Shown here: positions 1-64,000 of the stretch, piece by piece
How positions within the stretch are numbered: the stretch's first letter is position 1
Layout: the number at the start of each line of letters is the position of its first letter
Assembly (NCBI GenBank): GCA_035651155.1
Contig: DASRGG010000028.1
Span: 55,041-119,040 of the forward strand
Source of the DNA: Candidatus Limnocylindria bacterium
GTDB lineage: Bacteria > Chloroflexota > Limnocylindria > P2-11E
Direction of reading: 5' to 3'
DNA length: 64,000 nt
Position numbers and translations under genes: made by a program
Notes under the pieces: model-generated
Seen by the model: the letters and a program-made list of their open reading frames with translations, nothing else
The model's database searches: none
What the model was told of the DNA's origin: nothing

Positions 1-183
1 GGTCGTCGCGCGAAGCGGCGCGTAGGCACGGTCGAGGGCGATCGAGGCGCTCGCGAGATCGCTCATCGCCTCGGCGCAGCGGCCGCAGCGGCGGAGGTGC
101 GACTCGATCTCCAGGCGCTCGCGGCGCCCGGCCTCGCCGGCGAGGAGCACGGTGATGCGCTCCCGGACCTGCGCGCAGCCCAT
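1..183 (-). CDS. Anti-sigma factor, ZAS (zf-HC2) type; N-terminal part only, the 3' end lies beyond the window start
   Basis: Minus-strand translation from the ATG at ~183 gives MGCAQVRERITVLLAGE...ESHLRRCGRCAE, which contains the HxxxCxxC zinc-binding anti-sigma motif. The gene begins 6 nt downstream of the ECF sigma stop. Confidence 0.6.
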   Translation of the reverse strand, partial: MGCAQVRERITVLLAGEAGRRERLEIESHLRRCGRCAEAMSDLASASIALDRAYAPLRATT

Positions 184-191
184 GCGGTAGC

Positions 192-863
192 TCACTCCTT
201 CGGTCCTCGTAGCGGTTCGACCGCCGGCAGTGCCATCCGTCCAGATGTAGCCGGCAGGGCCGCGCCCGGTTCGAAGCCGAGCTCTGGATGTGCCGAAAGA
301 TGCGCTCGCAGCCGGAGGAGCGCGTAGTGGAGCCGTGACTTCACCGTGCCGACCGGGCAGTCGACGACCTGGGCGATCTCGGCGAGGTTCAGGCCGTTCA
401 GGTAATGGAGGACGACGACGATCCGGTGCTTCGGACCCAGCGTGTCGACGGCCGCGAGGACGACCCGGCGCAGCTCGGCCAGCTCCGCGAGGCTCGACGG
501 TGAGCGCTCGCCGCTTTCGACGATCTCGTCGGTCGCGTCCTCGAGCGTGCTGACGATCACGTTCTTGCGCGGCCGCCGGTTGTACGAGAGGTTCACCGCC
601 ACCCGATAGAGCCACGGCCGCAGGCTGTCCTCGGGCTCGAGCCGCGCGAGCGCGCGATGGGCACGGGCGAACGTGTCGACGACGATCTCCTCGGCGGCGG
701 CGGGATCCTTCGTGATCGCGAACCCCAGCCGGAAGATGCCGTCCTTGTAGCGATAGAACAGGGCGTCGAACGCGAGGCCGTCGCCCGCCCGCGCGGCGTA
801 CACGAGCTCGCGATCGGTCCGGGCGTCCTCGGCGGAAGCGCGCTTCGCCGCCCGGCCGGTCAC
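192..863 (-). CDS. ECF (sigma-70 family group 4) RNA polymerase sigma factor
   Basis: The ORF 192..1076 carries region 2 (ELVYAARAGDGLAFDALFYRY...) and region 4 (LNLAEIAQVVDCPVGTVKSRLHYAL). Upstream of the conserved domain the 294-aa ORF has no internal Met and no homology, so I chose the in-frame GTG at 863 as start. Confidence 0.75.
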   Translation of the reverse strand: MTGRAAKRASAEDARTDRELVYAARAGDGLAFDALFYRYKDGIFRLGFAITKDPAAAEEIVVDTFARAHRALARLEPEDSLRPWLYRVAVNLSYNRRPRKNVIVSTLEDATDEIVESGERSPSSLAELAELRRVVLAAVDTLGPKHRIVVVLHYLNGLNLAEIAQVVDCPVGTVKSRLHYALLRLRAHLSAHPELGFEPGAALPATSGRMALPAVEPLRGPKE

Positions 864-966
864 GAGTCTTCGCGCTCGGCTCGGCCCGCTGCGCGGCCTG
901 TGCCTCGCCGCCTCGCTGCGCTTGCGGCAGGACTCGCTCGTCGCAGGAAACCTGCTCCTCGCTCGT

Positions 967-1764
967 TCATCCTCGATCCTCCGGGAGGTACCGGCGGATC
1001 GCACGCAGCTCGCGATCCGGCCCGAGCACGGCGCGTTCGACGACGCCGCCGGACATCGGGGCGTGGAGGTATTCACGTTCGGCCGTCGCGATGGCGACGT
1101 GCGTCACGCGCTCGTCGCCGAAGAAGAGGAGGTCGCCGGCGCGAGGCGTGGTGGCCGCGCGTCCTTCCAAGGCCTGCTGGTCGGCGTCGCGGTCGAGACC
1201 CACCCCGTTCAGACGGTACACGAGCTGGCTGAAGCCGGAGCAGTCGATTCCATCGATCGTCGTGCCGCCCCAGAGGTACGGCGCGCCGAGAAAGCACTCG
1301 GCCGTGCGCAGGAGATCCGAGGGAAGCGGGAAGCGGTTGGGCAGCTGCGCGATGTCGACGGTGTCGCGGAACGCGATCCACCCGTCGACCGAGATGCGCA
1401 GCCAGTCACCGCTGCGCTCCTGGATCGCGAGCGGCGCGGCCACCGGGAGACGATCGATGACCGGCGCGGCGTCGGTCGGGGCGCTGCGCACGTCGGCCGC
1501 GACGACGCCGACGATGCGGCGCTCGGCCGGCCCGACCTCGTCGAGCACGTCCGCGAGCATCCAGCCGAAGTAATGGTCCGCTCCCTGCGCGTAGAACCAG
1601 TCGCCCTCCTGACCGAGCAGCGTGAAGCGCTCGCCGTAGTGCGCCTGGTCGACGCGCTCCGATCCCTCGTCGGGCTCGGCGTGGAGATCGGCGAAACCGC
1701 GGTTCACGATGGCCTGCGGCGGACGGACCATCGCGACGGCGAGGCGCACCGGCGCCATGCTCAT
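967..1764 (-). CDS. NlpC/P60 family peptidoglycan peptidase with an N-terminal SH3-like region
   Basis: Only the C-terminal 265 aa of ORF 967..3036 look real. That tail reads MSMAPV...GIDCSGFSQLVYRLNGV...THVAIA, with catalytic Cys and His motifs. Its ATG overlaps the gcvPB stop in an ATGA. Confidence 0.8.
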   Translation of the reverse strand: MSMAPVRLAVAMVRPPQAIVNRGFADLHAEPDEGSERVDQAHYGERFTLLGQEGDWFYAQGADHYFGWMLADVLDEVGPAERRIVGVVAADVRSAPTDAAPVIDRLPVAAPLAIQERSGDWLRISVDGWIAFRDTVDIAQLPNRFPLPSDLLRTAECFLGAPYLWGGTTIDGIDCSGFSQLVYRLNGVGLDRDADQQALEGRAATTPRAGDLLFFGDERVTHVAIATAEREYLHAPMSGGVVERAVLGPDRELRAIRRYLPEDRG

Positions 1765-3254
1765 CGACCTCGTACGCCTCGCTCGTTCAATGTCGGTCTG
1801 TAGCGCAGCACCGGCCTCCGGGCGGCGCCCACCTCGTCGAGCCGCCGCAGCGGCGTCTTCGTCGGCGCCTCGTGGACCGAGGCGGGGTCGCGCTCGATGC
1901 GCTCGGCGATGCGGATGAGCGCCGCCGCGAAGGCGTCGAGGGTCTCCTTGGTCTCGGTCTCGGTGGGCTCGATCATCAGCGCTTCCGAGACGATGAGCGG
2001 GAAGTACACGGTGGGCGAGTGGAAGCCCTCGTCGAGGAGCGCCTTCGAGATGTCGAGCGCGCTCGATCCCTGCTTCTTCTGCTTCGCCGCCGAGAGCACG
2101 AACTCGTGCATCGGCGTGCGATCGTAGGCGACGTCGTAGCGATCCCGCAGCAGCGCGAGGAGGTAGTTCGCCGCGAGCACGGCGTCGCGCCCGGTCTCGG
2201 CGAGGCCCTCGTCTCCGAGCGTCTTCAGATAGGTATAGGCGCGCGCCAGCACGCCGAAGTTCCCGAGGCGCTGCTTGATCGAGCCGATCGAATCCCCCAC
2301 CGGATCCGGCGGACGATCCTCGCGCGCGGTGTCGTAGTGGTACGAGCCGTCGGCCTCGCGCACGATCCACGGCTTCGGGAGGAACGGGCGCAGGTGCGCC
2401 TTGACGCAGAGCGGTCCGGCGCCCGGGCCGCCGGCGCCGTGCGGCGTCGAAAACGTCTTGTGGACGTTGATGTGGACGCAGTCGAAGCCGAGATCGCCGG
2501 GTCGCGCGACGCCCAGGAGCGCGTTCATGTTCGCGCCGTCGCCGTACACGAGACCGCCCGCCGCGTGCACCGCGTCGCAGACCTCGCGCACGCGCTCCTC
2601 GAAGAGGCCGAGCGTGTTCGGGTTCGTGAGCATGAAGCCCGCGACGTCCGGCCCGAGCGCGGCGCGCAGCGCGGTCAGGTCGACGTTGCCGCGCGGATCG
2701 CTCTTCACCGTCGTGACCTCGTAGCCGCACATCGCGGCCGAGGCGGGGTTCGTGCCGTGCGCCGAGTCGGGCACGATGATCCGGCGCCGCTGCGCCGCCT
2801 CGCCCCGCTTCGCGTGGTAGGCCTTGAACATCAGGAGCGCGGTGAGCTCGGACTGCGCGCCCGCGGCCGGCTGGAGCGTCACGAAGTCCATGCCGGTGAT
2901 CTTCGCGAGCATCCGCTCGAGCTCGTACGCGAGCGCGAGCACGCCCTGCGTGGTGCGATACGACTGCCGCGGATGCAGATCCGCGAAGAGCGCCGCCGTG
3001 CGGTCGTTCACCTTCGGGTTGTACTTCATCGTGCACGACCCCAGCGGATACATCCCGGTGTCGACCGAGTAGTTCAGCTGGGCGAGATGCGTGTAGTGGC
3101 GCACGACCTGCGGCTCGGTGAGCTCGGGCAGGCGCAGCGGCGTCGTCCGGCGGTACTCCCGCGGGATGAGGTCGTCGTGCGGTTCGTGGCGCACGTGATG
3201 TCCGTTCCGTCCCGCACGCGCGAGCTCGAAGAGGAGCGGCTCGAGGGCCTTCAC
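1761..3254 (-). CDS. gcvPB: Glycine dehydrogenase (decarboxylating) subunit 2
   Basis: The 3' part of ORF 1761..4061 matches GcvPB, for example PLGSCTMKYNPK and HINVHKTFSTPHGAGGPGAGP. The ORF region upstream of ~3300 is the gcvPA gene read in another frame. The start is ambiguous between the GTG at 3254 (MKALEPLLFEL...) and the TTG at 3302, which overlaps the gcvPA stop as TTGA. Confidence 0.85.
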   Translation of the reverse strand: MKALEPLLFELARAGRNGHHVRHEPHDDLIPREYRRTTPLRLPELTEPQVVRHYTHLAQLNYSVDTGMYPLGSCTMKYNPKVNDRTAALFADLHPRQSYRTTQGVLALAYELERMLAKITGMDFVTLQPAAGAQSELTALLMFKAYHAKRGEAAQRRRIIVPDSAHGTNPASAAMCGYEVTTVKSDPRGNVDLTALRAALGPDVAGFMLTNPNTLGLFEERVREVCDAVHAAGGLVYGDGANMNALLGVARPGDLGFDCVHINVHKTFSTPHGAGGPGAGPLCVKAHLRPFLPKPWIVREADGSYHYDTAREDRPPDPVGDSIGSIKQRLGNFGVLARAYTYLKTLGDEGLAETGRDAVLAANYLLALLRDRYDVAYDRTPMHEFVLSAAKQKKQGSSALDISKALLDEGFHSPTVYFPLIVSEALMIEPTETETKETLDAFAAALIRIAERIERDPASVHEAPTKTPLRRLDEVGAARRPVLRYRPTLNERGVRGR

Positions 3255-3298
3255 CTCGCCGGCGCCGACGTCGGGGACGGGCTGCCGCCGGATCGCGC

Positions 3299-4657
3299 TC
3301 AACGCGCGGCCACCGCCTGGCGGGAGCCGGTGATCTCGGCCACGGCGTCGACGAGCGCGTCGGCGTCGCTTTCGCTCGTGAGCTCGGTGCACTGCACGAT
3401 CACATCGTCGCGGCCGCGCCGCTCGCCCTCGACGTAGTGCGAGGCGGTAGCCTCGACCTGGATGCCGCGGTCGAGGAGCGCGAGCCGAAGATCCCAGCCG
3501 CCGATCTCGCTCCGCACCGTGAAGCGATCGAAGAACGGACCGTCGTTGGCGATGCGGCAGCCGCGGAGCGCGCCGAGCCGCTTCGCGAGCGCGTGCGCTC
3601 GCGAGACTCCGGCGCGCGCCGCCGACCGGAGACCCTCGGGACCGAGCAGCGCGAGATAGATCGCGGCGTGGATCGCCGCGAGCGCCTCGTTCGTGCAGAT
3701 GTTGCTCGTCGCCTTCTCGCGCCGGATGTGCTGCTCGCGCGTCTGCAGCGTGTTCACGAATCCGCGCGTGCCGTCGGCGTCCACGGTCTGCCCCGCGATG
3801 CGTCCGGGCATCTGCCGCACGAACGCCTCGCGGCACGCGAAGATCCCGAGATGCGGACCGCCGTACGACATGGGGATGCCCAGCGGCTGCCCTTCGCCCA
3901 CGACGATGTCCGCGCCGAGCGCTCCGGGCGGCTCGAGCAGCGCGCACGCGTGCGGCTCGGTGACCTGGACGCAGAGGGCGCCCGCGGCGTGCGCGGCGTC
4001 GGCGATCCGCCGCACGTCGACGAGCGTGCCGAACGCGTCGGGGTGCTGCACCATGAGGCACGCGGCGCCGCCCGCGTGCTGCGCGAGCTCCCCCGCCGGG
4101 ACCTCGACGATGTCGAGCTCCGCTCCCCGCGCGTACGTCTTCAAGGTGCGGCGGAACGTGAAGTCGACGCCCTCCGCGACGACGACCCGCTTGCGGCCGG
4201 TGAGACGCACCGCCATGAGCGCCGCCTCCGCCGTCGCCGACGCGCCGTCGTACATCGACGAGTTCACGACGTCCATCGCGAGCAGCTCGGCCATGAGCGA
4301 CTGGTACTCGAAGACGGCCTGCAGCGTGCCCTGGCTCACCTCGGGCTGATAGGGCGTGTACGCGGTGAGGAACTCGCCGCGCAGCGCGAGCACCGGGAGC
4401 GCGGCCGGGATGTACCGGCGCTGGATCGGACCGCCGATGAAGAACGGACCCGACGACGCGTCGCGGTCCATCCGCGCGAGGGACTCGAGGTGTGCCTGCA
4501 CCTCCATCTCGCTCATGCCCGGACCGATCCCGAGCTTCGGGTCGCGCGCGTCCTTGGGGATCGCGGCGAAGAGATCGTCCACGCTCTTCACGCCGATGCG
4601 CGCGAGCATCGCGGCGCGATCGGCTGGGGTGTGCGGGGAGTACGGGTTCTTGGCCAC
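3299..4657 (-). CDS. gcvPA: Glycine dehydrogenase (decarboxylating) subunit 1
   Basis: GcvPA-like sequence throughout. The GTG start at 4657 gives (M)AKNPYSPHTPADRAAML and is preceded by a GGAG ribosome-binding site 7 nt downstream of the gcvH stop. Confidence 0.9.
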   Translation of the reverse strand: MAKNPYSPHTPADRAAMLARIGVKSVDDLFAAIPKDARDPKLGIGPGMSEMEVQAHLESLARMDRDASSGPFFIGGPIQRRYIPAALPVLALRGEFLTAYTPYQPEVSQGTLQAVFEYQSLMAELLAMDVVNSSMYDGASATAEAALMAVRLTGRKRVVVAEGVDFTFRRTLKTYARGAELDIVEVPAGELAQHAGGAACLMVQHPDAFGTLVDVRRIADAAHAAGALCVQVTEPHACALLEPPGALGADIVVGEGQPLGIPMSYGGPHLGIFACREAFVRQMPGRIAGQTVDADGTRGFVNTLQTREQHIRREKATSNICTNEALAAIHAAIYLALLGPEGLRSAARAGVSRAHALAKRLGALRGCRIANDGPFFDRFTVRSEIGGWDLRLALLDRGIQVEATASHYVEGERRGRDDVIVQCTELTSESDADALVDAVAEITGSRQAVAAR

Positions 4658-4664
4658 TGCCGCG

Positions 4665-5066
4665 TTAGTCTCCGCCGGACCCCGGCGTCTCGCCGATGTG
4701 CGAGCGGTAGTCCTCGGGCGACAGCAGCTTCTGGAGCTCGCCCTTGTCGGCGAGGCGCACCCGCAGCAGCCAACCGTCCCCATAGGGCGCCGAGTTCACG
4801 AGCTCGGGCTTCTCGATGACCTTCACGTTCCGCTCGACCACCTCGCCCGAGACCGGGCTGTAGATGTCGGACGCCGCCTTCACCGATTCGACCACGCCGA
4901 GGCTCGCGAACTGCCGGACGGTCGCGCCCTTCTCCGGCAGCTCGACGAAGACGACGTCGCCCAGCTGCTCTTGCGCGAAGTGGGTGATGCCGATGGTGGC
5001 GGTGTCGCCGTCCAGGCGCACCCACTCGTGCTCCTTTGAATAGCGCAGGTCCTGCGGAACGGTCAT
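4665..5066 (-). CDS. gcvH: Glycine cleavage system H protein (lipoyl carrier)
   Basis: 133 aa reading MTVPQDLRYSKEHEWVRLDG...VESVKAASDIYSPVSGEV with the lipoyl-lysine motif. Its ATG overlaps the gcvT stop (ATGA). Confidence 0.92.
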   Translation of the reverse strand: MTVPQDLRYSKEHEWVRLDGDTATIGITHFAQEQLGDVVFVELPEKGATVRQFASLGVVESVKAASDIYSPVSGEVVERNVKVIEKPELVNSAPYGDGWLLRVRLADKGELQKLLSPEDYRSHIGETPGSGGD

Positions 5067-6157
5067 CGGTCGGGCCTCCGATAGAAAGGTGTCTTCACTA
5101 CCGTAGCGGGTACGTCGCGTTCGCGGATGCGCACGCCGACGCGGGTGCCGACCTTCGCGAGGTCGGCCGGCACGTAGGCGAGCGCGATGTTCTTTCCGAC
5201 CGTCGGTCCGAACGTGCCGCTCGTCACCCGGCCCACCTCGGCGCCGTCGTGCGTGACCGGGTGGCCGTGCCGCGCCACGCCGCCGTCGACGACGAGGCCG
5301 GCGATCCGCCGCCTTGGCCCCGCGTCCTTCGCGCGCGCGATCGCCTCGCGGCCGAGGAAGTCCTTGTCGAGCTTGCAGGTCCAGGTGAGTCCCGCCTCGA
5401 TGGGATCGGTCGTCTCGTCGATCTCATTGCCGTACAGCGAGAAACGCGATTCGAGACGAAGGGTGTCGCGCGCGCCGAGCCCGACCGGCAGGATCCCATC
5501 GGGCCTCCCGGTCTCGAGGAGAGCCCCCCACACGCGCGCGGCGTCGGCGTTGGGCAGGAAGATCTCGAACCCATCCTCGCCGGTGTAGCCGGTGCGCGCG
5601 ACGGTCGCTCCCACGCCCGCGATCTCCGTCCTCGTGATCCCGAATGAGGGCAGGTCGCGCACCGCGGGTGCCAGCCGCCCGAGGATATCGGCCGCTTTCG
5701 GACCCTGGATGGCGATGAGCGCGGTCGCCATCGACCCGTCCGCGAACCGCACGTCGGGCGAAAGGTGCGCGCGCACGTGCGCGGCGTCCTTCGCGATGTT
5801 CGACGCGTTCACGACCATCATGTAGTGCTGCGGCGCGATGCGGTACACGATCACGTCGTCGACGATCGTGCCGCGCTCGTTGCAGAGCAGGCCGTAGCGT
5901 GCCTGGCCGACCTCGAGGCCGGCGATGTCGGAGGAGACGAGCCGGTCGAGCGCCGCACCCGCGCCCGCGCCGCTGAAGTAGAACTCGCCCATGTGCGAGA
6001 GATCGAAGAGACCGGCGGCGCCACGCACGGCGCGATGCTCCGCCACGATGCCGCTGTACTGGATCGGCATCTCCCAACCCGCGAACGGCACCATCTTCGC
6101 GCCGAGCGCACGATGCTGCTCGAAGAGCGGCGTCCGATGGAGTGCCTCGAGGCTCAC
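5063..6157 (-). CDS. gcvT: Aminomethyltransferase (glycine cleavage T protein)
   Basis: 364 aa of GcvT-like sequence, for example MPIQYSGIVAEHRAVR and GYTGEDGFEI. The GTG start overlaps the NUDIX stop (GTGA). Confidence 0.92.
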   Translation of the reverse strand: MSLEALHRTPLFEQHRALGAKMVPFAGWEMPIQYSGIVAEHRAVRGAAGLFDLSHMGEFYFSGAGAGAALDRLVSSDIAGLEVGQARYGLLCNERGTIVDDVIVYRIAPQHYMMVVNASNIAKDAAHVRAHLSPDVRFADGSMATALIAIQGPKAADILGRLAPAVRDLPSFGITRTEIAGVGATVARTGYTGEDGFEIFLPNADAARVWGALLETGRPDGILPVGLGARDTLRLESRFSLYGNEIDETTDPIEAGLTWTCKLDKDFLGREAIARAKDAGPRRRIAGLVVDGGVARHGHPVTHDGAEVGRVTSGTFGPTVGKNIALAYVPADLAKVGTRVGVRIRERDVPATVVKTPFYRRPDR

Positions 6158-6606
6158 GCCGCCTCCTGTGCCGCCGCGACCGCGCGGTCGAGCACCTCGC
6201 GATACGTGTCGAAGGAGAGGAGCCGGCGGGCTTCGGGCACGCCCACCCAGCGGACGTGGTCGTACTCGTGGTCGTGCCGCGACACGTCGCCGCCGACGGC
6301 GCGCATGAGGAAGAAATGCACGACCTTGTGGACGCGCTCGCCCGGCACGGCGAACCAGTACTCGGTGGTGCCGACCGGCCGGACGATCTCGACGTCCAGA
6401 CCCGTCTCCTCGCGCACCTCGCGGAGCGCGGTCTGCTCGATGGTCTCGCCCGGATCGGGCGTGCCCTTCGGGAACACCCAGGTGTGGTCGCTCTCGCGGC
6501 TCGCGAGCACGACCTCGAGCCGATCGCCCGCGCCGCGCATGACCACCCCGCCCGCGGCCGTGGCGTTACGGACGCGTGATGGACGTCGCGCGCGCGTCGA
6601 GGCCAT
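6154..6606 (-). CDS. NUDIX hydrolase
   Basis: Nudix box GETIEQTALREVREETGL. A GGGAGG ribosome-binding site precedes the ATG at 6606. Confidence 0.8.
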   Translation of the reverse strand: MASTRARRPSRVRNATAAGGVVMRGAGDRLEVVLASRESDHTWVFPKGTPDPGETIEQTALREVREETGLDVEIVRPVGTTEYWFAVPGERVHKVVHFFLMRAVGGDVSRHDHEYDHVRWVGVPEARRLLSFDTYREVLDRAVAAAQEAA

Positions 6607-6631
6607 CGTCGCCTCCCCGAAGTTACGTTCG

Positions 6632-6637
6632 ACTATA
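6632..6637 (-). promoter_or_regulatory. Candidate -10 element (TATAGT) for the NUDIX-gcv transcript
   Basis: An isolated AT-rich hexamer TATAGT sits in otherwise ~72% GC DNA, about 30 nt upstream of the NUDIX ribosome-binding site, in the 66-nt gap after the HD gene. Confidence 0.25.
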
Positions 6638-6672
6638 AGCGCGCGCGCCGGGCAGCGCTCGCGTACGTCTCT

Positions 6673-7449
6673 TTAGAGCAAGCGCGTGTTGTTGATGACG
6701 AGAGCGAAAGAACAGTGGAGGAACTCGGCGGCGCGGCGCGACAGCATCATGCGCGGCAGGAAGATCTCGAAGTACTCCATGATCGGCGCGACCTCGGTAT
6801 CGACGGAGAGCTCGAGCGTGATGAGCTTCTCCTTGCGGCTCACCTTGATCTCGGACGAGGTCGCCGCGTAGTTCACGCGGTCGTGTATGTCGAACGAGGT
6901 CGTCTTCGGGTTCCGCACGCGGCTGCGGTGCACGTCGCTCTTGTCCGCGATGATCACCGCCGCCGAGACCGCGCTCACCGGCAGGCCGCCCTCGGCCTCC
7001 TCGTGATTCGCGATCGCGCCCATGATCGTCGCGATCTCCTCGACGTCGAAGCCGAGCTCTTCGAGGATGTCCTTCGCGATGAGCGCGCCGGTCTGACCGT
7101 GCTTCTCGCGCGTGACGACGTTGCCGATGTCGTGGAGGTACGCGGCGACCGCCGCGATCTCGCAGCGCCGTGGCTCGTGGCCGAGCGACTTCAGGATGAA
7201 GCGCGCGCCATCGGCCGCCGTGTTCGCGTGCCGCTCGCCGTGCTCGGTGTATCCGATGGCGCCGGTCTGCGCGTTCGCGGAGCGGATGTACGTCTTCACG
7301 CGGACGTCCGCTTTGACCTGATCGAGCGCGGGTCCCTGTCGCTTCGCCTCGGCCGGGGTCTTCGTCTTGGTCTCGGCGCGGTGGACCTTCTTCTGCTCGT
7401 CGGGTCGCGCGGTGTCGTCGCGACGCGGTGCGGGCGCGGTCTCAGCCAT
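6673..7449 (-). CDS. HD-domain metal-dependent phosphohydrolase
   Basis: HD motif AAYLHDIGN. The internal ATG at 7449 (MAETAPAP...) was chosen because the ORF upstream of it is R/A-rich low complexity. Confidence 0.6.
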   Translation of the reverse strand: MAETAPAPRRDDTARPDEQKKVHRAETKTKTPAEAKRQGPALDQVKADVRVKTYIRSANAQTGAIGYTEHGERHANTAADGARFILKSLGHEPRRCEIAAVAAYLHDIGNVVTREKHGQTGALIAKDILEELGFDVEEIATIMGAIANHEEAEGGLPVSAVSAAVIIADKSDVHRSRVRNPKTTSFDIHDRVNYAATSSEIKVSRKEKLITLELSVDTEVAPIMEYFEIFLPRMMLSRRAAEFLHCSFALVINNTRLL

Positions 7450-7460
7450 GCGTGGCGATG

Positions 7461-7892
7461 CTACGACCGGCGCGACTCCTCCGTGTACGCCTGCTGAAGG
7501 CGCTCCGCGACCTGCTGCAGCCAGCGCAATTCGGCGAGGCCGGCGCGCGCGACGACCATGCCGCGGGTGAACGCGAGCCATGGTCGCAGCGTCCCTGAGA
7601 CAAGACCCAGCCACGTCGCGCCGTTCGCGTCGACCTTCGGACCCTTCCCCTTCACGTCCGCGACCTCGGCGTGCAGCTTGCCGTCGCCCGCCTGCAGCTC
7701 GACGGCCTCGCCGGTGTCGGTAAAGCGCAGGAGCGCGCGGCCCGCGGCGACGTCGCGCAGGTTCTCGAGGACGCGCTCGTCGGCGGCCGCGGCGGTGAGG
7801 ATCGCGAGCACGGCGTCGCGCGCGTTCACGCGATTCGGCGGGGAGGACGCGGCGACGCGCGCGGCCTCGACCGCCTCTTCGAGACGCGTCAT
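7461..7892 (-). CDS. SCP2 sterol-carrier-like domain protein
   Basis: 143-aa C-terminal portion of ORF 7461..8861 (MTRLEEAVEAARVA...TLRPWLAFTRGMVV). Its ATG overlaps the tsaD stop (ATGA). Confidence 0.6.
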   Translation of the reverse strand: MTRLEEAVEAARVAASSPPNRVNARDAVLAILTAAAADERVLENLRDVAAGRALLRFTDTGEAVELQAGDGKLHAEVADVKGKGPKVDANGATWLGLVSGTLRPWLAFTRGMVVARAGLAELRWLQQVAERLQQAYTEESRRS

Positions 7893-8887
7893 GCGAGCTT
7901 CAAGTCGCTGCGCACGGTCTGTGGGATCTCCGTGCCGCGATGGCGCAGCACAAAGAAGGCCGCGGCGCCGATCATCGCGCCGTTGTCGGTGCAGAGGCGC
8001 GGCGGCGGCACCACGAGCGGGCGACCGATCCGCTTCGCGATCTCCTCGCGCAGCGGGCCGTTCGCGGCGACGCCGCCGCCAAGGAGCACCGTGTCCACGG
8101 CGTGCTCCGCCGCCGCGCGCGCGGTCTTCTCCGCGAGCATGTCGACGATCGCCTTCTGGAAGGACGCGGCGACGTCGGCCACCGGCACCTCGCCTTTCGC
8201 CTCGAGCGCGCGCACCAGACGCTGCACCGCCGTCTTGAGGCCCGAGAACGAGAAGTCGTAGCGGTCCGCGACGCTCGCGCGCGGCAGCGGGAACGAGTTG
8301 GGATCGCCCGCCTTCGCGGCCCGCTCGATGAGCGGTCCGCCGGGGAAGCCCAGGCCGAGGAGACGCGCGACCTTGTCGAACGCCTCGCCCGCGGCGTCGT
8401 CGATGGTGCGGCCGAGCGGGCGGAACCGACGGTGCCCTTCCATGAGCACGAGATCGCTGTGCGCGCCGCTCACCACGAGCACGATCGCCGGGATCTCGGG
8501 CTCGGGCGGCGCCACCTCGCCCTCGTACAGCCAGTTCGCGTACACGTGTCCCTCGAGATGATTCACGCCGACGAAGGGAAGGCCCGCGGCGAGCGCGAGG
8601 CCGCGCGCGTAGTTCGCGCCGACGAGAAGGCATCCGATGAGCCCTGGGCCCACCGTCGCGGCGACGGCGTCGACGCCGCGCAGCTCGATGCCCGCGTCGC
8701 GGAGCGCGGTCTGCGTGATCGCGTCGAGCGCGCGCAGGTGTTCGCGCGCGGCGACCTCGGGAACGATGCCGCCCGTCTCCTGGTGCGCCAGCTGCGACGC
8801 GACGACGTTCGACAGGATCCGGCGGCCGTCGTCGACGACCGCGACGCCCGTCTCGTCGCACGACGTCTCGACCGAGAGGACGCGCAT
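7889..8887 (-). CDS. tsaD: tRNA N6-adenosine threonylcarbamoyltransferase
   Basis: MRVLSVETSCDETGVAVV...GVNHLEGH, a Kae1/TsaD-family ASKHA protein. The ATG at 8887 was found by residue counting. Confidence 0.9.
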   Translation of the reverse strand: MRVLSVETSCDETGVAVVDDGRRILSNVVASQLAHQETGGIVPEVAAREHLRALDAITQTALRDAGIELRGVDAVAATVGPGLIGCLLVGANYARGLALAAGLPFVGVNHLEGHVYANWLYEGEVAPPEPEIPAIVLVVSGAHSDLVLMEGHRRFRPLGRTIDDAAGEAFDKVARLLGLGFPGGPLIERAAKAGDPNSFPLPRASVADRYDFSFSGLKTAVQRLVRALEAKGEVPVADVAASFQKAIVDMLAEKTARAAAEHAVDTVLLGGGVAANGPLREEIAKRIGRPLVVPPPRLCTDNGAMIGAAAFFVLRHRGTEIPQTVRSDLKLA

Positions 8888-9405
8888 CAGCCGCCCGCTT
8901 CGAGCGAGGCCCGGAGCTTCGAAAGGCGCTCGCGCACCGCGCGGTCGCGCAGCCGATCGGTCCACATGATGATCGCGTCCTCGTTGTTGTCCGAGTAGTA
9001 GCGCCGGCGGATACCGGCCGGCCGGAACCCGTACTTCTCGTAGAGGCGCTGCGCCGGGATGTTCGACGCGCGCACCTCGAGGGTCAGCCACTCCGCGCCG
9101 AGCTTCTCGGCGCGCTCGAAGAGCGCGATGAGCATCCGCTCGCCGATCTTCCGCCGGCGGCACTCGGGGAGGACGGCGAAGGTGGTGATGTGCGCCTCGT
9201 CGAGCGAGAGCCACAGTCCCGCGTATCCGACGATGCGATCGCCCTCGCGCGCGACGATGTAGTGCGCGTTCTTGTTCTGGGTCAGCTCGTGGCGGAAGGC
9301 GTTCGCCGGCCACGGCACCGGGAACGAGGCGCGCTCGACCTCCTGCACCGCATCGATGTCGTCGATCTTCATCTCGTCGATCGTGATGGGGAACAGCGCG
9401 ACCAT
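8887..9405 (-). CDS. rimI: Ribosomal-protein-alanine N-acetyltransferase (GNAT)
   Basis: 172-aa GNAT fold (YAGLWLSLDEAHITTFAVLPECRRRKIGERML), located between tsaB and tsaD as in many genomes. Confidence 0.8.
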   Translation of the reverse strand: MVALFPITIDEMKIDDIDAVQEVERASFPVPWPANAFRHELTQNKNAHYIVAREGDRIVGYAGLWLSLDEAHITTFAVLPECRRRKIGERMLIALFERAEKLGAEWLTLEVRASNIPAQRLYEKYGFRPAGIRRRYYSDNNEDAIIMWTDRLRDRAVRERLSKLRASLEAGG

Positions 9406-19618: not shown

Positions 19619-21117
19619 CGGAGCGCCTCCTCGCCGCCGGCGCGCGCCCAGGGACTCGCGGCGCGCCCATCGACCGAGGCCGTCGCGCGACGGGGCCGCG
19701 TCGCGAGGACCGCCACGAGCGCGCCGGCGTGGATCGCGCTCTCCTCGAGCTCCGCGGCGTCCGGCGGCGGCCAGTGCGCCGCGACATATCCGGTGTCGTA
19801 CCGGCCGCTCGCGAAGTCCGGGTCGGCGAGCGCGTGCGCGTGGAAGGGAATGCTCGTCGGCAGGCCGGCGACGATCGTCTCCCGCACGGCGCGCCGCGCG
19901 CGCGAGAGCGCCTCCGCGCGATCGGCGCCCCACACGACGATCTTCGCGAGGAGCGGGTCGTACTCGGTGGGCACGCGCATCCCCTCGAAGAGCGCGTGGT
20001 CGACCCGCACGCCGGGCCCCGCGGGCAGCCGCAGCGCGCCGACGACGCCGCTCGCGGGCACGAAGCCGGCCCGCGCGTCCTCCGCGGTGACGCGCAGCTC
20101 GATCGCGGCGCCACGCGGCCGGACCTCCGCCTGCGTGAAGGGCAGCGGGTCGCCCGCGGCGACGCGGAGCTGCAGCGCCACGAGGTCGAGGCCGGTCGCG
20201 AGCTCGGTCACCGGATGCTCGACCTGCAGGCGCGTGTTCACCTCGAGGAACGAGAACGATCCGTCCTCCGCGACGAGGAACTCCGCCGTCCCGGCGCTGC
20301 GATACCCCGCGGCGCGCGCGATCTTCACCGCCGCGTCGCCGAGACGCGCGCGCAGCGCGGGATCCACGGACGGACCGGGCGTCTCCTCGATGAGCTTCTG
20401 GTGCCGGCGTTGCACGGAGCAGTCGCGCTCGCCGAGCCACACGACGTGACCGTGCGCGTCGGCGATGAACTGCATCTCGACGTGCCGGGCGTGCGCGACG
20501 AGCCGCTCGAGGAAGAGCGCCGGCGTCCCGAAGGCCGATGCCGCCTCGCCCGACGCCATGCGCCACGCGGCCTCGAGCTCGCCCTCGGAACGGACCGCGC
20601 GCATGCCCTTGCCGCCACCGCCGCCCGCGGCCTTCAGCATGACCGGGTAGCCGATCTTCGCGGCGGCCGCGCGCGCGTCGTCGAGGCCGCGCAGCGGATC
20701 GATCGTGCCTTCCGCCACCGGCACGCCCGCCTCGCGCGCGAGACGGCGCGCGCGCGTCTTCTCGCCGAGGAGACGCTGCACCGACGCGGGCGGTCCGACG
20801 AAGACCAGGCCCGCGCGCGCGACGGCGTCCGCGAAGTCCGCGTTCTCGGACAGGAACCCGTAGCCCGGATGGACGGCGTCGCAGCCGGCGCGCGTCGCGA
20901 CGGCGACGAGCTTCTCGACGGCGAGGTAGCTCTCCCGCGGCGCCGCGGGTCCGATCGGATACGCCTCGTCCGCGTACCGCACGTGCAGCGCCTCCCGGTC
21001 CGCGTCGCTGTACACGGCGACGGCGCGCATCCCGAGGTCGCGGCACGCCCGGATGATCCGCAGCGCGATCTCGCCGCGATTCGCGATGAGAACCTTCGTG
21101 AGCGGAGCCGTGGTCAC
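19615..21117 (-). CDS. accC: Biotin carboxylase subunit of acetyl/propionyl-CoA carboxylase
   Basis: (M)TTAPLTKVLIANRGEIALRIIRACRDLG...MLKAAGGGGGKGMR...EVNTRLQVEHPVTE. GTG start at 21117 by residue counting. Confidence 0.9.
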   Translation of the reverse strand: MTTAPLTKVLIANRGEIALRIIRACRDLGMRAVAVYSDADREALHVRYADEAYPIGPAAPRESYLAVEKLVAVATRAGCDAVHPGYGFLSENADFADAVARAGLVFVGPPASVQRLLGEKTRARRLAREAGVPVAEGTIDPLRGLDDARAAAAKIGYPVMLKAAGGGGGKGMRAVRSEGELEAAWRMASGEAASAFGTPALFLERLVAHARHVEMQFIADAHGHVVWLGERDCSVQRRHQKLIEETPGPSVDPALRARLGDAAVKIARAAGYRSAGTAEFLVAEDGSFSFLEVNTRLQVEHPVTELATGLDLVALQLRVAAGDPLPFTQAEVRPRGAAIELRVTAEDARAGFVPASGVVGALRLPAGPGVRVDHALFEGMRVPTEYDPLLAKIVVWGADRAEALSRARRAVRETIVAGLPTSIPFHAHALADPDFASGRYDTGYVAAHWPPPDAAELEESAIHAGALVAVLATRPRRATASVDGRAASPWARAGGEEALR

Positions 21118-21125
21118 GTCCCGCC

Positions 21126-22667
21126 TCAGAGCGGGATGTTGCCGTGCTTGCGTCGCGGGTTCGCGTCGCGCTTTCCCGCGAGCGACCGCAGCGCCGCGAT
21201 GAGCTTCGGCCGGGTCTCGTGCGGCTCGATGATGTCGTCGATGTAGCCACGCGACGCCGCGACGTACGGATTCGCGTACCGCTCGACGTACCGCGCGACG
21301 AGCGCGCGCCGCTCGGCATCCGCGTCCTTCGCCTTCGCGAGCTCGTCCCGGTACAGGATGTTCACGGCGCCCTCCGGCCCCATCACCGCGATCTCGGCGG
21401 AGGGCCACGCGACGTTGTAGTCGCCGCGGAGGTGCTTGCTCGACATGACGTCGTACGCGCCGCCGTAGGCCTTGCGCGTGATGACCGTCAGCTTCGGCAC
21501 GGTCGCCTCGGCGTACGCGTACAGCAGCTTCGCGCCGTTCCGGATGATGCCGCCATGCTCCTGCGCGATCCCCGGCAGGAAGCCCGGCACGTCGACGAAC
21601 GTCACGAGCGGGATGTTGAACGCGTCGCAGAAGCGGACGAAGCGCGCGGCCTTCGTCGAGGCGTCGATGTCGAGCACGCCCGCGAGGATCGTCGGCTGCT
21701 GCGCGACGACGCCGACGCTCTTTCCGTCGAGGCGCGCGAACGCGCAGATGATGTTCCGCGCCCATCCCTCGTGCACCTGGAGGAGCGCGCCGTCGTCGAC
21801 GACCCGGCGGATCACGTCGAGCATGTCGTAGGGCTTGCTCGCCGCCTCGGGCACGACCGTGTCGAGCTCGCGGTCCGCGCGATCGATCGGGTCGTCCGTC
21901 GGGACGACGGGCGCGGGATCGAGGTTGTTCGACGGTAGGTACGCGAGGAGGCGGCGCAGCAGGGCGAGGCACGACACCTCGTCGTCGGCCGCGAAGTGCG
22001 CGACGCCGCTCGTACGCGCGTGGACCTCGGCGCCGCCCAGCTCATCTTGCGTGACGTCCTCGTGCGTCACCGTCTTCACGACGTTCGGCCCGGTGACGAA
22101 CATGTACGAGGTGTCGCGCACCATCGCGACGAAGTCGGTGATCGCGGGCGAGTACACCGCGCCGCCCGCGCACGGCCCGAGGATCGCGGAGATCTGCGGC
22201 ACGACGCCCGAGGCGAGGACGTTGCGGAGGAAGATGTCGGCGTAGCCCCCGAGCGAGACGACGCCCTCCTGGATGCGGGCGCCGCCCGAATCGTTCAGGC
22301 CGACGATGGGCGCTCCGTTGCGGACCGCGAGGTCCATGACCTTGCAGATCTTCGCGGCATGCGCCTCGGCCAGCGAGCCGCCGAAGACGGTGAAGTCCTG
22401 CGAGAACACGTAGACGAGGCGTCCGTCGACGTGACCGAACCCCGTGACGACCCCGTCGCCCATGGCCCGCTCCTCGTCGGCGACGAGCTCGGACGAGCGC
22501 GCCAGGACGAAGGCGTCGAGCTCGGTGAAGGAGCCCTCGTCGAGCAGCAGCTCGATGCGCTCGCGGGCCGTGAGCTTGCCCTTCGCGTGCTGCTGCTGGA
22601 TGCGCTGCTCGCCGCCCCCCAACGCGGCCTTGCGCCGCATCTCCTCGAGCCGCTCGGTCGGACCCAC
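21126..22667 (-). CDS. pccB: Propionyl-CoA carboxylase beta chain (carboxyltransferase)
   Basis: 513 aa reading [47 protein letters not shown]...; full-length carboxyltransferase. Confidence 0.9.
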
Positions 22668-22702
22668 CGCGTGAGGATAGGTCCACGCCGACGAGCGGTC
22701 CT

Positions 22703-23830
22703 GTGCGCGGCGCGTGGCACAGTGCGCGCGTGCGCATCCTGCAGGTCGCGCCGTTCGTGGCGCCGCTCGAGGAACGTGAGGTCCAGCTCGGCGGCGCGCA
22801 GGTCGTCGTCAGCGAGCTCGCGCGGGAGCTCGCGCGTGCCGGGCACGAGGTGACCCTCGCGGCGGCGGAGGGGTCCGTCGTCGACGGCGTGCGGATCGCG
22901 CCGCTCCACGTCGACCCGGGCCGGCTGATACGTGCCGACCTCCGCGAGCGCGAGGGACGGCGCGCCGATGACCACGCGCAGCGCGACGCGTTCGGACGCG
23001 TGCGCGCCTGGATCGACGCCCACGCGGGCGAGATCGACCTGGTGCACGCGCACGCCTACGACGCCCCCGCGTTCGACCTGCTGCGCGGAGCGCCTCGCCC
23101 CGTCGTCCACACCCTGCACCTGCCGCCCAACGATCGCGAGGTCGTACGCGCGGCGGCATCGGCGCGCGATGCCTATCGGGTCACCGTGTCGGAGGCGAAC
23201 GCCCGAAGCTGGCGCGCCGCGGGCGTGGAGATCGCCGAGGTGATCCACAACGGGGTCGATGTCGCGTCGATCCCGCTGGGGACGCGGCGCGGCGCTCACC
23301 TCCTGTACGCCGGGCGCCTGTCGCCGGAGAAGGGCGTGGAGACCGCGCTCGACGTCGCCGAGCTGCTGGGCCGCGGCATCGTCCTCGTGGGCGGCGCGTA
23401 CGACGAGCGATACCACGCGAGCGCGATCGCGCCACGCGTGCGACGCGCGGCCGACGTCGGCGACGGGCCGATCCGTGACGCGGTCTATCTCGGCGCGCGG
23501 CCGCGCCGCGCGGTCTACGCGCTGATGGCGCGCGCCGCCGTCACGCTCCTGCCCGTGCGGTGGGACGAGCCGTTCGGGCTCGTCGCCGTCGAGTCACTCG
23601 CCGCGGGGACGCCGGTCGTCGGCTATCGACGCGGAGGCCTCGCCGAGATCGTCGACGACGAGGTCGGCGCGCTCGTCGCGCCGGACGACGTGGACGCGCT
23701 GGCGCGTGCGGTGGCGCGCAGCGCCGGGATCCCGCCGCTCGTGTGCCGCGGACGGGCGATGGCGTTCGACGTCACGACGATGATCGATCGCTACGCCGCG
23801 CTGTACCGGAGGCTCGTCGCGCGGACCTGA
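22703..23830 (+). CDS. Glycosyltransferase family 4 (GT-B fold)
   Basis: [14 protein letters not shown]...[29 protein letters not shown], the typical GT4 E-x7-E region. The start is GTG at 22703 or 22730. Confidence 0.75.
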
Positions 23831-23859
23831 GCGCGGCGGCGGCCGCGCGGGCGCTCAGC
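23827..23859. terminator. Candidate bidirectional hairpin between convergent genes
   Basis: Inverted repeat CTGAGCGC-N16-GCGCTCAG. Its arms contain the TGA stop of the GT4 gene and the TCA (TGA on the minus strand) stop of the NrfD-like gene. There is no U-tract. Confidence 0.35.
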
Positions 23860-24745
23860 TCTGGGCGCCGAAGATGACGAGCGCGCGCAGCGCCAGCACG
23901 CCGAGCAGCGCCACCAGCGCGCCCGCGGCCGGCGGCCAGGTCCGCATCGCGCCGGATCGCGCCACGAACGGCGCGGCCAGTCCGAGCACGATGACGATCC
24001 AGAGGAGGCCCCAGATCCCGAGGAGCTTGCCGACCGTCCCCGCGATCGCGACCGACGCGACGAAGAGCACGAGCAGGATCGCCTCGAGGATCACGAAGTT
24101 GCGGTCGGCCACCTCGAGACGCGCGGTCGTACCGGCGTCGACCTCGCGCCGCGAGCGAGCGAGCAGGAGCTGGAGCGCCGCGGAGCCCGCGAGCGCGGAC
24201 GCGAGGAAGAGACCTCCGAGCACCCAGCCCGCGTCGCTCCAGACCGCCTGATTCGAGACGGCGAGCAGGACGCCGGTGTAGCCCGCGACGAAGAGGCCGA
24301 GCCCCGCGCCGATGACGCTCCATACGGCGCCGGCGGTGCCGCGAAGCAGCCGCGCGAGGGGATCGAGCGCGCTGACCGCGCTCTCGCCGAGCGCGCCGAG
24401 GAACGACACGAACGAGAAGAGGCCGAAGCCGAGCAGCGCCCACGACCCGAGCGACATCGGCGACCAGTACTTGAAGGAGAGTCCGCCCTCGCTCGCGTCG
24501 ACGAGCATGTTCGTGAAGCGCAGCGGTGTCCCCAGGTCGGCGACGAGGAAGATCGGGCACGGGATCAGCGCGAGGAAGCCGACGATGAAGGCCGTCCGCG
24601 CGGCGCGCTGGTCCGCGGGCGATCCGACGAGCCGGATGAGCGCGCCGATCGCGTAGCTCCCGCCCGCGAGGCCACCGAAGAAGAAATACGCGAGGATCCA
24701 CCACTCCCAGTTCGGCGGGGCGGCGAAGTGCTCGGCACCGGTCAT
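23855..24745 (-). CDS. NrfD/PsrC-family polytopic membrane anchor subunit (formate dehydrogenase gamma)
   Basis: 296 aa, mostly hydrophobic with about 8 TM helices, in the NrfD-like family. The ATG overlaps the fdhB stop (ATGA). Confidence 0.75.
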   Translation of the reverse strand: MTGAEHFAAPPNWEWWILAYFFFGGLAGGSYAIGALIRLVGSPADQRAARTAFIVGFLALIPCPIFLVADLGTPLRFTNMLVDASEGGLSFKYWSPMSLGSWALLGFGLFSFVSFLGALGESAVSALDPLARLLRGTAGAVWSVIGAGLGLFVAGYTGVLLAVSNQAVWSDAGWVLGGLFLASALAGSAALQLLLARSRREVDAGTTARLEVADRNFVILEAILLVLFVASVAIAGTVGKLLGIWGLLWIVIVLGLAAPFVARSGAMRTWPPAAGALVALLGVLALRALVIFGAQS

Positions 24746-25569
24746 GGGCGCTTCTCCATATCGCTCATGCGGCTGCTCCGGAACGCGAGCACGCCGGCGA
24801 CGAGGCCGGCGACGGCGGTGACGGCGCCACCGAGGTATCCGGGCACGTTGTTCCGGCTCGGCAGCTTGGCGTTCTCCGCGTTCGGCAGGTCATAGGTCTC
24901 CGGCGTGTCCATGAGCAGGAAGAAGGCGTTGAGTCCGCCGTACACGGAGGCATCGCGCCCGTAGAGACGTGCCTGCTTGTAGCCGCCCTGCTGCAGCGCC
25001 GCCATGCGCCTGTCGGCCGCCGCGTGCAGCTCGTCGAGGTAGCCGAACTTGATGGATTCGGTGGGGCACGCCTTCGCGCACGCGGGCTGCATCCCGTTCT
25101 GCAGCCGGTCGTAGCACATCGTGCACTTGTGCGCGGTGCCGGTCTTCTCGTTGAAGCCGATGACGCCGTACGGGCAGGCCGAGATGCAGTCGCGGCAGCC
25201 GTTGCAGACGCTCTGCTGGATGAGGACGGTGTCGAACTCGGTGCGCACGATCGCGTTGGTCGGACACACCTCGAGGCAGGACGCCTGCTGGCAGTGCTTG
25301 CAGACGTCGGACATCATCAGCCACGCCTGGCCGCCGGCGATCGGCGTGGGCGTCGGGATGAAGCCCTTGTTGTCCGGGACCTTCTCGACGAACTGCACGT
25401 GCCGCCAGTTCTGCGCGTCGAGCCGTCCGGTGTTGTCGTAGTCGTCGCGGAACTGGATCGGATCGCCTTCGAGCTGGTTCCATTCCTTGCACGCGACCTC
25501 ACACGCCTTGCAGCCGATGCAAATGCTCGTGTCCGTGAAGAAGCCGACGGGCCGCGCTTCGATCGCCAT
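24742..25569 (-). CDS. fdhB: Formate dehydrogenase iron-sulfur (beta) subunit, 4x[4Fe-4S] ferredoxin type with a C-terminal TM helix
   Basis: MAIEARPVGFFTDTSICIGCKACEVACKEW...CKHCQQASCLEVCP...CNGCRDCISACP...CTMCYDRL...CAKACP, then the hydrophobic tail AVTAVAGLVAGVLAF. ATG at 25569. Confidence 0.88.
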   Translation of the reverse strand: MAIEARPVGFFTDTSICIGCKACEVACKEWNQLEGDPIQFRDDYDNTGRLDAQNWRHVQFVEKVPDNKGFIPTPTPIAGGQAWLMMSDVCKHCQQASCLEVCPTNAIVRTEFDTVLIQQSVCNGCRDCISACPYGVIGFNEKTGTAHKCTMCYDRLQNGMQPACAKACPTESIKFGYLDELHAAADRRMAALQQGGYKQARLYGRDASVYGGLNAFFLLMDTPETYDLPNAENAKLPSRNNVPGYLGGAVTAVAGLVAGVLAFRSSRMSDMEKRP

Positions 25570-25571
25570 CT

Positions 25572-26366
25572 TTAGTACCCCATCACGTTCCGCGCGATCT
25601 TCGCGTAGCCGCGCTCCGCGGCGGCGAGGTCGAGCGGGAGCGCGACGAGCTCGTCGACGAGCGGGACCGCTCGAGGGTCCTTGCGCATGTCGATGGTGAC
25701 CAGATAGGAACGGCAGGTGTCGCACGCGTCCGCTCGGAGATGCGGGAGGCGCGATTCGTCGGCCAGGACCGGCATCTTCCCGCCCTCCGTCTCGCGACAG
25801 CTCGCGCAGGTCATGCGCGCGTACGTCCATTCGCCGGCGCAGCGCGAGCAAACCAGGCGCCGCTGTCCGGTGAGGAGCGCCTCGGCGGTGTCGGTGAACA
25901 CCGCGAGCTGCGGCAGGCCGCCACAGCGCGGGCAGCGCCGCTCGTCGGCGTCGCCGGCCCGTAGCGTCGACGCGATCTCCGGGACGGCCTCGAGGATCGG
26001 AGCCGCGGCGCTCCGCCCGAGGAACGCGTCGGTCGGGCTCTGCTCGACGCCCCGGAGCCAGTCGGCGACGATCGCCTCGAGATCGCCGGAGTGGAACCGC
26101 AGCAGCACGGCCTCGCGCAGCGTCTCGGTGCCCGCGGCCATCGACGCATCCATCACCGCGGGCAGGCCCACGCGGGCCGCGTACGCCGGAAGGTCCGCCG
26201 CCCTCGGCCGATCGCTCGCTGCGCGGTCGAAGACGGAGGCCTGCGCCTCGGCCAGCGCGGCGTACAGGCGCAGGGGCTCCGCGGCGAATTCGTGACGCGG
26301 CGCGAGCTCGCGCGCGCGCTCGGCGCGCCGTGCGAACACGCTCGTCCGCTCGGCCAGGGCGGTCAC
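25572..26366 (-). CDS. fdhE: Formate dehydrogenase accessory protein FdhE
   Basis: 264 aa with CPRCGG...CSRCAGEW...CASCRE...CDTCRSYL, four Cys pairs as in the FdhE family. Confidence 0.85.
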   Translation of the reverse strand: MTALAERTSVFARRAERARELAPRHEFAAEPLRLYAALAEAQASVFDRAASDRPRAADLPAYAARVGLPAVMDASMAAGTETLREAVLLRFHSGDLEAIVADWLRGVEQSPTDAFLGRSAAAPILEAVPEIASTLRAGDADERRCPRCGGLPQLAVFTDTAEALLTGQRRLVCSRCAGEWTYARMTCASCRETEGGKMPVLADESRLPHLRADACDTCRSYLVTIDMRKDPRAVPLVDELVALPLDLAAAERGYAKIARNVMGY

Positions 26367-29300
26367 GAGATCTTCTCGATATTCACGAGGAACGCCTTGA
26401 ACTCGGGCGTCCGCGCATTCGAGTCACCGACGAACGGCGTCAGGGCATTCGCGAGCCAGTTCTTCGACAGCTCGGGATAGCGCTCCGCGGAGATGCCGAC
26501 GAAGCCCCAGTGGATCGGGATGCCGATCGTGTAGACCGTCTTGCCGGCGATCGTCTGCGGACCGAGGCGCTTGGTCACGAGTGCGGCGACCTCGAGCTTG
26601 CCCCGCGCGCTCGACACACGCACGCGGTCGCCGTTCTTGATCCCCTTCTCGCTCGCGAGCTCCTCGGGCACCTCGACGAAGGCCTGCGGCTGCAGGCCGA
26701 CGAGGAGCGGCACGTGCTGCGTCACGTAGTGCTCGTGCTCGGTGAGCCGGTAGCTCGTGGCGACGTAGGGATATTGGTCGACCTTGCCGAAGCGGTTCGG
26801 CCGTCCGGCGGCCTGGTCGTAGAGGAACGCGGTGGGCGACTCGGACTGGCCGGGATGCAGCGGGTTGAGCACCGGCGCCTCGATCGGCTCGTAGTGCTCC
26901 GGGAGCGGCCCGTCGTTCAGCGAGCTCGAGAAGAGCCGGCCCGTGCCCTCGCCGTTCATGATGAACGGGAGCCACGCCGCCGGATCCTTCGGGTTCATCG
27001 TCGGCGGGTAGTCCGGCACGTCACCGACCCAGGTGGTGCCGTCCCACTGGATGCCGGGGCGCTTGGGATCCCAGGGCTTGCCCTCGAGGTCCGCCGAGGC
27101 GCGGTTGTAGAGGACGCGGCGGTTCAGCGGCCAGGACCAGGCCCAACCCGGGTAGAAGCCCATGCCGGTCGGGTCGTTCTTCGCGGGATCCTGCACGCCG
27201 GCGCGCCGCTTCATGAGGTTGCCGGCATCGGGATAGCTGCCGGTGTAGATCCAGTCGCCCGCGGTCGTCGTGCCATCGGCCTTCAGCAGGCCGAAGGAGG
27301 CCATCTGCTTCCCGGTGGAGAGATCCTTCCCGTTGATCTCGCGCGCGATCTCGTCCATGGTCGGCTTCTTCGGATCGTCGAAGTCGACGGTCATCGCGAG
27401 GATCGGGTCCGGGAACTTGCCGCCGGACTGCCGGTACAGCGTCTTGATGCGGTCGAAGAGCTCCATGAAGATCCAGTGGTCGTGACGGGCCTCGCCCGCC
27501 GGCGGGATGACCTGCTCCTTCCACTGCGTCCAACGGCCGCTGTTGGTGAACGAGCCATCCTTCTCGATCCAGTGCGTCGTCGGGAGCATGAAGACCTCGG
27601 TCTGGATCTTCGCGGCGTCCATCCCCGGCGCGCGCCAGAACTCCGAGCTCGTGGTCGGCAGCGGATCCATGATCACGAGCCACTTCAGGTTCGAGAGCGC
27701 CTGCAGGACCTGGTTCGAGTCGGGGCCGATGCTCGTCGCGGTCATCCCGTTCAGGATGACGCCCTCCATCTTGCCCTTGAGGGCCTGGTCGTAGATGGAC
27801 ATCCACGACGAGTTCACCGCGGGCTTCGGGATGAAATGGAACGCGAACTCGTTGTCCTTCGTCGCCGCTCCGCGATACCACGCCTTCAAGAGGCTCACCA
27901 TGAAGCTGCGGTAGTTCGTGCCGAAGAAGTTCCAGGAATTGGGATCGCTCTTCTTCGGCGCGCTCGCCGCGACGTAATCGTCGAGCGTCTTCTGTCCCGG
28001 CGCCGGGATGCGCAGGTAGCCGGGGAGGATGTCCCAGGAGATCGCGTGATCGGTGTTCCCCTGGATGTTCGCGTGCCCGCGCTCGGCATTCATGCCGCCG
28101 CCCGGGCGGCCCATGTTCCCGAGGAGCAGCTGGAGGAGCGCTCCGGAGCGGATGAGCTGGGCACCGGTGGTGTGATGCGTGAGGCCGACGGCGTAGACGA
28201 TCGTCATCACCTTGTCCGGCTTCCCCATCTCGCCGACGATCCGCGCGACGTCGAGGAACTGGAGGATCGGGATGCCGGTGATGCTCGACACGACCTCGGG
28301 CGTGTACCGGCTGTAGTGCTTCTTCATGAGCTGGAACACCGAGCGCGGATCCTGGAGCGTCATGTCGCGCTTGGCCCGCGGCTGCGTCGTGCCCGCCGGG
28401 CCCGCCAGGGCGTCGCCCTCCGTCTCGTACGCCCAGGTGGAGATGTTGTAGGAGCGCGTCGCCTTGTCGTAGCCGGAGAAGAGGCCATCGGTGAAATCGA
28501 ACCCCTGCTTCACGATGAAGGAGGCGTTGGTGTAGTTCTTGACGTACTCATCGTGGTAGAGCCTGTTCTGGAGGACGTAGTTGATGAGCCCGCCGAAGTA
28601 GGCGACGTCGGTGCCGGTGCGGATGCGCAGGTAGGTGTCCGCGACCGCCGAGGTGCGCGTGTAGCGCGGATCGGCGTGGATGATCTTCGCGCCGCCGCCG
28701 TTCCCGGGTCCCTTCGTCGGGTCGAGCTTCGCCTTCACGAACCACTGGAAGCCGACCGGGTGCGCCTCCGCCGGATTCGCGCCATTGATGAGGATGACGT
28801 CGGCGTTCTTGATGTCACGCCAGTGGTTCGTCATCGCTCCCCGACCGAATGTGGCGGCCAAACTGACCACCGTGGGACCGTGTCAGACCCGAGCTTGCTG
28901 TTCTATGTGCACGATGCCGAACGTGCGCATCAGCTTCGTGGCGAGATACCCCTCTTCACTGCTGAATGCGGCGCCGCCGGCAAAGGCGATCCCCTCGGTG
29001 CGATTCACGACGTTGCCGTTCGCGTCTTGCGCCACGAACGTCCGGTCGCGCGAGTCCTTGAAGTTCTGGGCGATCTTGCCCAGCATGAAGTCCCAATCCT
29101 TCTCTTCCCACTTCGTGCTTCCCGGAGCGCGGTAGAGCGGCTTCTCCACCCGGCGCGAGCTCGTGGCGAGCTGCATCGCGGTGGCGCCCTTGGGGCAGAG
29201 ACGGCCTTCGTTGATCGGGCTGTCCGGATCGCCCTCGATCTGGAGCAGCCGCGTCTTCCCGCTCGCATCCTGCTTCGTGTAGGCGATGAGCCCGCAGCCC

Positions 29301-29476
29301 ACCGCGCAGTAGGGACACACGGAGTGGACTTCCTTCGCGCCGGCGAGCCGGAACTCCTGCTGGATCTTCTTCGCCGCGCGCAGATCGAACCCGAGCGGGT
29401 TCGCGAACGGGATCATCGCGAGACCGGCGCTGCCGGCGCCGGCCTTCAGAAGCTGACGGCGTGTGAGATCCGTCAT
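26363..29476 (-). CDS. fdhA: Formate dehydrogenase alpha subunit (molybdopterin, Tat-exported), selenocysteine-containing; the in-frame UGA is at 28883..28885
   Basis: ORFs 28883..29476 and 26363..28870 are in the same frame and are separated only by a TGA. The upstream part carries a Tat motif (TRRQLLKAG) and the Fe-S Cys cluster. Across the TGA the sequence reads ...IEQQARV-[TGA]-HGPTVVSLAATFGRGAMTNHW, which aligns to E. coli FdnG ...NQARVUHGPTVASLGPTFGRGAMTNHW. Confidence 0.85.
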
Positions 29477-29541
29477 GGCGTGGCGACTGTTGTACTCCGC
29501 CCGCGGCAGCAGTCAAGGGAAGACCGCGGTACTTTGCCGGC

Positions 29542-29829
29542 ATGAACGAGTTCTTCGCGTCGCTCGGCACGCGCTGGCACGAGGCCGCGAGGCGCCGGGG
29601 CGCGACGATCGAGGCGCCCGCCCTCGATCCCGCCGTGGCCGAGGAGCTGCTCCAGCTCGCGCGGGTCGTCGCGCACGCGAAGGAGCGGAGCTACGCGCCA
29701 CTCGCCAGCTTCACCGCAGGAGTGGCCGTGGAGCGGCTGCGCGCCGCGATGGCCCTCGACCCCGCGGCGGTGGCCGCGTACATCCGCGAGGTCCGCGAGG
29801 CGCTCGAGCGGGACCTCGGTGCCGGCTGA
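29542..29829 (+). CDS. Hypothetical small protein (95 aa)
   Basis: Divergent from fdhA. Composition is not obviously frame noise (MNEFFASLGTRWHEAARRRGATIEAP...). No family assigned. Confidence 0.35.
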   Translation: MNEFFASLGTRWHEAARRRGATIEAPALDPAVAEELLQLARVVAHAKERSYAPLASFTAGVAVERLRAAMALDPAAVAAYIREVREALERDLGAG

Positions 29830-30289
29830 TCCGGCGCCGCCGGCGCCGCGCATCGGCGTCCGGCTCACGCTCCCGGGCGATGCGGGCGAGCTCTTCGCGG
29901 ACGTACGCGCGCTCGAGGCGGCGAACGTGGATGCGCTGTGGGCCGATGCCGCCGACGCGGACCCCTACGTCGTCCTCGCGGCATGCGCGGCGGTCACCTG
30001 GCGAGTGGCGCTCGTGGCGTTCGGCGCGCCGAACGGCTCGGGTCGCGCGACGTGCGAGCTCCTCGCGCGCGGGCGGCTCGTGATCGCGGAGGACGCCGCG
30101 CGCTCCGGCGAGCGCTGGATCCGCCAAGGGTTCCCAGAGAGCAAGCTCGCCTGGCGCGAGGCGCGCGCCGCCGCGCTGAAGGATGGCGCGACCGGGATCG
30201 TGCTCCCGAACGATCCGCGCCTCTTGGATCTCCTGCGCAATCCCGACGTCGACGACGATCGCTCCGATCTGGACATCGCGGTCGGCTAG
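29819..30289 (+). CDS. Luciferase-like monooxygenase (LLM) class protein, short or truncated
   Basis: RIGVRLTLPGDAGELFADVRALEAANVDALWADAAD...VVLAACAAVTWRVAL resembles the N-terminus of F420/flavin-dependent LLM oxidoreductases, but at 156 aa it is about half the usual length. Confidence 0.35.
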   Translation: MPADPAPPAPRIGVRLTLPGDAGELFADVRALEAANVDALWADAADADPYVVLAACAAVTWRVALVAFGAPNGSGRATCELLARGRLVIAEDAARSGERWIRQGFPESKLAWREARAAALKDGATGIVLPNDPRLLDLLRNPDVDDDRSDLDIAVG

Positions 30290-31149
30290 GACGTCCCCGG
30301 CTCACCCGTGCCGCGCGCTCGTATGCGCTCGGGCCCGGAGTACACGTTGAAGCTCTCACCCCGCAGGAATCCGACGAGCGTCAGTCCGAAGCGCACGGCC
30401 GTCGCGACCGCGAGGCTCGACGGCGCGCCCACCGCGACGAGCATCGGGATCCCGGCGGCGACCGCCTTCTGCACGAGCTCGTAGCCCCCGCGACCGCTCA
30501 CCACGAGGATCGTTCCCGCGAGCGGCACGCGGCGATCGAGGACCGCGCGGCCGACGACCTTGTCGACGGCGTTGTGCCGCCCGATGTCCTCGCGGAGCGT
30601 GACGAGCTCGCCGCCCGACGTGAAGAGACCGGCGGCGTGCAGCCCTCCGGTGAGATCGAAGAGCCGCTGCCGCTCGCGCAGCCGCTCGGCCAGCGGCGGC
30701 AGCACCGCCGCGTCGACCACGGGCCCCGGCGCGAGCGGGGGGTGATCGTGCGCGAGATCGTCCAGCGTCGTCGCGCCGCACACGCCGCACGCCGAGCTCG
30801 ACAGGAAGGAGCGGCGCGGCCGGCGCGCGGCCGTCGTCGCGAGATGGACGTCGACGGCGTTCGATTCGAGCAGGTCGGACGCGACGGTCACGCGCTCCTC
30901 GCGCTCGCCGGCCTCGGCCGATATGCGCAGCCCGGCCACGTCGTCCAGCGAGGTGATGACGCGCTCCGCGTGGAGCAGCCCGAGCGCGAGCTCGATGTCG
31001 CTCCCCGGCGTGCGCATGATCACGCTGAGCGGCTCGCCGTCGAGGAGGAGCTGCAGCGGCTCCTCGGCGGCGATGTCGTCGCCGGCCGCGCTCCACGAGC
31101 CTCCCTCGTACCGGCCGATGCGAACGCGCCGCGACGGCGCTCGTGCCAT
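30286..31149 (-). CDS. fdhD: Formate dehydrogenase accessory sulfurtransferase FdhD
   Basis: 287 aa with SACGVCG, GGLHAAGLF and GRHNAVDK, the FdhD hallmarks. Confidence 0.88.
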   Translation of the reverse strand: MARAPSRRVRIGRYEGGSWSAAGDDIAAEEPLQLLLDGEPLSVIMRTPGSDIELALGLLHAERVITSLDDVAGLRISAEAGEREERVTVASDLLESNAVDVHLATTAARRPRRSFLSSSACGVCGATTLDDLAHDHPPLAPGPVVDAAVLPPLAERLRERQRLFDLTGGLHAAGLFTSGGELVTLREDIGRHNAVDKVVGRAVLDRRVPLAGTILVVSGRGGYELVQKAVAAGIPMLVAVGAPSSLAVATAVRFGLTLVGFLRGESFNVYSGPERIRARGTGEPGTS

Positions 31150-31158
31150 GCGAAGAGG

Positions 31159-31782
31159 TTAGTCGCGTGGCGCGCGGAGCGAGGCGACGAACGCCTCGTA
31201 GTCCGCGGGCGTGTCGAGATCGGCGACCTCGTCCGGCGCGATGCCCGCCTCGACGAGCTCGCCCTCGCCGACGGAGAGGACGTCGAGCGTCGCGAGGCAG
31301 GCGCTCACCCGCCGGCCGCCGCCGTCGAGGAACGCGGTGATCCGGGATGCCGCGCCCCGCCCGTAGGCGGCGCACGCCGGCTGATCGACGCCGCCGACGC
31401 GCGGCACCGCGGCGTCGTGACGGCCCAGCCGGTCGAGCAGCAGGCTCGCGAGCGCCGCCGACGCGCGCGGCATGTCGCACGCGAGCACGAACGCGCGCTC
31501 CGTCCGCATCGCCAGCAGCCCGGCCTCCATTCCCGCGAGCGGTCCCGCGCCCGGATGCCGGTCGGCCACCACGCGCGCGCCCGACACGTGAGCGCCGCAC
31601 ACGATCGTCTCGGCGAACGCCGGACCGAGGCGGCGCGCGATCCACTCGACGAGCGTGCCGCCCGCGACGGGGAGGGTGGCCTTGTCGCGTCCCATCCGGA
31701 CGGAGCGCCCGCCCGCGAGGAGAACGAGCGTCGCGTCGCGCGTCAGCGGTACGACCCGGGCGCGTGACGCCACCCGCTCCAC
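31159..31782 (-). CDS. mobA: Molybdenum cofactor guanylyltransferase
   Basis: LVLLAGGRSVRMGRDKATL...GPLAGM...ACDMP. The start may be the downstream GTG (VVPLTRD...). Confidence 0.8.
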   Translation of the reverse strand: MERVASRARVVPLTRDATLVLLAGGRSVRMGRDKATLPVAGGTLVEWIARRLGPAFAETIVCGAHVSGARVVADRHPGAGPLAGMEAGLLAMRTERAFVLACDMPRASAALASLLLDRLGRHDAAVPRVGGVDQPACAAYGRGAASRITAFLDGGGRRVSACLATLDVLSVGEGELVEAGIAPDEVADLDTPADYEAFVASLRAPRD

Positions 31783-32495
31783 GCATCGGCGTCGTGCGAC
31801 GTGAAGACGCGCGTGAGATCGTCCTTCACGAGCGACCGGATGAGCGCGAGCGACGCCTTCGCGGCCTCCGGGTCCATCGCCGGGATCTCGCCGCGCTCGA
31901 GGTTCGCGCGGCTGAAGGCGGCGTCGCCCGTGAGCACCACCCGGCCGGTCTCCGCCAGGTCGACCACGAGCGATTGATGGCCGGGCGCGTGTCCCGGCGT
32001 AGGCACGACCTCCACGCCGCGCGCGACTCGCGACCGCCCCGACACCGGGACGTAGGTGAGCTCCGCGATGTCCCAGTACACGCCCGGGAAGCTCGGCTTT
32101 CCCTTCGCGTACGCGAGGTGCTCGGCCTGCACGATGAACGTCGCGTTCGGGAACGCGCCATTGTTGCCGGCATGATCGAAATGGAGATGGCTGTTCACCA
32201 CGACGGTGATGTCGTCCGGACGCAGGCCGAGGACGGCGAGGCGCGAGACGACCGCGTCGGCGTCGTCCATGACGACGTGCGGCCCGCTCTGGGCGCCGAA
32301 GGTCGCGTCCGGGCGTGCCACGTGCACCGGATGCAGGCCCGTGTCGAAGAGGATGTTCCCGTCCGGTGTCCGCAGCAGCGCGGACCAGACCGGAGCGACG
32401 ACGCGCTCCTCACGCGCGGCGCCCTGGAGCCACGGCGCGAACGCCGACCTCGCGATATCGACGGCGCCCGAGCGGAACAGACTGAGCTCGATCAC
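31743..32495 (-). CDS. MBL-fold metallo-hydrolase (lactonase-like)
   Basis: VVNSHLHFDHAGNNG, the HxHxDH motif. GTG start at 32495 (VIELSLFRSG...); the upstream ORF portion is R-rich noise. Confidence 0.7.
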   Translation of the reverse strand: MIELSLFRSGAVDIARSAFAPWLQGAAREERVVAPVWSALLRTPDGNILFDTGLHPVHVARPDATFGAQSGPHVVMDDADAVVSRLAVLGLRPDDITVVVNSHLHFDHAGNNGAFPNATFIVQAEHLAYAKGKPSFPGVYWDIAELTYVPVSGRSRVARGVEVVPTPGHAPGHQSLVVDLAETGRVVLTGDAAFSRANLERGEIPAMDPEAAKASLALIRSLVKDDLTRVFTSHDADAWSGWRHAPGSYR

Positions 32496-32530
32496 GTGTT
32501 CAGGACATGATGAGCCGACCAGGAGGGACC

Positions 32531-33196
32531 ATGACGGAGCTGTCTCACGTACACCTTCCGCGCGACGACGAGGAGGTCCGGGCGCCCGAGCTCGTGCGGC
32601 ACCGCGAGCTCGCGCCCGAGCAATGGACGCGATTCGAGGGCTACATGGCCGAGATCTTCCGCGCGTTCGGCATGCGGCTCGACACGCCCGGTACGAAGGA
32701 GACGCCACGCCGGTTCGTGCGCGCGCTCTTCGACGCGACCGAAGGCTATGAGGGCGATCCGAAGCTGCTGACGGCGTTCCCGACGGAATGCAAGGGCGGT
32801 CCGAGCTGCGAGATCAACCAGATCGTCGAGGGACCGATCCCCTTCTTCGCGCTGTGCGAGCATCACGCCTTCCCGTTCTACGGCCAGGCCTACGTCGGCT
32901 ACATCGCGCACGAGCAGATCATCGGCATCAGCAAGCTCACGCGGCTCGTGCGCGTCTGGGCGCGTCGCTTCACGGTGCAGGAGCGCATGGGCGATCAGAT
33001 CGCGGACACCCTCCAGTCGCTCGTCAAGGCCCACGGCGTCGCGGTTCACGTCGAGGCGCATCACTTCTGCACGCAGATGCGCGGCGTCCGCGAGCTGAAC
33101 CCGAAGACGCGCACCGCGGTGTGGCGTGGCGAGTACGCGAAGGACGCGCACCTGCGCGACGAGTTCTTCCAGCTGACCCGCAGCCGTTCGGGCTGA
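32531..33196 (+). CDS. folE: GTP cyclohydrolase I
   Basis: AGGAGGG ribosome-binding site 4 nt before the ATG (MTELSHVHLP...). FFALCEHHAFPFYGQAYVGYI and HHFCTQMRGV motifs. Confidence 0.9.
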   Translation: MTELSHVHLPRDDEEVRAPELVRHRELAPEQWTRFEGYMAEIFRAFGMRLDTPGTKETPRRFVRALFDATEGYEGDPKLLTAFPTECKGGPSCEINQIVEGPIPFFALCEHHAFPFYGQAYVGYIAHEQIIGISKLTRLVRVWARRFTVQERMGDQIADTLQSLVKAHGVAVHVEAHHFCTQMRGVRELNPKTRTAVWRGEYAKDAHLRDEFFQLTRSRSG

Positions 33197-33197
33197 C

Positions 33198-34007
33198 GTG
33201 CTGGCGACGCTGCTCGAGCGCGCGGCGGGAGACGCGCTGCCGCTCTCCGCGCCGCTCCTCGAGCGCTACGGCGGTCCGCTGCGCTTTCCCGCCCGCGCGC
33301 CGTACGTCTTCGCGAATTTCGTGAGCACGCTCGACGGTATCGTCTCGTACGACGTGCCCGGCCTCGAGGCCGCGGCGCAGGTCAGCGGCGGACACGCGTC
33401 CGATCGATTCGTGCTCGCGCTGCTGCGCGCGGTCTCCGACGCCGTCGTCGTCGGGGCGGGCACGCTGCGCAAGGAGCCGACGAGCGTGTGGACGCCGCGG
33501 CACGTCTTCCCCGACGCGGCGGCGGAGTTCGCCGCGCTGCGCGGCGCGCTCGGACTCCGGCCCCAGCCGCTCACCGTCGTGGTCAGCGCGTCGGGGGACC
33601 TCGACCTCTCGCTGCCCGCGTTCCGCTCCGGCGTCCCGGTCGTCGTGGCCACCACGGTCGGATCCGCGCGGCGCCTGCCAGCTCCGGCGGGCGTGCGCGT
33701 CATCGCTCTCGCGGAGCGCGCGCCGCTGCCGACGTCCGCGATCGTCGCCCTCGCCGCGCGCGAAGGGGGACCGCGCGTGCTCACCGAAGGCGGCCCGCGC
33801 CTGCTCGGACAGTTCCTCGAGGACGGCGCGCTCGACGAGCTCTTCCTCACCATCGCGCCGCGCCTTGCGGGCCGCGGCGAGGACGCGCGGCGTCTCGGTC
33901 TGGTCGAGGGCGTCGCGTTCACGCCGGATCGCGCGCCGCGCGGCCGGCTCGTGTCGGTCAAGTCGGCGGACGATTACCTGTTCACGCGCTTCGCGTTCCC
34001 GGGCTAG
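33198..34007 (+). CDS. RibD C-terminal domain / dihydrofolate-reductase-like family reductase
   Basis: 269 aa with FANFVSTLDGIVSYD...VVVGAGTLRKE...LTEGGPRLLGQFLEDGALDELFLTIAPRLAGRG. The GTG start is 1 nt after the folE TGA. Confidence 0.7.
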   Translation: MLATLLERAAGDALPLSAPLLERYGGPLRFPARAPYVFANFVSTLDGIVSYDVPGLEAAAQVSGGHASDRFVLALLRAVSDAVVVGAGTLRKEPTSVWTPRHVFPDAAAEFAALRGALGLRPQPLTVVVSASGDLDLSLPAFRSGVPVVVATTVGSARRLPAPAGVRVIALAERAPLPTSAIVALAAREGGPRVLTEGGPRLLGQFLEDGALDELFLTIAPRLAGRGEDARRLGLVEGVAFTPDRAPRGRLVSVKSADDYLFTRFAFPG

Positions 34008-34010
34008 CGA

Positions 34011-34919
34011 TCAGCCCTTCGCGCGCACCTCGACGAAACCGTTGTCGCTCACGCGCGTCTCGAAGGCGATCTCGTCGAAGGTCGCGGGACCCGCGGCGGC
34101 GTGACCGTCCTTCACGCAGAAGCGCGACGCGTGCCACGGGCACTGGATCTCGCAGCGGTCCGCGCCGACCCAGGTGCCCTCGTTCAGCGGACCGCCGGCG
34201 TGCGTGCAGACGTTGGCGATCGCGTACACCGTGCCGTCGAGCTTCGCGACGAGGACGTCGACGCCCTGCTTCGTCCTGCCGACGACCGGCCTGCGGTCCT
34301 CGAGGCCGTTCGCCGCCACCTCGAGGCGCTGCCATTTCTCGCTCGTCTCGGCCCACGCCTGCCGGTTGACCTGCGTGCCGTAGCCGAACGCCATCTCGCC
34401 ACCGAAATACGCGGCGACCGCCATGATCAGCCAGCCCACCGTGGAGACGGCCACCGCGGTCGTGCGCTGGTCCGCGGCGCCACCCACGCGCATCCAGAGC
34501 GAGATGAGGAAGAACGCGGTCGCGACGACCATGAGGAGCCCGTGGAACATCCCGGTGCGGCGCTCCTCGGCATAGGTCTCGTTCCAGTCCGTGAGGCCGG
34601 AGGCGATCGACGCCAGCGACGTGACGAAGGATGCGACGAGCAGGAAGTCCGCGACGCGCACGAGCGACCGCTCCCCGGTGACGAGGATCAAGACGTCGAC
34701 GGCGACCATGGCGGTGTATCCGCCGACGGTCGCGTCGGTGAGGAGCGGATGGAGCGGGTGCTGGAGCGGCCACGTGCCGTGCAGCAGCGACTTGATCGAC
34801 CGCGTCCCCGGAAGCGCGTAGAAGCCGGTGACGATCGCGCCGAAGAAGCTGGCGAACGGGTCGAGCCACTTCGCGTCCTTGACCAGGCCGTGGCCGACGG
34901 TGTTGCGCGGACTGCTCAT
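34011..34919 (-). CDS. Membrane protein (about 4 TM helices) fused to a C-terminal Rieske [2Fe-2S] domain
   Basis: A hydrophobic N-terminal half followed by CTHAGGPL...CPWHASRF (Rieske CxH...CxxH). Confidence 0.75.
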   Translation of the reverse strand: MSSPRNTVGHGLVKDAKWLDPFASFFGAIVTGFYALPGTRSIKSLLHGTWPLQHPLHPLLTDATVGGYTAMVAVDVLILVTGERSLVRVADFLLVASFVTSLASIASGLTDWNETYAEERRTGMFHGLLMVVATAFFLISLWMRVGGAADQRTTAVAVSTVGWLIMAVAAYFGGEMAFGYGTQVNRQAWAETSEKWQRLEVAANGLEDRRPVVGRTKQGVDVLVAKLDGTVYAIANVCTHAGGPLNEGTWVGADRCEIQCPWHASRFCVKDGHAAAGPATFDEIAFETRVSDNGFVEVRAKG

Positions 34920-35000
34920 GTACGTACTCCTGTAGCACGAAGCGGACCTGCGCGCGCGACGGCTGTGCGACCCGACCGCCCGGCGGGCGTTCGAGCGACG

Positions 35001-35945
35001 CTATTGCCCGAGCAGCTCGTCGATCGCAGCGTAGGGATCGAGCTCGCGCCGCGCGACCCGCTCGACCGCGCGCTCGACGCGCTCGTCGCCGAGACGATCG
35101 CGGAGCCGCCGCACGAGCGCCTCGCGCAGGACGTCCTCGATCTCCGCGCGGGCGGCGTCTCGCCGGCGGCGCTCGCGCTCGCCGCTCTCCGCGGCCCACG
35201 CGGCGTGGCGCTCGATCGCGTCGGCGAGCTCGGGCACGCCGTCGCCCGTCGCCGCGACCGTGCGCACGATGGGCGGCTTCCAGGAGGTGCGCGCTCTGCC
35301 GAGGCTCAGCATCTGCGCGAGATCGCGCGCGGCGTCGTCGGCGCCGGGGCGGTCCGCCTTGTTCACGACGAGGACGTCCGCGATCTCGAGCACACCCGCC
35401 TTGATCGCCTGGATGTCGTCGCCGAGGCCGGGGACGGTGACGAGGCACACCGTGTCCGCGACACGCACGACCTCGACCTCCTCCTGCCCCACTCCCACCG
35501 TCTCGACGAGCACGACGCCGTAGCCGAGCGCGTCGAGGACGTTGACCACGCGGATGGTCGTCCGCGCGAGGCCGCCGGAGTGTCCGCGGCTCGCCATGCT
35601 GCGGATGAAGAGACCCTCGTCGAGGACGCGATCCGACATGCGGATGCGGTCGCCCAGCAGCGCGCCGCCGCTGAACGGGCTCGACGGATCGACCGCGACG
35701 ACGGCGACGCGCGCGCCCTGTTCGCGGTACGCACCGGCGAGGCGGTTCACGAGCGTGCTCTTCCCGCCGCCGGGCGGACCGGTCACGCCGACGACGCGGG
35801 CCGTGCCCGTCTTCGGATACAGCTGCCGCAGGACGTCCGCGGCGCCGAGCTCCTCGTTCTCGACGATCGTGAGGAGACGCGCGATCGCGCGCTTGTCGCC
35901 CTCGCGCGCGTGCGCGAGGAGCTCGTCCGACGCTGTCTGGGTCAT
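35001..35945 (-). CDS. meaB: Methylmalonyl-CoA mutase-associated GTPase MeaB (ArgK family)
   Basis: C-terminal 314 aa of ORF 35001..37106, including GVTGPPGGGKST and VNKAD. The ATG at 35945 overlaps the acyl-CoA dehydrogenase stop (ATGA). Confidence 0.88.
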   Translation of the reverse strand: MTQTASDELLAHAREGDKRAIARLLTIVENEELGAADVLRQLYPKTGTARVVGVTGPPGGGKSTLVNRLAGAYREQGARVAVVAVDPSSPFSGGALLGDRIRMSDRVLDEGLFIRSMASRGHSGGLARTTIRVVNVLDALGYGVVLVETVGVGQEEVEVVRVADTVCLVTVPGLGDDIQAIKAGVLEIADVLVVNKADRPGADDAARDLAQMLSLGRARTSWKPPIVRTVAATGDGVPELADAIERHAAWAAESGERERRRRDAARAEIEDVLREALVRRLRDRLGDERVERAVERVARRELDPYAAIDELLGQ

Positions 35946-37078
35946 CCCTGCTGCTCCACGAGATCGCGGGCGATCACGATGCGCTGCACCTCGCTGGTGC
36001 CCTCGCCGATCTCCATGAGGCGCGCGTCGCGCAGATGGCGCTCGATCGGATAGTCGCGCAGGTAGCCGTATCCGCCGAGGACCTGGAGGCACTCGTCGGC
36101 GGCGCGGCTCGCCGCCTCGGACGCGTACAGCTTCGCCTTCGATGCCTCGATGCGGAACGGGCGCCCCGCGTCGGCGAGCGCCGCCGCCCGATGCACGAGC
36201 AGCCGCGCCGCGTCCAGCTCGGTGCGCGCGGTCGCGAGCTTCCACTGGATCATCTCGAACCGCGCGATGGGACGGCCGAACTGCGTGCGCTGCTTCGCGT
36301 ACGCGACGGCGGTCTCGAGCGAGGCGCGGCCGAGACCCAGCGCCAGCGCGCCGATGCCGATGCGGCCCTTGTCGAGCACGAGGCGCACGTCCGCGAAGGC
36401 GTCGCCCTCGACGCCGATGCGGTCGGCCTCGGGGACACGGGCGTCCTCGAGCACGAGCTGCGACGTGTCGGACGCGTGGAGTCCCATCTTCCGTTCGCGC
36501 TTGCCGGGCCGGACACCCGCCGTGCCCCGGGCGATCCCGAAAGCCGAGAGCCGGCGCTCGGACGTCGCGACGTTCACCACGTAGAAGCCGGCGAGCGAGG
36601 CGTTGGTGATGAACTGCTTCGTCCCGCTCACGACGTACGCGCCGCCGTCCCTGCGCGCGCGGCTCCGCACCGCCGCGGCGTCGGAGCCCGAGCCGGGCTC
36701 GGTCAGCGCCCAGGCGCCGAGGTAGTCGCCGCGCGCGAGCGGCGGCAGCCAGCGACGCTTCTGCTCGTCGGACGCGCCGACCAGCAGGTGGCCGATGCAC
36801 AGCGAGTTGTGCGCCGCGAGCGTGAGCGCGACCGAGCCGTCGGCCGCGCCGAGCTCCTCCATGACCATCGCGATCGTGAGCGTGTCGAGCCCGGCGCCGC
36901 CGAGCTCGGTCGGGACCGCGAGCCCGGTGAGGCCGAGCGCGGCGAGCTCGGGAAGGAGCGCCATCGGGAACTCGCCCGCATCGCTCCAGGCGTCGGCGTT
37001 CGGCGCGATGCGCGTGCGCGCGAACTCGCGGACCGTGTCGCGGACGAGCAGCTGGTCGTTCCGGTAGGTGAAGTTCAC
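35942..37078 (-). CDS. Acyl-CoA dehydrogenase
   Basis: 378 aa of typical ACAD fold (GAWALTEPGSGSDAAAV...GGYGYLRDYPIERHLRDARL). Confidence 0.88.
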   Translation of the reverse strand: MNFTYRNDQLLVRDTVREFARTRIAPNADAWSDAGEFPMALLPELAALGLTGLAVPTELGGAGLDTLTIAMVMEELGAADGSVALTLAAHNSLCIGHLLVGASDEQKRRWLPPLARGDYLGAWALTEPGSGSDAAAVRSRARRDGGAYVVSGTKQFITNASLAGFYVVNVATSERRLSAFGIARGTAGVRPGKRERKMGLHASDTSQLVLEDARVPEADRIGVEGDAFADVRLVLDKGRIGIGALALGLGRASLETAVAYAKQRTQFGRPIARFEMIQWKLATARTELDAARLLVHRAAALADAGRPFRIEASKAKLYASEAASRAADECLQVLGGYGYLRDYPIERHLRDARLMEIGEGTSEVQRIVIARDLVEQQG

Positions 37079-37485
37079 GCGGTCCCGGACCGCGCGCCCT
37101 GCGCATACGCCGCGCGAACGTCGGCGTCGACCGTTGGAAGGATCTCGTCGACGAGCTTCTGGTCTTCTTCGAGGATCGCGCGGTCGACCGACCAGGCCCG
37201 CTCCCGCGCCGCCGAGATGCGCTGCCGCTGGTCCGCCGGCAGCTGCGCGAACGCGACGATCCGCGCGCGGGTGAGCCGCGTGCGCTCCTTGACGTCGTCG
37301 ACGCGCGTGAGCTCGCGGATCTGCGGGGTGAGCGCGCCGACGCGCGCGATGTCGCTGGGCACCGCCGCGGTCAGCTCGAAGCGCTTCTTCCAGAACTCGA
37401 TCGCCGTGCGCTCATCGCTACCGCGAAGATGCGCGAGCCCCTCGTCCACGGGCCGGGTGTCCTTCTTGCCGCCGAACAGTCCCAT
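37075..37485 (-). CDS. Hypothetical protein (136 aa) inside the acyl-CoA operon
   Basis: MGLFGGKKDTRPVDEGLAHLRGSDERTAIEFWKKRFELTAAV... has normal protein composition. The stop overlaps the ACAD start (ATGA). No family assigned. Confidence 0.45.
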   Translation of the reverse strand: MGLFGGKKDTRPVDEGLAHLRGSDERTAIEFWKKRFELTAAVPSDIARVGALTPQIRELTRVDDVKERTRLTRARIVAFAQLPADQRQRISAARERAWSVDRAILEEDQKLVDEILPTVDADVRAAYAQGARSGTA

Positions 37486-37497
37486 ATATCGCCTCCT

Positions 37498-37908
37498 TTA
37501 GACCCCGACCCTTCGCTTCCCCACCGCCTCGTTCACGTACCGCACGATCTCTTCCAATGAGGCGCCGGGCGGAAAGACCCGCTCCACGCCCACCTTCGCC
37601 AGACCGGGGACGTCGGCCTCCGGGATGATGCCGCCGCCGAAGAGCAGCACGTCGTGCATGCCCTTCTCGCGCATGAGCTCCGACACCCTCGGGAAGATGT
37701 AGTTGTGCGCGCCGGAGAGGAGGCTGATGCCGATGGCGTCGGCGTCCTCCTGCAGCGCCGTCTCGACGACCTGCTCGGGCGTGAGATGCACGCCCGTGTA
37801 GATGACCTCCATACCCGCGTCGCGGAGCGCCCGCGCGACCACCTTCGCGCCGCGGTCGTGCCCGTCGAGGCCCGCCTTCGCGACGACCACCCGGATCGGC
37901 CGCTTCAC
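37498..37908 (-). CDS. icmB: B12-binding small subunit of a split acyl-CoA mutase (isobutyryl-CoA mutase small subunit-like)
   Basis: 136 aa reading [29 protein letters not shown]...[10 protein letters not shown], with the DxHxxG cobalamin-binding motif. Confidence 0.85.
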
Positions 37909-38058
37909 AGCGTCACCCCGAGATCCTTGTGCGGATGCGCGACGACCTCACGCGGCGTCGTGCCGGACGGCAGCCGCTCGTCGCATCGCTCCGCGGGCAG
38001 CGCGTCGACGACCGAGCGGGTCGAGAGATACAGGTGCTCGACGCGCGCGGGCAGCTCG

Positions 38059-38087
<29 letters not shown>
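37905..38087 (-). CDS. Possible coupled micro-ORF (60 aa) between icmA and icmB
   Basis: GTG start inside the icmA 3' end and a stop that overlaps the icmB ATG (ATGA). It fills a 150-nt gap that is otherwise non-coding in a tightly packed operon. Composition is not R/A-rich noise, and there is no homology. Confidence 0.2.
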
Positions 38088-39842
<1,755 letters not shown>

Positions 39843-39846
<4 letters not shown>

Positions 39847-40994
39847 GCCGCTGAAAGGAGCGAGCGCGCGATGACGAGGCGCTGCACCTCGCTCGTCCCC
39901 TCGTAGATCGTGGTGGCGCGCGCGTCGCGCGCGTAGCGCTCGATCTCGTAGTCGCGCATGAAGCCGTAGCCGCCGAACACCTGGACCGCGTCGTAGGTCA
40001 CGCGCTGCGCGGCTTCGCTCGCAAAGAGCTTCGCCATCGACGCCTCGCGCGTGAAGGGACGACCCGCGTCGCGCAGCCACGCCGCGCGATGCGCGAGCAG
40101 CCGCGCGGCGTCGACCTCCACGCGCGCGCGCGCGAGCGCGAAGCGGACCATCTCGAACGACAGGATCGACGCGCCGAACTGCTCGCGTCCGCGTCCGTAA
40201 CGGATCGCGCGCTCGATGGCCGCGCGGGCGATGCCGACCGATTGCGCGGCGATCCCGATGCGTCCGCCGTCAAGGCCGGCCATCGCGATGCCGAAACCCT
40301 TCCCCACCTCCCCGAGCACCGCGTCCGGGCCGACGCGCGCGCCGTCGAGGACGAGCGCGCTCGTGTCGGACGCGAGCAGACCGGTCTTCGGCTCGGGCGG
40401 ACCGATCGAAAGGCCGGGCGCGTCGCTCGGCACGAGGAACGCGGTGATGCCCGCGTGGGGCCTTCCGCTCTCGCGCTCCCCGACCCGCGCGAGGACGATG
40501 AAGAGCGGCGCGTAGCGGGCGTTGGTGATGAACTGCTTCTGGCCGGTGATGCGCCAGCCGTCACCGTCGCGGACGGCGGCCGCGCGCAGCGACGCGGCGT
40601 CGCTGCCGGAGGACGGCTCGGTGAGCGCGAACGCGCCGAGGCCGGAGCCGTCGCGCAGCGCCGGCAGCCAGCGCGCCCGCTGCGCCGCCGTGCCGTACCG
40701 GACGATCGATCCCGCGACGATGCCGCTGTTCACGGAGACGCCCACCGCGAGCGACGGCCAGGCGGCGGCGAGCTCCTCGAGCACGAGCGCGAACGCGACC
40801 GTCGACGCGCCGAGGCCGCCGTCGCGCTCCGGCGTCGTCATGCCGAGCACGCCGAGCTCGCCGAGCCCCCGGATCACCTCGCGCGGCAGCGTGCCGGCGC
40901 GCTCGGCGTCGGCGATCTTCGGCGCGAGCTCCCGCGCCCACCCGCGGACGGCGAGCGCGAGCTCGCGATCGGTCTCCGACGGCACGGGACGCAC
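39843..40994 (-). CDS. Acyl-CoA dehydrogenase
   Basis: 383 aa of ACAD fold ([15 protein letters not shown]...[21 protein letters not shown]). Confidence 0.88.
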
Positions 40995-41873
40995 CTAGCC
41001 CGACCCCTTCACCTTCTTCACGGCCTCCGTGAACGCCGGAACGAACTCGAAGAGATCGCCGACCACGCCGTAGTCGGCCACCTTGAAGATGTCGGCGTCG
41101 GGATCCTTGTTCACGGCGACGATCACCTTCGACGAGGTCATGCCCGCGAGGTGCTGGATGGCACCGGAGATCCCGAGCGCCACGTACAGGTCCGGGGTCA
41201 CGGTCTTGCCGGTCTGCCCGACCTGCTCCTCGTTCGGGCGCCAGCCCGCGTCGGTCACGGCGCGCGACGCCCCGGTCGCGGCGCCGAGCGCGTCCGCGAG
41301 CTCCTCCACCAGCTTCCAATTCTCCGGCCCCTTGAGGCCGCGCCCGGCCGACACGACCGCGCGGGCTTCCGCGAGCGACACGCGGCTTCCGCCGCTCGCC
41401 GTCGCTTCGAAGCGTCCGTACCGCAGGCGCTCGTCGGAGGCGGCCGCCGCGATCTCGTTCACGCCGGGCGCGGGAGCGCTCGCCGGCAGGGTCCACGCGC
41501 CCGCGCGCACGGAGACGACCGCCGGGAGCGGGACCTTCACGACGGCGCGGATCTTCCCCGCGTACATCGGACGCCTCACCTCGACCGCGCCGTCCGCGGG
41601 CGTCACGTCGGTGCAGTCGGCCGCGTATGCCCACCCGAGCTTCGCCGCGGCGCGCGCGCCGAGGTCGCGGCCGCCCAGCGTCGCGCCGACGAGCACGAGG
41701 TCGGCGCCCCTGGCCTTCTCCGCGACCGCCGCGCTCCACGCCATCGGCAGGTAGCGGTCGCCCTTCACGGCGACGACCTCGACGTCGCCGAAGCCCTGCG
41801 CCTTCGCCGCGATCTCGCTCGAGACGCGGCGGAGCTCGCCGTCTTTCCGTTCCGCGACGACCAGGATCTTCAT
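40995..41873 (-). CDS. etfA: Electron transfer flavoprotein alpha subunit
   Basis: MKILVVAERKDGEL...VALGISGAIQHLAGM. The ATG at 41873 overlaps the etfB stop (ATGA). Confidence 0.88.
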   Translation of the reverse strand: MKILVVAERKDGELRRVSSEIAAKAQGFGDVEVVAVKGDRYLPMAWSAAVAEKARGADLVLVGATLGGRDLGARAAAKLGWAYAADCTDVTPADGAVEVRRPMYAGKIRAVVKVPLPAVVSVRAGAWTLPASAPAPGVNEIAAAASDERLRYGRFEATASGGSRVSLAEARAVVSAGRGLKGPENWKLVEELADALGAATGASRAVTDAGWRPNEEQVGQTGKTVTPDLYVALGISGAIQHLAGMTSSKVIVAVNKDPDADIFKVADYGVVGDLFEFVPAFTEAVKKVKGSG

Positions 41874-42643
41874 AGGACCTTCGCCTCCTCGTGCAGCGCC
41901 TTCGCGATCTGCTCCGCGACGCCCTTCGCATCGCCGTCGAGCTTGAAGATCCTTCCCTGCCCGCGCTGCGGCGGCGGCTCCATCGCGAGAATCTCGAGCC
42001 TCGGCGCGCCCGGCGTCACGCCGAGCGAGGCGAGATCCTTCTCGGGGATCTCCTTCTTCTTCGCCTTCATGATGCCGGGCAAGCTCGGGTAGCGCGGCTC
42101 CTTCTCGCTCTTGTGCACGAGCCCGACGACCGGCGGCGTCGCGTTCCAGACCTCGTGACCGCCCTCGACCTCGCGCCACATCTCCACGCAGCTCCCCGCC
42201 GGGACGAGCTTCGTGAGCATGCCGACGTGCGGCCATCCGAGCGCCTCGGCGAGGGCAGGACCGACGAGGCCCTGGTCGTCGTCCGACGCCTGCTTGCCGC
42301 AGAGGACGACGTCCGGCTTCATCTCCCTCACGACGGCGGCGAGCGCTTTCGCGACGTCGAGTCCGGCGAGGTCGCCCTCGGCCACGACGAGCGTCGCGTC
42401 GTCGCAGCCCATCGCGAGCGCCTGCCGCAGCGCGTCCTTCGTGCGGGCCGCTCCGACGGCGACGACGGATACGACCGTGCTCGGGTCGGCGTCCTTTCGC
42501 TCGAGCGCGAGCTCGATGGCGTATTCGTCGTAGGGCGAGATGGACCAGGTGATCCCGTCGGTGGCGATGGAGCGGCCGTCGCTTCCCACCTTCACGCGGA
42601 CGGTCGAATCCGGGACCTGCTTCAGGCAGACAAGAAACCTCAT
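41870..42643 (-). CDS. etfB: Electron transfer flavoprotein beta subunit
   Basis: MRFLVCLKQVPDSTVRVKV..., with a GAGGAG ribosome-binding site upstream. Confidence 0.88.
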   Translation of the reverse strand: MRFLVCLKQVPDSTVRVKVGSDGRSIATDGITWSISPYDEYAIELALERKDADPSTVVSVVAVGAARTKDALRQALAMGCDDATLVVAEGDLAGLDVAKALAAVVREMKPDVVLCGKQASDDDQGLVGPALAEALGWPHVGMLTKLVPAGSCVEMWREVEGGHEVWNATPPVVGLVHKSEKEPRYPSLPGIMKAKKKEIPEKDLASLGVTPGAPRLEILAMEPPPQRGQGRIFKLDGDAKGVAEQIAKALHEEAKVL

Positions 42644-42644
42644 G

Positions 42645-42761
42645 TCACACGATCTCCTCGTCGTTTGCGTACATCCATGCGATCCACGCCGCGCCACCCG
42701 CGACGGCGAGCGCGACGATCGCGCCGACGATCCACGCGATGGTGCTTGCGTCGAATTCCAT
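42645..42761 (-). CDS. 38-aa single-TM micro-ORF wedged between the Fe-S oxidoreductase and etfB
   Basis: MEFDASTIAWIVGAIVALAVAGGAAWIAWMYANDEEIV. The ATG lies 2 nt after the Fe-S oxidoreductase TAG, and its stop lies 1 nt before the etfB ATG. The etfB ribosome-binding site is inside its 3' end. Confidence 0.35.
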   Translation of the reverse strand: MEFDASTIAWIVGAIVALAVAGGAAWIAWMYANDEEIV

Positions 42762-42763
42762 TG

Positions 42764-44785
42764 CTAGCCCCCTTGCGCCGCGCTCGGCGTCGCCTCGACG
42801 AGCCGCGCCGCCACGAGCTCGAGGACGTCCACCGGCTTCACCTGCGCCTGGATGCCCTTCGCCCCCACGCCCTCGTCCAGCATGATCAGGCAGTAGGGGC
42901 ACCCGCTCGCGACCTTCGTCGCGCCGGTGTCCGCCATCACGAGCTGCTCCACCCGGCGGTGGTTCACGCGCTGCCCCATCTTCTCTTCCATCCACATCCG
43001 CCCGCCGCCCGCGCCGCAGCAGAATCCGCGCTCGCGGTGGTGCGGCGCGATCTCGCGCCGTTCGACGCCCGGGATCGCGTCGAGCACGGCGCGCGGCTCG
43101 TCGTAGATGCCGTTGTGCCGCCCGAGGTAGCACGGATCGTGGTACGCGACGACATCGGCAACCCCGTCCCGCAGCGTGATCCGCTTCTCCGTGATGAGCT
43201 TCTGCACGAACGGCAGCGCGTGCACCACCTCGTAGCTGCCGCCGAGCTGCGGGTATTCGTTCGCGATGGTGTTGAAGCAGTGCGGGCAGCTCGTGATGAC
43301 CTTCTTCACCGCCGTCGCGTTCATCGTCTCGATGTTCTGCCGCGCCTGCAGCTGGAAGAGGTACTCGTTCCCGAGCCGGCGCGCCGGATCGCCGTTGCAG
43401 GTCTCCGCGGCGCCGAGGATGGCGAACGAGACGCCCGCGGCCCTCAGGATCGTCGCGAGCGCGCGCGCGACCTTCTGGTTGCGCCGGTCGTACGACGCCG
43501 CGCAGCCGACGAAGTACAGGTACTCGGCGTCCGGGCGCTCGGCGAACGTGGGGATCTCGAGACCCTGCGCCCAGTCGCCACGCGACGCGCGCGGCTCGCC
43601 CCACGGGTTGCCGGCGCGCTCGATGTTCGTCATAGACCGCTGCGCCTCCGGCGGCATCGATCCTTCCATGAGCGCGAGGTAGCGGCGCATGTCGACGATC
43701 TTGTCGATGTGCTCGATGGTCACCGGGCACGCCTCGACGCACGCCGCGCAGGTCGTGCACGCCCAGAGCTCCTCCGGCTTCGTGTCCACCCAGTGCGCCG
43801 GCGCGGTGGTCTCAGCCTTCGGGTCGGCGAGCAGCTTCGGACCCTCGGCCAGCAGCTGGTTGCGGATGTCGAGCACGATCTTCTGCGGGTCGAGCGGCTT
43901 GCCTGTCGCGAGCGCCGGGCAGGCGTCGGAGCAGCGCCCGCACTCGGTGCAGGTGTAGCCGTCGAGGAGCTGCTTCCACGAGAAGTCGCGGATGGTGGCC
44001 GCGCCGAAGGTCTCCTTGTTCTCGATGTCCTCGACGAGCGAGAGCTGCCCGCGCGGCGTCTGCTTGCGGAAGAACACGTTCGGCAGCGTCGTGACGATGT
44101 GCAGGTGCTTCGTGCGCGGGAGGTACACCGCGAACGCGAGCACGGTGACGACGTGCGCCCACCACGCACCGGCGAAGATCGCGGCGCCGGCGGCCGTCGG
44201 GATGAGCGGCGCCAGCGCGCTCGCGACCGGCGGGCGCGGCTCGAGCAGGTCTCCCCGGGACGGGACGCGCGGCATCGCCTCCGCGGCCGACTCGAACGTC
44301 AGCAGCGTGAGCATGAGGAAGCCGATGAGCGCGAGGATCACGTAGCCCTCGGTGGCGATGTGCATCCGCGGCGGGCGGATGAGCGCGCGGCGGATCCACG
44401 CGACGACGACGGACACGAACACCGCGACCGCGAAGACGTCGAGCATCCACGCGTAGGCCGCCGTGTCGGTGAACGGCATGTGCCAGCCGAGGATGCCGCG
44501 CAGCAGCAGGTCGGCGCTGCCCCAGGTGATCACCAGGAAGCCCCAGAAGATGAGCGCGTGCCCGAGCCCGCGCACGTAGTACGGGCGCTTCAGGAGCTTG
44601 CGCTGGCCGAGGTAGATGACGAGCTCGTCGCGCACCCGCCGCCAACCGTGGTCGAGACGCGATTCGTCGCGCCCCAGGCGCAGCAGCCGGTACAGCCGGA
44701 CCGTGCGCCAGGCGAACGCACCGAACGCGGCGAGCGTGAGGATCAGGAGCACGACGGCCCAGAGGCCAGGCGTCGGGGCTACCAT
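42764..44785 (-). CDS. Membrane-bound Fe-S oxidoreductase, probable Etf:quinone oxidoreductase-like (heterodisulfide-reductase D / GlpC-like)
   Basis: 673 aa with about 6 N-terminal TM helices, then CTECGRCSDACP and CTTCAACVEACP (2x[4Fe-4S]) and two CCG domains (GCPYCLIML, GFCCGAGGG). Confidence 0.8.
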   Translation of the reverse strand: MVAPTPGLWAVVLLILTLAAFGAFAWRTVRLYRLLRLGRDESRLDHGWRRVRDELVIYLGQRKLLKRPYYVRGLGHALIFWGFLVITWGSADLLLRGILGWHMPFTDTAAYAWMLDVFAVAVFVSVVVAWIRRALIRPPRMHIATEGYVILALIGFLMLTLLTFESAAEAMPRVPSRGDLLEPRPPVASALAPLIPTAAGAAIFAGAWWAHVVTVLAFAVYLPRTKHLHIVTTLPNVFFRKQTPRGQLSLVEDIENKETFGAATIRDFSWKQLLDGYTCTECGRCSDACPALATGKPLDPQKIVLDIRNQLLAEGPKLLADPKAETTAPAHWVDTKPEELWACTTCAACVEACPVTIEHIDKIVDMRRYLALMEGSMPPEAQRSMTNIERAGNPWGEPRASRGDWAQGLEIPTFAERPDAEYLYFVGCAASYDRRNQKVARALATILRAAGVSFAILGAAETCNGDPARRLGNEYLFQLQARQNIETMNATAVKKVITSCPHCFNTIANEYPQLGGSYEVVHALPFVQKLITEKRITLRDGVADVVAYHDPCYLGRHNGIYDEPRAVLDAIPGVERREIAPHHRERGFCCGAGGGRMWMEEKMGQRVNHRRVEQLVMADTGATKVASGCPYCLIMLDEGVGAKGIQAQVKPVDVLELVAARLVEATPSAAQGG

Positions 44786-44792
44786 CAGCGGC

Positions 44793-45980
44793 TCATTCCT
44801 TGAGCATCTCCTCGGCGATGACGAGCTTCATGATCTCGCTCGTCCCTTCGTAGATCTCGGTGATCTTCGCGTCGCGGTAGTGGCGCTCGGCCGGGAAGTC
44901 CGTGAGGTAACCGTAGCCGCCGAAGATCTGCACGCAAGCGCGCGCGGCCTTCACCGCAACGTCGCTGGCGAAGAGCTTGGCCTCCGCGGCCGCGAGGATG
45001 TGCGGCTCGCCGCGATCCTTCAGCGCGGCGGCGTGCCACGTGAGCAGCCGCGCCGCGTCGATCTCGGTCGCCATGTCCGCGAGCATCTGCTGGATCGCCT
45101 GGAACTCCGCGATCGGCTTCCCGAAGGCCTGCCGCTCCTTCGCGTACGCGAGCGAATCCTCGAGACAGGCGCGCGCGATGCCGACCGCCTGCGCCGCGAT
45201 CGAGATGCGTCCGCCGTCGAGCGTCGACAGCGCGATCTTGAAGCCGTCGCCGACGCGGCCGATGAGGTTCGCGGCGGGCACGCGGCAGTCCTCGAAGACG
45301 AGCTGCGCCGTGTCGGAACCGCGGATGCCGAGCTTCGACTCGAGCTTCCCCACGCTGAACCCGGGCGTGCCGCGCTCGACGACGAACGCGGCGATCCCCT
45401 TGTGACGCAGGCTCGGCTCGGTCTGCGCGAACACGATCGCGACGCCGGCCTTCGAGCCGTTCGTGATGAAGTTCTTCGTGCCGTTCAGGACCCAGTGATC
45501 GCCGTCGCGCCGCGCGCTCGTGCGCATCGCCGCGGCGTCGCTGCCGGAGGCGGGCTCGGACAGCGCGAAGCACCCGAGCACCTCGCCGCGCGCCATGCCC
45601 GGAACCCACCGTTCCTTCTGCGATGCGCTGCCCCACCGGAGGATCGGCTCGATGGCGAGGCTCACGTGCGAGCAGAGGATCACGCCCGTGGACGCGCAGG
45701 CGCGGTTGATCTCCTCGACGACCAGCGCGTACGTGAGCGCGTCCATGCCGGCACCGCCGTAGCGCTCGGGCACGTCGATGCCCATGAAGCCGAGGCGTCC
45801 CATCTCCGCGACGAGCTCCGCGGGGACGCTCTTCTGCTCGTCGATCTCGTGCGCGATCGGCAGCACCTTCTCGCGCGCGAACTCGCGCGCGGTGCGCTGC
45901 ACCATCTCCTGCTCGGGCGACAGGGTGAGGTCGAAGCCGGAGCCCGTGCCGACCGGCTCAGTGCTCGTGGTCGTGGCCAT
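44793..45980 (-). CDS. Acyl-CoA dehydrogenase (short-chain / butyryl-CoA dehydrogenase-like)
   Basis: MATTTSTEPVGTGSGFDLTLSPEQEMVQ... is the ACAD fold. ATG at 45980 by residue counting. Confidence 0.85.
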   Translation of the reverse strand: MATTTSTEPVGTGSGFDLTLSPEQEMVQRTAREFAREKVLPIAHEIDEQKSVPAELVAEMGRLGFMGIDVPERYGGAGMDALTYALVVEEINRACASTGVILCSHVSLAIEPILRWGSASQKERWVPGMARGEVLGCFALSEPASGSDAAAMRTSARRDGDHWVLNGTKNFITNGSKAGVAIVFAQTEPSLRHKGIAAFVVERGTPGFSVGKLESKLGIRGSDTAQLVFEDCRVPAANLIGRVGDGFKIALSTLDGGRISIAAQAVGIARACLEDSLAYAKERQAFGKPIAEFQAIQQMLADMATEIDAARLLTWHAAALKDRGEPHILAAAEAKLFASDVAVKAARACVQIFGGYGYLTDFPAERHYRDAKITEIYEGTSEIMKLVIAEEMLKE

Positions 45981-46329
45981 GGCGGCCCTCCAGCGCGTAG
46001 ATGCCGACGTACCGGCCATCGGGGTCGCGCGCGAAGAAGTAGTCGCCGAAGAAGTCGCTCGACGTCGCGCCGGCCTGCCTCGCGCGGTCGTAGGCCGCGC
46101 GCACGTCCGCGACGCCGAACCACACGACGAAGCCACCGCTCGAGCTGATCTCCGCCGGCGTCCGGCGGTCGCCGCGATCGTGGAGCGCGAGCTTCGCGTT
46201 CTCCGCGTCGAGCCACGTGGCGTGCGCACCCTCCTCGCCGGCGAGCCCGACGACGTCGCGATAGAAACGCGCGATCTCCGCGCGCTTCCCGCTGAAGACC
46301 ATGACCGGCCCGATCTCGAGCTCGCTCAT
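45958..46329 (-). CDS. VOC / glyoxalase-bleomycin-resistance family protein
   Basis: 123 aa, MSELEIGPVMVFSGKRAEIARFYRDVVGL... Confidence 0.6.
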   Translation of the reverse strand: MSELEIGPVMVFSGKRAEIARFYRDVVGLAGEEGAHATWLDAENAKLALHDRGDRRTPAEISSSGGFVVWFGVADVRAAYDRARQAGATSSDFFGDYFFARDPDGRYVGIYALEGRHGHDHEH

Positions 46330-46339
46330 CGGTGCGCCC

Positions 46340-47203
46340 TCATGCGGTCGCCTCCACCCTGCTCTGCTCGTAGTCGTACACGCCGCGGCCGCTCTTGCGG
46401 CCGAGACGGCCCTCCGCGACGAGACGGCGCAGGTTCGGCGCAGGCGCGTACTTCGCGCTGCCGAGGTCGCGCTCGAGGACCTCCATGATCGCGACGCAGA
46501 CGTCGAGCCCGATGAGGTCCGCGAGACGGAGCGGCCCGATGGGGTGATTCATCCCGAGGGTCATCACCGTGTCGATGTCCTCCGCGGTCCCGACCTTCTC
46601 GTCGAGCGCGAGGAAGGCCTCGTTGATCATCGGCATGAGGATGCGGTTGGCGATGAAACCGGGCCGGTCGGCGGACACGACCGGCGTCTTGCCCAGCCGC
46701 TTCGCGAGGTCGACGATCGCTCCGAGCGTCTCCTCCGACGTGCGCGGCCCGCGCACCACCTCGACGAGGCGCATGACCGGCACGGGGTTCATGAAGTGCA
46801 TTCCCGCGACGCGCCCGGGACGCGTGGTGCGCGCGGCCAGCGCGTCGATCGAGATCGACGACGTGTTCGACGCGAGGATGACGTCCTTCCGCGTGACGCG
46901 GTCGAGCGTCGCGAAGAGCTCCTGCTTCACCGCGGGATCCTCGTAGGCGGCCTCGACGACGAGATCGGCGTCGGCGAGCGCGGCCACGTCCGTCGCAGCG
47001 CGGATCCGCGCCGCGATCTCGCCGGGCGGCGCGACGAGCTTGTCCTTCTCCGCCAGCTTCGCCAGCGACCCGCGGATGGTCGCGAGCCCGCGCTCGAGCT
47101 GGGCCTCCGCGACGTCGACCATCGTCACGTCGTGGCCGTTCATGGCGAAGGTCTGCGCGATGCCGGAGCCCATCGTCCCGGCGCCGACGACCCCGACCTT
47201 CAT
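46340..47203 (-). CDS. hbd: 3-hydroxybutyryl-CoA dehydrogenase
   Basis: MKVGVVGAGTMGSGIAQTFA...SNTSSISI... Confidence 0.9.
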   Translation of the reverse strand: MKVGVVGAGTMGSGIAQTFAMNGHDVTMVDVAEAQLERGLATIRGSLAKLAEKDKLVAPPGEIAARIRAATDVAALADADLVVEAAYEDPAVKQELFATLDRVTRKDVILASNTSSISIDALAARTTRPGRVAGMHFMNPVPVMRLVEVVRGPRTSEETLGAIVDLAKRLGKTPVVSADRPGFIANRILMPMINEAFLALDEKVGTAEDIDTVMTLGMNHPIGPLRLADLIGLDVCVAIMEVLERDLGSAKYAPAPNLRRLVAEGRLGRKSGRGVYDYEQSRVEATA

Positions 47204-47222
47204 CCGCCGCGCTCGGCCCGCA

Positions 47223-48398
47223 TCAGATCAGCTCGACCGCGAGCGCGACGGCCTCGCCGCCGCCGAGGCAGAGTGACGCGACGCCGCGGCCCTTGCCGCG
47301 CGCGCGGAGGGCGTAGAGGAGGGTCACCAGCAGCCGCGTGCCGCTCGCGCCGATGGGATGCCCCAGCGCGACCGCGCCGCCGTTCACGTTGAGCTTCGCC
47401 TCGGGGATCGCGAGCTCGCGCCGCACGCACTCGACGCCGCTGAACGCCTCGTTGATCTCGTAGAGGTCCACGTCGCCGACGCTCCAGCCGGCCTTCTCGA
47501 GGCACCGCACGATCGCGCCGCGCGGCGCGGTGAGGAACAGCTCGGGCTCGTGCGCGAACTGCCCCTGCGCGACGACCCGCGCGAGCGGCGTGGCACCGAG
47601 CTCGGCCGCGCGCTCGCGCGACGCGACGACGACGGCCGCGCCGCCGTCGTTGAGCTTCGAGGCGTTGCCCGCGGTGATCGTGCCGCCGGGCTTGAACGCG
47701 GGCTGGAGCGCCGCGAGGCCCTCGAGCGTCGTCTCGCGCGGCGTCTCGTCGCGGCTCACGACGGTCACGGCGCCCTTGCGGCCCGGCACCTCGACGGGGA
47801 CGATCTCCGCGTCGAACGCGCCGCTCTTCTGCGCCGCGAGCGCCTTCTCGTACGAGCGCAGCGCGAAGCGGTCCTGATCCTCGCGCGAAAGCCCGCACCG
47901 CTCGGCGGTGATCTCGCCGCCGAGACCCATGTGCCCGTGGCCGTAGGCGTCCACGAGCCCATCGGTGAGGTTCGCGTCCTCGATGGAGTGCTCGCCGAGC
48001 GAGAGCCCGGTGCGCGCGCCGCGCAGCAGGTACGGCGCGTTCGACATGCTCTCCATGCCGCCGGCGACGACCAGACGCGCCTCGCCCGCCACGATCTGCG
48101 TCGTCGCGAGCATCACCGCCTTCAGGCCCGAGCCGCACACCTTGTTCACGGTCGTGCACGGGACGCTGTTCGGGATGCCCGCGCCCAGCGCCGCCTGCCG
48201 CGCGGGCGCCTGGCCCACGCCGGCCTGCACGACGTTGCCCATGAAGACCTCGTCCACGTGGTCGGGCGCCACCTTCGCGCGCTCGAGCGCGCAGCGGATC
48301 GCGATCGCGCCGAGCTTCGGCGCCGGGAGCGGCGCGAGGCCGCCGAGGAACGCGCCGATCGGCGTGCGCGCGCCGCCGAGGATGACCACCTCGCTCAC
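47223..48398 (-). CDS. Acetyl-CoA C-acetyltransferase (thiolase II)
   Basis: VNKVCGSGLKAV...NASKLNDGGAAVVV...GHPIGASG. Confidence 0.9.
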   Translation of the reverse strand: MSEVVILGGARTPIGAFLGGLAPLPAPKLGAIAIRCALERAKVAPDHVDEVFMGNVVQAGVGQAPARQAALGAGIPNSVPCTTVNKVCGSGLKAVMLATTQIVAGEARLVVAGGMESMSNAPYLLRGARTGLSLGEHSIEDANLTDGLVDAYGHGHMGLGGEITAERCGLSREDQDRFALRSYEKALAAQKSGAFDAEIVPVEVPGRKGAVTVVSRDETPRETTLEGLAALQPAFKPGGTITAGNASKLNDGGAAVVVASRERAAELGATPLARVVAQGQFAHEPELFLTAPRGAIVRCLEKAGWSVGDVDLYEINEAFSGVECVRRELAIPEAKLNVNGGAVALGHPIGASGTRLLVTLLYALRARGKGRGVASLCLGGGEAVALAVELI

Positions 48399-48841
48399 TC
48401 TTCGTCCCCACCTTCGAGCAGGCGACGGGCCACGTGCTCGCGGTACGCGCGGATCTCGTCGCGCAGGCCTTCCAGCTCGCCGATCTTCTCGGTGATCGTC
48501 GCGAGGTGCGCGTCGAGCAGCTCCATGAGACGCGGCAGCACGTTGCGATTGGAGCGCTGGCGCCGGTACATGCGCTCGAGCTCGAGCATCTCCTGGAGGG
48601 ACAGGCCGAGCGTCTTCAGCTTGCGGATGAAGCGGAGACGGCGGACGTCGTCGTCGGTGTACACGCGGACGCCACCCTCGAGCCGCTTCACCGATTCGAG
48701 CAGCCCGAGCTCCTCGTAGTAGCGGATGGTCCGCTCGGTGAGCCCGACGCGCGACGCGAGCTCGCCGATCCGGTACTGGCCGACCGTGGTCGCCACCTGC
48801 GCCTCCCTGACGGAGCCTTCCGGCTGGATCGTTTCTGCCAC
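48395..48841 (-). CDS. MerR-family transcriptional regulator
   Basis: YRIGELASRVGLTERTIRYYEELGLL, a helix-turn-helix. The stop overlaps the thiolase start (ATGA). GTG start. Confidence 0.85.
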   Translation of the reverse strand: MAETIQPEGSVREAQVATTVGQYRIGELASRVGLTERTIRYYEELGLLESVKRLEGGVRVYTDDDVRRLRFIRKLKTLGLSLQEMLELERMYRRQRSNRNVLPRLMELLDAHLATITEKIGELEGLRDEIRAYREHVARRLLEGGDEE

Positions 48842-48846
48842 GTCTG

Positions 48847-48864
48847 CCAGTTCACGTCAACTGG
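48847..48864. promoter_or_regulatory. Candidate MerR-type operator / promoter dyad
   Basis: CCAGTTCACGTCAACTGG (arms CCAGTT / AACTGG around a CACGTC core) lies 6-23 nt upstream of the merR start. On the coding strand it reads CCAGTTGACGTGAACTGG and contains a TTGACG -35-like hexamer. Confidence 0.35.
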
Positions 48865-48941
48865 CGACCACCGGCCGGCCGGACCCGGCCTCCGGGCGCG
48901 ACCCGGAGACGTCGGCCGGCGAAGGACCAGGAGCGGCCGCG

Positions 48942-50159
48942 TCAGCGCGCGAGCTCGGCGATCGCGTTCTCCAGCGCTCGGGTGCCGAGCGCCGCGTCCT
49001 CGGTCGACGCGAACTCCGTCGGCGTATGGCTGCCGCCCGTCGAGCGGACGAAGAGCATCCCCGTCGGCACGCCCGAGAGCGACGGGTTCTGCGCGTCGTG
49101 TCCGGCGCCGGAGACGAGCCGCGGCGCCTCGACGCCGACCGCCTTCGTGGCGCGCGCGAGGACGTCGCGGACGCCCGCGTCGAGCGGCGTCACGGAGACG
49201 CGCTGGAGCGGCTCGGCGGCGATCTCGACGCCGCGCTCCGTCGCGACGCGATCCATGTGCCGGCGCAGCTCGGCGAGCGCGCCGTCGATCGATTCCTGCC
49301 GCGGCGCGCGGATGTCGAGCGAGAACACGCACACGCCGGGAACGACGTTCTTCGCGCCCGGGCGGACCGCGATCTCCCCCACCGTGCCCACCGTGTCCGG
49401 GAGCGCCGACGCGATCCGCTCGAGCGCGACGACGACCTCGCTCGCCGCGACGAGCGCATCCTTGCGCGCGCCCATGACCGTCGCGCCCGCGTGATCCTGA
49501 CGGCCGCGCACGGTGACGAGCCCGTGGTAGATGCCCACGATGTCGCTCACGATCCCGAGCGGGATGCCCGCCCGCTCGAGGCGCGGGCCCTGCTCGATGT
49601 GCAGCTCCAGGTAGGCGCGGATGCCCCTGGGATCGCGCGCGGCCTTCGAAGGGTCGCCGGACTCGCCGAGCGCGCGCAGCGCGTCCGCGATGGAGACGCC
49701 GTTCTTGTCGCGACGCTCCGCCGCGCCCGGCGGCAGCTTCCCGAACGCGGCGGCCGACCCGAAAAGACCGATGCCGAAGCGCGCGCCCTCCTCATCCGCC
49801 CACGCGACCACCTCGACGGGCCTCGCGAAGCGCGCGCCCGCCTCTCTGAGCGAGATCACCGCCTCGACCGCGCAGCACACGCCGAGAGCTCCGTCGAATC
49901 GCCCGCCCTCGGGGACCGAGTCGATGTGGCTGCCGACGAGGACGACCGGATCGCCGGGACGGTCGCCCGGGAAGCGGATGTACAGGTTGGCCGCCGCGTC
50001 GCGCCGGACGCTCACGCCGTACGGCGCGCACCACGACGCGACGACGTCGCGAGCCCTTTGCTCGTCGGGAGTGAGACCGAGACGCGACACCGATGCGCCG
50101 GACCCCCCGATCGCCGCGAGCTGATCGATGCGCCCTTGCAGCCGCGCGGCGTCGGTCAC
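48942..50159 (-). CDS. M20-family amidohydrolase (allantoate amidohydrolase / N-carbamoyl-L-amino-acid hydrolase-like)
   Basis: 405 aa with GSHIDSV, AWADEEG and the other Zn-binding residues. Confidence 0.8.
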   Translation of the reverse strand: MTDAARLQGRIDQLAAIGGSGASVSRLGLTPDEQRARDVVASWCAPYGVSVRRDAAANLYIRFPGDRPGDPVVLVGSHIDSVPEGGRFDGALGVCCAVEAVISLREAGARFARPVEVVAWADEEGARFGIGLFGSAAAFGKLPPGAAERRDKNGVSIADALRALGESGDPSKAARDPRGIRAYLELHIEQGPRLERAGIPLGIVSDIVGIYHGLVTVRGRQDHAGATVMGARKDALVAASEVVVALERIASALPDTVGTVGEIAVRPGAKNVVPGVCVFSLDIRAPRQESIDGALAELRRHMDRVATERGVEIAAEPLQRVSVTPLDAGVRDVLARATKAVGVEAPRLVSGAGHDAQNPSLSGVPTGMLFVRSTGGSHTPTEFASTEDAALGTRALENAIAELAR

Positions 50160-50707
50160 GGCGCCGCCTCGACGCGGACGCGCGACGCGAGCTCGTCCGG
50201 ACCGAAGGGCAGGCCCGCGAACACCTCGCGCTCGATCGTCTTCGCGATCGGGATCGCGCGCGCGATCTCATCGGTGTATCGCGGATGCCGCCGCGCGGTG
50301 TCCCGCGCGCGCTCCTCGAGCGATTCGACGGCCATTCCGCCGCGGCGGTCCGCGACGTACACGACCTTTTCGTCGAGCCCGCGCGGCGCGGTCGCGGGAT
50401 CGAGGACCGTGTAGATCGCGTGCCGTCGCGCCGGCTCGACGCAGGCGTCGAGCCCTTCGGCGGCGAGGACGAGCGCGGAGAGCTCGTTGTGCTCGCGCGG
50501 GTCGCCCGCGAGGAGCGGGCTGCGCCCGATGTCGTGCAAGTACGCCGCGAGCGTCACCGCGTCCGCGTCGATCCGATCGCCGGCATCCGCGCGCGCTCGC
50601 GCGAGCACCGCGCCGACCGCCCCGACGACGCGGGAGTGCTGCCGGAGCCAGTCCGGATATCCGTACCTTTCGAAGAAGCGCTCCGCCATCGTGGATAAGT
50701 CGGTCAT
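50156..50707 (-). CDS. HD-domain (HDIG-like) phosphohydrolase
   Basis: AAYLHDIGR. The stop overlaps the M20 hydrolase ATG (ATGA). Confidence 0.65.
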   Translation of the reverse strand: MTDLSTMAERFFERYGYPDWLRQHSRVVGAVGAVLARARADAGDRIDADAVTLAAYLHDIGRSPLLAGDPREHNELSALVLAAEGLDACVEPARRHAIYTVLDPATAPRGLDEKVVYVADRRGGMAVESLEERARDTARRHPRYTDEIARAIPIAKTIEREVFAGLPFGPDELASRVRVEAAP

Positions 50708-50769
50708 CCTGGCGTTGACACCCTCCCGCGCCGTTCATACGGTCGGCCCCGGGGAGCAGGGATCGCCAC

Positions 50770-51381
50770 ATGAGCCGCCCGGACGTCGACGAGCGCATCA
50801 TCGCGCACCTCGCCTTCGCGCGGGCGGTGGCCTCGCGATCGCTCGATCCGCGCTGCCGCGGCGCGGACCGCGAGGACCTCATCGCCTGGGGCGTGTTCGG
50901 CCTCGTCCAGGCCGCGCGGCGCTATCGCGGCGACCTCGGCGCTCCGTTCGGGGCGTACGCGGCGCGGCGCGTGCGCGGCCAGGTCCTCGACGCGCTGCGC
51001 GAGCGCGATCCGCTGACCCGCAGCGAGCGGCGCGCCTTCCGTGAAGCGCAGAAGGTGACCGAGGATCTGCCGCCCCCGTACGTCGAGGTGTCGCTCGACC
51101 GGCTCGCCGAGCTGGGCGACCCCGATCTGCGCGAGCGCGGTTCGGTCGCGCGCCGCGTGGATCCGCGCTGGTCGCTCGTCGCGGGCGAGCTCCGCCGCCT
51201 CCCGCCGCTCGAGCGCCGGGTCGTCGTGTACGCGTTCGCGCGCGGCATGACCCTGCGGGAGATCGGCGGGCGCGTCGGGCTCTCCGAGTCGGGCGTGTGC
51301 CGCGTCCGCGCGCGAGCGCTCCAGAAGCTGCGGGCCGCGTGCGCCGCGCGTGGCGACGAGGAGGGCGGCGCGGCCGCGTAG
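50770..51381 (+). CDS. RNA polymerase sigma factor, sigma-70 family (group 3-like)
   Basis: DLIAWGVFGLVQAARRY (region 2) and MTLREIGGRVGLSESGVCRVRARALQKLR (region 4 helix-turn-helix). Confidence 0.7.
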   Translation: MSRPDVDERIIAHLAFARAVASRSLDPRCRGADREDLIAWGVFGLVQAARRYRGDLGAPFGAYAARRVRGQVLDALRERDPLTRSERRAFREAQKVTEDLPPPYVEVSLDRLAELGDPDLRERGSVARRVDPRWSLVAGELRRLPPLERRVVVYAFARGMTLREIGGRVGLSESGVCRVRARALQKLRAACAARGDEEGGAAA

Positions 51382-51550
51382 TCGTCCGGCGAGCGTCCTG
51401 CGACACTCGCCGCATGACCGAGATCCGGCGGGCAGGACGCCGCGGCATCGGACGGCGGCTCGCCACGTCGGTGATCGGCCGGGCGGGCGATCGCGGCTCG
51501 CGCGTCATCCGCCTCCATGTCGAGTGTGCCGAGATGGAGATGGAGCGGCC

Positions 51551-51922
51551 GTGTCGGACCTGAAGCGCGCGCGCTTCGCGCGGCTCGTCCGGCGCGCGCT
51601 CGACGATCTGCCGCCGCGATTCCGCGACCGCATGCGCAACATCGAGATCGTCATCGACGACGAGCCATCGGAGGAACAGCGGCCGAAGGACGGCGGGGAG
51701 CTCCTCGGCCTGTACGAGGGCGTCCCCCTCACGGGGCGCGCGTCGATGGAGCCCTACGTGCCCGACCGCATCAGCATCTTCCGCGGACCGATCGAGCGGA
51801 TGAGCTCGTCGCCGCGGACGCAGGCGGCCATCGTGCGCGACACCGTGGTCCACGAGATCGCGCACCACTTCGGGATCAGCGACGACCGGCTCCGCGAGCT
51901 CGGTCGGGGTGACGCCGAGTAG
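51551..51922 (+). CDS. Zincin-like metallopeptidase domain protein (HExxH)
   Basis: The GTG at 51551 is preceded by a GGAGATGGAG ribosome-binding site. The C-terminus has VVHEIAHHFGISDD. The upstream 67 aa of ORF 51350..51922 are R/P-rich noise. Confidence 0.5.
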   Translation: MSDLKRARFARLVRRALDDLPPRFRDRMRNIEIVIDDEPSEEQRPKDGGELLGLYEGVPLTGRASMEPYVPDRISIFRGPIERMSSSPRTQAAIVRDTVVHEIAHHFGISDDRLRELGRGDAE

Positions 51923-51924
51923 CG

Positions 51925-52167
51925 CTACGGCCGGTCGAGGCGCAGCCCGATCTCGAGAAGACCGACCCGCGCGACCGGGGGCACGCTCCGCATCCCGTCG
52001 ATGTCGGCCGTCGCGAGGGCCGTGAACGCCCGCGCCCGCTCGTCGTCGCGCGCGGCGATCGCATCGAGCATGGCGGGCGCGAGCTGGCGCATGAGCGCTT
52101 CGTACGCCCGGATGTCGCCCTGCCTCGCGCCGCTCGAGCGGGCGGCCTCGTCGACGACCTGCCGCAT
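51925..52167 (-). CDS. Hypothetical small protein (80 aa)
   Basis: An ORF downstream of rpe on the same strand, with A/R-rich composition. It may be a frame artifact. Confidence 0.2.
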   Translation of the reverse strand: MRQVVDEAARSSGARQGDIRAYEALMRQLAPAMLDAIAARDDERARAFTALATADIDGMRSVPPVARVGLLEIGLRLDRP

Positions 52168-52269
52168 GATCGGCGGCGTCGCGGCGCGCAGGATCGCGGA
52201 GAGCGCGAGCCGGGGATCGTCGATGTCCGCGGGCGGCGCTATTGAAGCGCACCGCGGGATCGGCGTGGC

Positions 52270-52932
<663 letters not shown>

Positions 52933-52967
52933 GCTGGCATCATGCGTCGAGCACGCCTCGAGGAGAA

Positions 52968-54194
52968 ATGCCCGTGTATCGTCCCCAGAACCTGCGGATC
53001 CCGGGACCCACCGTCGTCCCCCAGACCGTCCTCGCAGCATCCGCGCGCCCGATGATCAACCATCGCGGTCCCGAGTTCGCGGCATTGCTCGCCGCGCTCA
53101 CGCGCGCGCTCCAGGATTTCCTGCGCACGCAGGGCGACGTCCTCACGCTGACGTCGTCCGGCTCCGGCGCGATGGAGGCGGCCGTCGCGAACACGCTGTC
53201 GCGCGGCGACAAGGTCCTCGTGTTCATCAACGGCTCGTTCGGCGAGCGCTTCGCCGCGATCTGCAAGGCCTACGGCGTGGACGCCCGGCGCGTCGACGTT
53301 CCGCTCGGCCGCGCGGTCGAGCCCGATCTCGTGCGCGAGGAGCTCGCGAAGGAGAAGGGCAAGGACGGCGCGAAAGCGGTCCTGATCCAGCACAACGAGA
53401 CCTCGACCGGCGTGCTCAACCCGATCAAAGAGATCTCCGACGTCGTCCGCGAGTCCGGGAAGCTCTTCATCGTCGACAGCATCTCGGGCGCCGGCGCCGC
53501 CGAGCTCGAGATCGACGAATGGGGCATCGACGTCTGCGTCACCGGATCCCAGAAGGCCTGGGGCGCGCCTCCCGGCGTCTCGATCATCACGATGAGCGAG
53601 CGCGCGTGGAAGGCGTACGAGAAGAGCGATCTGCCCAAGGCGTACTTCGACCTCGCGTCGTACAAGGCCTCGCTCGAGAAGGGCGCGACCCCGGCGACGC
53701 CGGCGGTCAGCGTGTACATCGCCCTGCAGGAAAGCCTGCGCCTCATGGCCGAGGAGGGTCTCGAGGCCATCCTCCGCCGCCACCGCGACATCGCGCGCGC
53801 GACGCGCCGTGGCATCCAGGCGGTGAACCTCGCGCTCTTCGCCGACGAGGCGCACGCGTCGCCCGCCGTCACCGCGTTCCGTCCGCCGACGCGGGTGGAC
53901 GCGCGCAACCTCATCCGCGTACTGCGCGACGACTACGACACGATCGTCGCGGGCGGCCAGGGCAAGCTCGAGGGGCAGCTCCTGCGCGTCGGGCATCTTG
54001 GCTTCGTGACGATGACAGACATGGTCGCGTTCTTCAGCGCGCTCGAGCTCGCGCTCCGCGACTTCAACCAGCCGGTCGAGCCGGGCCAGGCAATCGCGGC
54101 GGCGCTCCGTTCGTACGCGGAGTCCAGCGCGCAGCCGGCGCGTCCGGGCTCGCGACCGCTGTCAAAGCCTGAGGCCGTTGGGAGCCGTCGCTAG
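52968..54194 (+). CDS. Class V aminotransferase (phosphoserine / serine-glyoxylate aminotransferase family)
   Basis: MPVYRPQNLRIPGPTVVPQ...TGSQKAWGAPPG (PLP lysine). AGGAGA ribosome-binding site. The start could be the ATG at 52968 or the GTG at 52974. Confidence 0.85.
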   Translation: MPVYRPQNLRIPGPTVVPQTVLAASARPMINHRGPEFAALLAALTRALQDFLRTQGDVLTLTSSGSGAMEAAVANTLSRGDKVLVFINGSFGERFAAICKAYGVDARRVDVPLGRAVEPDLVREELAKEKGKDGAKAVLIQHNETSTGVLNPIKEISDVVRESGKLFIVDSISGAGAAELEIDEWGIDVCVTGSQKAWGAPPGVSIITMSERAWKAYEKSDLPKAYFDLASYKASLEKGATPATPAVSVYIALQESLRLMAEEGLEAILRRHRDIARATRRGIQAVNLALFADEAHASPAVTAFRPPTRVDARNLIRVLRDDYDTIVAGGQGKLEGQLLRVGHLGFVTMTDMVAFFSALELALRDFNQPVEPGQAIAAALRSYAESSAQPARPGSRPLSKPEAVGSRR

Positions 54195-54237
54195 CGCCGA
54201 CCTGACTCGCCAGAGCGGGCGCCGGAGTCTGCCCGTC

Positions 54238-55797
54238 GTGCACGTCGCGGATCCGCTGGCTGAGGACGGCCTCGTGCTGCTGCGCGAGCGCTGCGACGTC
54301 CGCGTCACGCACGGCCTGAAGGAGGCAGAGCTCGCTCCCCTCCTCGCGGACGTGGACGCGCTCATCGTCCGCAGCGAGACGAAGGTGACCGCCTCGCTCA
54401 TGGATCGCGCGCCGCGACTCGCCGTCGTCGGCCGCGCGGGGGTCGGCGTCGACAACATCGACGTGCCGGCGGCCACGGAGCGCGGGGTCTACGTCGTGAA
54501 CGCGCCGCTCGGGAACATCGTCGCCGCGGCGGAGCACGCGATCGCGCTCGCGCTCTCGCTGCTGCGGAACATCCCCGAGGCGGATCGCAGCGTGCGCGCG
54601 GGCGAATGGAAGCGTGCGAAGCTCATGGGCCGCGAGCTCCGCGGCAAGACGCTCGGCCTCATCGGCATCGGGCGCGTCGGCTCCGAGGTCGCGCGCCGGG
54701 CGGCCGCATTCGAGATGAAGGTCATCGCGCACGACCCGTACGCGACGGAGGCCAGCGCGCGCGCCGCGGGCGCGACGCTCGTCGAGCTCGACGAGGTCCT
54801 GGCGCGCGCCGACGTGATCAGCCTCCACACGCCGCTCACCGACAAGACGCGCGGGATGATCGATGCCGCCGCGCTCGCGAAGATGAAGCCGAGCGCGATC
54901 CTCGTGAACGCGTCGCGTGGCGAGGTCGTCGATCCGCGGGCGCTCGCGGACGCGCTCGCCGCGGGCACGATCGCGGGCGCGGCGCTCGACGTGTTCCCAA
55001 GCGAGCCCCTCCCCGCGGATTCGCCGCTGCGCGGCGCGCCGCACACGGTGCTCACGCCGCACATCGCCGGCTCGACCACCGAGGCGCAGGTGAACGTGGC
55101 CGTCGACGTCGTGCGTCAGATCCTGGACATCCTCGACGGCAAGCCGGCCCGGTTCGCGGTGAACGCGCCGCGGCCGCCCGCCGACGAGGCCGGAGGGAGC
55201 GCGTGGGTGCGGCTCGCGGAGCGGCTCGGCAGCCTCGCCGCGCAGCTCCTCGACGAGCGGCCCGGCGGCATCGAGCTGCACTACGCGGGCGCGCTGCTGG
55301 AGCTCGATCCCGAGCCGCTCCGCGCGGCGGTCGTGAAGGGACTGCTCGAGACGTTCAGCGAGCAGCGCGTGAACCTCGTGAACGCGCTGCAGATCGCGCG
55401 CTCCCGCGGCCTCGACATCGCCGAGCGCCGCGAGACCGAGGCCGCCCGATACCGCGCGCTCCTCACCGTGCGCGTGGGCAGCACCGAGGTCGCCGGCACG
55501 CTCGTGCAGGGCGAGCCGCGCATCGTGTACATCGACGGCTTCTGGGTCGACGTGCCGGTCGAGGGTCATCTCCTCCTCACGAAGCACCAGGACAAGCCCG
55601 GACTCGTCGGGCGCGTCGGCACGCTCCTCGGACAGCACGACGTGAACATCTCGTCGATGCAGGTCGGCCGGCTTCACCCGCGCGGTGAGGCGCTCATGAT
55701 CCTCACGCTCGACGATCCGGTGCCCGACGACGTCCGCGCGCGCATCGGCGCGTTCCCCGACGTCGACCGCGTGCGCACGGCCAAGCTCGGGAGCTAG
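54238..55797 (+). CDS. serA: D-3-phosphoglycerate dehydrogenase with a C-terminal ACT domain
   Basis: GLIGIGRVGSEVARRA (NAD-binding), ...HIAGST..., ACT domain at the C-terminus. The start is GTG at 54238 (HVADPLAEDGLVLL) or the ORF ATG at 54178. Confidence 0.88.
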   Translation: MHVADPLAEDGLVLLRERCDVRVTHGLKEAELAPLLADVDALIVRSETKVTASLMDRAPRLAVVGRAGVGVDNIDVPAATERGVYVVNAPLGNIVAAAEHAIALALSLLRNIPEADRSVRAGEWKRAKLMGRELRGKTLGLIGIGRVGSEVARRAAAFEMKVIAHDPYATEASARAAGATLVELDEVLARADVISLHTPLTDKTRGMIDAAALAKMKPSAILVNASRGEVVDPRALADALAAGTIAGAALDVFPSEPLPADSPLRGAPHTVLTPHIAGSTTEAQVNVAVDVVRQILDILDGKPARFAVNAPRPPADEAGGSAWVRLAERLGSLAAQLLDERPGGIELHYAGALLELDPEPLRAAVVKGLLETFSEQRVNLVNALQIARSRGLDIAERRETEAARYRALLTVRVGSTEVAGTLVQGEPRIVYIDGFWVDVPVEGHLLLTKHQDKPGLVGRVGTLLGQHDVNISSMQVGRLHPRGEALMILTLDDPVPDDVRARIGAFPDVDRVRTAKLGS

Positions 55798-56438
55798 GCC
55801 GACCCCGACCGGCGCAGCATCGCGAGCGCGATCGCCTGGACGATGAGCACCGTGGCCGTCGCGATCGCGAACGTCGCGACGGTCCCCAGCGTTTCGAGGG
55901 CGAGCGCGACCACGAGGAAGAACGCGGTGAATCCGAACAGACCGTTCACCAGGCCGCGCATGATCTCGCTCGCGTCGGCGTGCCCGCCGTGCCGCTCCGC
56001 GAAGACCGCGAGCACGCTCGCGTAGAGCGGGAAGCTCGCCACCACCGCGCTGCCGTACGGGCCGAGCGCCGGTGCGACGAAGGTGATCACGAGGACGAGG
56101 CCGGTCGTGACGACGACCCGCAGCGGAAGGTCCCACGCGGGCGCCGCGCGCGCCGGCCGCGCTGAGGGGGGCTCGCAACGGGGCACGAGCCGTCTCGCGA
56201 CGAGCAGGACGACGATCATGGCGATCGCGAGCGGCAGCGGTCCGACGTCGAGAGGAGCGAGCGCGACGCCCGCGATGACGTAGGCGGCGCTGGCCGCGCC
56301 GAGGGCGAGGGGCCAGCCGCGCTCGACATGGGCATACACGATCGCGAAGGCGCATTCTGCGGCGACGATCGCGATCGAGCCGCGCGCCGCGGCGGCCGCG
56401 AACGGCAGGCCATGGTCGAGCGCGAGAAAGAGCGACAC
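55794..56438 (-). CDS. Polytopic membrane protein, hypothetical (about 6 TM helices)
   Basis: 214 aa, strongly hydrophobic. It converges on serA and shares a CTAG stop with it. Confidence 0.45.
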   Translation of the reverse strand: MSLFLALDHGLPFAAAAARGSIAIVAAECAFAIVYAHVERGWPLALGAASAAYVIAGVALAPLDVGPLPLAIAMIVVLLVARRLVPRCEPPSARPARAAPAWDLPLRVVVTTGLVLVITFVAPALGPYGSAVVASFPLYASVLAVFAERHGGHADASEIMRGLVNGLFGFTAFFLVVALALETLGTVATFAIATATVLIVQAIALAMLRRSGSA

Positions 56439-56686
56439 GGGCGCCGACGTGAACGGGAACGCGATCAGCCATCCCGCGATCGATTGGCCGAAGCGCCTGC
56501 CCAGCAGGGTCGCGAACGCGATGAGCGCGGGCGTGAGGAGGAGCTTGAGCGGCAGGGTATCGATCGTCCGGAGGGTACCGCGGCTACGGCCGCGGCGCGG
56601 CGCTGCAACGCGACGAAAGAGGTCTCGCCGCCGGCGCCGTACCCCTCCCGCGAGAGGGACCTTCGCGCAACCGGTACAGTCGAGAC

Positions 56687-57007
56687 ATGGAAGCCGCGCG
56701 ATTCGAGCGCAACCTCCGGACCGAGTCCAGCGAGATCTTCACGATCTACGGCGGCGCCCGCCGCATCGGCCGCGTCGACCTCCACTACGGCCGCTTCGAG
56801 GTGCACGCCACGCTCCTGCTCGACGTCACGCTCACCGACGACGAGCTGCAGCAGCTCATCGACCAGCTCGACGAGGAGCTCGTGCAGACGCACGACCCGG
56901 AGCGCGAGGACTTCCTGGTGACCGTCTTCAAGGCCGAGGAGCTCGGCTTCTACTCCGACGAATTCGAGTCGGAGGAGGACGAGGAGGACGACGAGGAGGA
57001 CCGGTAG
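56687..57007 (+). CDS. Small acidic hypothetical protein (106 aa)
   Basis: MEAARFERNLRTESSEIFTIYGGARRIGRVDLHYGRFEVHATLLLDVTLTDDELQQLIDQLDEE... with a poly-acidic tail. The composition is atypical for GC-driven noise. Confidence 0.45.
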   Translation: MEAARFERNLRTESSEIFTIYGGARRIGRVDLHYGRFEVHATLLLDVTLTDDELQQLIDQLDEELVQTHDPEREDFLVTVFKAEELGFYSDEFESEEDEEDDEEDR

Positions 57008-57839
57008 GTCTCGCGGAACCCGGTCTCCAGGTCGCGCGGGGCGTCGCCGAGCTCGGCGCGCGCGCGCGCGTCGGTCGCCCAGAACGTCACGCCCTTCGCC
57101 GATGTGACGATCTCGCGGAGCCGCGGCACGATCAGGGCCGCCGCCTCGAGTGGCGCGTAGGGCACGCGGAAGCGCGGCGGCCTCCGACCGACGACCCGCC
57201 CGAGGGTGCCGAAGGCCTGCGCCACGCGCGCGATCTCGCCACCCAGCACGCAGCTGCGGCCGGCCTGCCCGCGGTCCAGCGCGAGAACGATGCCCGCGGC
57301 GACGTCGCCCACGAAGGTGAGGGACCGTAGACCTGACCGGGCTGCGCGATGGTGATCGGTAAGCCGCGCGCGATGAGCCGGTCGGCGATCTCGTGCGCGC
57401 GGGAACGTGGTCTCCTCGTAGTACGACGCGTAGGCGGGCCCGCTCCGCCGGTAGCTCTCGTCGACCACGCGCCCGTGCGTGTCGCCGAAGACCGCGATCG
57501 TGGACACGTACACCATCCGGCCGACGCCCGCGTCGCCCGCGAGCGACAGCACGCGCTCGGTGCCGCGCACGTTGGCGTCGAACATCGCGCGCCGCCGCGG
57601 CGCGGTGAGGGCGATCTCGTACGTCGCCGCTCCGTGGATGACGGCGTCGGCCCCGCGCATCGCGCGACGCATGCCCTGCTCGTCCGCGAGGTCCCCGCGC
57701 TCGAGCTGCGCCCCCGCGATCGCGCGCGCGCGCGCGATGGGTCGCGGACGAGCGCGCGCACCTCGTCACCGCGCGCGAGCAGCAGCCGCGCGACCGTCCC
57801 CATGACACACCCGGTCGCGCCGGTCATGAAGATCCGCAT
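56950..57839 (-). pseudogene. NAD-dependent epimerase/dehydratase (SDR) family gene disrupted by at least 3 frameshifts
   Basis: Homologous segments alternate between two frames. MRIFMTGATGCVMGTVARLL is in the frame of ORF 57132..58163. GADAVIHGAAT...VYVSTIAVFG...YEETT is in the frame of ORF 56950..57672. EIADRLIARGLPITIAQPGQVYGP is back in the first frame. TFVGDVAAGIVLAL...LREIV returns to the second. Confidence 0.5.
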
Positions 57840-57861
57840 GCGCGGAGGGTAGTCGGGAGGT

Positions 57862-58308
57862 CTACCGCGCCACGTCGGCGACGGCCGCGCCGCTCGCGCG
57901 CACCAGCTCGGCCGGCGCGATCGGGAACACCGCGTCCGGCAGTCCGGCGGCCGCCCAGACCTCGTCGAAGGCGAGCAGCCCGCGGTCGCAGACGACGTCG
58001 CACGCGCGCGCGTGACCGAACGGCGGCACGCCGCCGATCGCGAATCCAGTGGCGTCCTTGGCCTCGCTCGCCGTCGCGCGACGGACCGCGCCCACGCCGA
58101 GCGCCGCGGCGAGCTTGCCTTCGTCGACGCGCGACGCTCCCGAACACAGGACGACCGCGACACGGTCGGCCGCGACGAACACGAGCGACTTCACGATCCG
58201 GTCGACGCTCGTGCCGATCTCGCGCGCCGCGTCCTGCGCCGTGCGCGTGCTCGCGCCGAAGCGCGTCACGCGGAGGTCGATGCCGTGCTCGGCGGCGTGC
58301 GCTCGCAC
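57862..58308 (-). CDS. ybaK: YbaK/ProX-type aminoacyl-tRNA deacylase
   Basis: C-terminal 148-162 aa of ORF 57862..60603 (AFDEVWAAAG...GFAIGGVPPFGH). The start is uncertain, and a GTG at about 58308 was chosen. The rest of that ORF is frame noise overlapping the TgpA-like gene. Confidence 0.6.
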   Translation of the reverse strand: MRAHAAEHGIDLRVTRFGASTRTAQDAAREIGTSVDRIVKSLVFVAADRVAVVLCSGASRVDEGKLAAALGVGAVRRATASEAKDATGFAIGGVPPFGHARACDVVCDRGLLAFDEVWAAAGLPDAVFPIAPAELVRASGAAVADVAR

Positions 58309-58346
58309 GCGCGCGACGTTGGCGTGCTCGGTCGCGGCGTCGATGG

Positions 58347-60698
58347 CTAGCGGGAGAGCCGCGCCACGAACGACACGAGGCGCGCAGGGACGAGGGCGAG
58401 GAGCGTCTTCGCCAGCCGTCGCCAGGCGGCGAGCGCCTTCCGCGTGTCGTCGGGGCTCGCGCCCGCGGCGGTGTAGCGATCGCGCACGCGTGCCTCGGCG
58501 ATGTCGCGGATGGGCGATCGCGCCTCGGGCACGGCGTCGCCGAGCATCGCGGCGTACTCGTACGTCGTCTGCGTCGGATCGGGGTGGTACCCCGCGTACG
58601 ACGCGAGGAGCCGCGCCTTGCCCCACGCGGCGTCGATGGGTGCCTGGCCGCGGAAGCGCATCTGGAACCGCGTGAACGCGAGCAGCGCGATCGCGAGCAG
58701 CCCGAAGAGGACGGCGATGAGCGGGGCCGGGTCGAACCGCTGGAAGGTCGCGTCGGCCGCGCCGCCGTCGGCACCCGGATCGAGATCCTGCTGGCCGAGG
58801 CCCTCGCTCTCGCCACGCTGGGTGCGCGGGTTGTCCGGGTCGTTGATGGACTGGTCGCCCGTGTCGCCCGGCAGCGTCCCGCCACTGGCGAGGTCGGAGT
58901 CGACGCGGAGGATCGGCGCCTGCGACGGCGTCGGCTCGAATTCGATCCATCCGTAGGCCGGGAAGTAGGCCTCGACCCACGCGTGCGCGTCCAGCTCCTT
59001 CACCACGTACTTGCCGGTGACCGGGTCGAGCGTGCCGGTCGTATACCCCTCGACGACGCGGGCCGGCACGCCCATCTCGCGGAGCATGAGCGTCATGGAC
59101 GAGGCGAAGTACTCGCAAAAGTCCTCTTTCAGATCGAAGAGGAAGTAATCGACCGGGTCGCGCCCGGGAGGCGGCGCCTTCACCCGCGGCGCGTAGTGGT
59201 ACGTCGTGCGCAGGTACGATTCGATGGTCTCCGCGACGTCGTACGGATCCGGTTGGCCCGCGGTGACCTTGTGCGCGAGCTCGCGCACGCGCTGCGGCAA
59301 CGTCGACGGGATCTGCAGGTACTTCTGCCGGATGTACTCGGGATAGACCGTCGCGGCCTTTCGGAGGACGGCCTTGTCGGTGACCGGCACGAACGACGTC
59401 ACGGTGTAGCGCTGCGACGCGTCGCCGCTCCGCACCGAGCGGAGCGAGGTCGAGTACGTGCGATCGGCGCCCGTCTGGAACTGCGCCGGGATCGTCGCCT
59501 TCACCGGCTCGTTCGCCCCGAAGAGCAGGCCCTGCATCGGCACCTGGATCTCGAACGTCGCGTCGAAGCGCTCCCGGCCGAGCGTCGGCGGCGTGACCTT
59601 GTCCACCCTCTCGGTCTCGGTGGAGCGCCAGCCGTTGCCGGTGTAGAAGTCGTAGGAGATCGCCCGCCAGAAATGACCGCTCGGCGCGTCGACGGTCATC
59701 ACGACGCGATCGGACAGGTTCGGCGACTGGCCGAGACGGATGGAGTCGGTGAACGAAACGCCGCGCAGCCGGCTCGGTCCGGAGACGCCGGCGAAGAACC
59801 GCTGCCACTCCGACTCGACCGTGTGATACGGCGACTCGAACACGCTGTAGGCGCTGTTCAGGACCTCGGCGGCGCCGACGCGCGGCGTGAAGAAGGCCAT
59901 GATCACGAGCACGAGCGCCCAGGTCAGGCCGCCGCGGAGCAGACGCCAGTCCATCTCGCCGCTCGGGACGATGTTGTAGCGCTGCCAGCGGTCCTGCAGC
60001 GCGACGATGTGGAGACGCACGAGCAGCACGAGCGAGCCGAGCGTGAACACCACGAGGTCGGCGAGCAGGTTCGTGAGCGCCATGGACACGTTCACGACGA
60101 GGCAGAAGCCCACGAAGACGAGCGCGTCCCACGGACGGCCGGTGCGCGTGAGCGCGAACGTCCCCACGAACGCCGCCGCCCAGACGGTCGCGCCGAGGAA
60201 CAGGATGAACACGGTCGGATCGGTCGCGGCCTCGCCGGCGAGCACCTGGGTGAGCCAGTTGTTCACGTTGATCGCGAGCGCGACGAGCTTCTCGCGGAGG
60301 ATCGTGCCCTCCGTCGCGATCGCCGTGGAGATCACGATCGCGATCGCGCCGAGCACGCCGGCGAGCAGCACCGAGCGGCGCGTGCTCATGCGCGTGTTGC
60401 CCACGAGCATCCCCGCGACGACGCCGAGGATCGCCAGCCAGGTGAGGTGCTCCGACGTCCTCACCCACTCGGCCTGCTCGAGCGAGAGCGGGTAGATGAG
60501 CACGAGCAGCAGGTAGATCGGCAGCGCGAAGAGACCCCCGCGGAAGCGAAGACGCCGGCGGGAGATCGGCGGGAAGAGCGCGTGCAGGGTGCGCCCGAGC
60601 CACGCCGTGAGCGCGGTCAGCCGCGGATCGGTGGAACGCGCGCGAGGAGGGGCGTCGCCCCGACGAGCGGGCACGCTACGCGACCGCGCCCGTCGCAT
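58347..60698 (-). CDS. Transglutaminase-like (TgpA-type) membrane protein
   Basis: Multi-TM N-terminal domain (LFALPIYLLLVLIY...), then a transglutaminase core with catalytic Cys in DFCEYFASSMTLMLREMGVPARVVEGY, then a C-terminal TM and domain. The start is the ATG at 60698, overlapping the DUF58 3' end, or the GTG at 60674, 1 nt after its stop. Confidence 0.8.
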   Translation of the reverse strand: MRRARSRSVPARRGDAPPRARSTDPRLTALTAWLGRTLHALFPPISRRRLRFRGGLFALPIYLLLVLIYPLSLEQAEWVRTSEHLTWLAILGVVAGMLVGNTRMSTRRSVLLAGVLGAIAIVISTAIATEGTILREKLVALAINVNNWLTQVLAGEAATDPTVFILFLGATVWAAAFVGTFALTRTGRPWDALVFVGFCLVVNVSMALTNLLADLVVFTLGSLVLLVRLHIVALQDRWQRYNIVPSGEMDWRLLRGGLTWALVLVIMAFFTPRVGAAEVLNSAYSVFESPYHTVESEWQRFFAGVSGPSRLRGVSFTDSIRLGQSPNLSDRVVMTVDAPSGHFWRAISYDFYTGNGWRSTETERVDKVTPPTLGRERFDATFEIQVPMQGLLFGANEPVKATIPAQFQTGADRTYSTSLRSVRSGDASQRYTVTSFVPVTDKAVLRKAATVYPEYIRQKYLQIPSTLPQRVRELAHKVTAGQPDPYDVAETIESYLRTTYHYAPRVKAPPPGRDPVDYFLFDLKEDFCEYFASSMTLMLREMGVPARVVEGYTTGTLDPVTGKYVVKELDAHAWVEAYFPAYGWIEFEPTPSQAPILRVDSDLASGGTLPGDTGDQSINDPDNPRTQRGESEGLGQQDLDPGADGGAADATFQRFDPAPLIAVLFGLLAIALLAFTRFQMRFRGQAPIDAAWGKARLLASYAGYHPDPTQTTYEYAAMLGDAVPEARSPIRDIAEARVRDRYTAAGASPDDTRKALAAWRRLAKTLLALVPARLVSFVARLSR

Positions 60699-61887
60699 CG
60701 TGGAAGATGTCGCTGATCGAGGCACCGGGCGCGAGGAACGTCGAGCGCACGCCGGCGATGGCGAGCTCGCCGAAGAGCTGATCGCGCCGAGCGCGGTCGC
60801 GTCCGTCGCCCACCGTCGGCGCGCCCACGACGACGGCCTGCGTCGCGATCGAGGCTTCCCGCAGCGTGCTTGCCGGGCGCACCCACCCACGATCGAGGGA
60901 CGGCGTGACGAGGATGCAGGCGGACCCGCGACGGAGCCGGGGCAGCGTCTCCACCAGGGTCTCCGCGAGCGTCCGCGAGCCGGCGATGCGCACCTCCGCG
61001 AGGTACTGCATGAGCTTGCCGAATTGCTTCGTGCCGCGGTCGGGCTGGAAGACCTCCGCCCGGGCGCCGCTCGTGATGAGCCCGACGTTGCGGTGCTCGC
61101 GCAGCGCCTTCGACACGATCGACGCGGCGACGGTCACGGAGCGCTCCTCGGTGGAGTCCTCGCCATCGCCGCGATGCCAGTGGCGCTCGAGATCGAGGCA
61201 GATCCAGAGGTCGGCCGTCTTGTCGAGCTCGAACTCCTTCACGTGCAGCGTGCGGTGCCGCACCGAGGACGGCCAGTGGATGCGATTCATGGCGTCGCCC
61301 GAGCGGTACTCGCGGATGCCCATGACCATCGAGGTCGACTGCAGGCTCCGCTGCCCCGTCAGCACGCCTCCCTCGAGCACCGAGCCCGGCAGCTGCCAGT
61401 GCGGCAGCGGCACGACGCGCGGGTACACGAGGAGCAGCGCCTCGGTGGCGACGCGTGCCTCGCGCGGGAAGAGGCCGAACGGATCTCCCGAGCGCAGGAC
61501 GATGGGACCGAGCTTGTAGCGACCGCGGCGGATCGCCTTCGCGAGGACCTTCCACCTGCGCGTCTTTCCGCCGCCGCCGATCGAGAGCACCCGCCCGGGC
61601 AGCGGCTCGGGCCAGTTCGACTCCTCGCTGATCTCGAGCCAGAGCTTCCCGAACGACGAGCTGTTCTTCAGCTCGTAGATGAGCTCGCAGGTGTCGCCGA
61701 GGTGGGCGTAGGTTTGGGAGATCGTTCGCGTGATCGAAAGGCCGTCGAGCGTGAGGCGCGCCTGGATCCACATCGCGACGCCGACGAAGAGCAGCAGGTA
61801 CGCGAGGTAGCTGAGGAGCTCGACGCCGGTCGACGCGGCGACCAGGAAGAGCCCGATCCAGAGGACCGCGAAATGCCAGCTCTTCAT
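60676..61887 (-). CDS. DUF58 (vWA-like) protein, a MoxR partner
   Basis: 403 aa with two N-terminal TM helices (MKSWHFAVLWIGLFLVAASTG...YLAYLLLFVGVAMWI), then a DUF58-like region (...GIREYRSGDAMNRIHWPSS...LWICLD). Confidence 0.75.
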   Translation of the reverse strand: MKSWHFAVLWIGLFLVAASTGVELLSYLAYLLLFVGVAMWIQARLTLDGLSITRTISQTYAHLGDTCELIYELKNSSSFGKLWLEISEESNWPEPLPGRVLSIGGGGKTRRWKVLAKAIRRGRYKLGPIVLRSGDPFGLFPREARVATEALLLVYPRVVPLPHWQLPGSVLEGGVLTGQRSLQSTSMVMGIREYRSGDAMNRIHWPSSVRHRTLHVKEFELDKTADLWICLDLERHWHRGDGEDSTEERSVTVAASIVSKALREHRNVGLITSGARAEVFQPDRGTKQFGKLMQYLAEVRIAGSRTLAETLVETLPRLRRGSACILVTPSLDRGWVRPASTLREASIATQAVVVGAPTVGDGRDRARRDQLFGELAIAGVRSTFLAPGASISDIFHDATGAVA

Positions 61888-61914
61888 CTCACGACGCCCC
61901 GTCCATGGGCGCCG

Positions 61915-62877
61915 CTAGGCCCGGGCGGCGGTCGGCGACAGCTCGACCGGCACGCTCGCGAGCACTTCCGCGATGACGGTCGTGGCAGCGAGGTCCTTGA
62001 GGCGCGCCTGCGGCTGGAGGATGAGGCGGTGCGCCAGCGTCGGCGCGGCGAGCTGCTTCACGTCGTCGGGCAGGACGAAGTCCCGCCCCTGCAGCAGCGC
62101 GAACGCCTGCGACGCGCGCGCGAGCGCGAGGCTGCCGCGCGGCGACGCGCCGAGGTACACGTCGGGGTGTGAGCGCGTCGCGTTGACGACGGCCACGACG
62201 TAGGTCTTCACCTGATCGGCGATGTGGATGTCCTTCGCGGCGCCCTGCGCCTCGAGGAGCTCTTCCGCCGAGAGGACCTGCTCGATGGTCTCGAGCGGAT
62301 GGATGACGCGCTGCGCGTCGAGGATCGCGATCTCCTCCCGGTCCTTCGGATACCCGAGCTGAAGGCGGATGAAGAACCGGTCGAGCTGCGCCTCGGGCAG
62401 CGGGAACGTGCCTTCGTACTCGATCGGGTTCTGCGTCGCGATGACGAGGAACGGCTCGGGGAGCTGGTAGGTCGTGCCGTCGACGGTGACCTGGTGCTCT
62501 TCCATCGCCTCGAGGAGCGCCGATTGGGTTTTCGGCGTCGCGCGGTTGATCTCGTCGGCGAGGACGATCTGGCTCATGATCGGGCCCGGCCGGAACTCGA
62601 AGGTGCTGGTGCGCTGGTTGAAGATCGAGACGCCGGTCACGTCGGATGGCAGGAGGTCCGGCGTGAACTGGATGCGCCGGAACGAGCAGCCGAGGGAACG
62701 CGCGATCGCCTTCGCGAGGACGGTCTTGCCGGTGCCGGGGACGTCCTCCACGAGGATGTGGCCGCGGCAGACGAGCGCGACGAGGGCGAGCTCGACCTCG
62801 TGGTGCTTGCCGAAGATGACCTTCTCGACGTTCGCGGCGACGCTCGAGATGCGCGTCGCGAGGCCGGCCCTATCCAT
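61915..62877 (-). CDS. MoxR-family AAA+ ATPase
   Basis: Walker [13 protein letters not shown], Walker [24 protein letters not shown], and an AAA lid. The start is the ATG at 62877 ([18 protein letters not shown]...) or the ATG at 62949. Confidence 0.88.
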
Positions 62878-62988
62878 ACCTACGAATCTCCACGAGAACC
62901 CCTGGGGGCTCCCCTTCCCGACCCATGCTAAAGGCGAGACACCTGTCATCGGAATGAACGCGCGAGGCGCGCCATCGGTTCACCCGGC

Positions 62989-64000
62989 TCACCGCCCGAG
63001 GGCGGCTTGCATCACTTTCCCGCCCGGCGGAGCGGCATCGAGACCTCCCTGCGGGGTGTTCTCGATCACTACAGCGACGGCGACGACGGGGTTCTCCGCC
63101 GGCGCGAAGCCGACGAACCACCCATGAGGCACGCCGCTCGGGTTCTCCGCCGTACCGGTCTTCCCGGCCACGTTCACGTTCGGGATCTTCGCGCCGAAGG
63201 CGAAGGCGCCCGGCCCCGAGACCGCCCCCACGAGCATCGCCGTGATCTTCGCGGCGGTGTCCGGACGGATGACCTGACCGATGGGCGTCGGGGCGATCGT
63301 GCGGAGGGTGTTGCCCGCGGCGTCGCGCACCTCGAGCGCGTAGTGCGGGCTCGGCATGACCCCGCCGCGCCCGATCGCCGCGGCGACGAGGGCCATCTGC
63401 AGCGGCGAGGTGAGCAGCTCGCCCTGGCCGAACGCGGTATCGGCCACCAGCGTCGGCCGGTCGAGCGAGCCCGTGCTCGAGAGCTGCCCCTTCGCGGCGG
63501 TGACGTCGCAGCGCGGCGCCGTGCCGATGCCGAAGCGCTGGGCGTATTCGGCAAGCTTGGCTCCACCGAGCTGCAGCCCGACCTTCGCGAAGTAGATGTT
63601 CTCCGAGAGCCGGTAGCCGTCCGCCATCGTGTAGTCGCCGTGCGCTTTCGACGACGAGCGCACGAAGTAATCGCCCCACGACGCGTCGGCCTGCCACGGA
63701 TCGTCGACGCGCACCTTCTGATCGGGGTTCACGCCGTTCTCGAGCGCGGCCGCGCCGGTGACGAGCTTGAAGGTCGACCCGGGCGGATACAGGCCCTGAC
63801 GCGCGCGATCGAGAAGCGGCTTCCCCTGATCCCCGTTGACCTGCCGCCACGCGGCGTCCTCGGTCCGGGGATCGCTGAGCTGCGCGGGGTCATAGTTCGG
63901 GAAGCTGACCGACGCGATGATGGCGCCCGTGCGCGGATCGAGCGCGATGATCGCGCCGCGGCGTCCGGCAAGCGCGTCGACGGCGGCCTTCTGCACCTTC
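62989..64000 (-). CDS. Class B penicillin-binding protein, transpeptidase domain; 3' part only, the gene continues past the window end
   Basis: GSTFK (catalytic Ser), SSS and KTGTAE motifs. The ORF is open at 63996. Confidence 0.85.
   Translation of the reverse strand, partial: KVQKAAVDALAGRRGAIIALDPRTGAIIASVSFPNYDPAQLSDPRTEDAAWRQVNGDQGKPLLDRARQGLYPPGSTFKLVTGAAALENGVNPDQKVRVDDPWQADASWGDYFVRSSSKAHGDYTMADGYRLSENIYFAKVGLQLGGAKLAEYAQRFGIGTAPRCDVTAAKGQLSSTGSLDRPTLVADTAFGQGELLTSPLQMALVAAAIGRGGVMPSPHYALEVRDAAGNTLRTIAPTPIGQVIRPDTAAKITAMLVGAVSGPGAFAFGAKIPNVNVAGKTGTAENPSGVPHGWFVGFAPAENPVVAVAVVIENTPQGGLDAAPPGGKVMQAALGR

What the first reader, a model, noticed from the sequence alone, without database searches (positions are those of the whole stretch)
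26363..29476. Formate dehydrogenase alpha is a selenoprotein: in-frame UGA at 28883..28885 between two annotated ORFs
The six-frame track splits this gene into ORF 28883..29476 (Tat signal plus Fe-S N-terminus) and ORF 26363..28870. They are in the same frame and are separated only by a TGA. Across the TGA the sequence reads ...IEQQARV-U-HGPTVVSLAATFGRGAMTNHW. This matches the selenocysteine context of E. coli FdnG (...NQARVUHGPTVASLGPTFGRGAMTNHW) almost residue for residue. A bacterial SECIS hairpin is expected in the ~40 nt 3' of the UGA, at about 28840..28882. The genome should therefore also encode selA, selB, selC and selD. Standard gene callers will either truncate this protein or call it as two genes.
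Basis: partly seen in the sequence, partly recalled or inferred. Interest (0 to 1): 0.55.

Follow-up and report, generated by a model that had tools for sequence, protein, structure and literature searches.

The report
Selenocysteine UGA in formate dehydrogenase gene
The two adjacent reading frames are one gene for the catalytic subunit of a membrane-bound formate dehydrogenase whose internal UGA is read as selenocysteine, a textbook case of recoding that automatic annotation of this soil-bacterium contig has split into two genes.

Summary
An in-frame TGA at 28883..28885 (minus strand) joins ORFs 28883..29476 and 26363..28870 into one 1037-codon gene. The joined protein matches E. coli FdnG (PDB 1kqf) end to end (E 1e-292). 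It also passes the curated FDH-N alpha model TIGR01553 (1286 bits, cutoff 814), and the TGA aligns with the catalytic selenocysteine.

Rfam places SECIS_3 at 28830..28888. Its core is an 8-bp hairpin at 28853..28871, 11 nt after the UGA, in the same register as in E. coli fdoG. In the 79 related genomes that reach the site, the codon is always TGA. The hairpin shows compensatory changes at synonymous third positions and strongly reduced synonymous variation.

TGA is otherwise the normal stop codon here (26 of 45 genes). The public gene call for this contig splits the gene into 197-aa and 823-aa products.

No selA, selB, selC or selD lies in the ~82 kb of the contig I could read, so that prediction stays untested.

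The complex differs from E. coli Fdh-N. The gene order is fdnG(Sec)-fdhE-fdnH-like-NrfD-like, which fits the 'FqoABC' type already described bioinformatically in Chloroflexi. This is ordinary biology: a new member of a well-known kind.

The parts
26363..29476 (-). fdnG/fqoA-type formate dehydrogenase alpha subunit, one gene of 1037 codons plus stop, with Sec at codon 198
   Evidence: 1kqf_A E 1.2e-292, residues 3-1035; TIGR01553 1286 bits, cutoff 814. The public call splits it into 197 aa and 823 aa.
28883..28885 (-). In-frame UGA codon read as selenocysteine (residue 198), followed by His
   Evidence: It aligns to Sec196 of E. coli FdnG/FdoG. The codon is TGA in 79 of 79 relatives.
28830..28888 (-). 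Bacterial SECIS element (Rfam RF01989 SECIS_3), full-length model match
   Evidence: 63.0 bits, equal to the gathering score of 63, E 2.4e-12 over the whole window.
28853..28871 (-). Core SECIS hairpin: 8-bp stem GGUGGUCA/UGGCCGCC with apical loop GUU, starting 11 nt after the UGA
   Evidence: fold; 98.4% of cells paired, compensatory G:C to C:G and to A:U/U:A, 0 of 500 shuffles; synonymous-site entropy 0-0.5 bit.
29444..29464 (-). Twin-arginine (Tat) export motif TRRQLLK, residues 5-11
   Evidence: It aligns to SRRQFFK of FdnG.
29195..29317 (-). N-terminal [4Fe-4S] binding motif C54-x2-C57-x3-C61...C94
   Evidence: It aligns to the FdnG Cys motif. PF04879 Molybdop_Fe4S4 is recorded on the public 197-aa product.
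25572..26366 (-). FdhE-like accessory protein gene, overlapping the alpha stop by 4 nt
   Evidence: TIGR01562 85.7 bits, below the cutoff of 187.65. (Pfam FdhE_C 46.2 and FdhE_N 30.6 bits, both above their cutoffs). Conserved in position in 77 loci.
24742..25569 (-). FdnH-like four-cluster Fe-S beta subunit with one C-terminal TM helix
   Evidence: TIGR01582 160.8 bits, below the cutoff of 334.7; 1kqf_B E 3.8e-41; TM helix 245-263.
23855..24745 (-). NrfD_2-like integral membrane subunit (about 8 TM helices, 1 His, 1 Cys), occupying the position of FdnI
   Evidence: PF14589 28.1 bits, cutoff 27; TM helices; conserved in 61 loci. No PDB sequence match.
30286..31149 (-). fdhD, the sulfurtransferase needed for FDH cofactor sulfuration
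   Evidence: NF001943 280 bits, cutoff 269.
31159..31782 (-). mobA-like molybdenum cofactor guanylyltransferase
   Evidence: TIGR02665 91.3 bits, below the cutoff of 151.85. PF12804 on the public call.

Best explanation
Window 26363..29476 (minus strand) is a single gene for the molybdopterin catalytic subunit of a Tat-exported, membrane-anchored formate dehydrogenase. Codon 198 is UGA and is decoded as selenocysteine, the molybdenum/tungsten ligand of the active site. Decoding would work as in E. coli. The mRNA hairpin that starts 11 nt after the UGA (28853..28871, GUU loop) binds the specialised elongation factor SelB, which carries Sec-tRNA(Sec). SelB delivers it to the ribosome in competition with release factor 2. 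The finished alpha subunit receives its cofactor with help from MobA and FdhD, is checked by FdhE, and is exported by Tat together with the tail-anchored FdnH-like Fe-S subunit. Electrons from formate then pass through the Fe-S clusters to quinone at the NrfD-like membrane subunit. Shown here: the single reading frame, the homology, the position of the UGA, the conserved and covarying hairpin, and the conserved operon. Inferred: SelB binding, actual selenium insertion, the direction of catalysis and the quinone coupling.
For: Homology of the joined protein:
- It matches FdnG (1kqf_A) over residues 3-1035 at E 1.2e-292, and Sec-containing Desulfovibrio FdhA at about 1e-260.
- It scores 1286 bits on TIGR01553, cutoff 814.
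- U-H and the RGH arginine are conserved in the alignment.

The SECIS element:
- Rfam SECIS_3 gives a full-length hit at 28830..28888, E 2.4e-12.
- The hairpin has the same register and loop type as E. coli fdoG, with two more stem pairs changed on both sides relative to E. coli.

Evidence from relatives:
- 79 of 79 relatives (74-86% aa identity) keep TGA in the context ARV-TGA-HGPTV.
- 98.4% of hairpin cells are paired. G21:C33 changes to C:G in 6 distinct sequences, and G18:C36 changes to A:U and U:A. All of these are synonymous third positions, and 0 of 500 shuffles reach this.
- Third-position entropy is 0-0.5 bit over codons +4 to +10, against about 1-1.6 bit in flanking four-fold codons. 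The rare codons AGT and TTG are fixed.

Context in the window:
- TGA terminates 26 of 45 other genes, so the code is not reassigned.
- The maturation genes fdhD, mobA and fdhE flank the gene.

Literature: FdhA is the most widespread bacterial selenoprotein, present in 67 of 75 Sec-using genomes, and Chloroflexi are listed with selenoproteins (PMC1794560).
Against: - No selA, selB, selD or tRNA-Sec was found in the window, in the additional ~18 kb of the same contig, or next to the operon in the closest relatives. Only one Methylomirabilota relative has a linked selD. This is weak evidence, because sel genes are often unlinked and less than 2% of a typical genome was visible.
- The 59-nt element does not fold more stably than shuffled sequence (z -0.04).
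- The Rfam score equals the gathering threshold exactly, and it is partly driven by the conserved coding sequence.
- The lower stem of the Rfam model is only 62.6% paired in this clade.
- There are no experimental data on selenium insertion.
Confidence: 0.93

Rival explanations
1. The SECIS-flanked UGA is recoded, but not with selenocysteine. For example, Cys could be inserted by a SelB-dependent tRNA with a UCA anticodon, as has been reported for some bacteria. That report is from my own recollection of work by Mukai and colleagues and was not checked here.
For: No sel genes or tRNA-Sec were visible in the 82 kb examined. Everything seen at the mRNA level (UGA plus hairpin) would look the same under this reading.
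Against: It is a rare exception to the standard mechanism. FdhA is the commonest true selenoprotein (PMC1794560). Selenoproteins have been reported in Chloroflexi (PMC1794560) and tRNA-Sec species as well (PMC5389517). One relative has selD 4 kb from the operon.
Confidence: 0.03
2. The TGA is a genuine stop. The locus would then be a pseudogene, or a naturally split enzyme made of a 197-aa Fe-S fragment and a separately initiated 823-835-aa fragment, as the public annotation implies.
For: The public gene call lists two products. A GTG lies 12 nt after the TGA. TGA is the commonest stop in this window.
Against: The TGA and both flanking peptide motifs are conserved in frame in 79 of 79 relatives across several phyla. 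The stop removes exactly the metal-ligand residue. The downstream fragment would lack the Tat signal. The GTG lies inside the conserved HGPTV motif, which is internal in FdnG. The hairpin covaries and its synonymous sites are frozen, which a plain stop would not require.
Confidence: 0.02
3. The TGA is a sequencing or assembly error for TGC/TGT (Cys), and the enzyme is a Cys-type FDH.
For: The window comes from a metagenome assembly. Cys-type FDH alpha subunits exist; Sec-to-Cys conversions are recorded in PMC1794560.
Against: The same codon occurs in 79 independently assembled genomes. It is accompanied by a hairpin under RNA-level selection, which a Cys codon would not need.
Confidence: 0.005

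Closest known systems
E. coli formate dehydrogenase-N/-O alpha subunits FdnG/FdoG (PDB 1kqf; NCBIfam TIGR01553)
   Same: Full-length homology (E 1.2e-292), Tat signal, N-terminal 4Fe-4S motif, and Sec-His at the active site encoded by UGA. The SECIS hairpin starts 11 nt after the UGA and has a GUY loop. The 59-nt element is 46/59 identical to E. coli fdoG. fdhD and fdhE are associated.
   Different: Sec is residue 198 rather than 196. The hairpin is a continuous 8-bp, GC-rich stem rather than the E. coli stem with a bulged U. The partner subunits differ: there is no FdnI/FdoI cytochrome b, and fdhE lies between the alpha and beta genes instead of after the gamma gene.
FqoABC, the tentatively named formate:quinone oxidoreductase with an NrfD-like subunit (Calisto & Pereira 2021, PMC8076601). 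A similar FDH-alpha/beta/NrfD cluster is described in Rhodococcus equi (PMC13332983).
   Same: An FdnG-like subunit, an FdnH-like subunit and an NrfD-family membrane protein of about 8 TM helices, encoded together. The paper's FqoC2 group is from Chloroflexi. The beta subunit has a C-terminal TM helix, as modelled for R. equi.
   Different: I did not compare the sequence directly with the published FqoC sequences. Those papers do not discuss the Sec codon or the intercalated fdhE. The complex has never been characterised biochemically.
Periplasmic Sec-containing FdhAB of Desulfovibrio/Megadesulfovibrio (PDB 6sdr, 8cm4, 1h0h)
   Same: Sec-containing, Tat-exported alpha subunit (E about 1e-260) with a small Fe-S beta subunit.
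   Different: Those enzymes are soluble, tungsten- or molybdenum-containing heterodimers with no membrane subunit. Here the beta subunit is tail-anchored and a membrane subunit is encoded.
Mycobacterial selenoprotein FDH (PMC13449736)
   Same: High-GC Terrabacteria in which UGA is the main stop codon, FDH alpha is the sole predicted selenoprotein, and the SECIS is found with Rfam. That paper also notes that standard annotation misses it.
   Different: A different lineage. In mycobacteria the selABCD genes were found in the genomes, which could not be checked here.

Membership tests
Formate dehydrogenase-N type alpha subunit (FdnG/FdoG, TIGR01553) | Full-length match above the curated equivalog cutoff | tested here: met
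   1286.3 bits against a cutoff of 814.2, profile positions 2-1009 of 1009. 1kqf_A E 1.2e-292.
Formate dehydrogenase-N type alpha subunit (FdnG/FdoG, TIGR01553) | Twin-arginine signal and N-terminal CxxCxxxC...C 4Fe-4S motif | tested here: met
   TRRQLLK at residues 5-11; C54, C57, C61 and C94 align to the FdnG motif.
Formate dehydrogenase-N type alpha subunit (FdnG/FdoG, TIGR01553) | Sec (or Cys) metal ligand followed by His, plus the conserved active-site Arg | tested here: met
   ARV-U-HGPTV aligns to FdnG Sec196-His197. The ...aeRGHaniqG motif aligns to alRGHsniqG.
Formate dehydrogenase-N type alpha subunit (FdnG/FdoG, TIGR01553) | Formate oxidation activity with a Mo/W-bisMGD cofactor | not testable with these tools
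   Only domain evidence is available (PF00384 and PF01568 on the public product).
Bacterial selenoprotein gene (SelB/SECIS-dependent UGA recoding) | In-frame UGA at the position of Sec in characterised homologues | tested here: met
   Conserved in 79 of 79 relatives.
Bacterial selenoprotein gene (SelB/SECIS-dependent UGA recoding) | SECIS stem-loop immediately 3' of the UGA at the correct spacing | tested here: met
   Rfam SECIS_3 at 63.0 bits, equal to the gathering score. The hairpin starts 11 nt after the UGA, as in E. coli fdoG. Covariation and frozen synonymous sites support it. Caveats: the folding energy is no better than shuffles and the lower stem is weak.
Bacterial selenoprotein gene (SelB/SECIS-dependent UGA recoding) | Genome encodes selA, selB, selC (tRNA-Sec) and selD | not testable with these tools
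   None lies in the window or in contig positions 45217-126912. The queries were validated against PDB 3u0o, 5lzb and 8uzw.
Bacterial selenoprotein gene (SelB/SECIS-dependent UGA recoding) | Selenium actually incorporated at the UGA | not testable with these tools
   This needs 75Se labelling or mass spectrometry.
E. coli-type Fdh-N heterotrimer (FdnGHI) | FdnH-type beta subunit (four Fe-S clusters, C-terminal TM helix) | tested here: inconclusive
   It is a clear homologue (1kqf_B E 3.8e-41; TM helix 245-263), but TIGR01582 scores 160.8 bits, below the equivalog cutoff of 334.7.
E. coli-type Fdh-N heterotrimer (FdnGHI) | FdnI di-haem cytochrome b gamma subunit | tested here: not met
   The gene in that position is NrfD_2-like (PF14589). 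It has about 8 TM helices and a single His. No cytochrome b family hit was found among the window ORFs scanned.
FqoABC-type formate:quinone oxidoreductase (tentative family, PMC8076601) | Clustered FdnG-like, FdnH-like and 8-TMH NrfD-like genes | tested here: met
   The same order is kept in 61 or more related loci.
FqoABC-type formate:quinone oxidoreductase (tentative family, PMC8076601) | Sequence membership of the membrane subunit in the published FqoC groups | not tested

The most novel reading that the evidence does not exclude
The most novel reading not excluded is that this lineage keeps the UGA-plus-hairpin signal but lacks a canonical selenocysteine pathway, and inserts cysteine or another residue at the UGA through a variant tRNA/SelB pair. 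A milder version is that a nearly identical Sec-dependent FqoABC operon, shared at 74-86% identity among soil MAGs assigned to many phyla, marks recent wide horizontal spread of selenium-dependent formate oxidation in aerobic soils.
Probability: 0.04. Interest if true: 0.45.

Novelty: new member of a known kind. Interest (0 to 1): 0.15.

Why it matters
The main value is for annotation. The catalytic subunit of a respiratory formate dehydrogenase in an uncultured soil Chloroflexota (Limnocylindria-like) genome is recorded publicly as two truncated proteins. The same applies to at least 79 related MAGs. Joining the two products restores the active-site residue. It also flags these organisms as selenium users and predicts that they carry selABCD. 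In addition, it adds a Sec-containing example to the still uncharacterised NrfD-anchored 'FqoABC' type of formate dehydrogenase. None of this changes current understanding of selenocysteine recoding.

Tried and rejected
- **tRNA-Sec search:** ARAGORN found no tRNA of any kind in the window, in the 60 largest of the 80 related loci or in the contig extensions.
- **sel gene search:** tblastn with E. coli SelA, SelB and SelD found nothing in the window or the extensions. The only hits were one selD in a Methylomirabilota relative and N-terminal GTPase-domain hits to SelB.
- **Walking along the source contig:** The look-up of encoding contigs reached about 9.8 kb to the left and 7.9 kb to the right of the window. 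Two look-ups with the MoxR-like gene failed although the gene is on the contig. The extensions hold peptide and sugar ABC transporters, cell-wall genes and FHA-domain proteins, and no sel genes.
- **Thermodynamic test of the 59-nt element:** it was uninformative in this 72% GC sequence (z -0.04).
- **Full Rfam two-helix structure:** its lower helix is not maintained in this clade, so I rely on the upper hairpin.
- **Global reassignment of UGA:** rejected, because UGA ends 26 of 45 genes.
- **Other selenoprotein genes in the window:** the scan found none.
- **PDB sequence search with the membrane subunit:** it found nothing.
Full report
**Observation.** On the minus strand the sequence reads ...GCT CGG GTC TGA CAC GGT CCC ACG GTG GTC AGT TTG GCC GCC..., with TGA at window 28885..28883. 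Translating 26363..29476 in one frame gives 1038 codons with a single internal stop, at codon 198, in the context IEQQARV*HGPTVVSLAATFGRGAMTNHW. The window is 71.6% G+C. Both ORFs carry the GC3-rich signature of real genes. A 1071-aa plus-strand ORF over the same region is an antisense shadow.

**Identity of the protein.** With the stop replaced by Cys for searching, the 1037-aa protein matches E. coli FdnG (1kqf_A) over residues 3-1035 at E 1.2e-292. It matches the selenocysteine-containing FdhA of Desulfovibrio at about 1e-260. In that alignment the stop lies on the Sec position of FdnG (printed as x) and is followed by the conserved His. The Tat motif (TRRQLLK against SRRQFFK), the CxxCxxxC...C Fe-S motif and the RGH arginine are all conserved. 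The curated NCBIfam equivalog for the FDH-N alpha subunit, TIGR01553, scores 1286 bits against a cutoff of 814 over the whole profile.

**The recoding signal.** Rfam's SECIS_3 model (RF01989) matches 28830..28888 on the minus strand over its full length. The score is 63.0 bits, exactly the gathering threshold, with E 2.4e-12 for the whole window, and it is the only Rfam hit in 64 kb. Because the model consensus is itself the FdnG coding sequence, this hit is not independent of the protein homology. The 59-nt segment also does not fold more stably than shuffles in this GC-rich context (z -0.04). I therefore looked for RNA-level evidence in relatives.

**Evidence from relatives.**
- A scan of one genome per species returned 80 loci whose alpha subunits are 74-86% identical. 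The closest are soil Chloroflexota / Ca. Limnocylindria MAGs.
- In all 79 loci that reach the site the codon is TGA, within ARV-TGA-HGPTV.
- The 46 distinct 59-nt sequences (alignment A1) support an 8-bp hairpin at columns 18-25/29-36, which is window 28853..28871. Its stem is GGUGGUCA/UGGCCGCC, its loop is GUU, and it starts 11 nt after the UGA.
- 98.4% of cells are paired. Pair 21:33 switches from G:C to C:G in six distinct sequences, and pair 18:36 switches to A:U and U:A. No shuffle out of 500 reaches the observed covariation, and slid registers drop to 25-61% pairing.
- All covarying positions are synonymous third positions (Thr, Val, Ala, Ala).
- Third-position entropy falls to 0-0.5 bit across codons +4 to +10. 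Four-fold codons on either side show about 1-1.6 bit. The rare codons AGT (Ser, forming the loop) and TTG (Leu) are fixed in these high-GC genomes.
- The lower helix of the Rfam model is only 62.6% paired in this clade, so the upper hairpin is the supported part.
- In an annotated E. coli genome the fdoG copy has TGA at codon 196 in the same peptide context. It has a hairpin in the same register with a GUC loop. 46 of 59 nucleotides are identical, and two further stem pairs differ on both sides from the window.

**Alternatives.**
- UGA is not reassigned: it terminates 26 of 45 predicted genes in the window. This is also the only place in the window where a single in-frame TGA separates two segments with genuine coding signal.
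- A real stop or a split enzyme is hard to reconcile with conservation of the codon, of both flanking motifs and of the hairpin across 79 genomes. The downstream fragment would also lack both the metal ligand and the Tat signal.
- An assembly error is excluded by the same conservation.
- What cannot be distinguished here is true Sec insertion from rare SelB-dependent insertion of another residue.

**sel genes.**
- ARAGORN finds no tRNA in the window.
- NCBIfam scans of essentially all plausible ORFs show no SelA, SelB or SelD.
- tblastn with E. coli SelA, SelB and SelD finds nothing in the window.
- The window is positions 55026-119025 of ENA contig ERZ27279688:k141_334850, which is 189,399 bp long.
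- Look-ups with edge genes extended the view to positions 45217-126912. These extensions again hold no sel genes and no tRNAs.
- Among relatives, only a Methylomirabilota locus has selD, about 4 kb from the operon.
- The prediction that the genome encodes selABCD is therefore untested rather than contradicted.
- The literature supports the prior expectation. FdhA is the most widespread bacterial selenoprotein, present in 67 of 75 Sec-using genomes, and Chloroflexi are listed with selenoproteins (PMC1794560). tRNA-Sec species have been described in Chloroflexi (PMC5389517). In high-GC mycobacteria, FDH is the sole selenoprotein and is routinely missed by annotation (PMC13449736).

**Context and mechanism.** The minus-strand neighbourhood, in gene order:
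- mobA-like (31159..31782).
- fdhD (30286..31149; 280 bits, cutoff 269).
- Two small plus-strand ORFs. One is DUF6457 in the public call.
- The alpha gene.
- An FdhE-like gene that overlaps the alpha stop (25572..26366).
- An FdnH-like Fe-S subunit with a C-terminal TM helix (24742..25569; 1kqf_B E 3.8e-41).
- A 296-aa NrfD_2-like membrane protein with about 8 TM helices and a single His (23855..24745).

The order alpha-fdhE-beta-NrfD is kept in the relatives wherever the contig allows: FdhE in 77 loci, beta in 70 and NrfD in 61.

No FdnI-type cytochrome b is present, so this is not an E. coli-type FdnGHI enzyme. It fits the three-subunit complex tentatively named FqoABC (formate:quinone oxidoreductase), whose FqoC2 group comes from Chloroflexi (PMC8076601). 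It also fits the FDH-alpha/beta/NrfD cluster modelled in Rhodococcus equi (PMC13332983).

The likely mechanism has these steps:
1. SelB bound to Sec-tRNA(Sec) recognises the hairpin and inserts Sec at codon 198.
2. MobA, FdhD and FdhE mature the enzyme.
3. Tat exports it with the tail-anchored beta subunit.
4. Electrons from formate reach quinone at the NrfD-like subunit.

The SelB interaction, selenium insertion and quinone coupling are inferred from the homologous systems and are not shown here.

**Verdict.** The finding is real and correctly interpreted, but it is a textbook phenomenon: a new member of a known kind. Its value lies in correcting the annotation and in adding a Sec-containing example to the uncharacterised FqoABC class. 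Interest is about 0.15.

Noticed in passing
window 23855..26366 (minus strand); L001-L080: The operon is alpha(Sec)-fdhE-fdnH-like-NrfD_2-like. It has no FdnI cytochrome b, and fdhE is inserted between the alpha and beta genes. The order is conserved in more than 60 related loci. It matches the tentatively named FqoABC complex (PMC8076601).
   Followed up: partly
L001-L080: Alpha subunits are 74-86% identical at the protein level across MAGs labelled Chloroflexota/Limnocylindria, Dormibacterota, Methylomirabilota, Verrucomicrobiia, Eisenbacteria, Gemmatimonadales, Acidobacteriota and even Saccharimonadales. This suggests recent horizontal transfer or mis-binning of soil contigs.
   Followed up: no
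window 29542..29829 (+) and 29819..30289 (+): Two small divergent ORFs lie between fdhD and the alpha gene. The first is PF20058 (DUF6457) in the public call, and the second has no family. tblastn matches to both proteins recur in many relatives, DUF6457 in 44 loci and the 156-aa ORF in 52, in varying positions.
   Followed up: partly
window 26330..29545 (+): A 1071-aa open frame lies antisense to the whole alpha gene. It is a shadow ORF typical of 72% GC DNA and not a gene. Its GC3 pattern also produced the only other hit in the in-frame-TGA scan, at + 27483.
   Followed up: yes
L034 16449..17459 (minus strand): A Methylomirabilota relative carries a SelD homologue (34.6% identity to E. coli SelD, E 6e-42) about 4 kb downstream of the same FDH operon. 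It is the only sel gene linked to the operon in about 1.1 Mb of related loci.
   Followed up: no
window 28830..28852 and 28872..28882 (lower part of the Rfam SECIS_3 model): The lower helix of the Rfam model is only 62.6% paired in this clade, and several pairs are never formed. The family model appears tuned to proteobacterial fdnG/fdoG.
   Followed up: partly
window 14026..22667 and 35942..48398: The surroundings are rich in acyl-CoA metabolism genes: two methylmalonyl-CoA mutase large-subunit genes, an epimerase, a carboxyltransferase with biotin carboxylase and BCCP, three acyl-CoA dehydrogenases, an ETF subunit, a thiolase and 3-hydroxybutyryl-CoA dehydrogenase. This is ordinary and unrelated to the finding.
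   Followed up: no
window 61915..62877 (minus strand): The MoxR-like ATPase gene is listed as a 320-aa called gene on the source contig. An exact-sequence look-up of that product nevertheless returned 'not on record'. This is a limitation of the index and not biology.
   Followed up: yes
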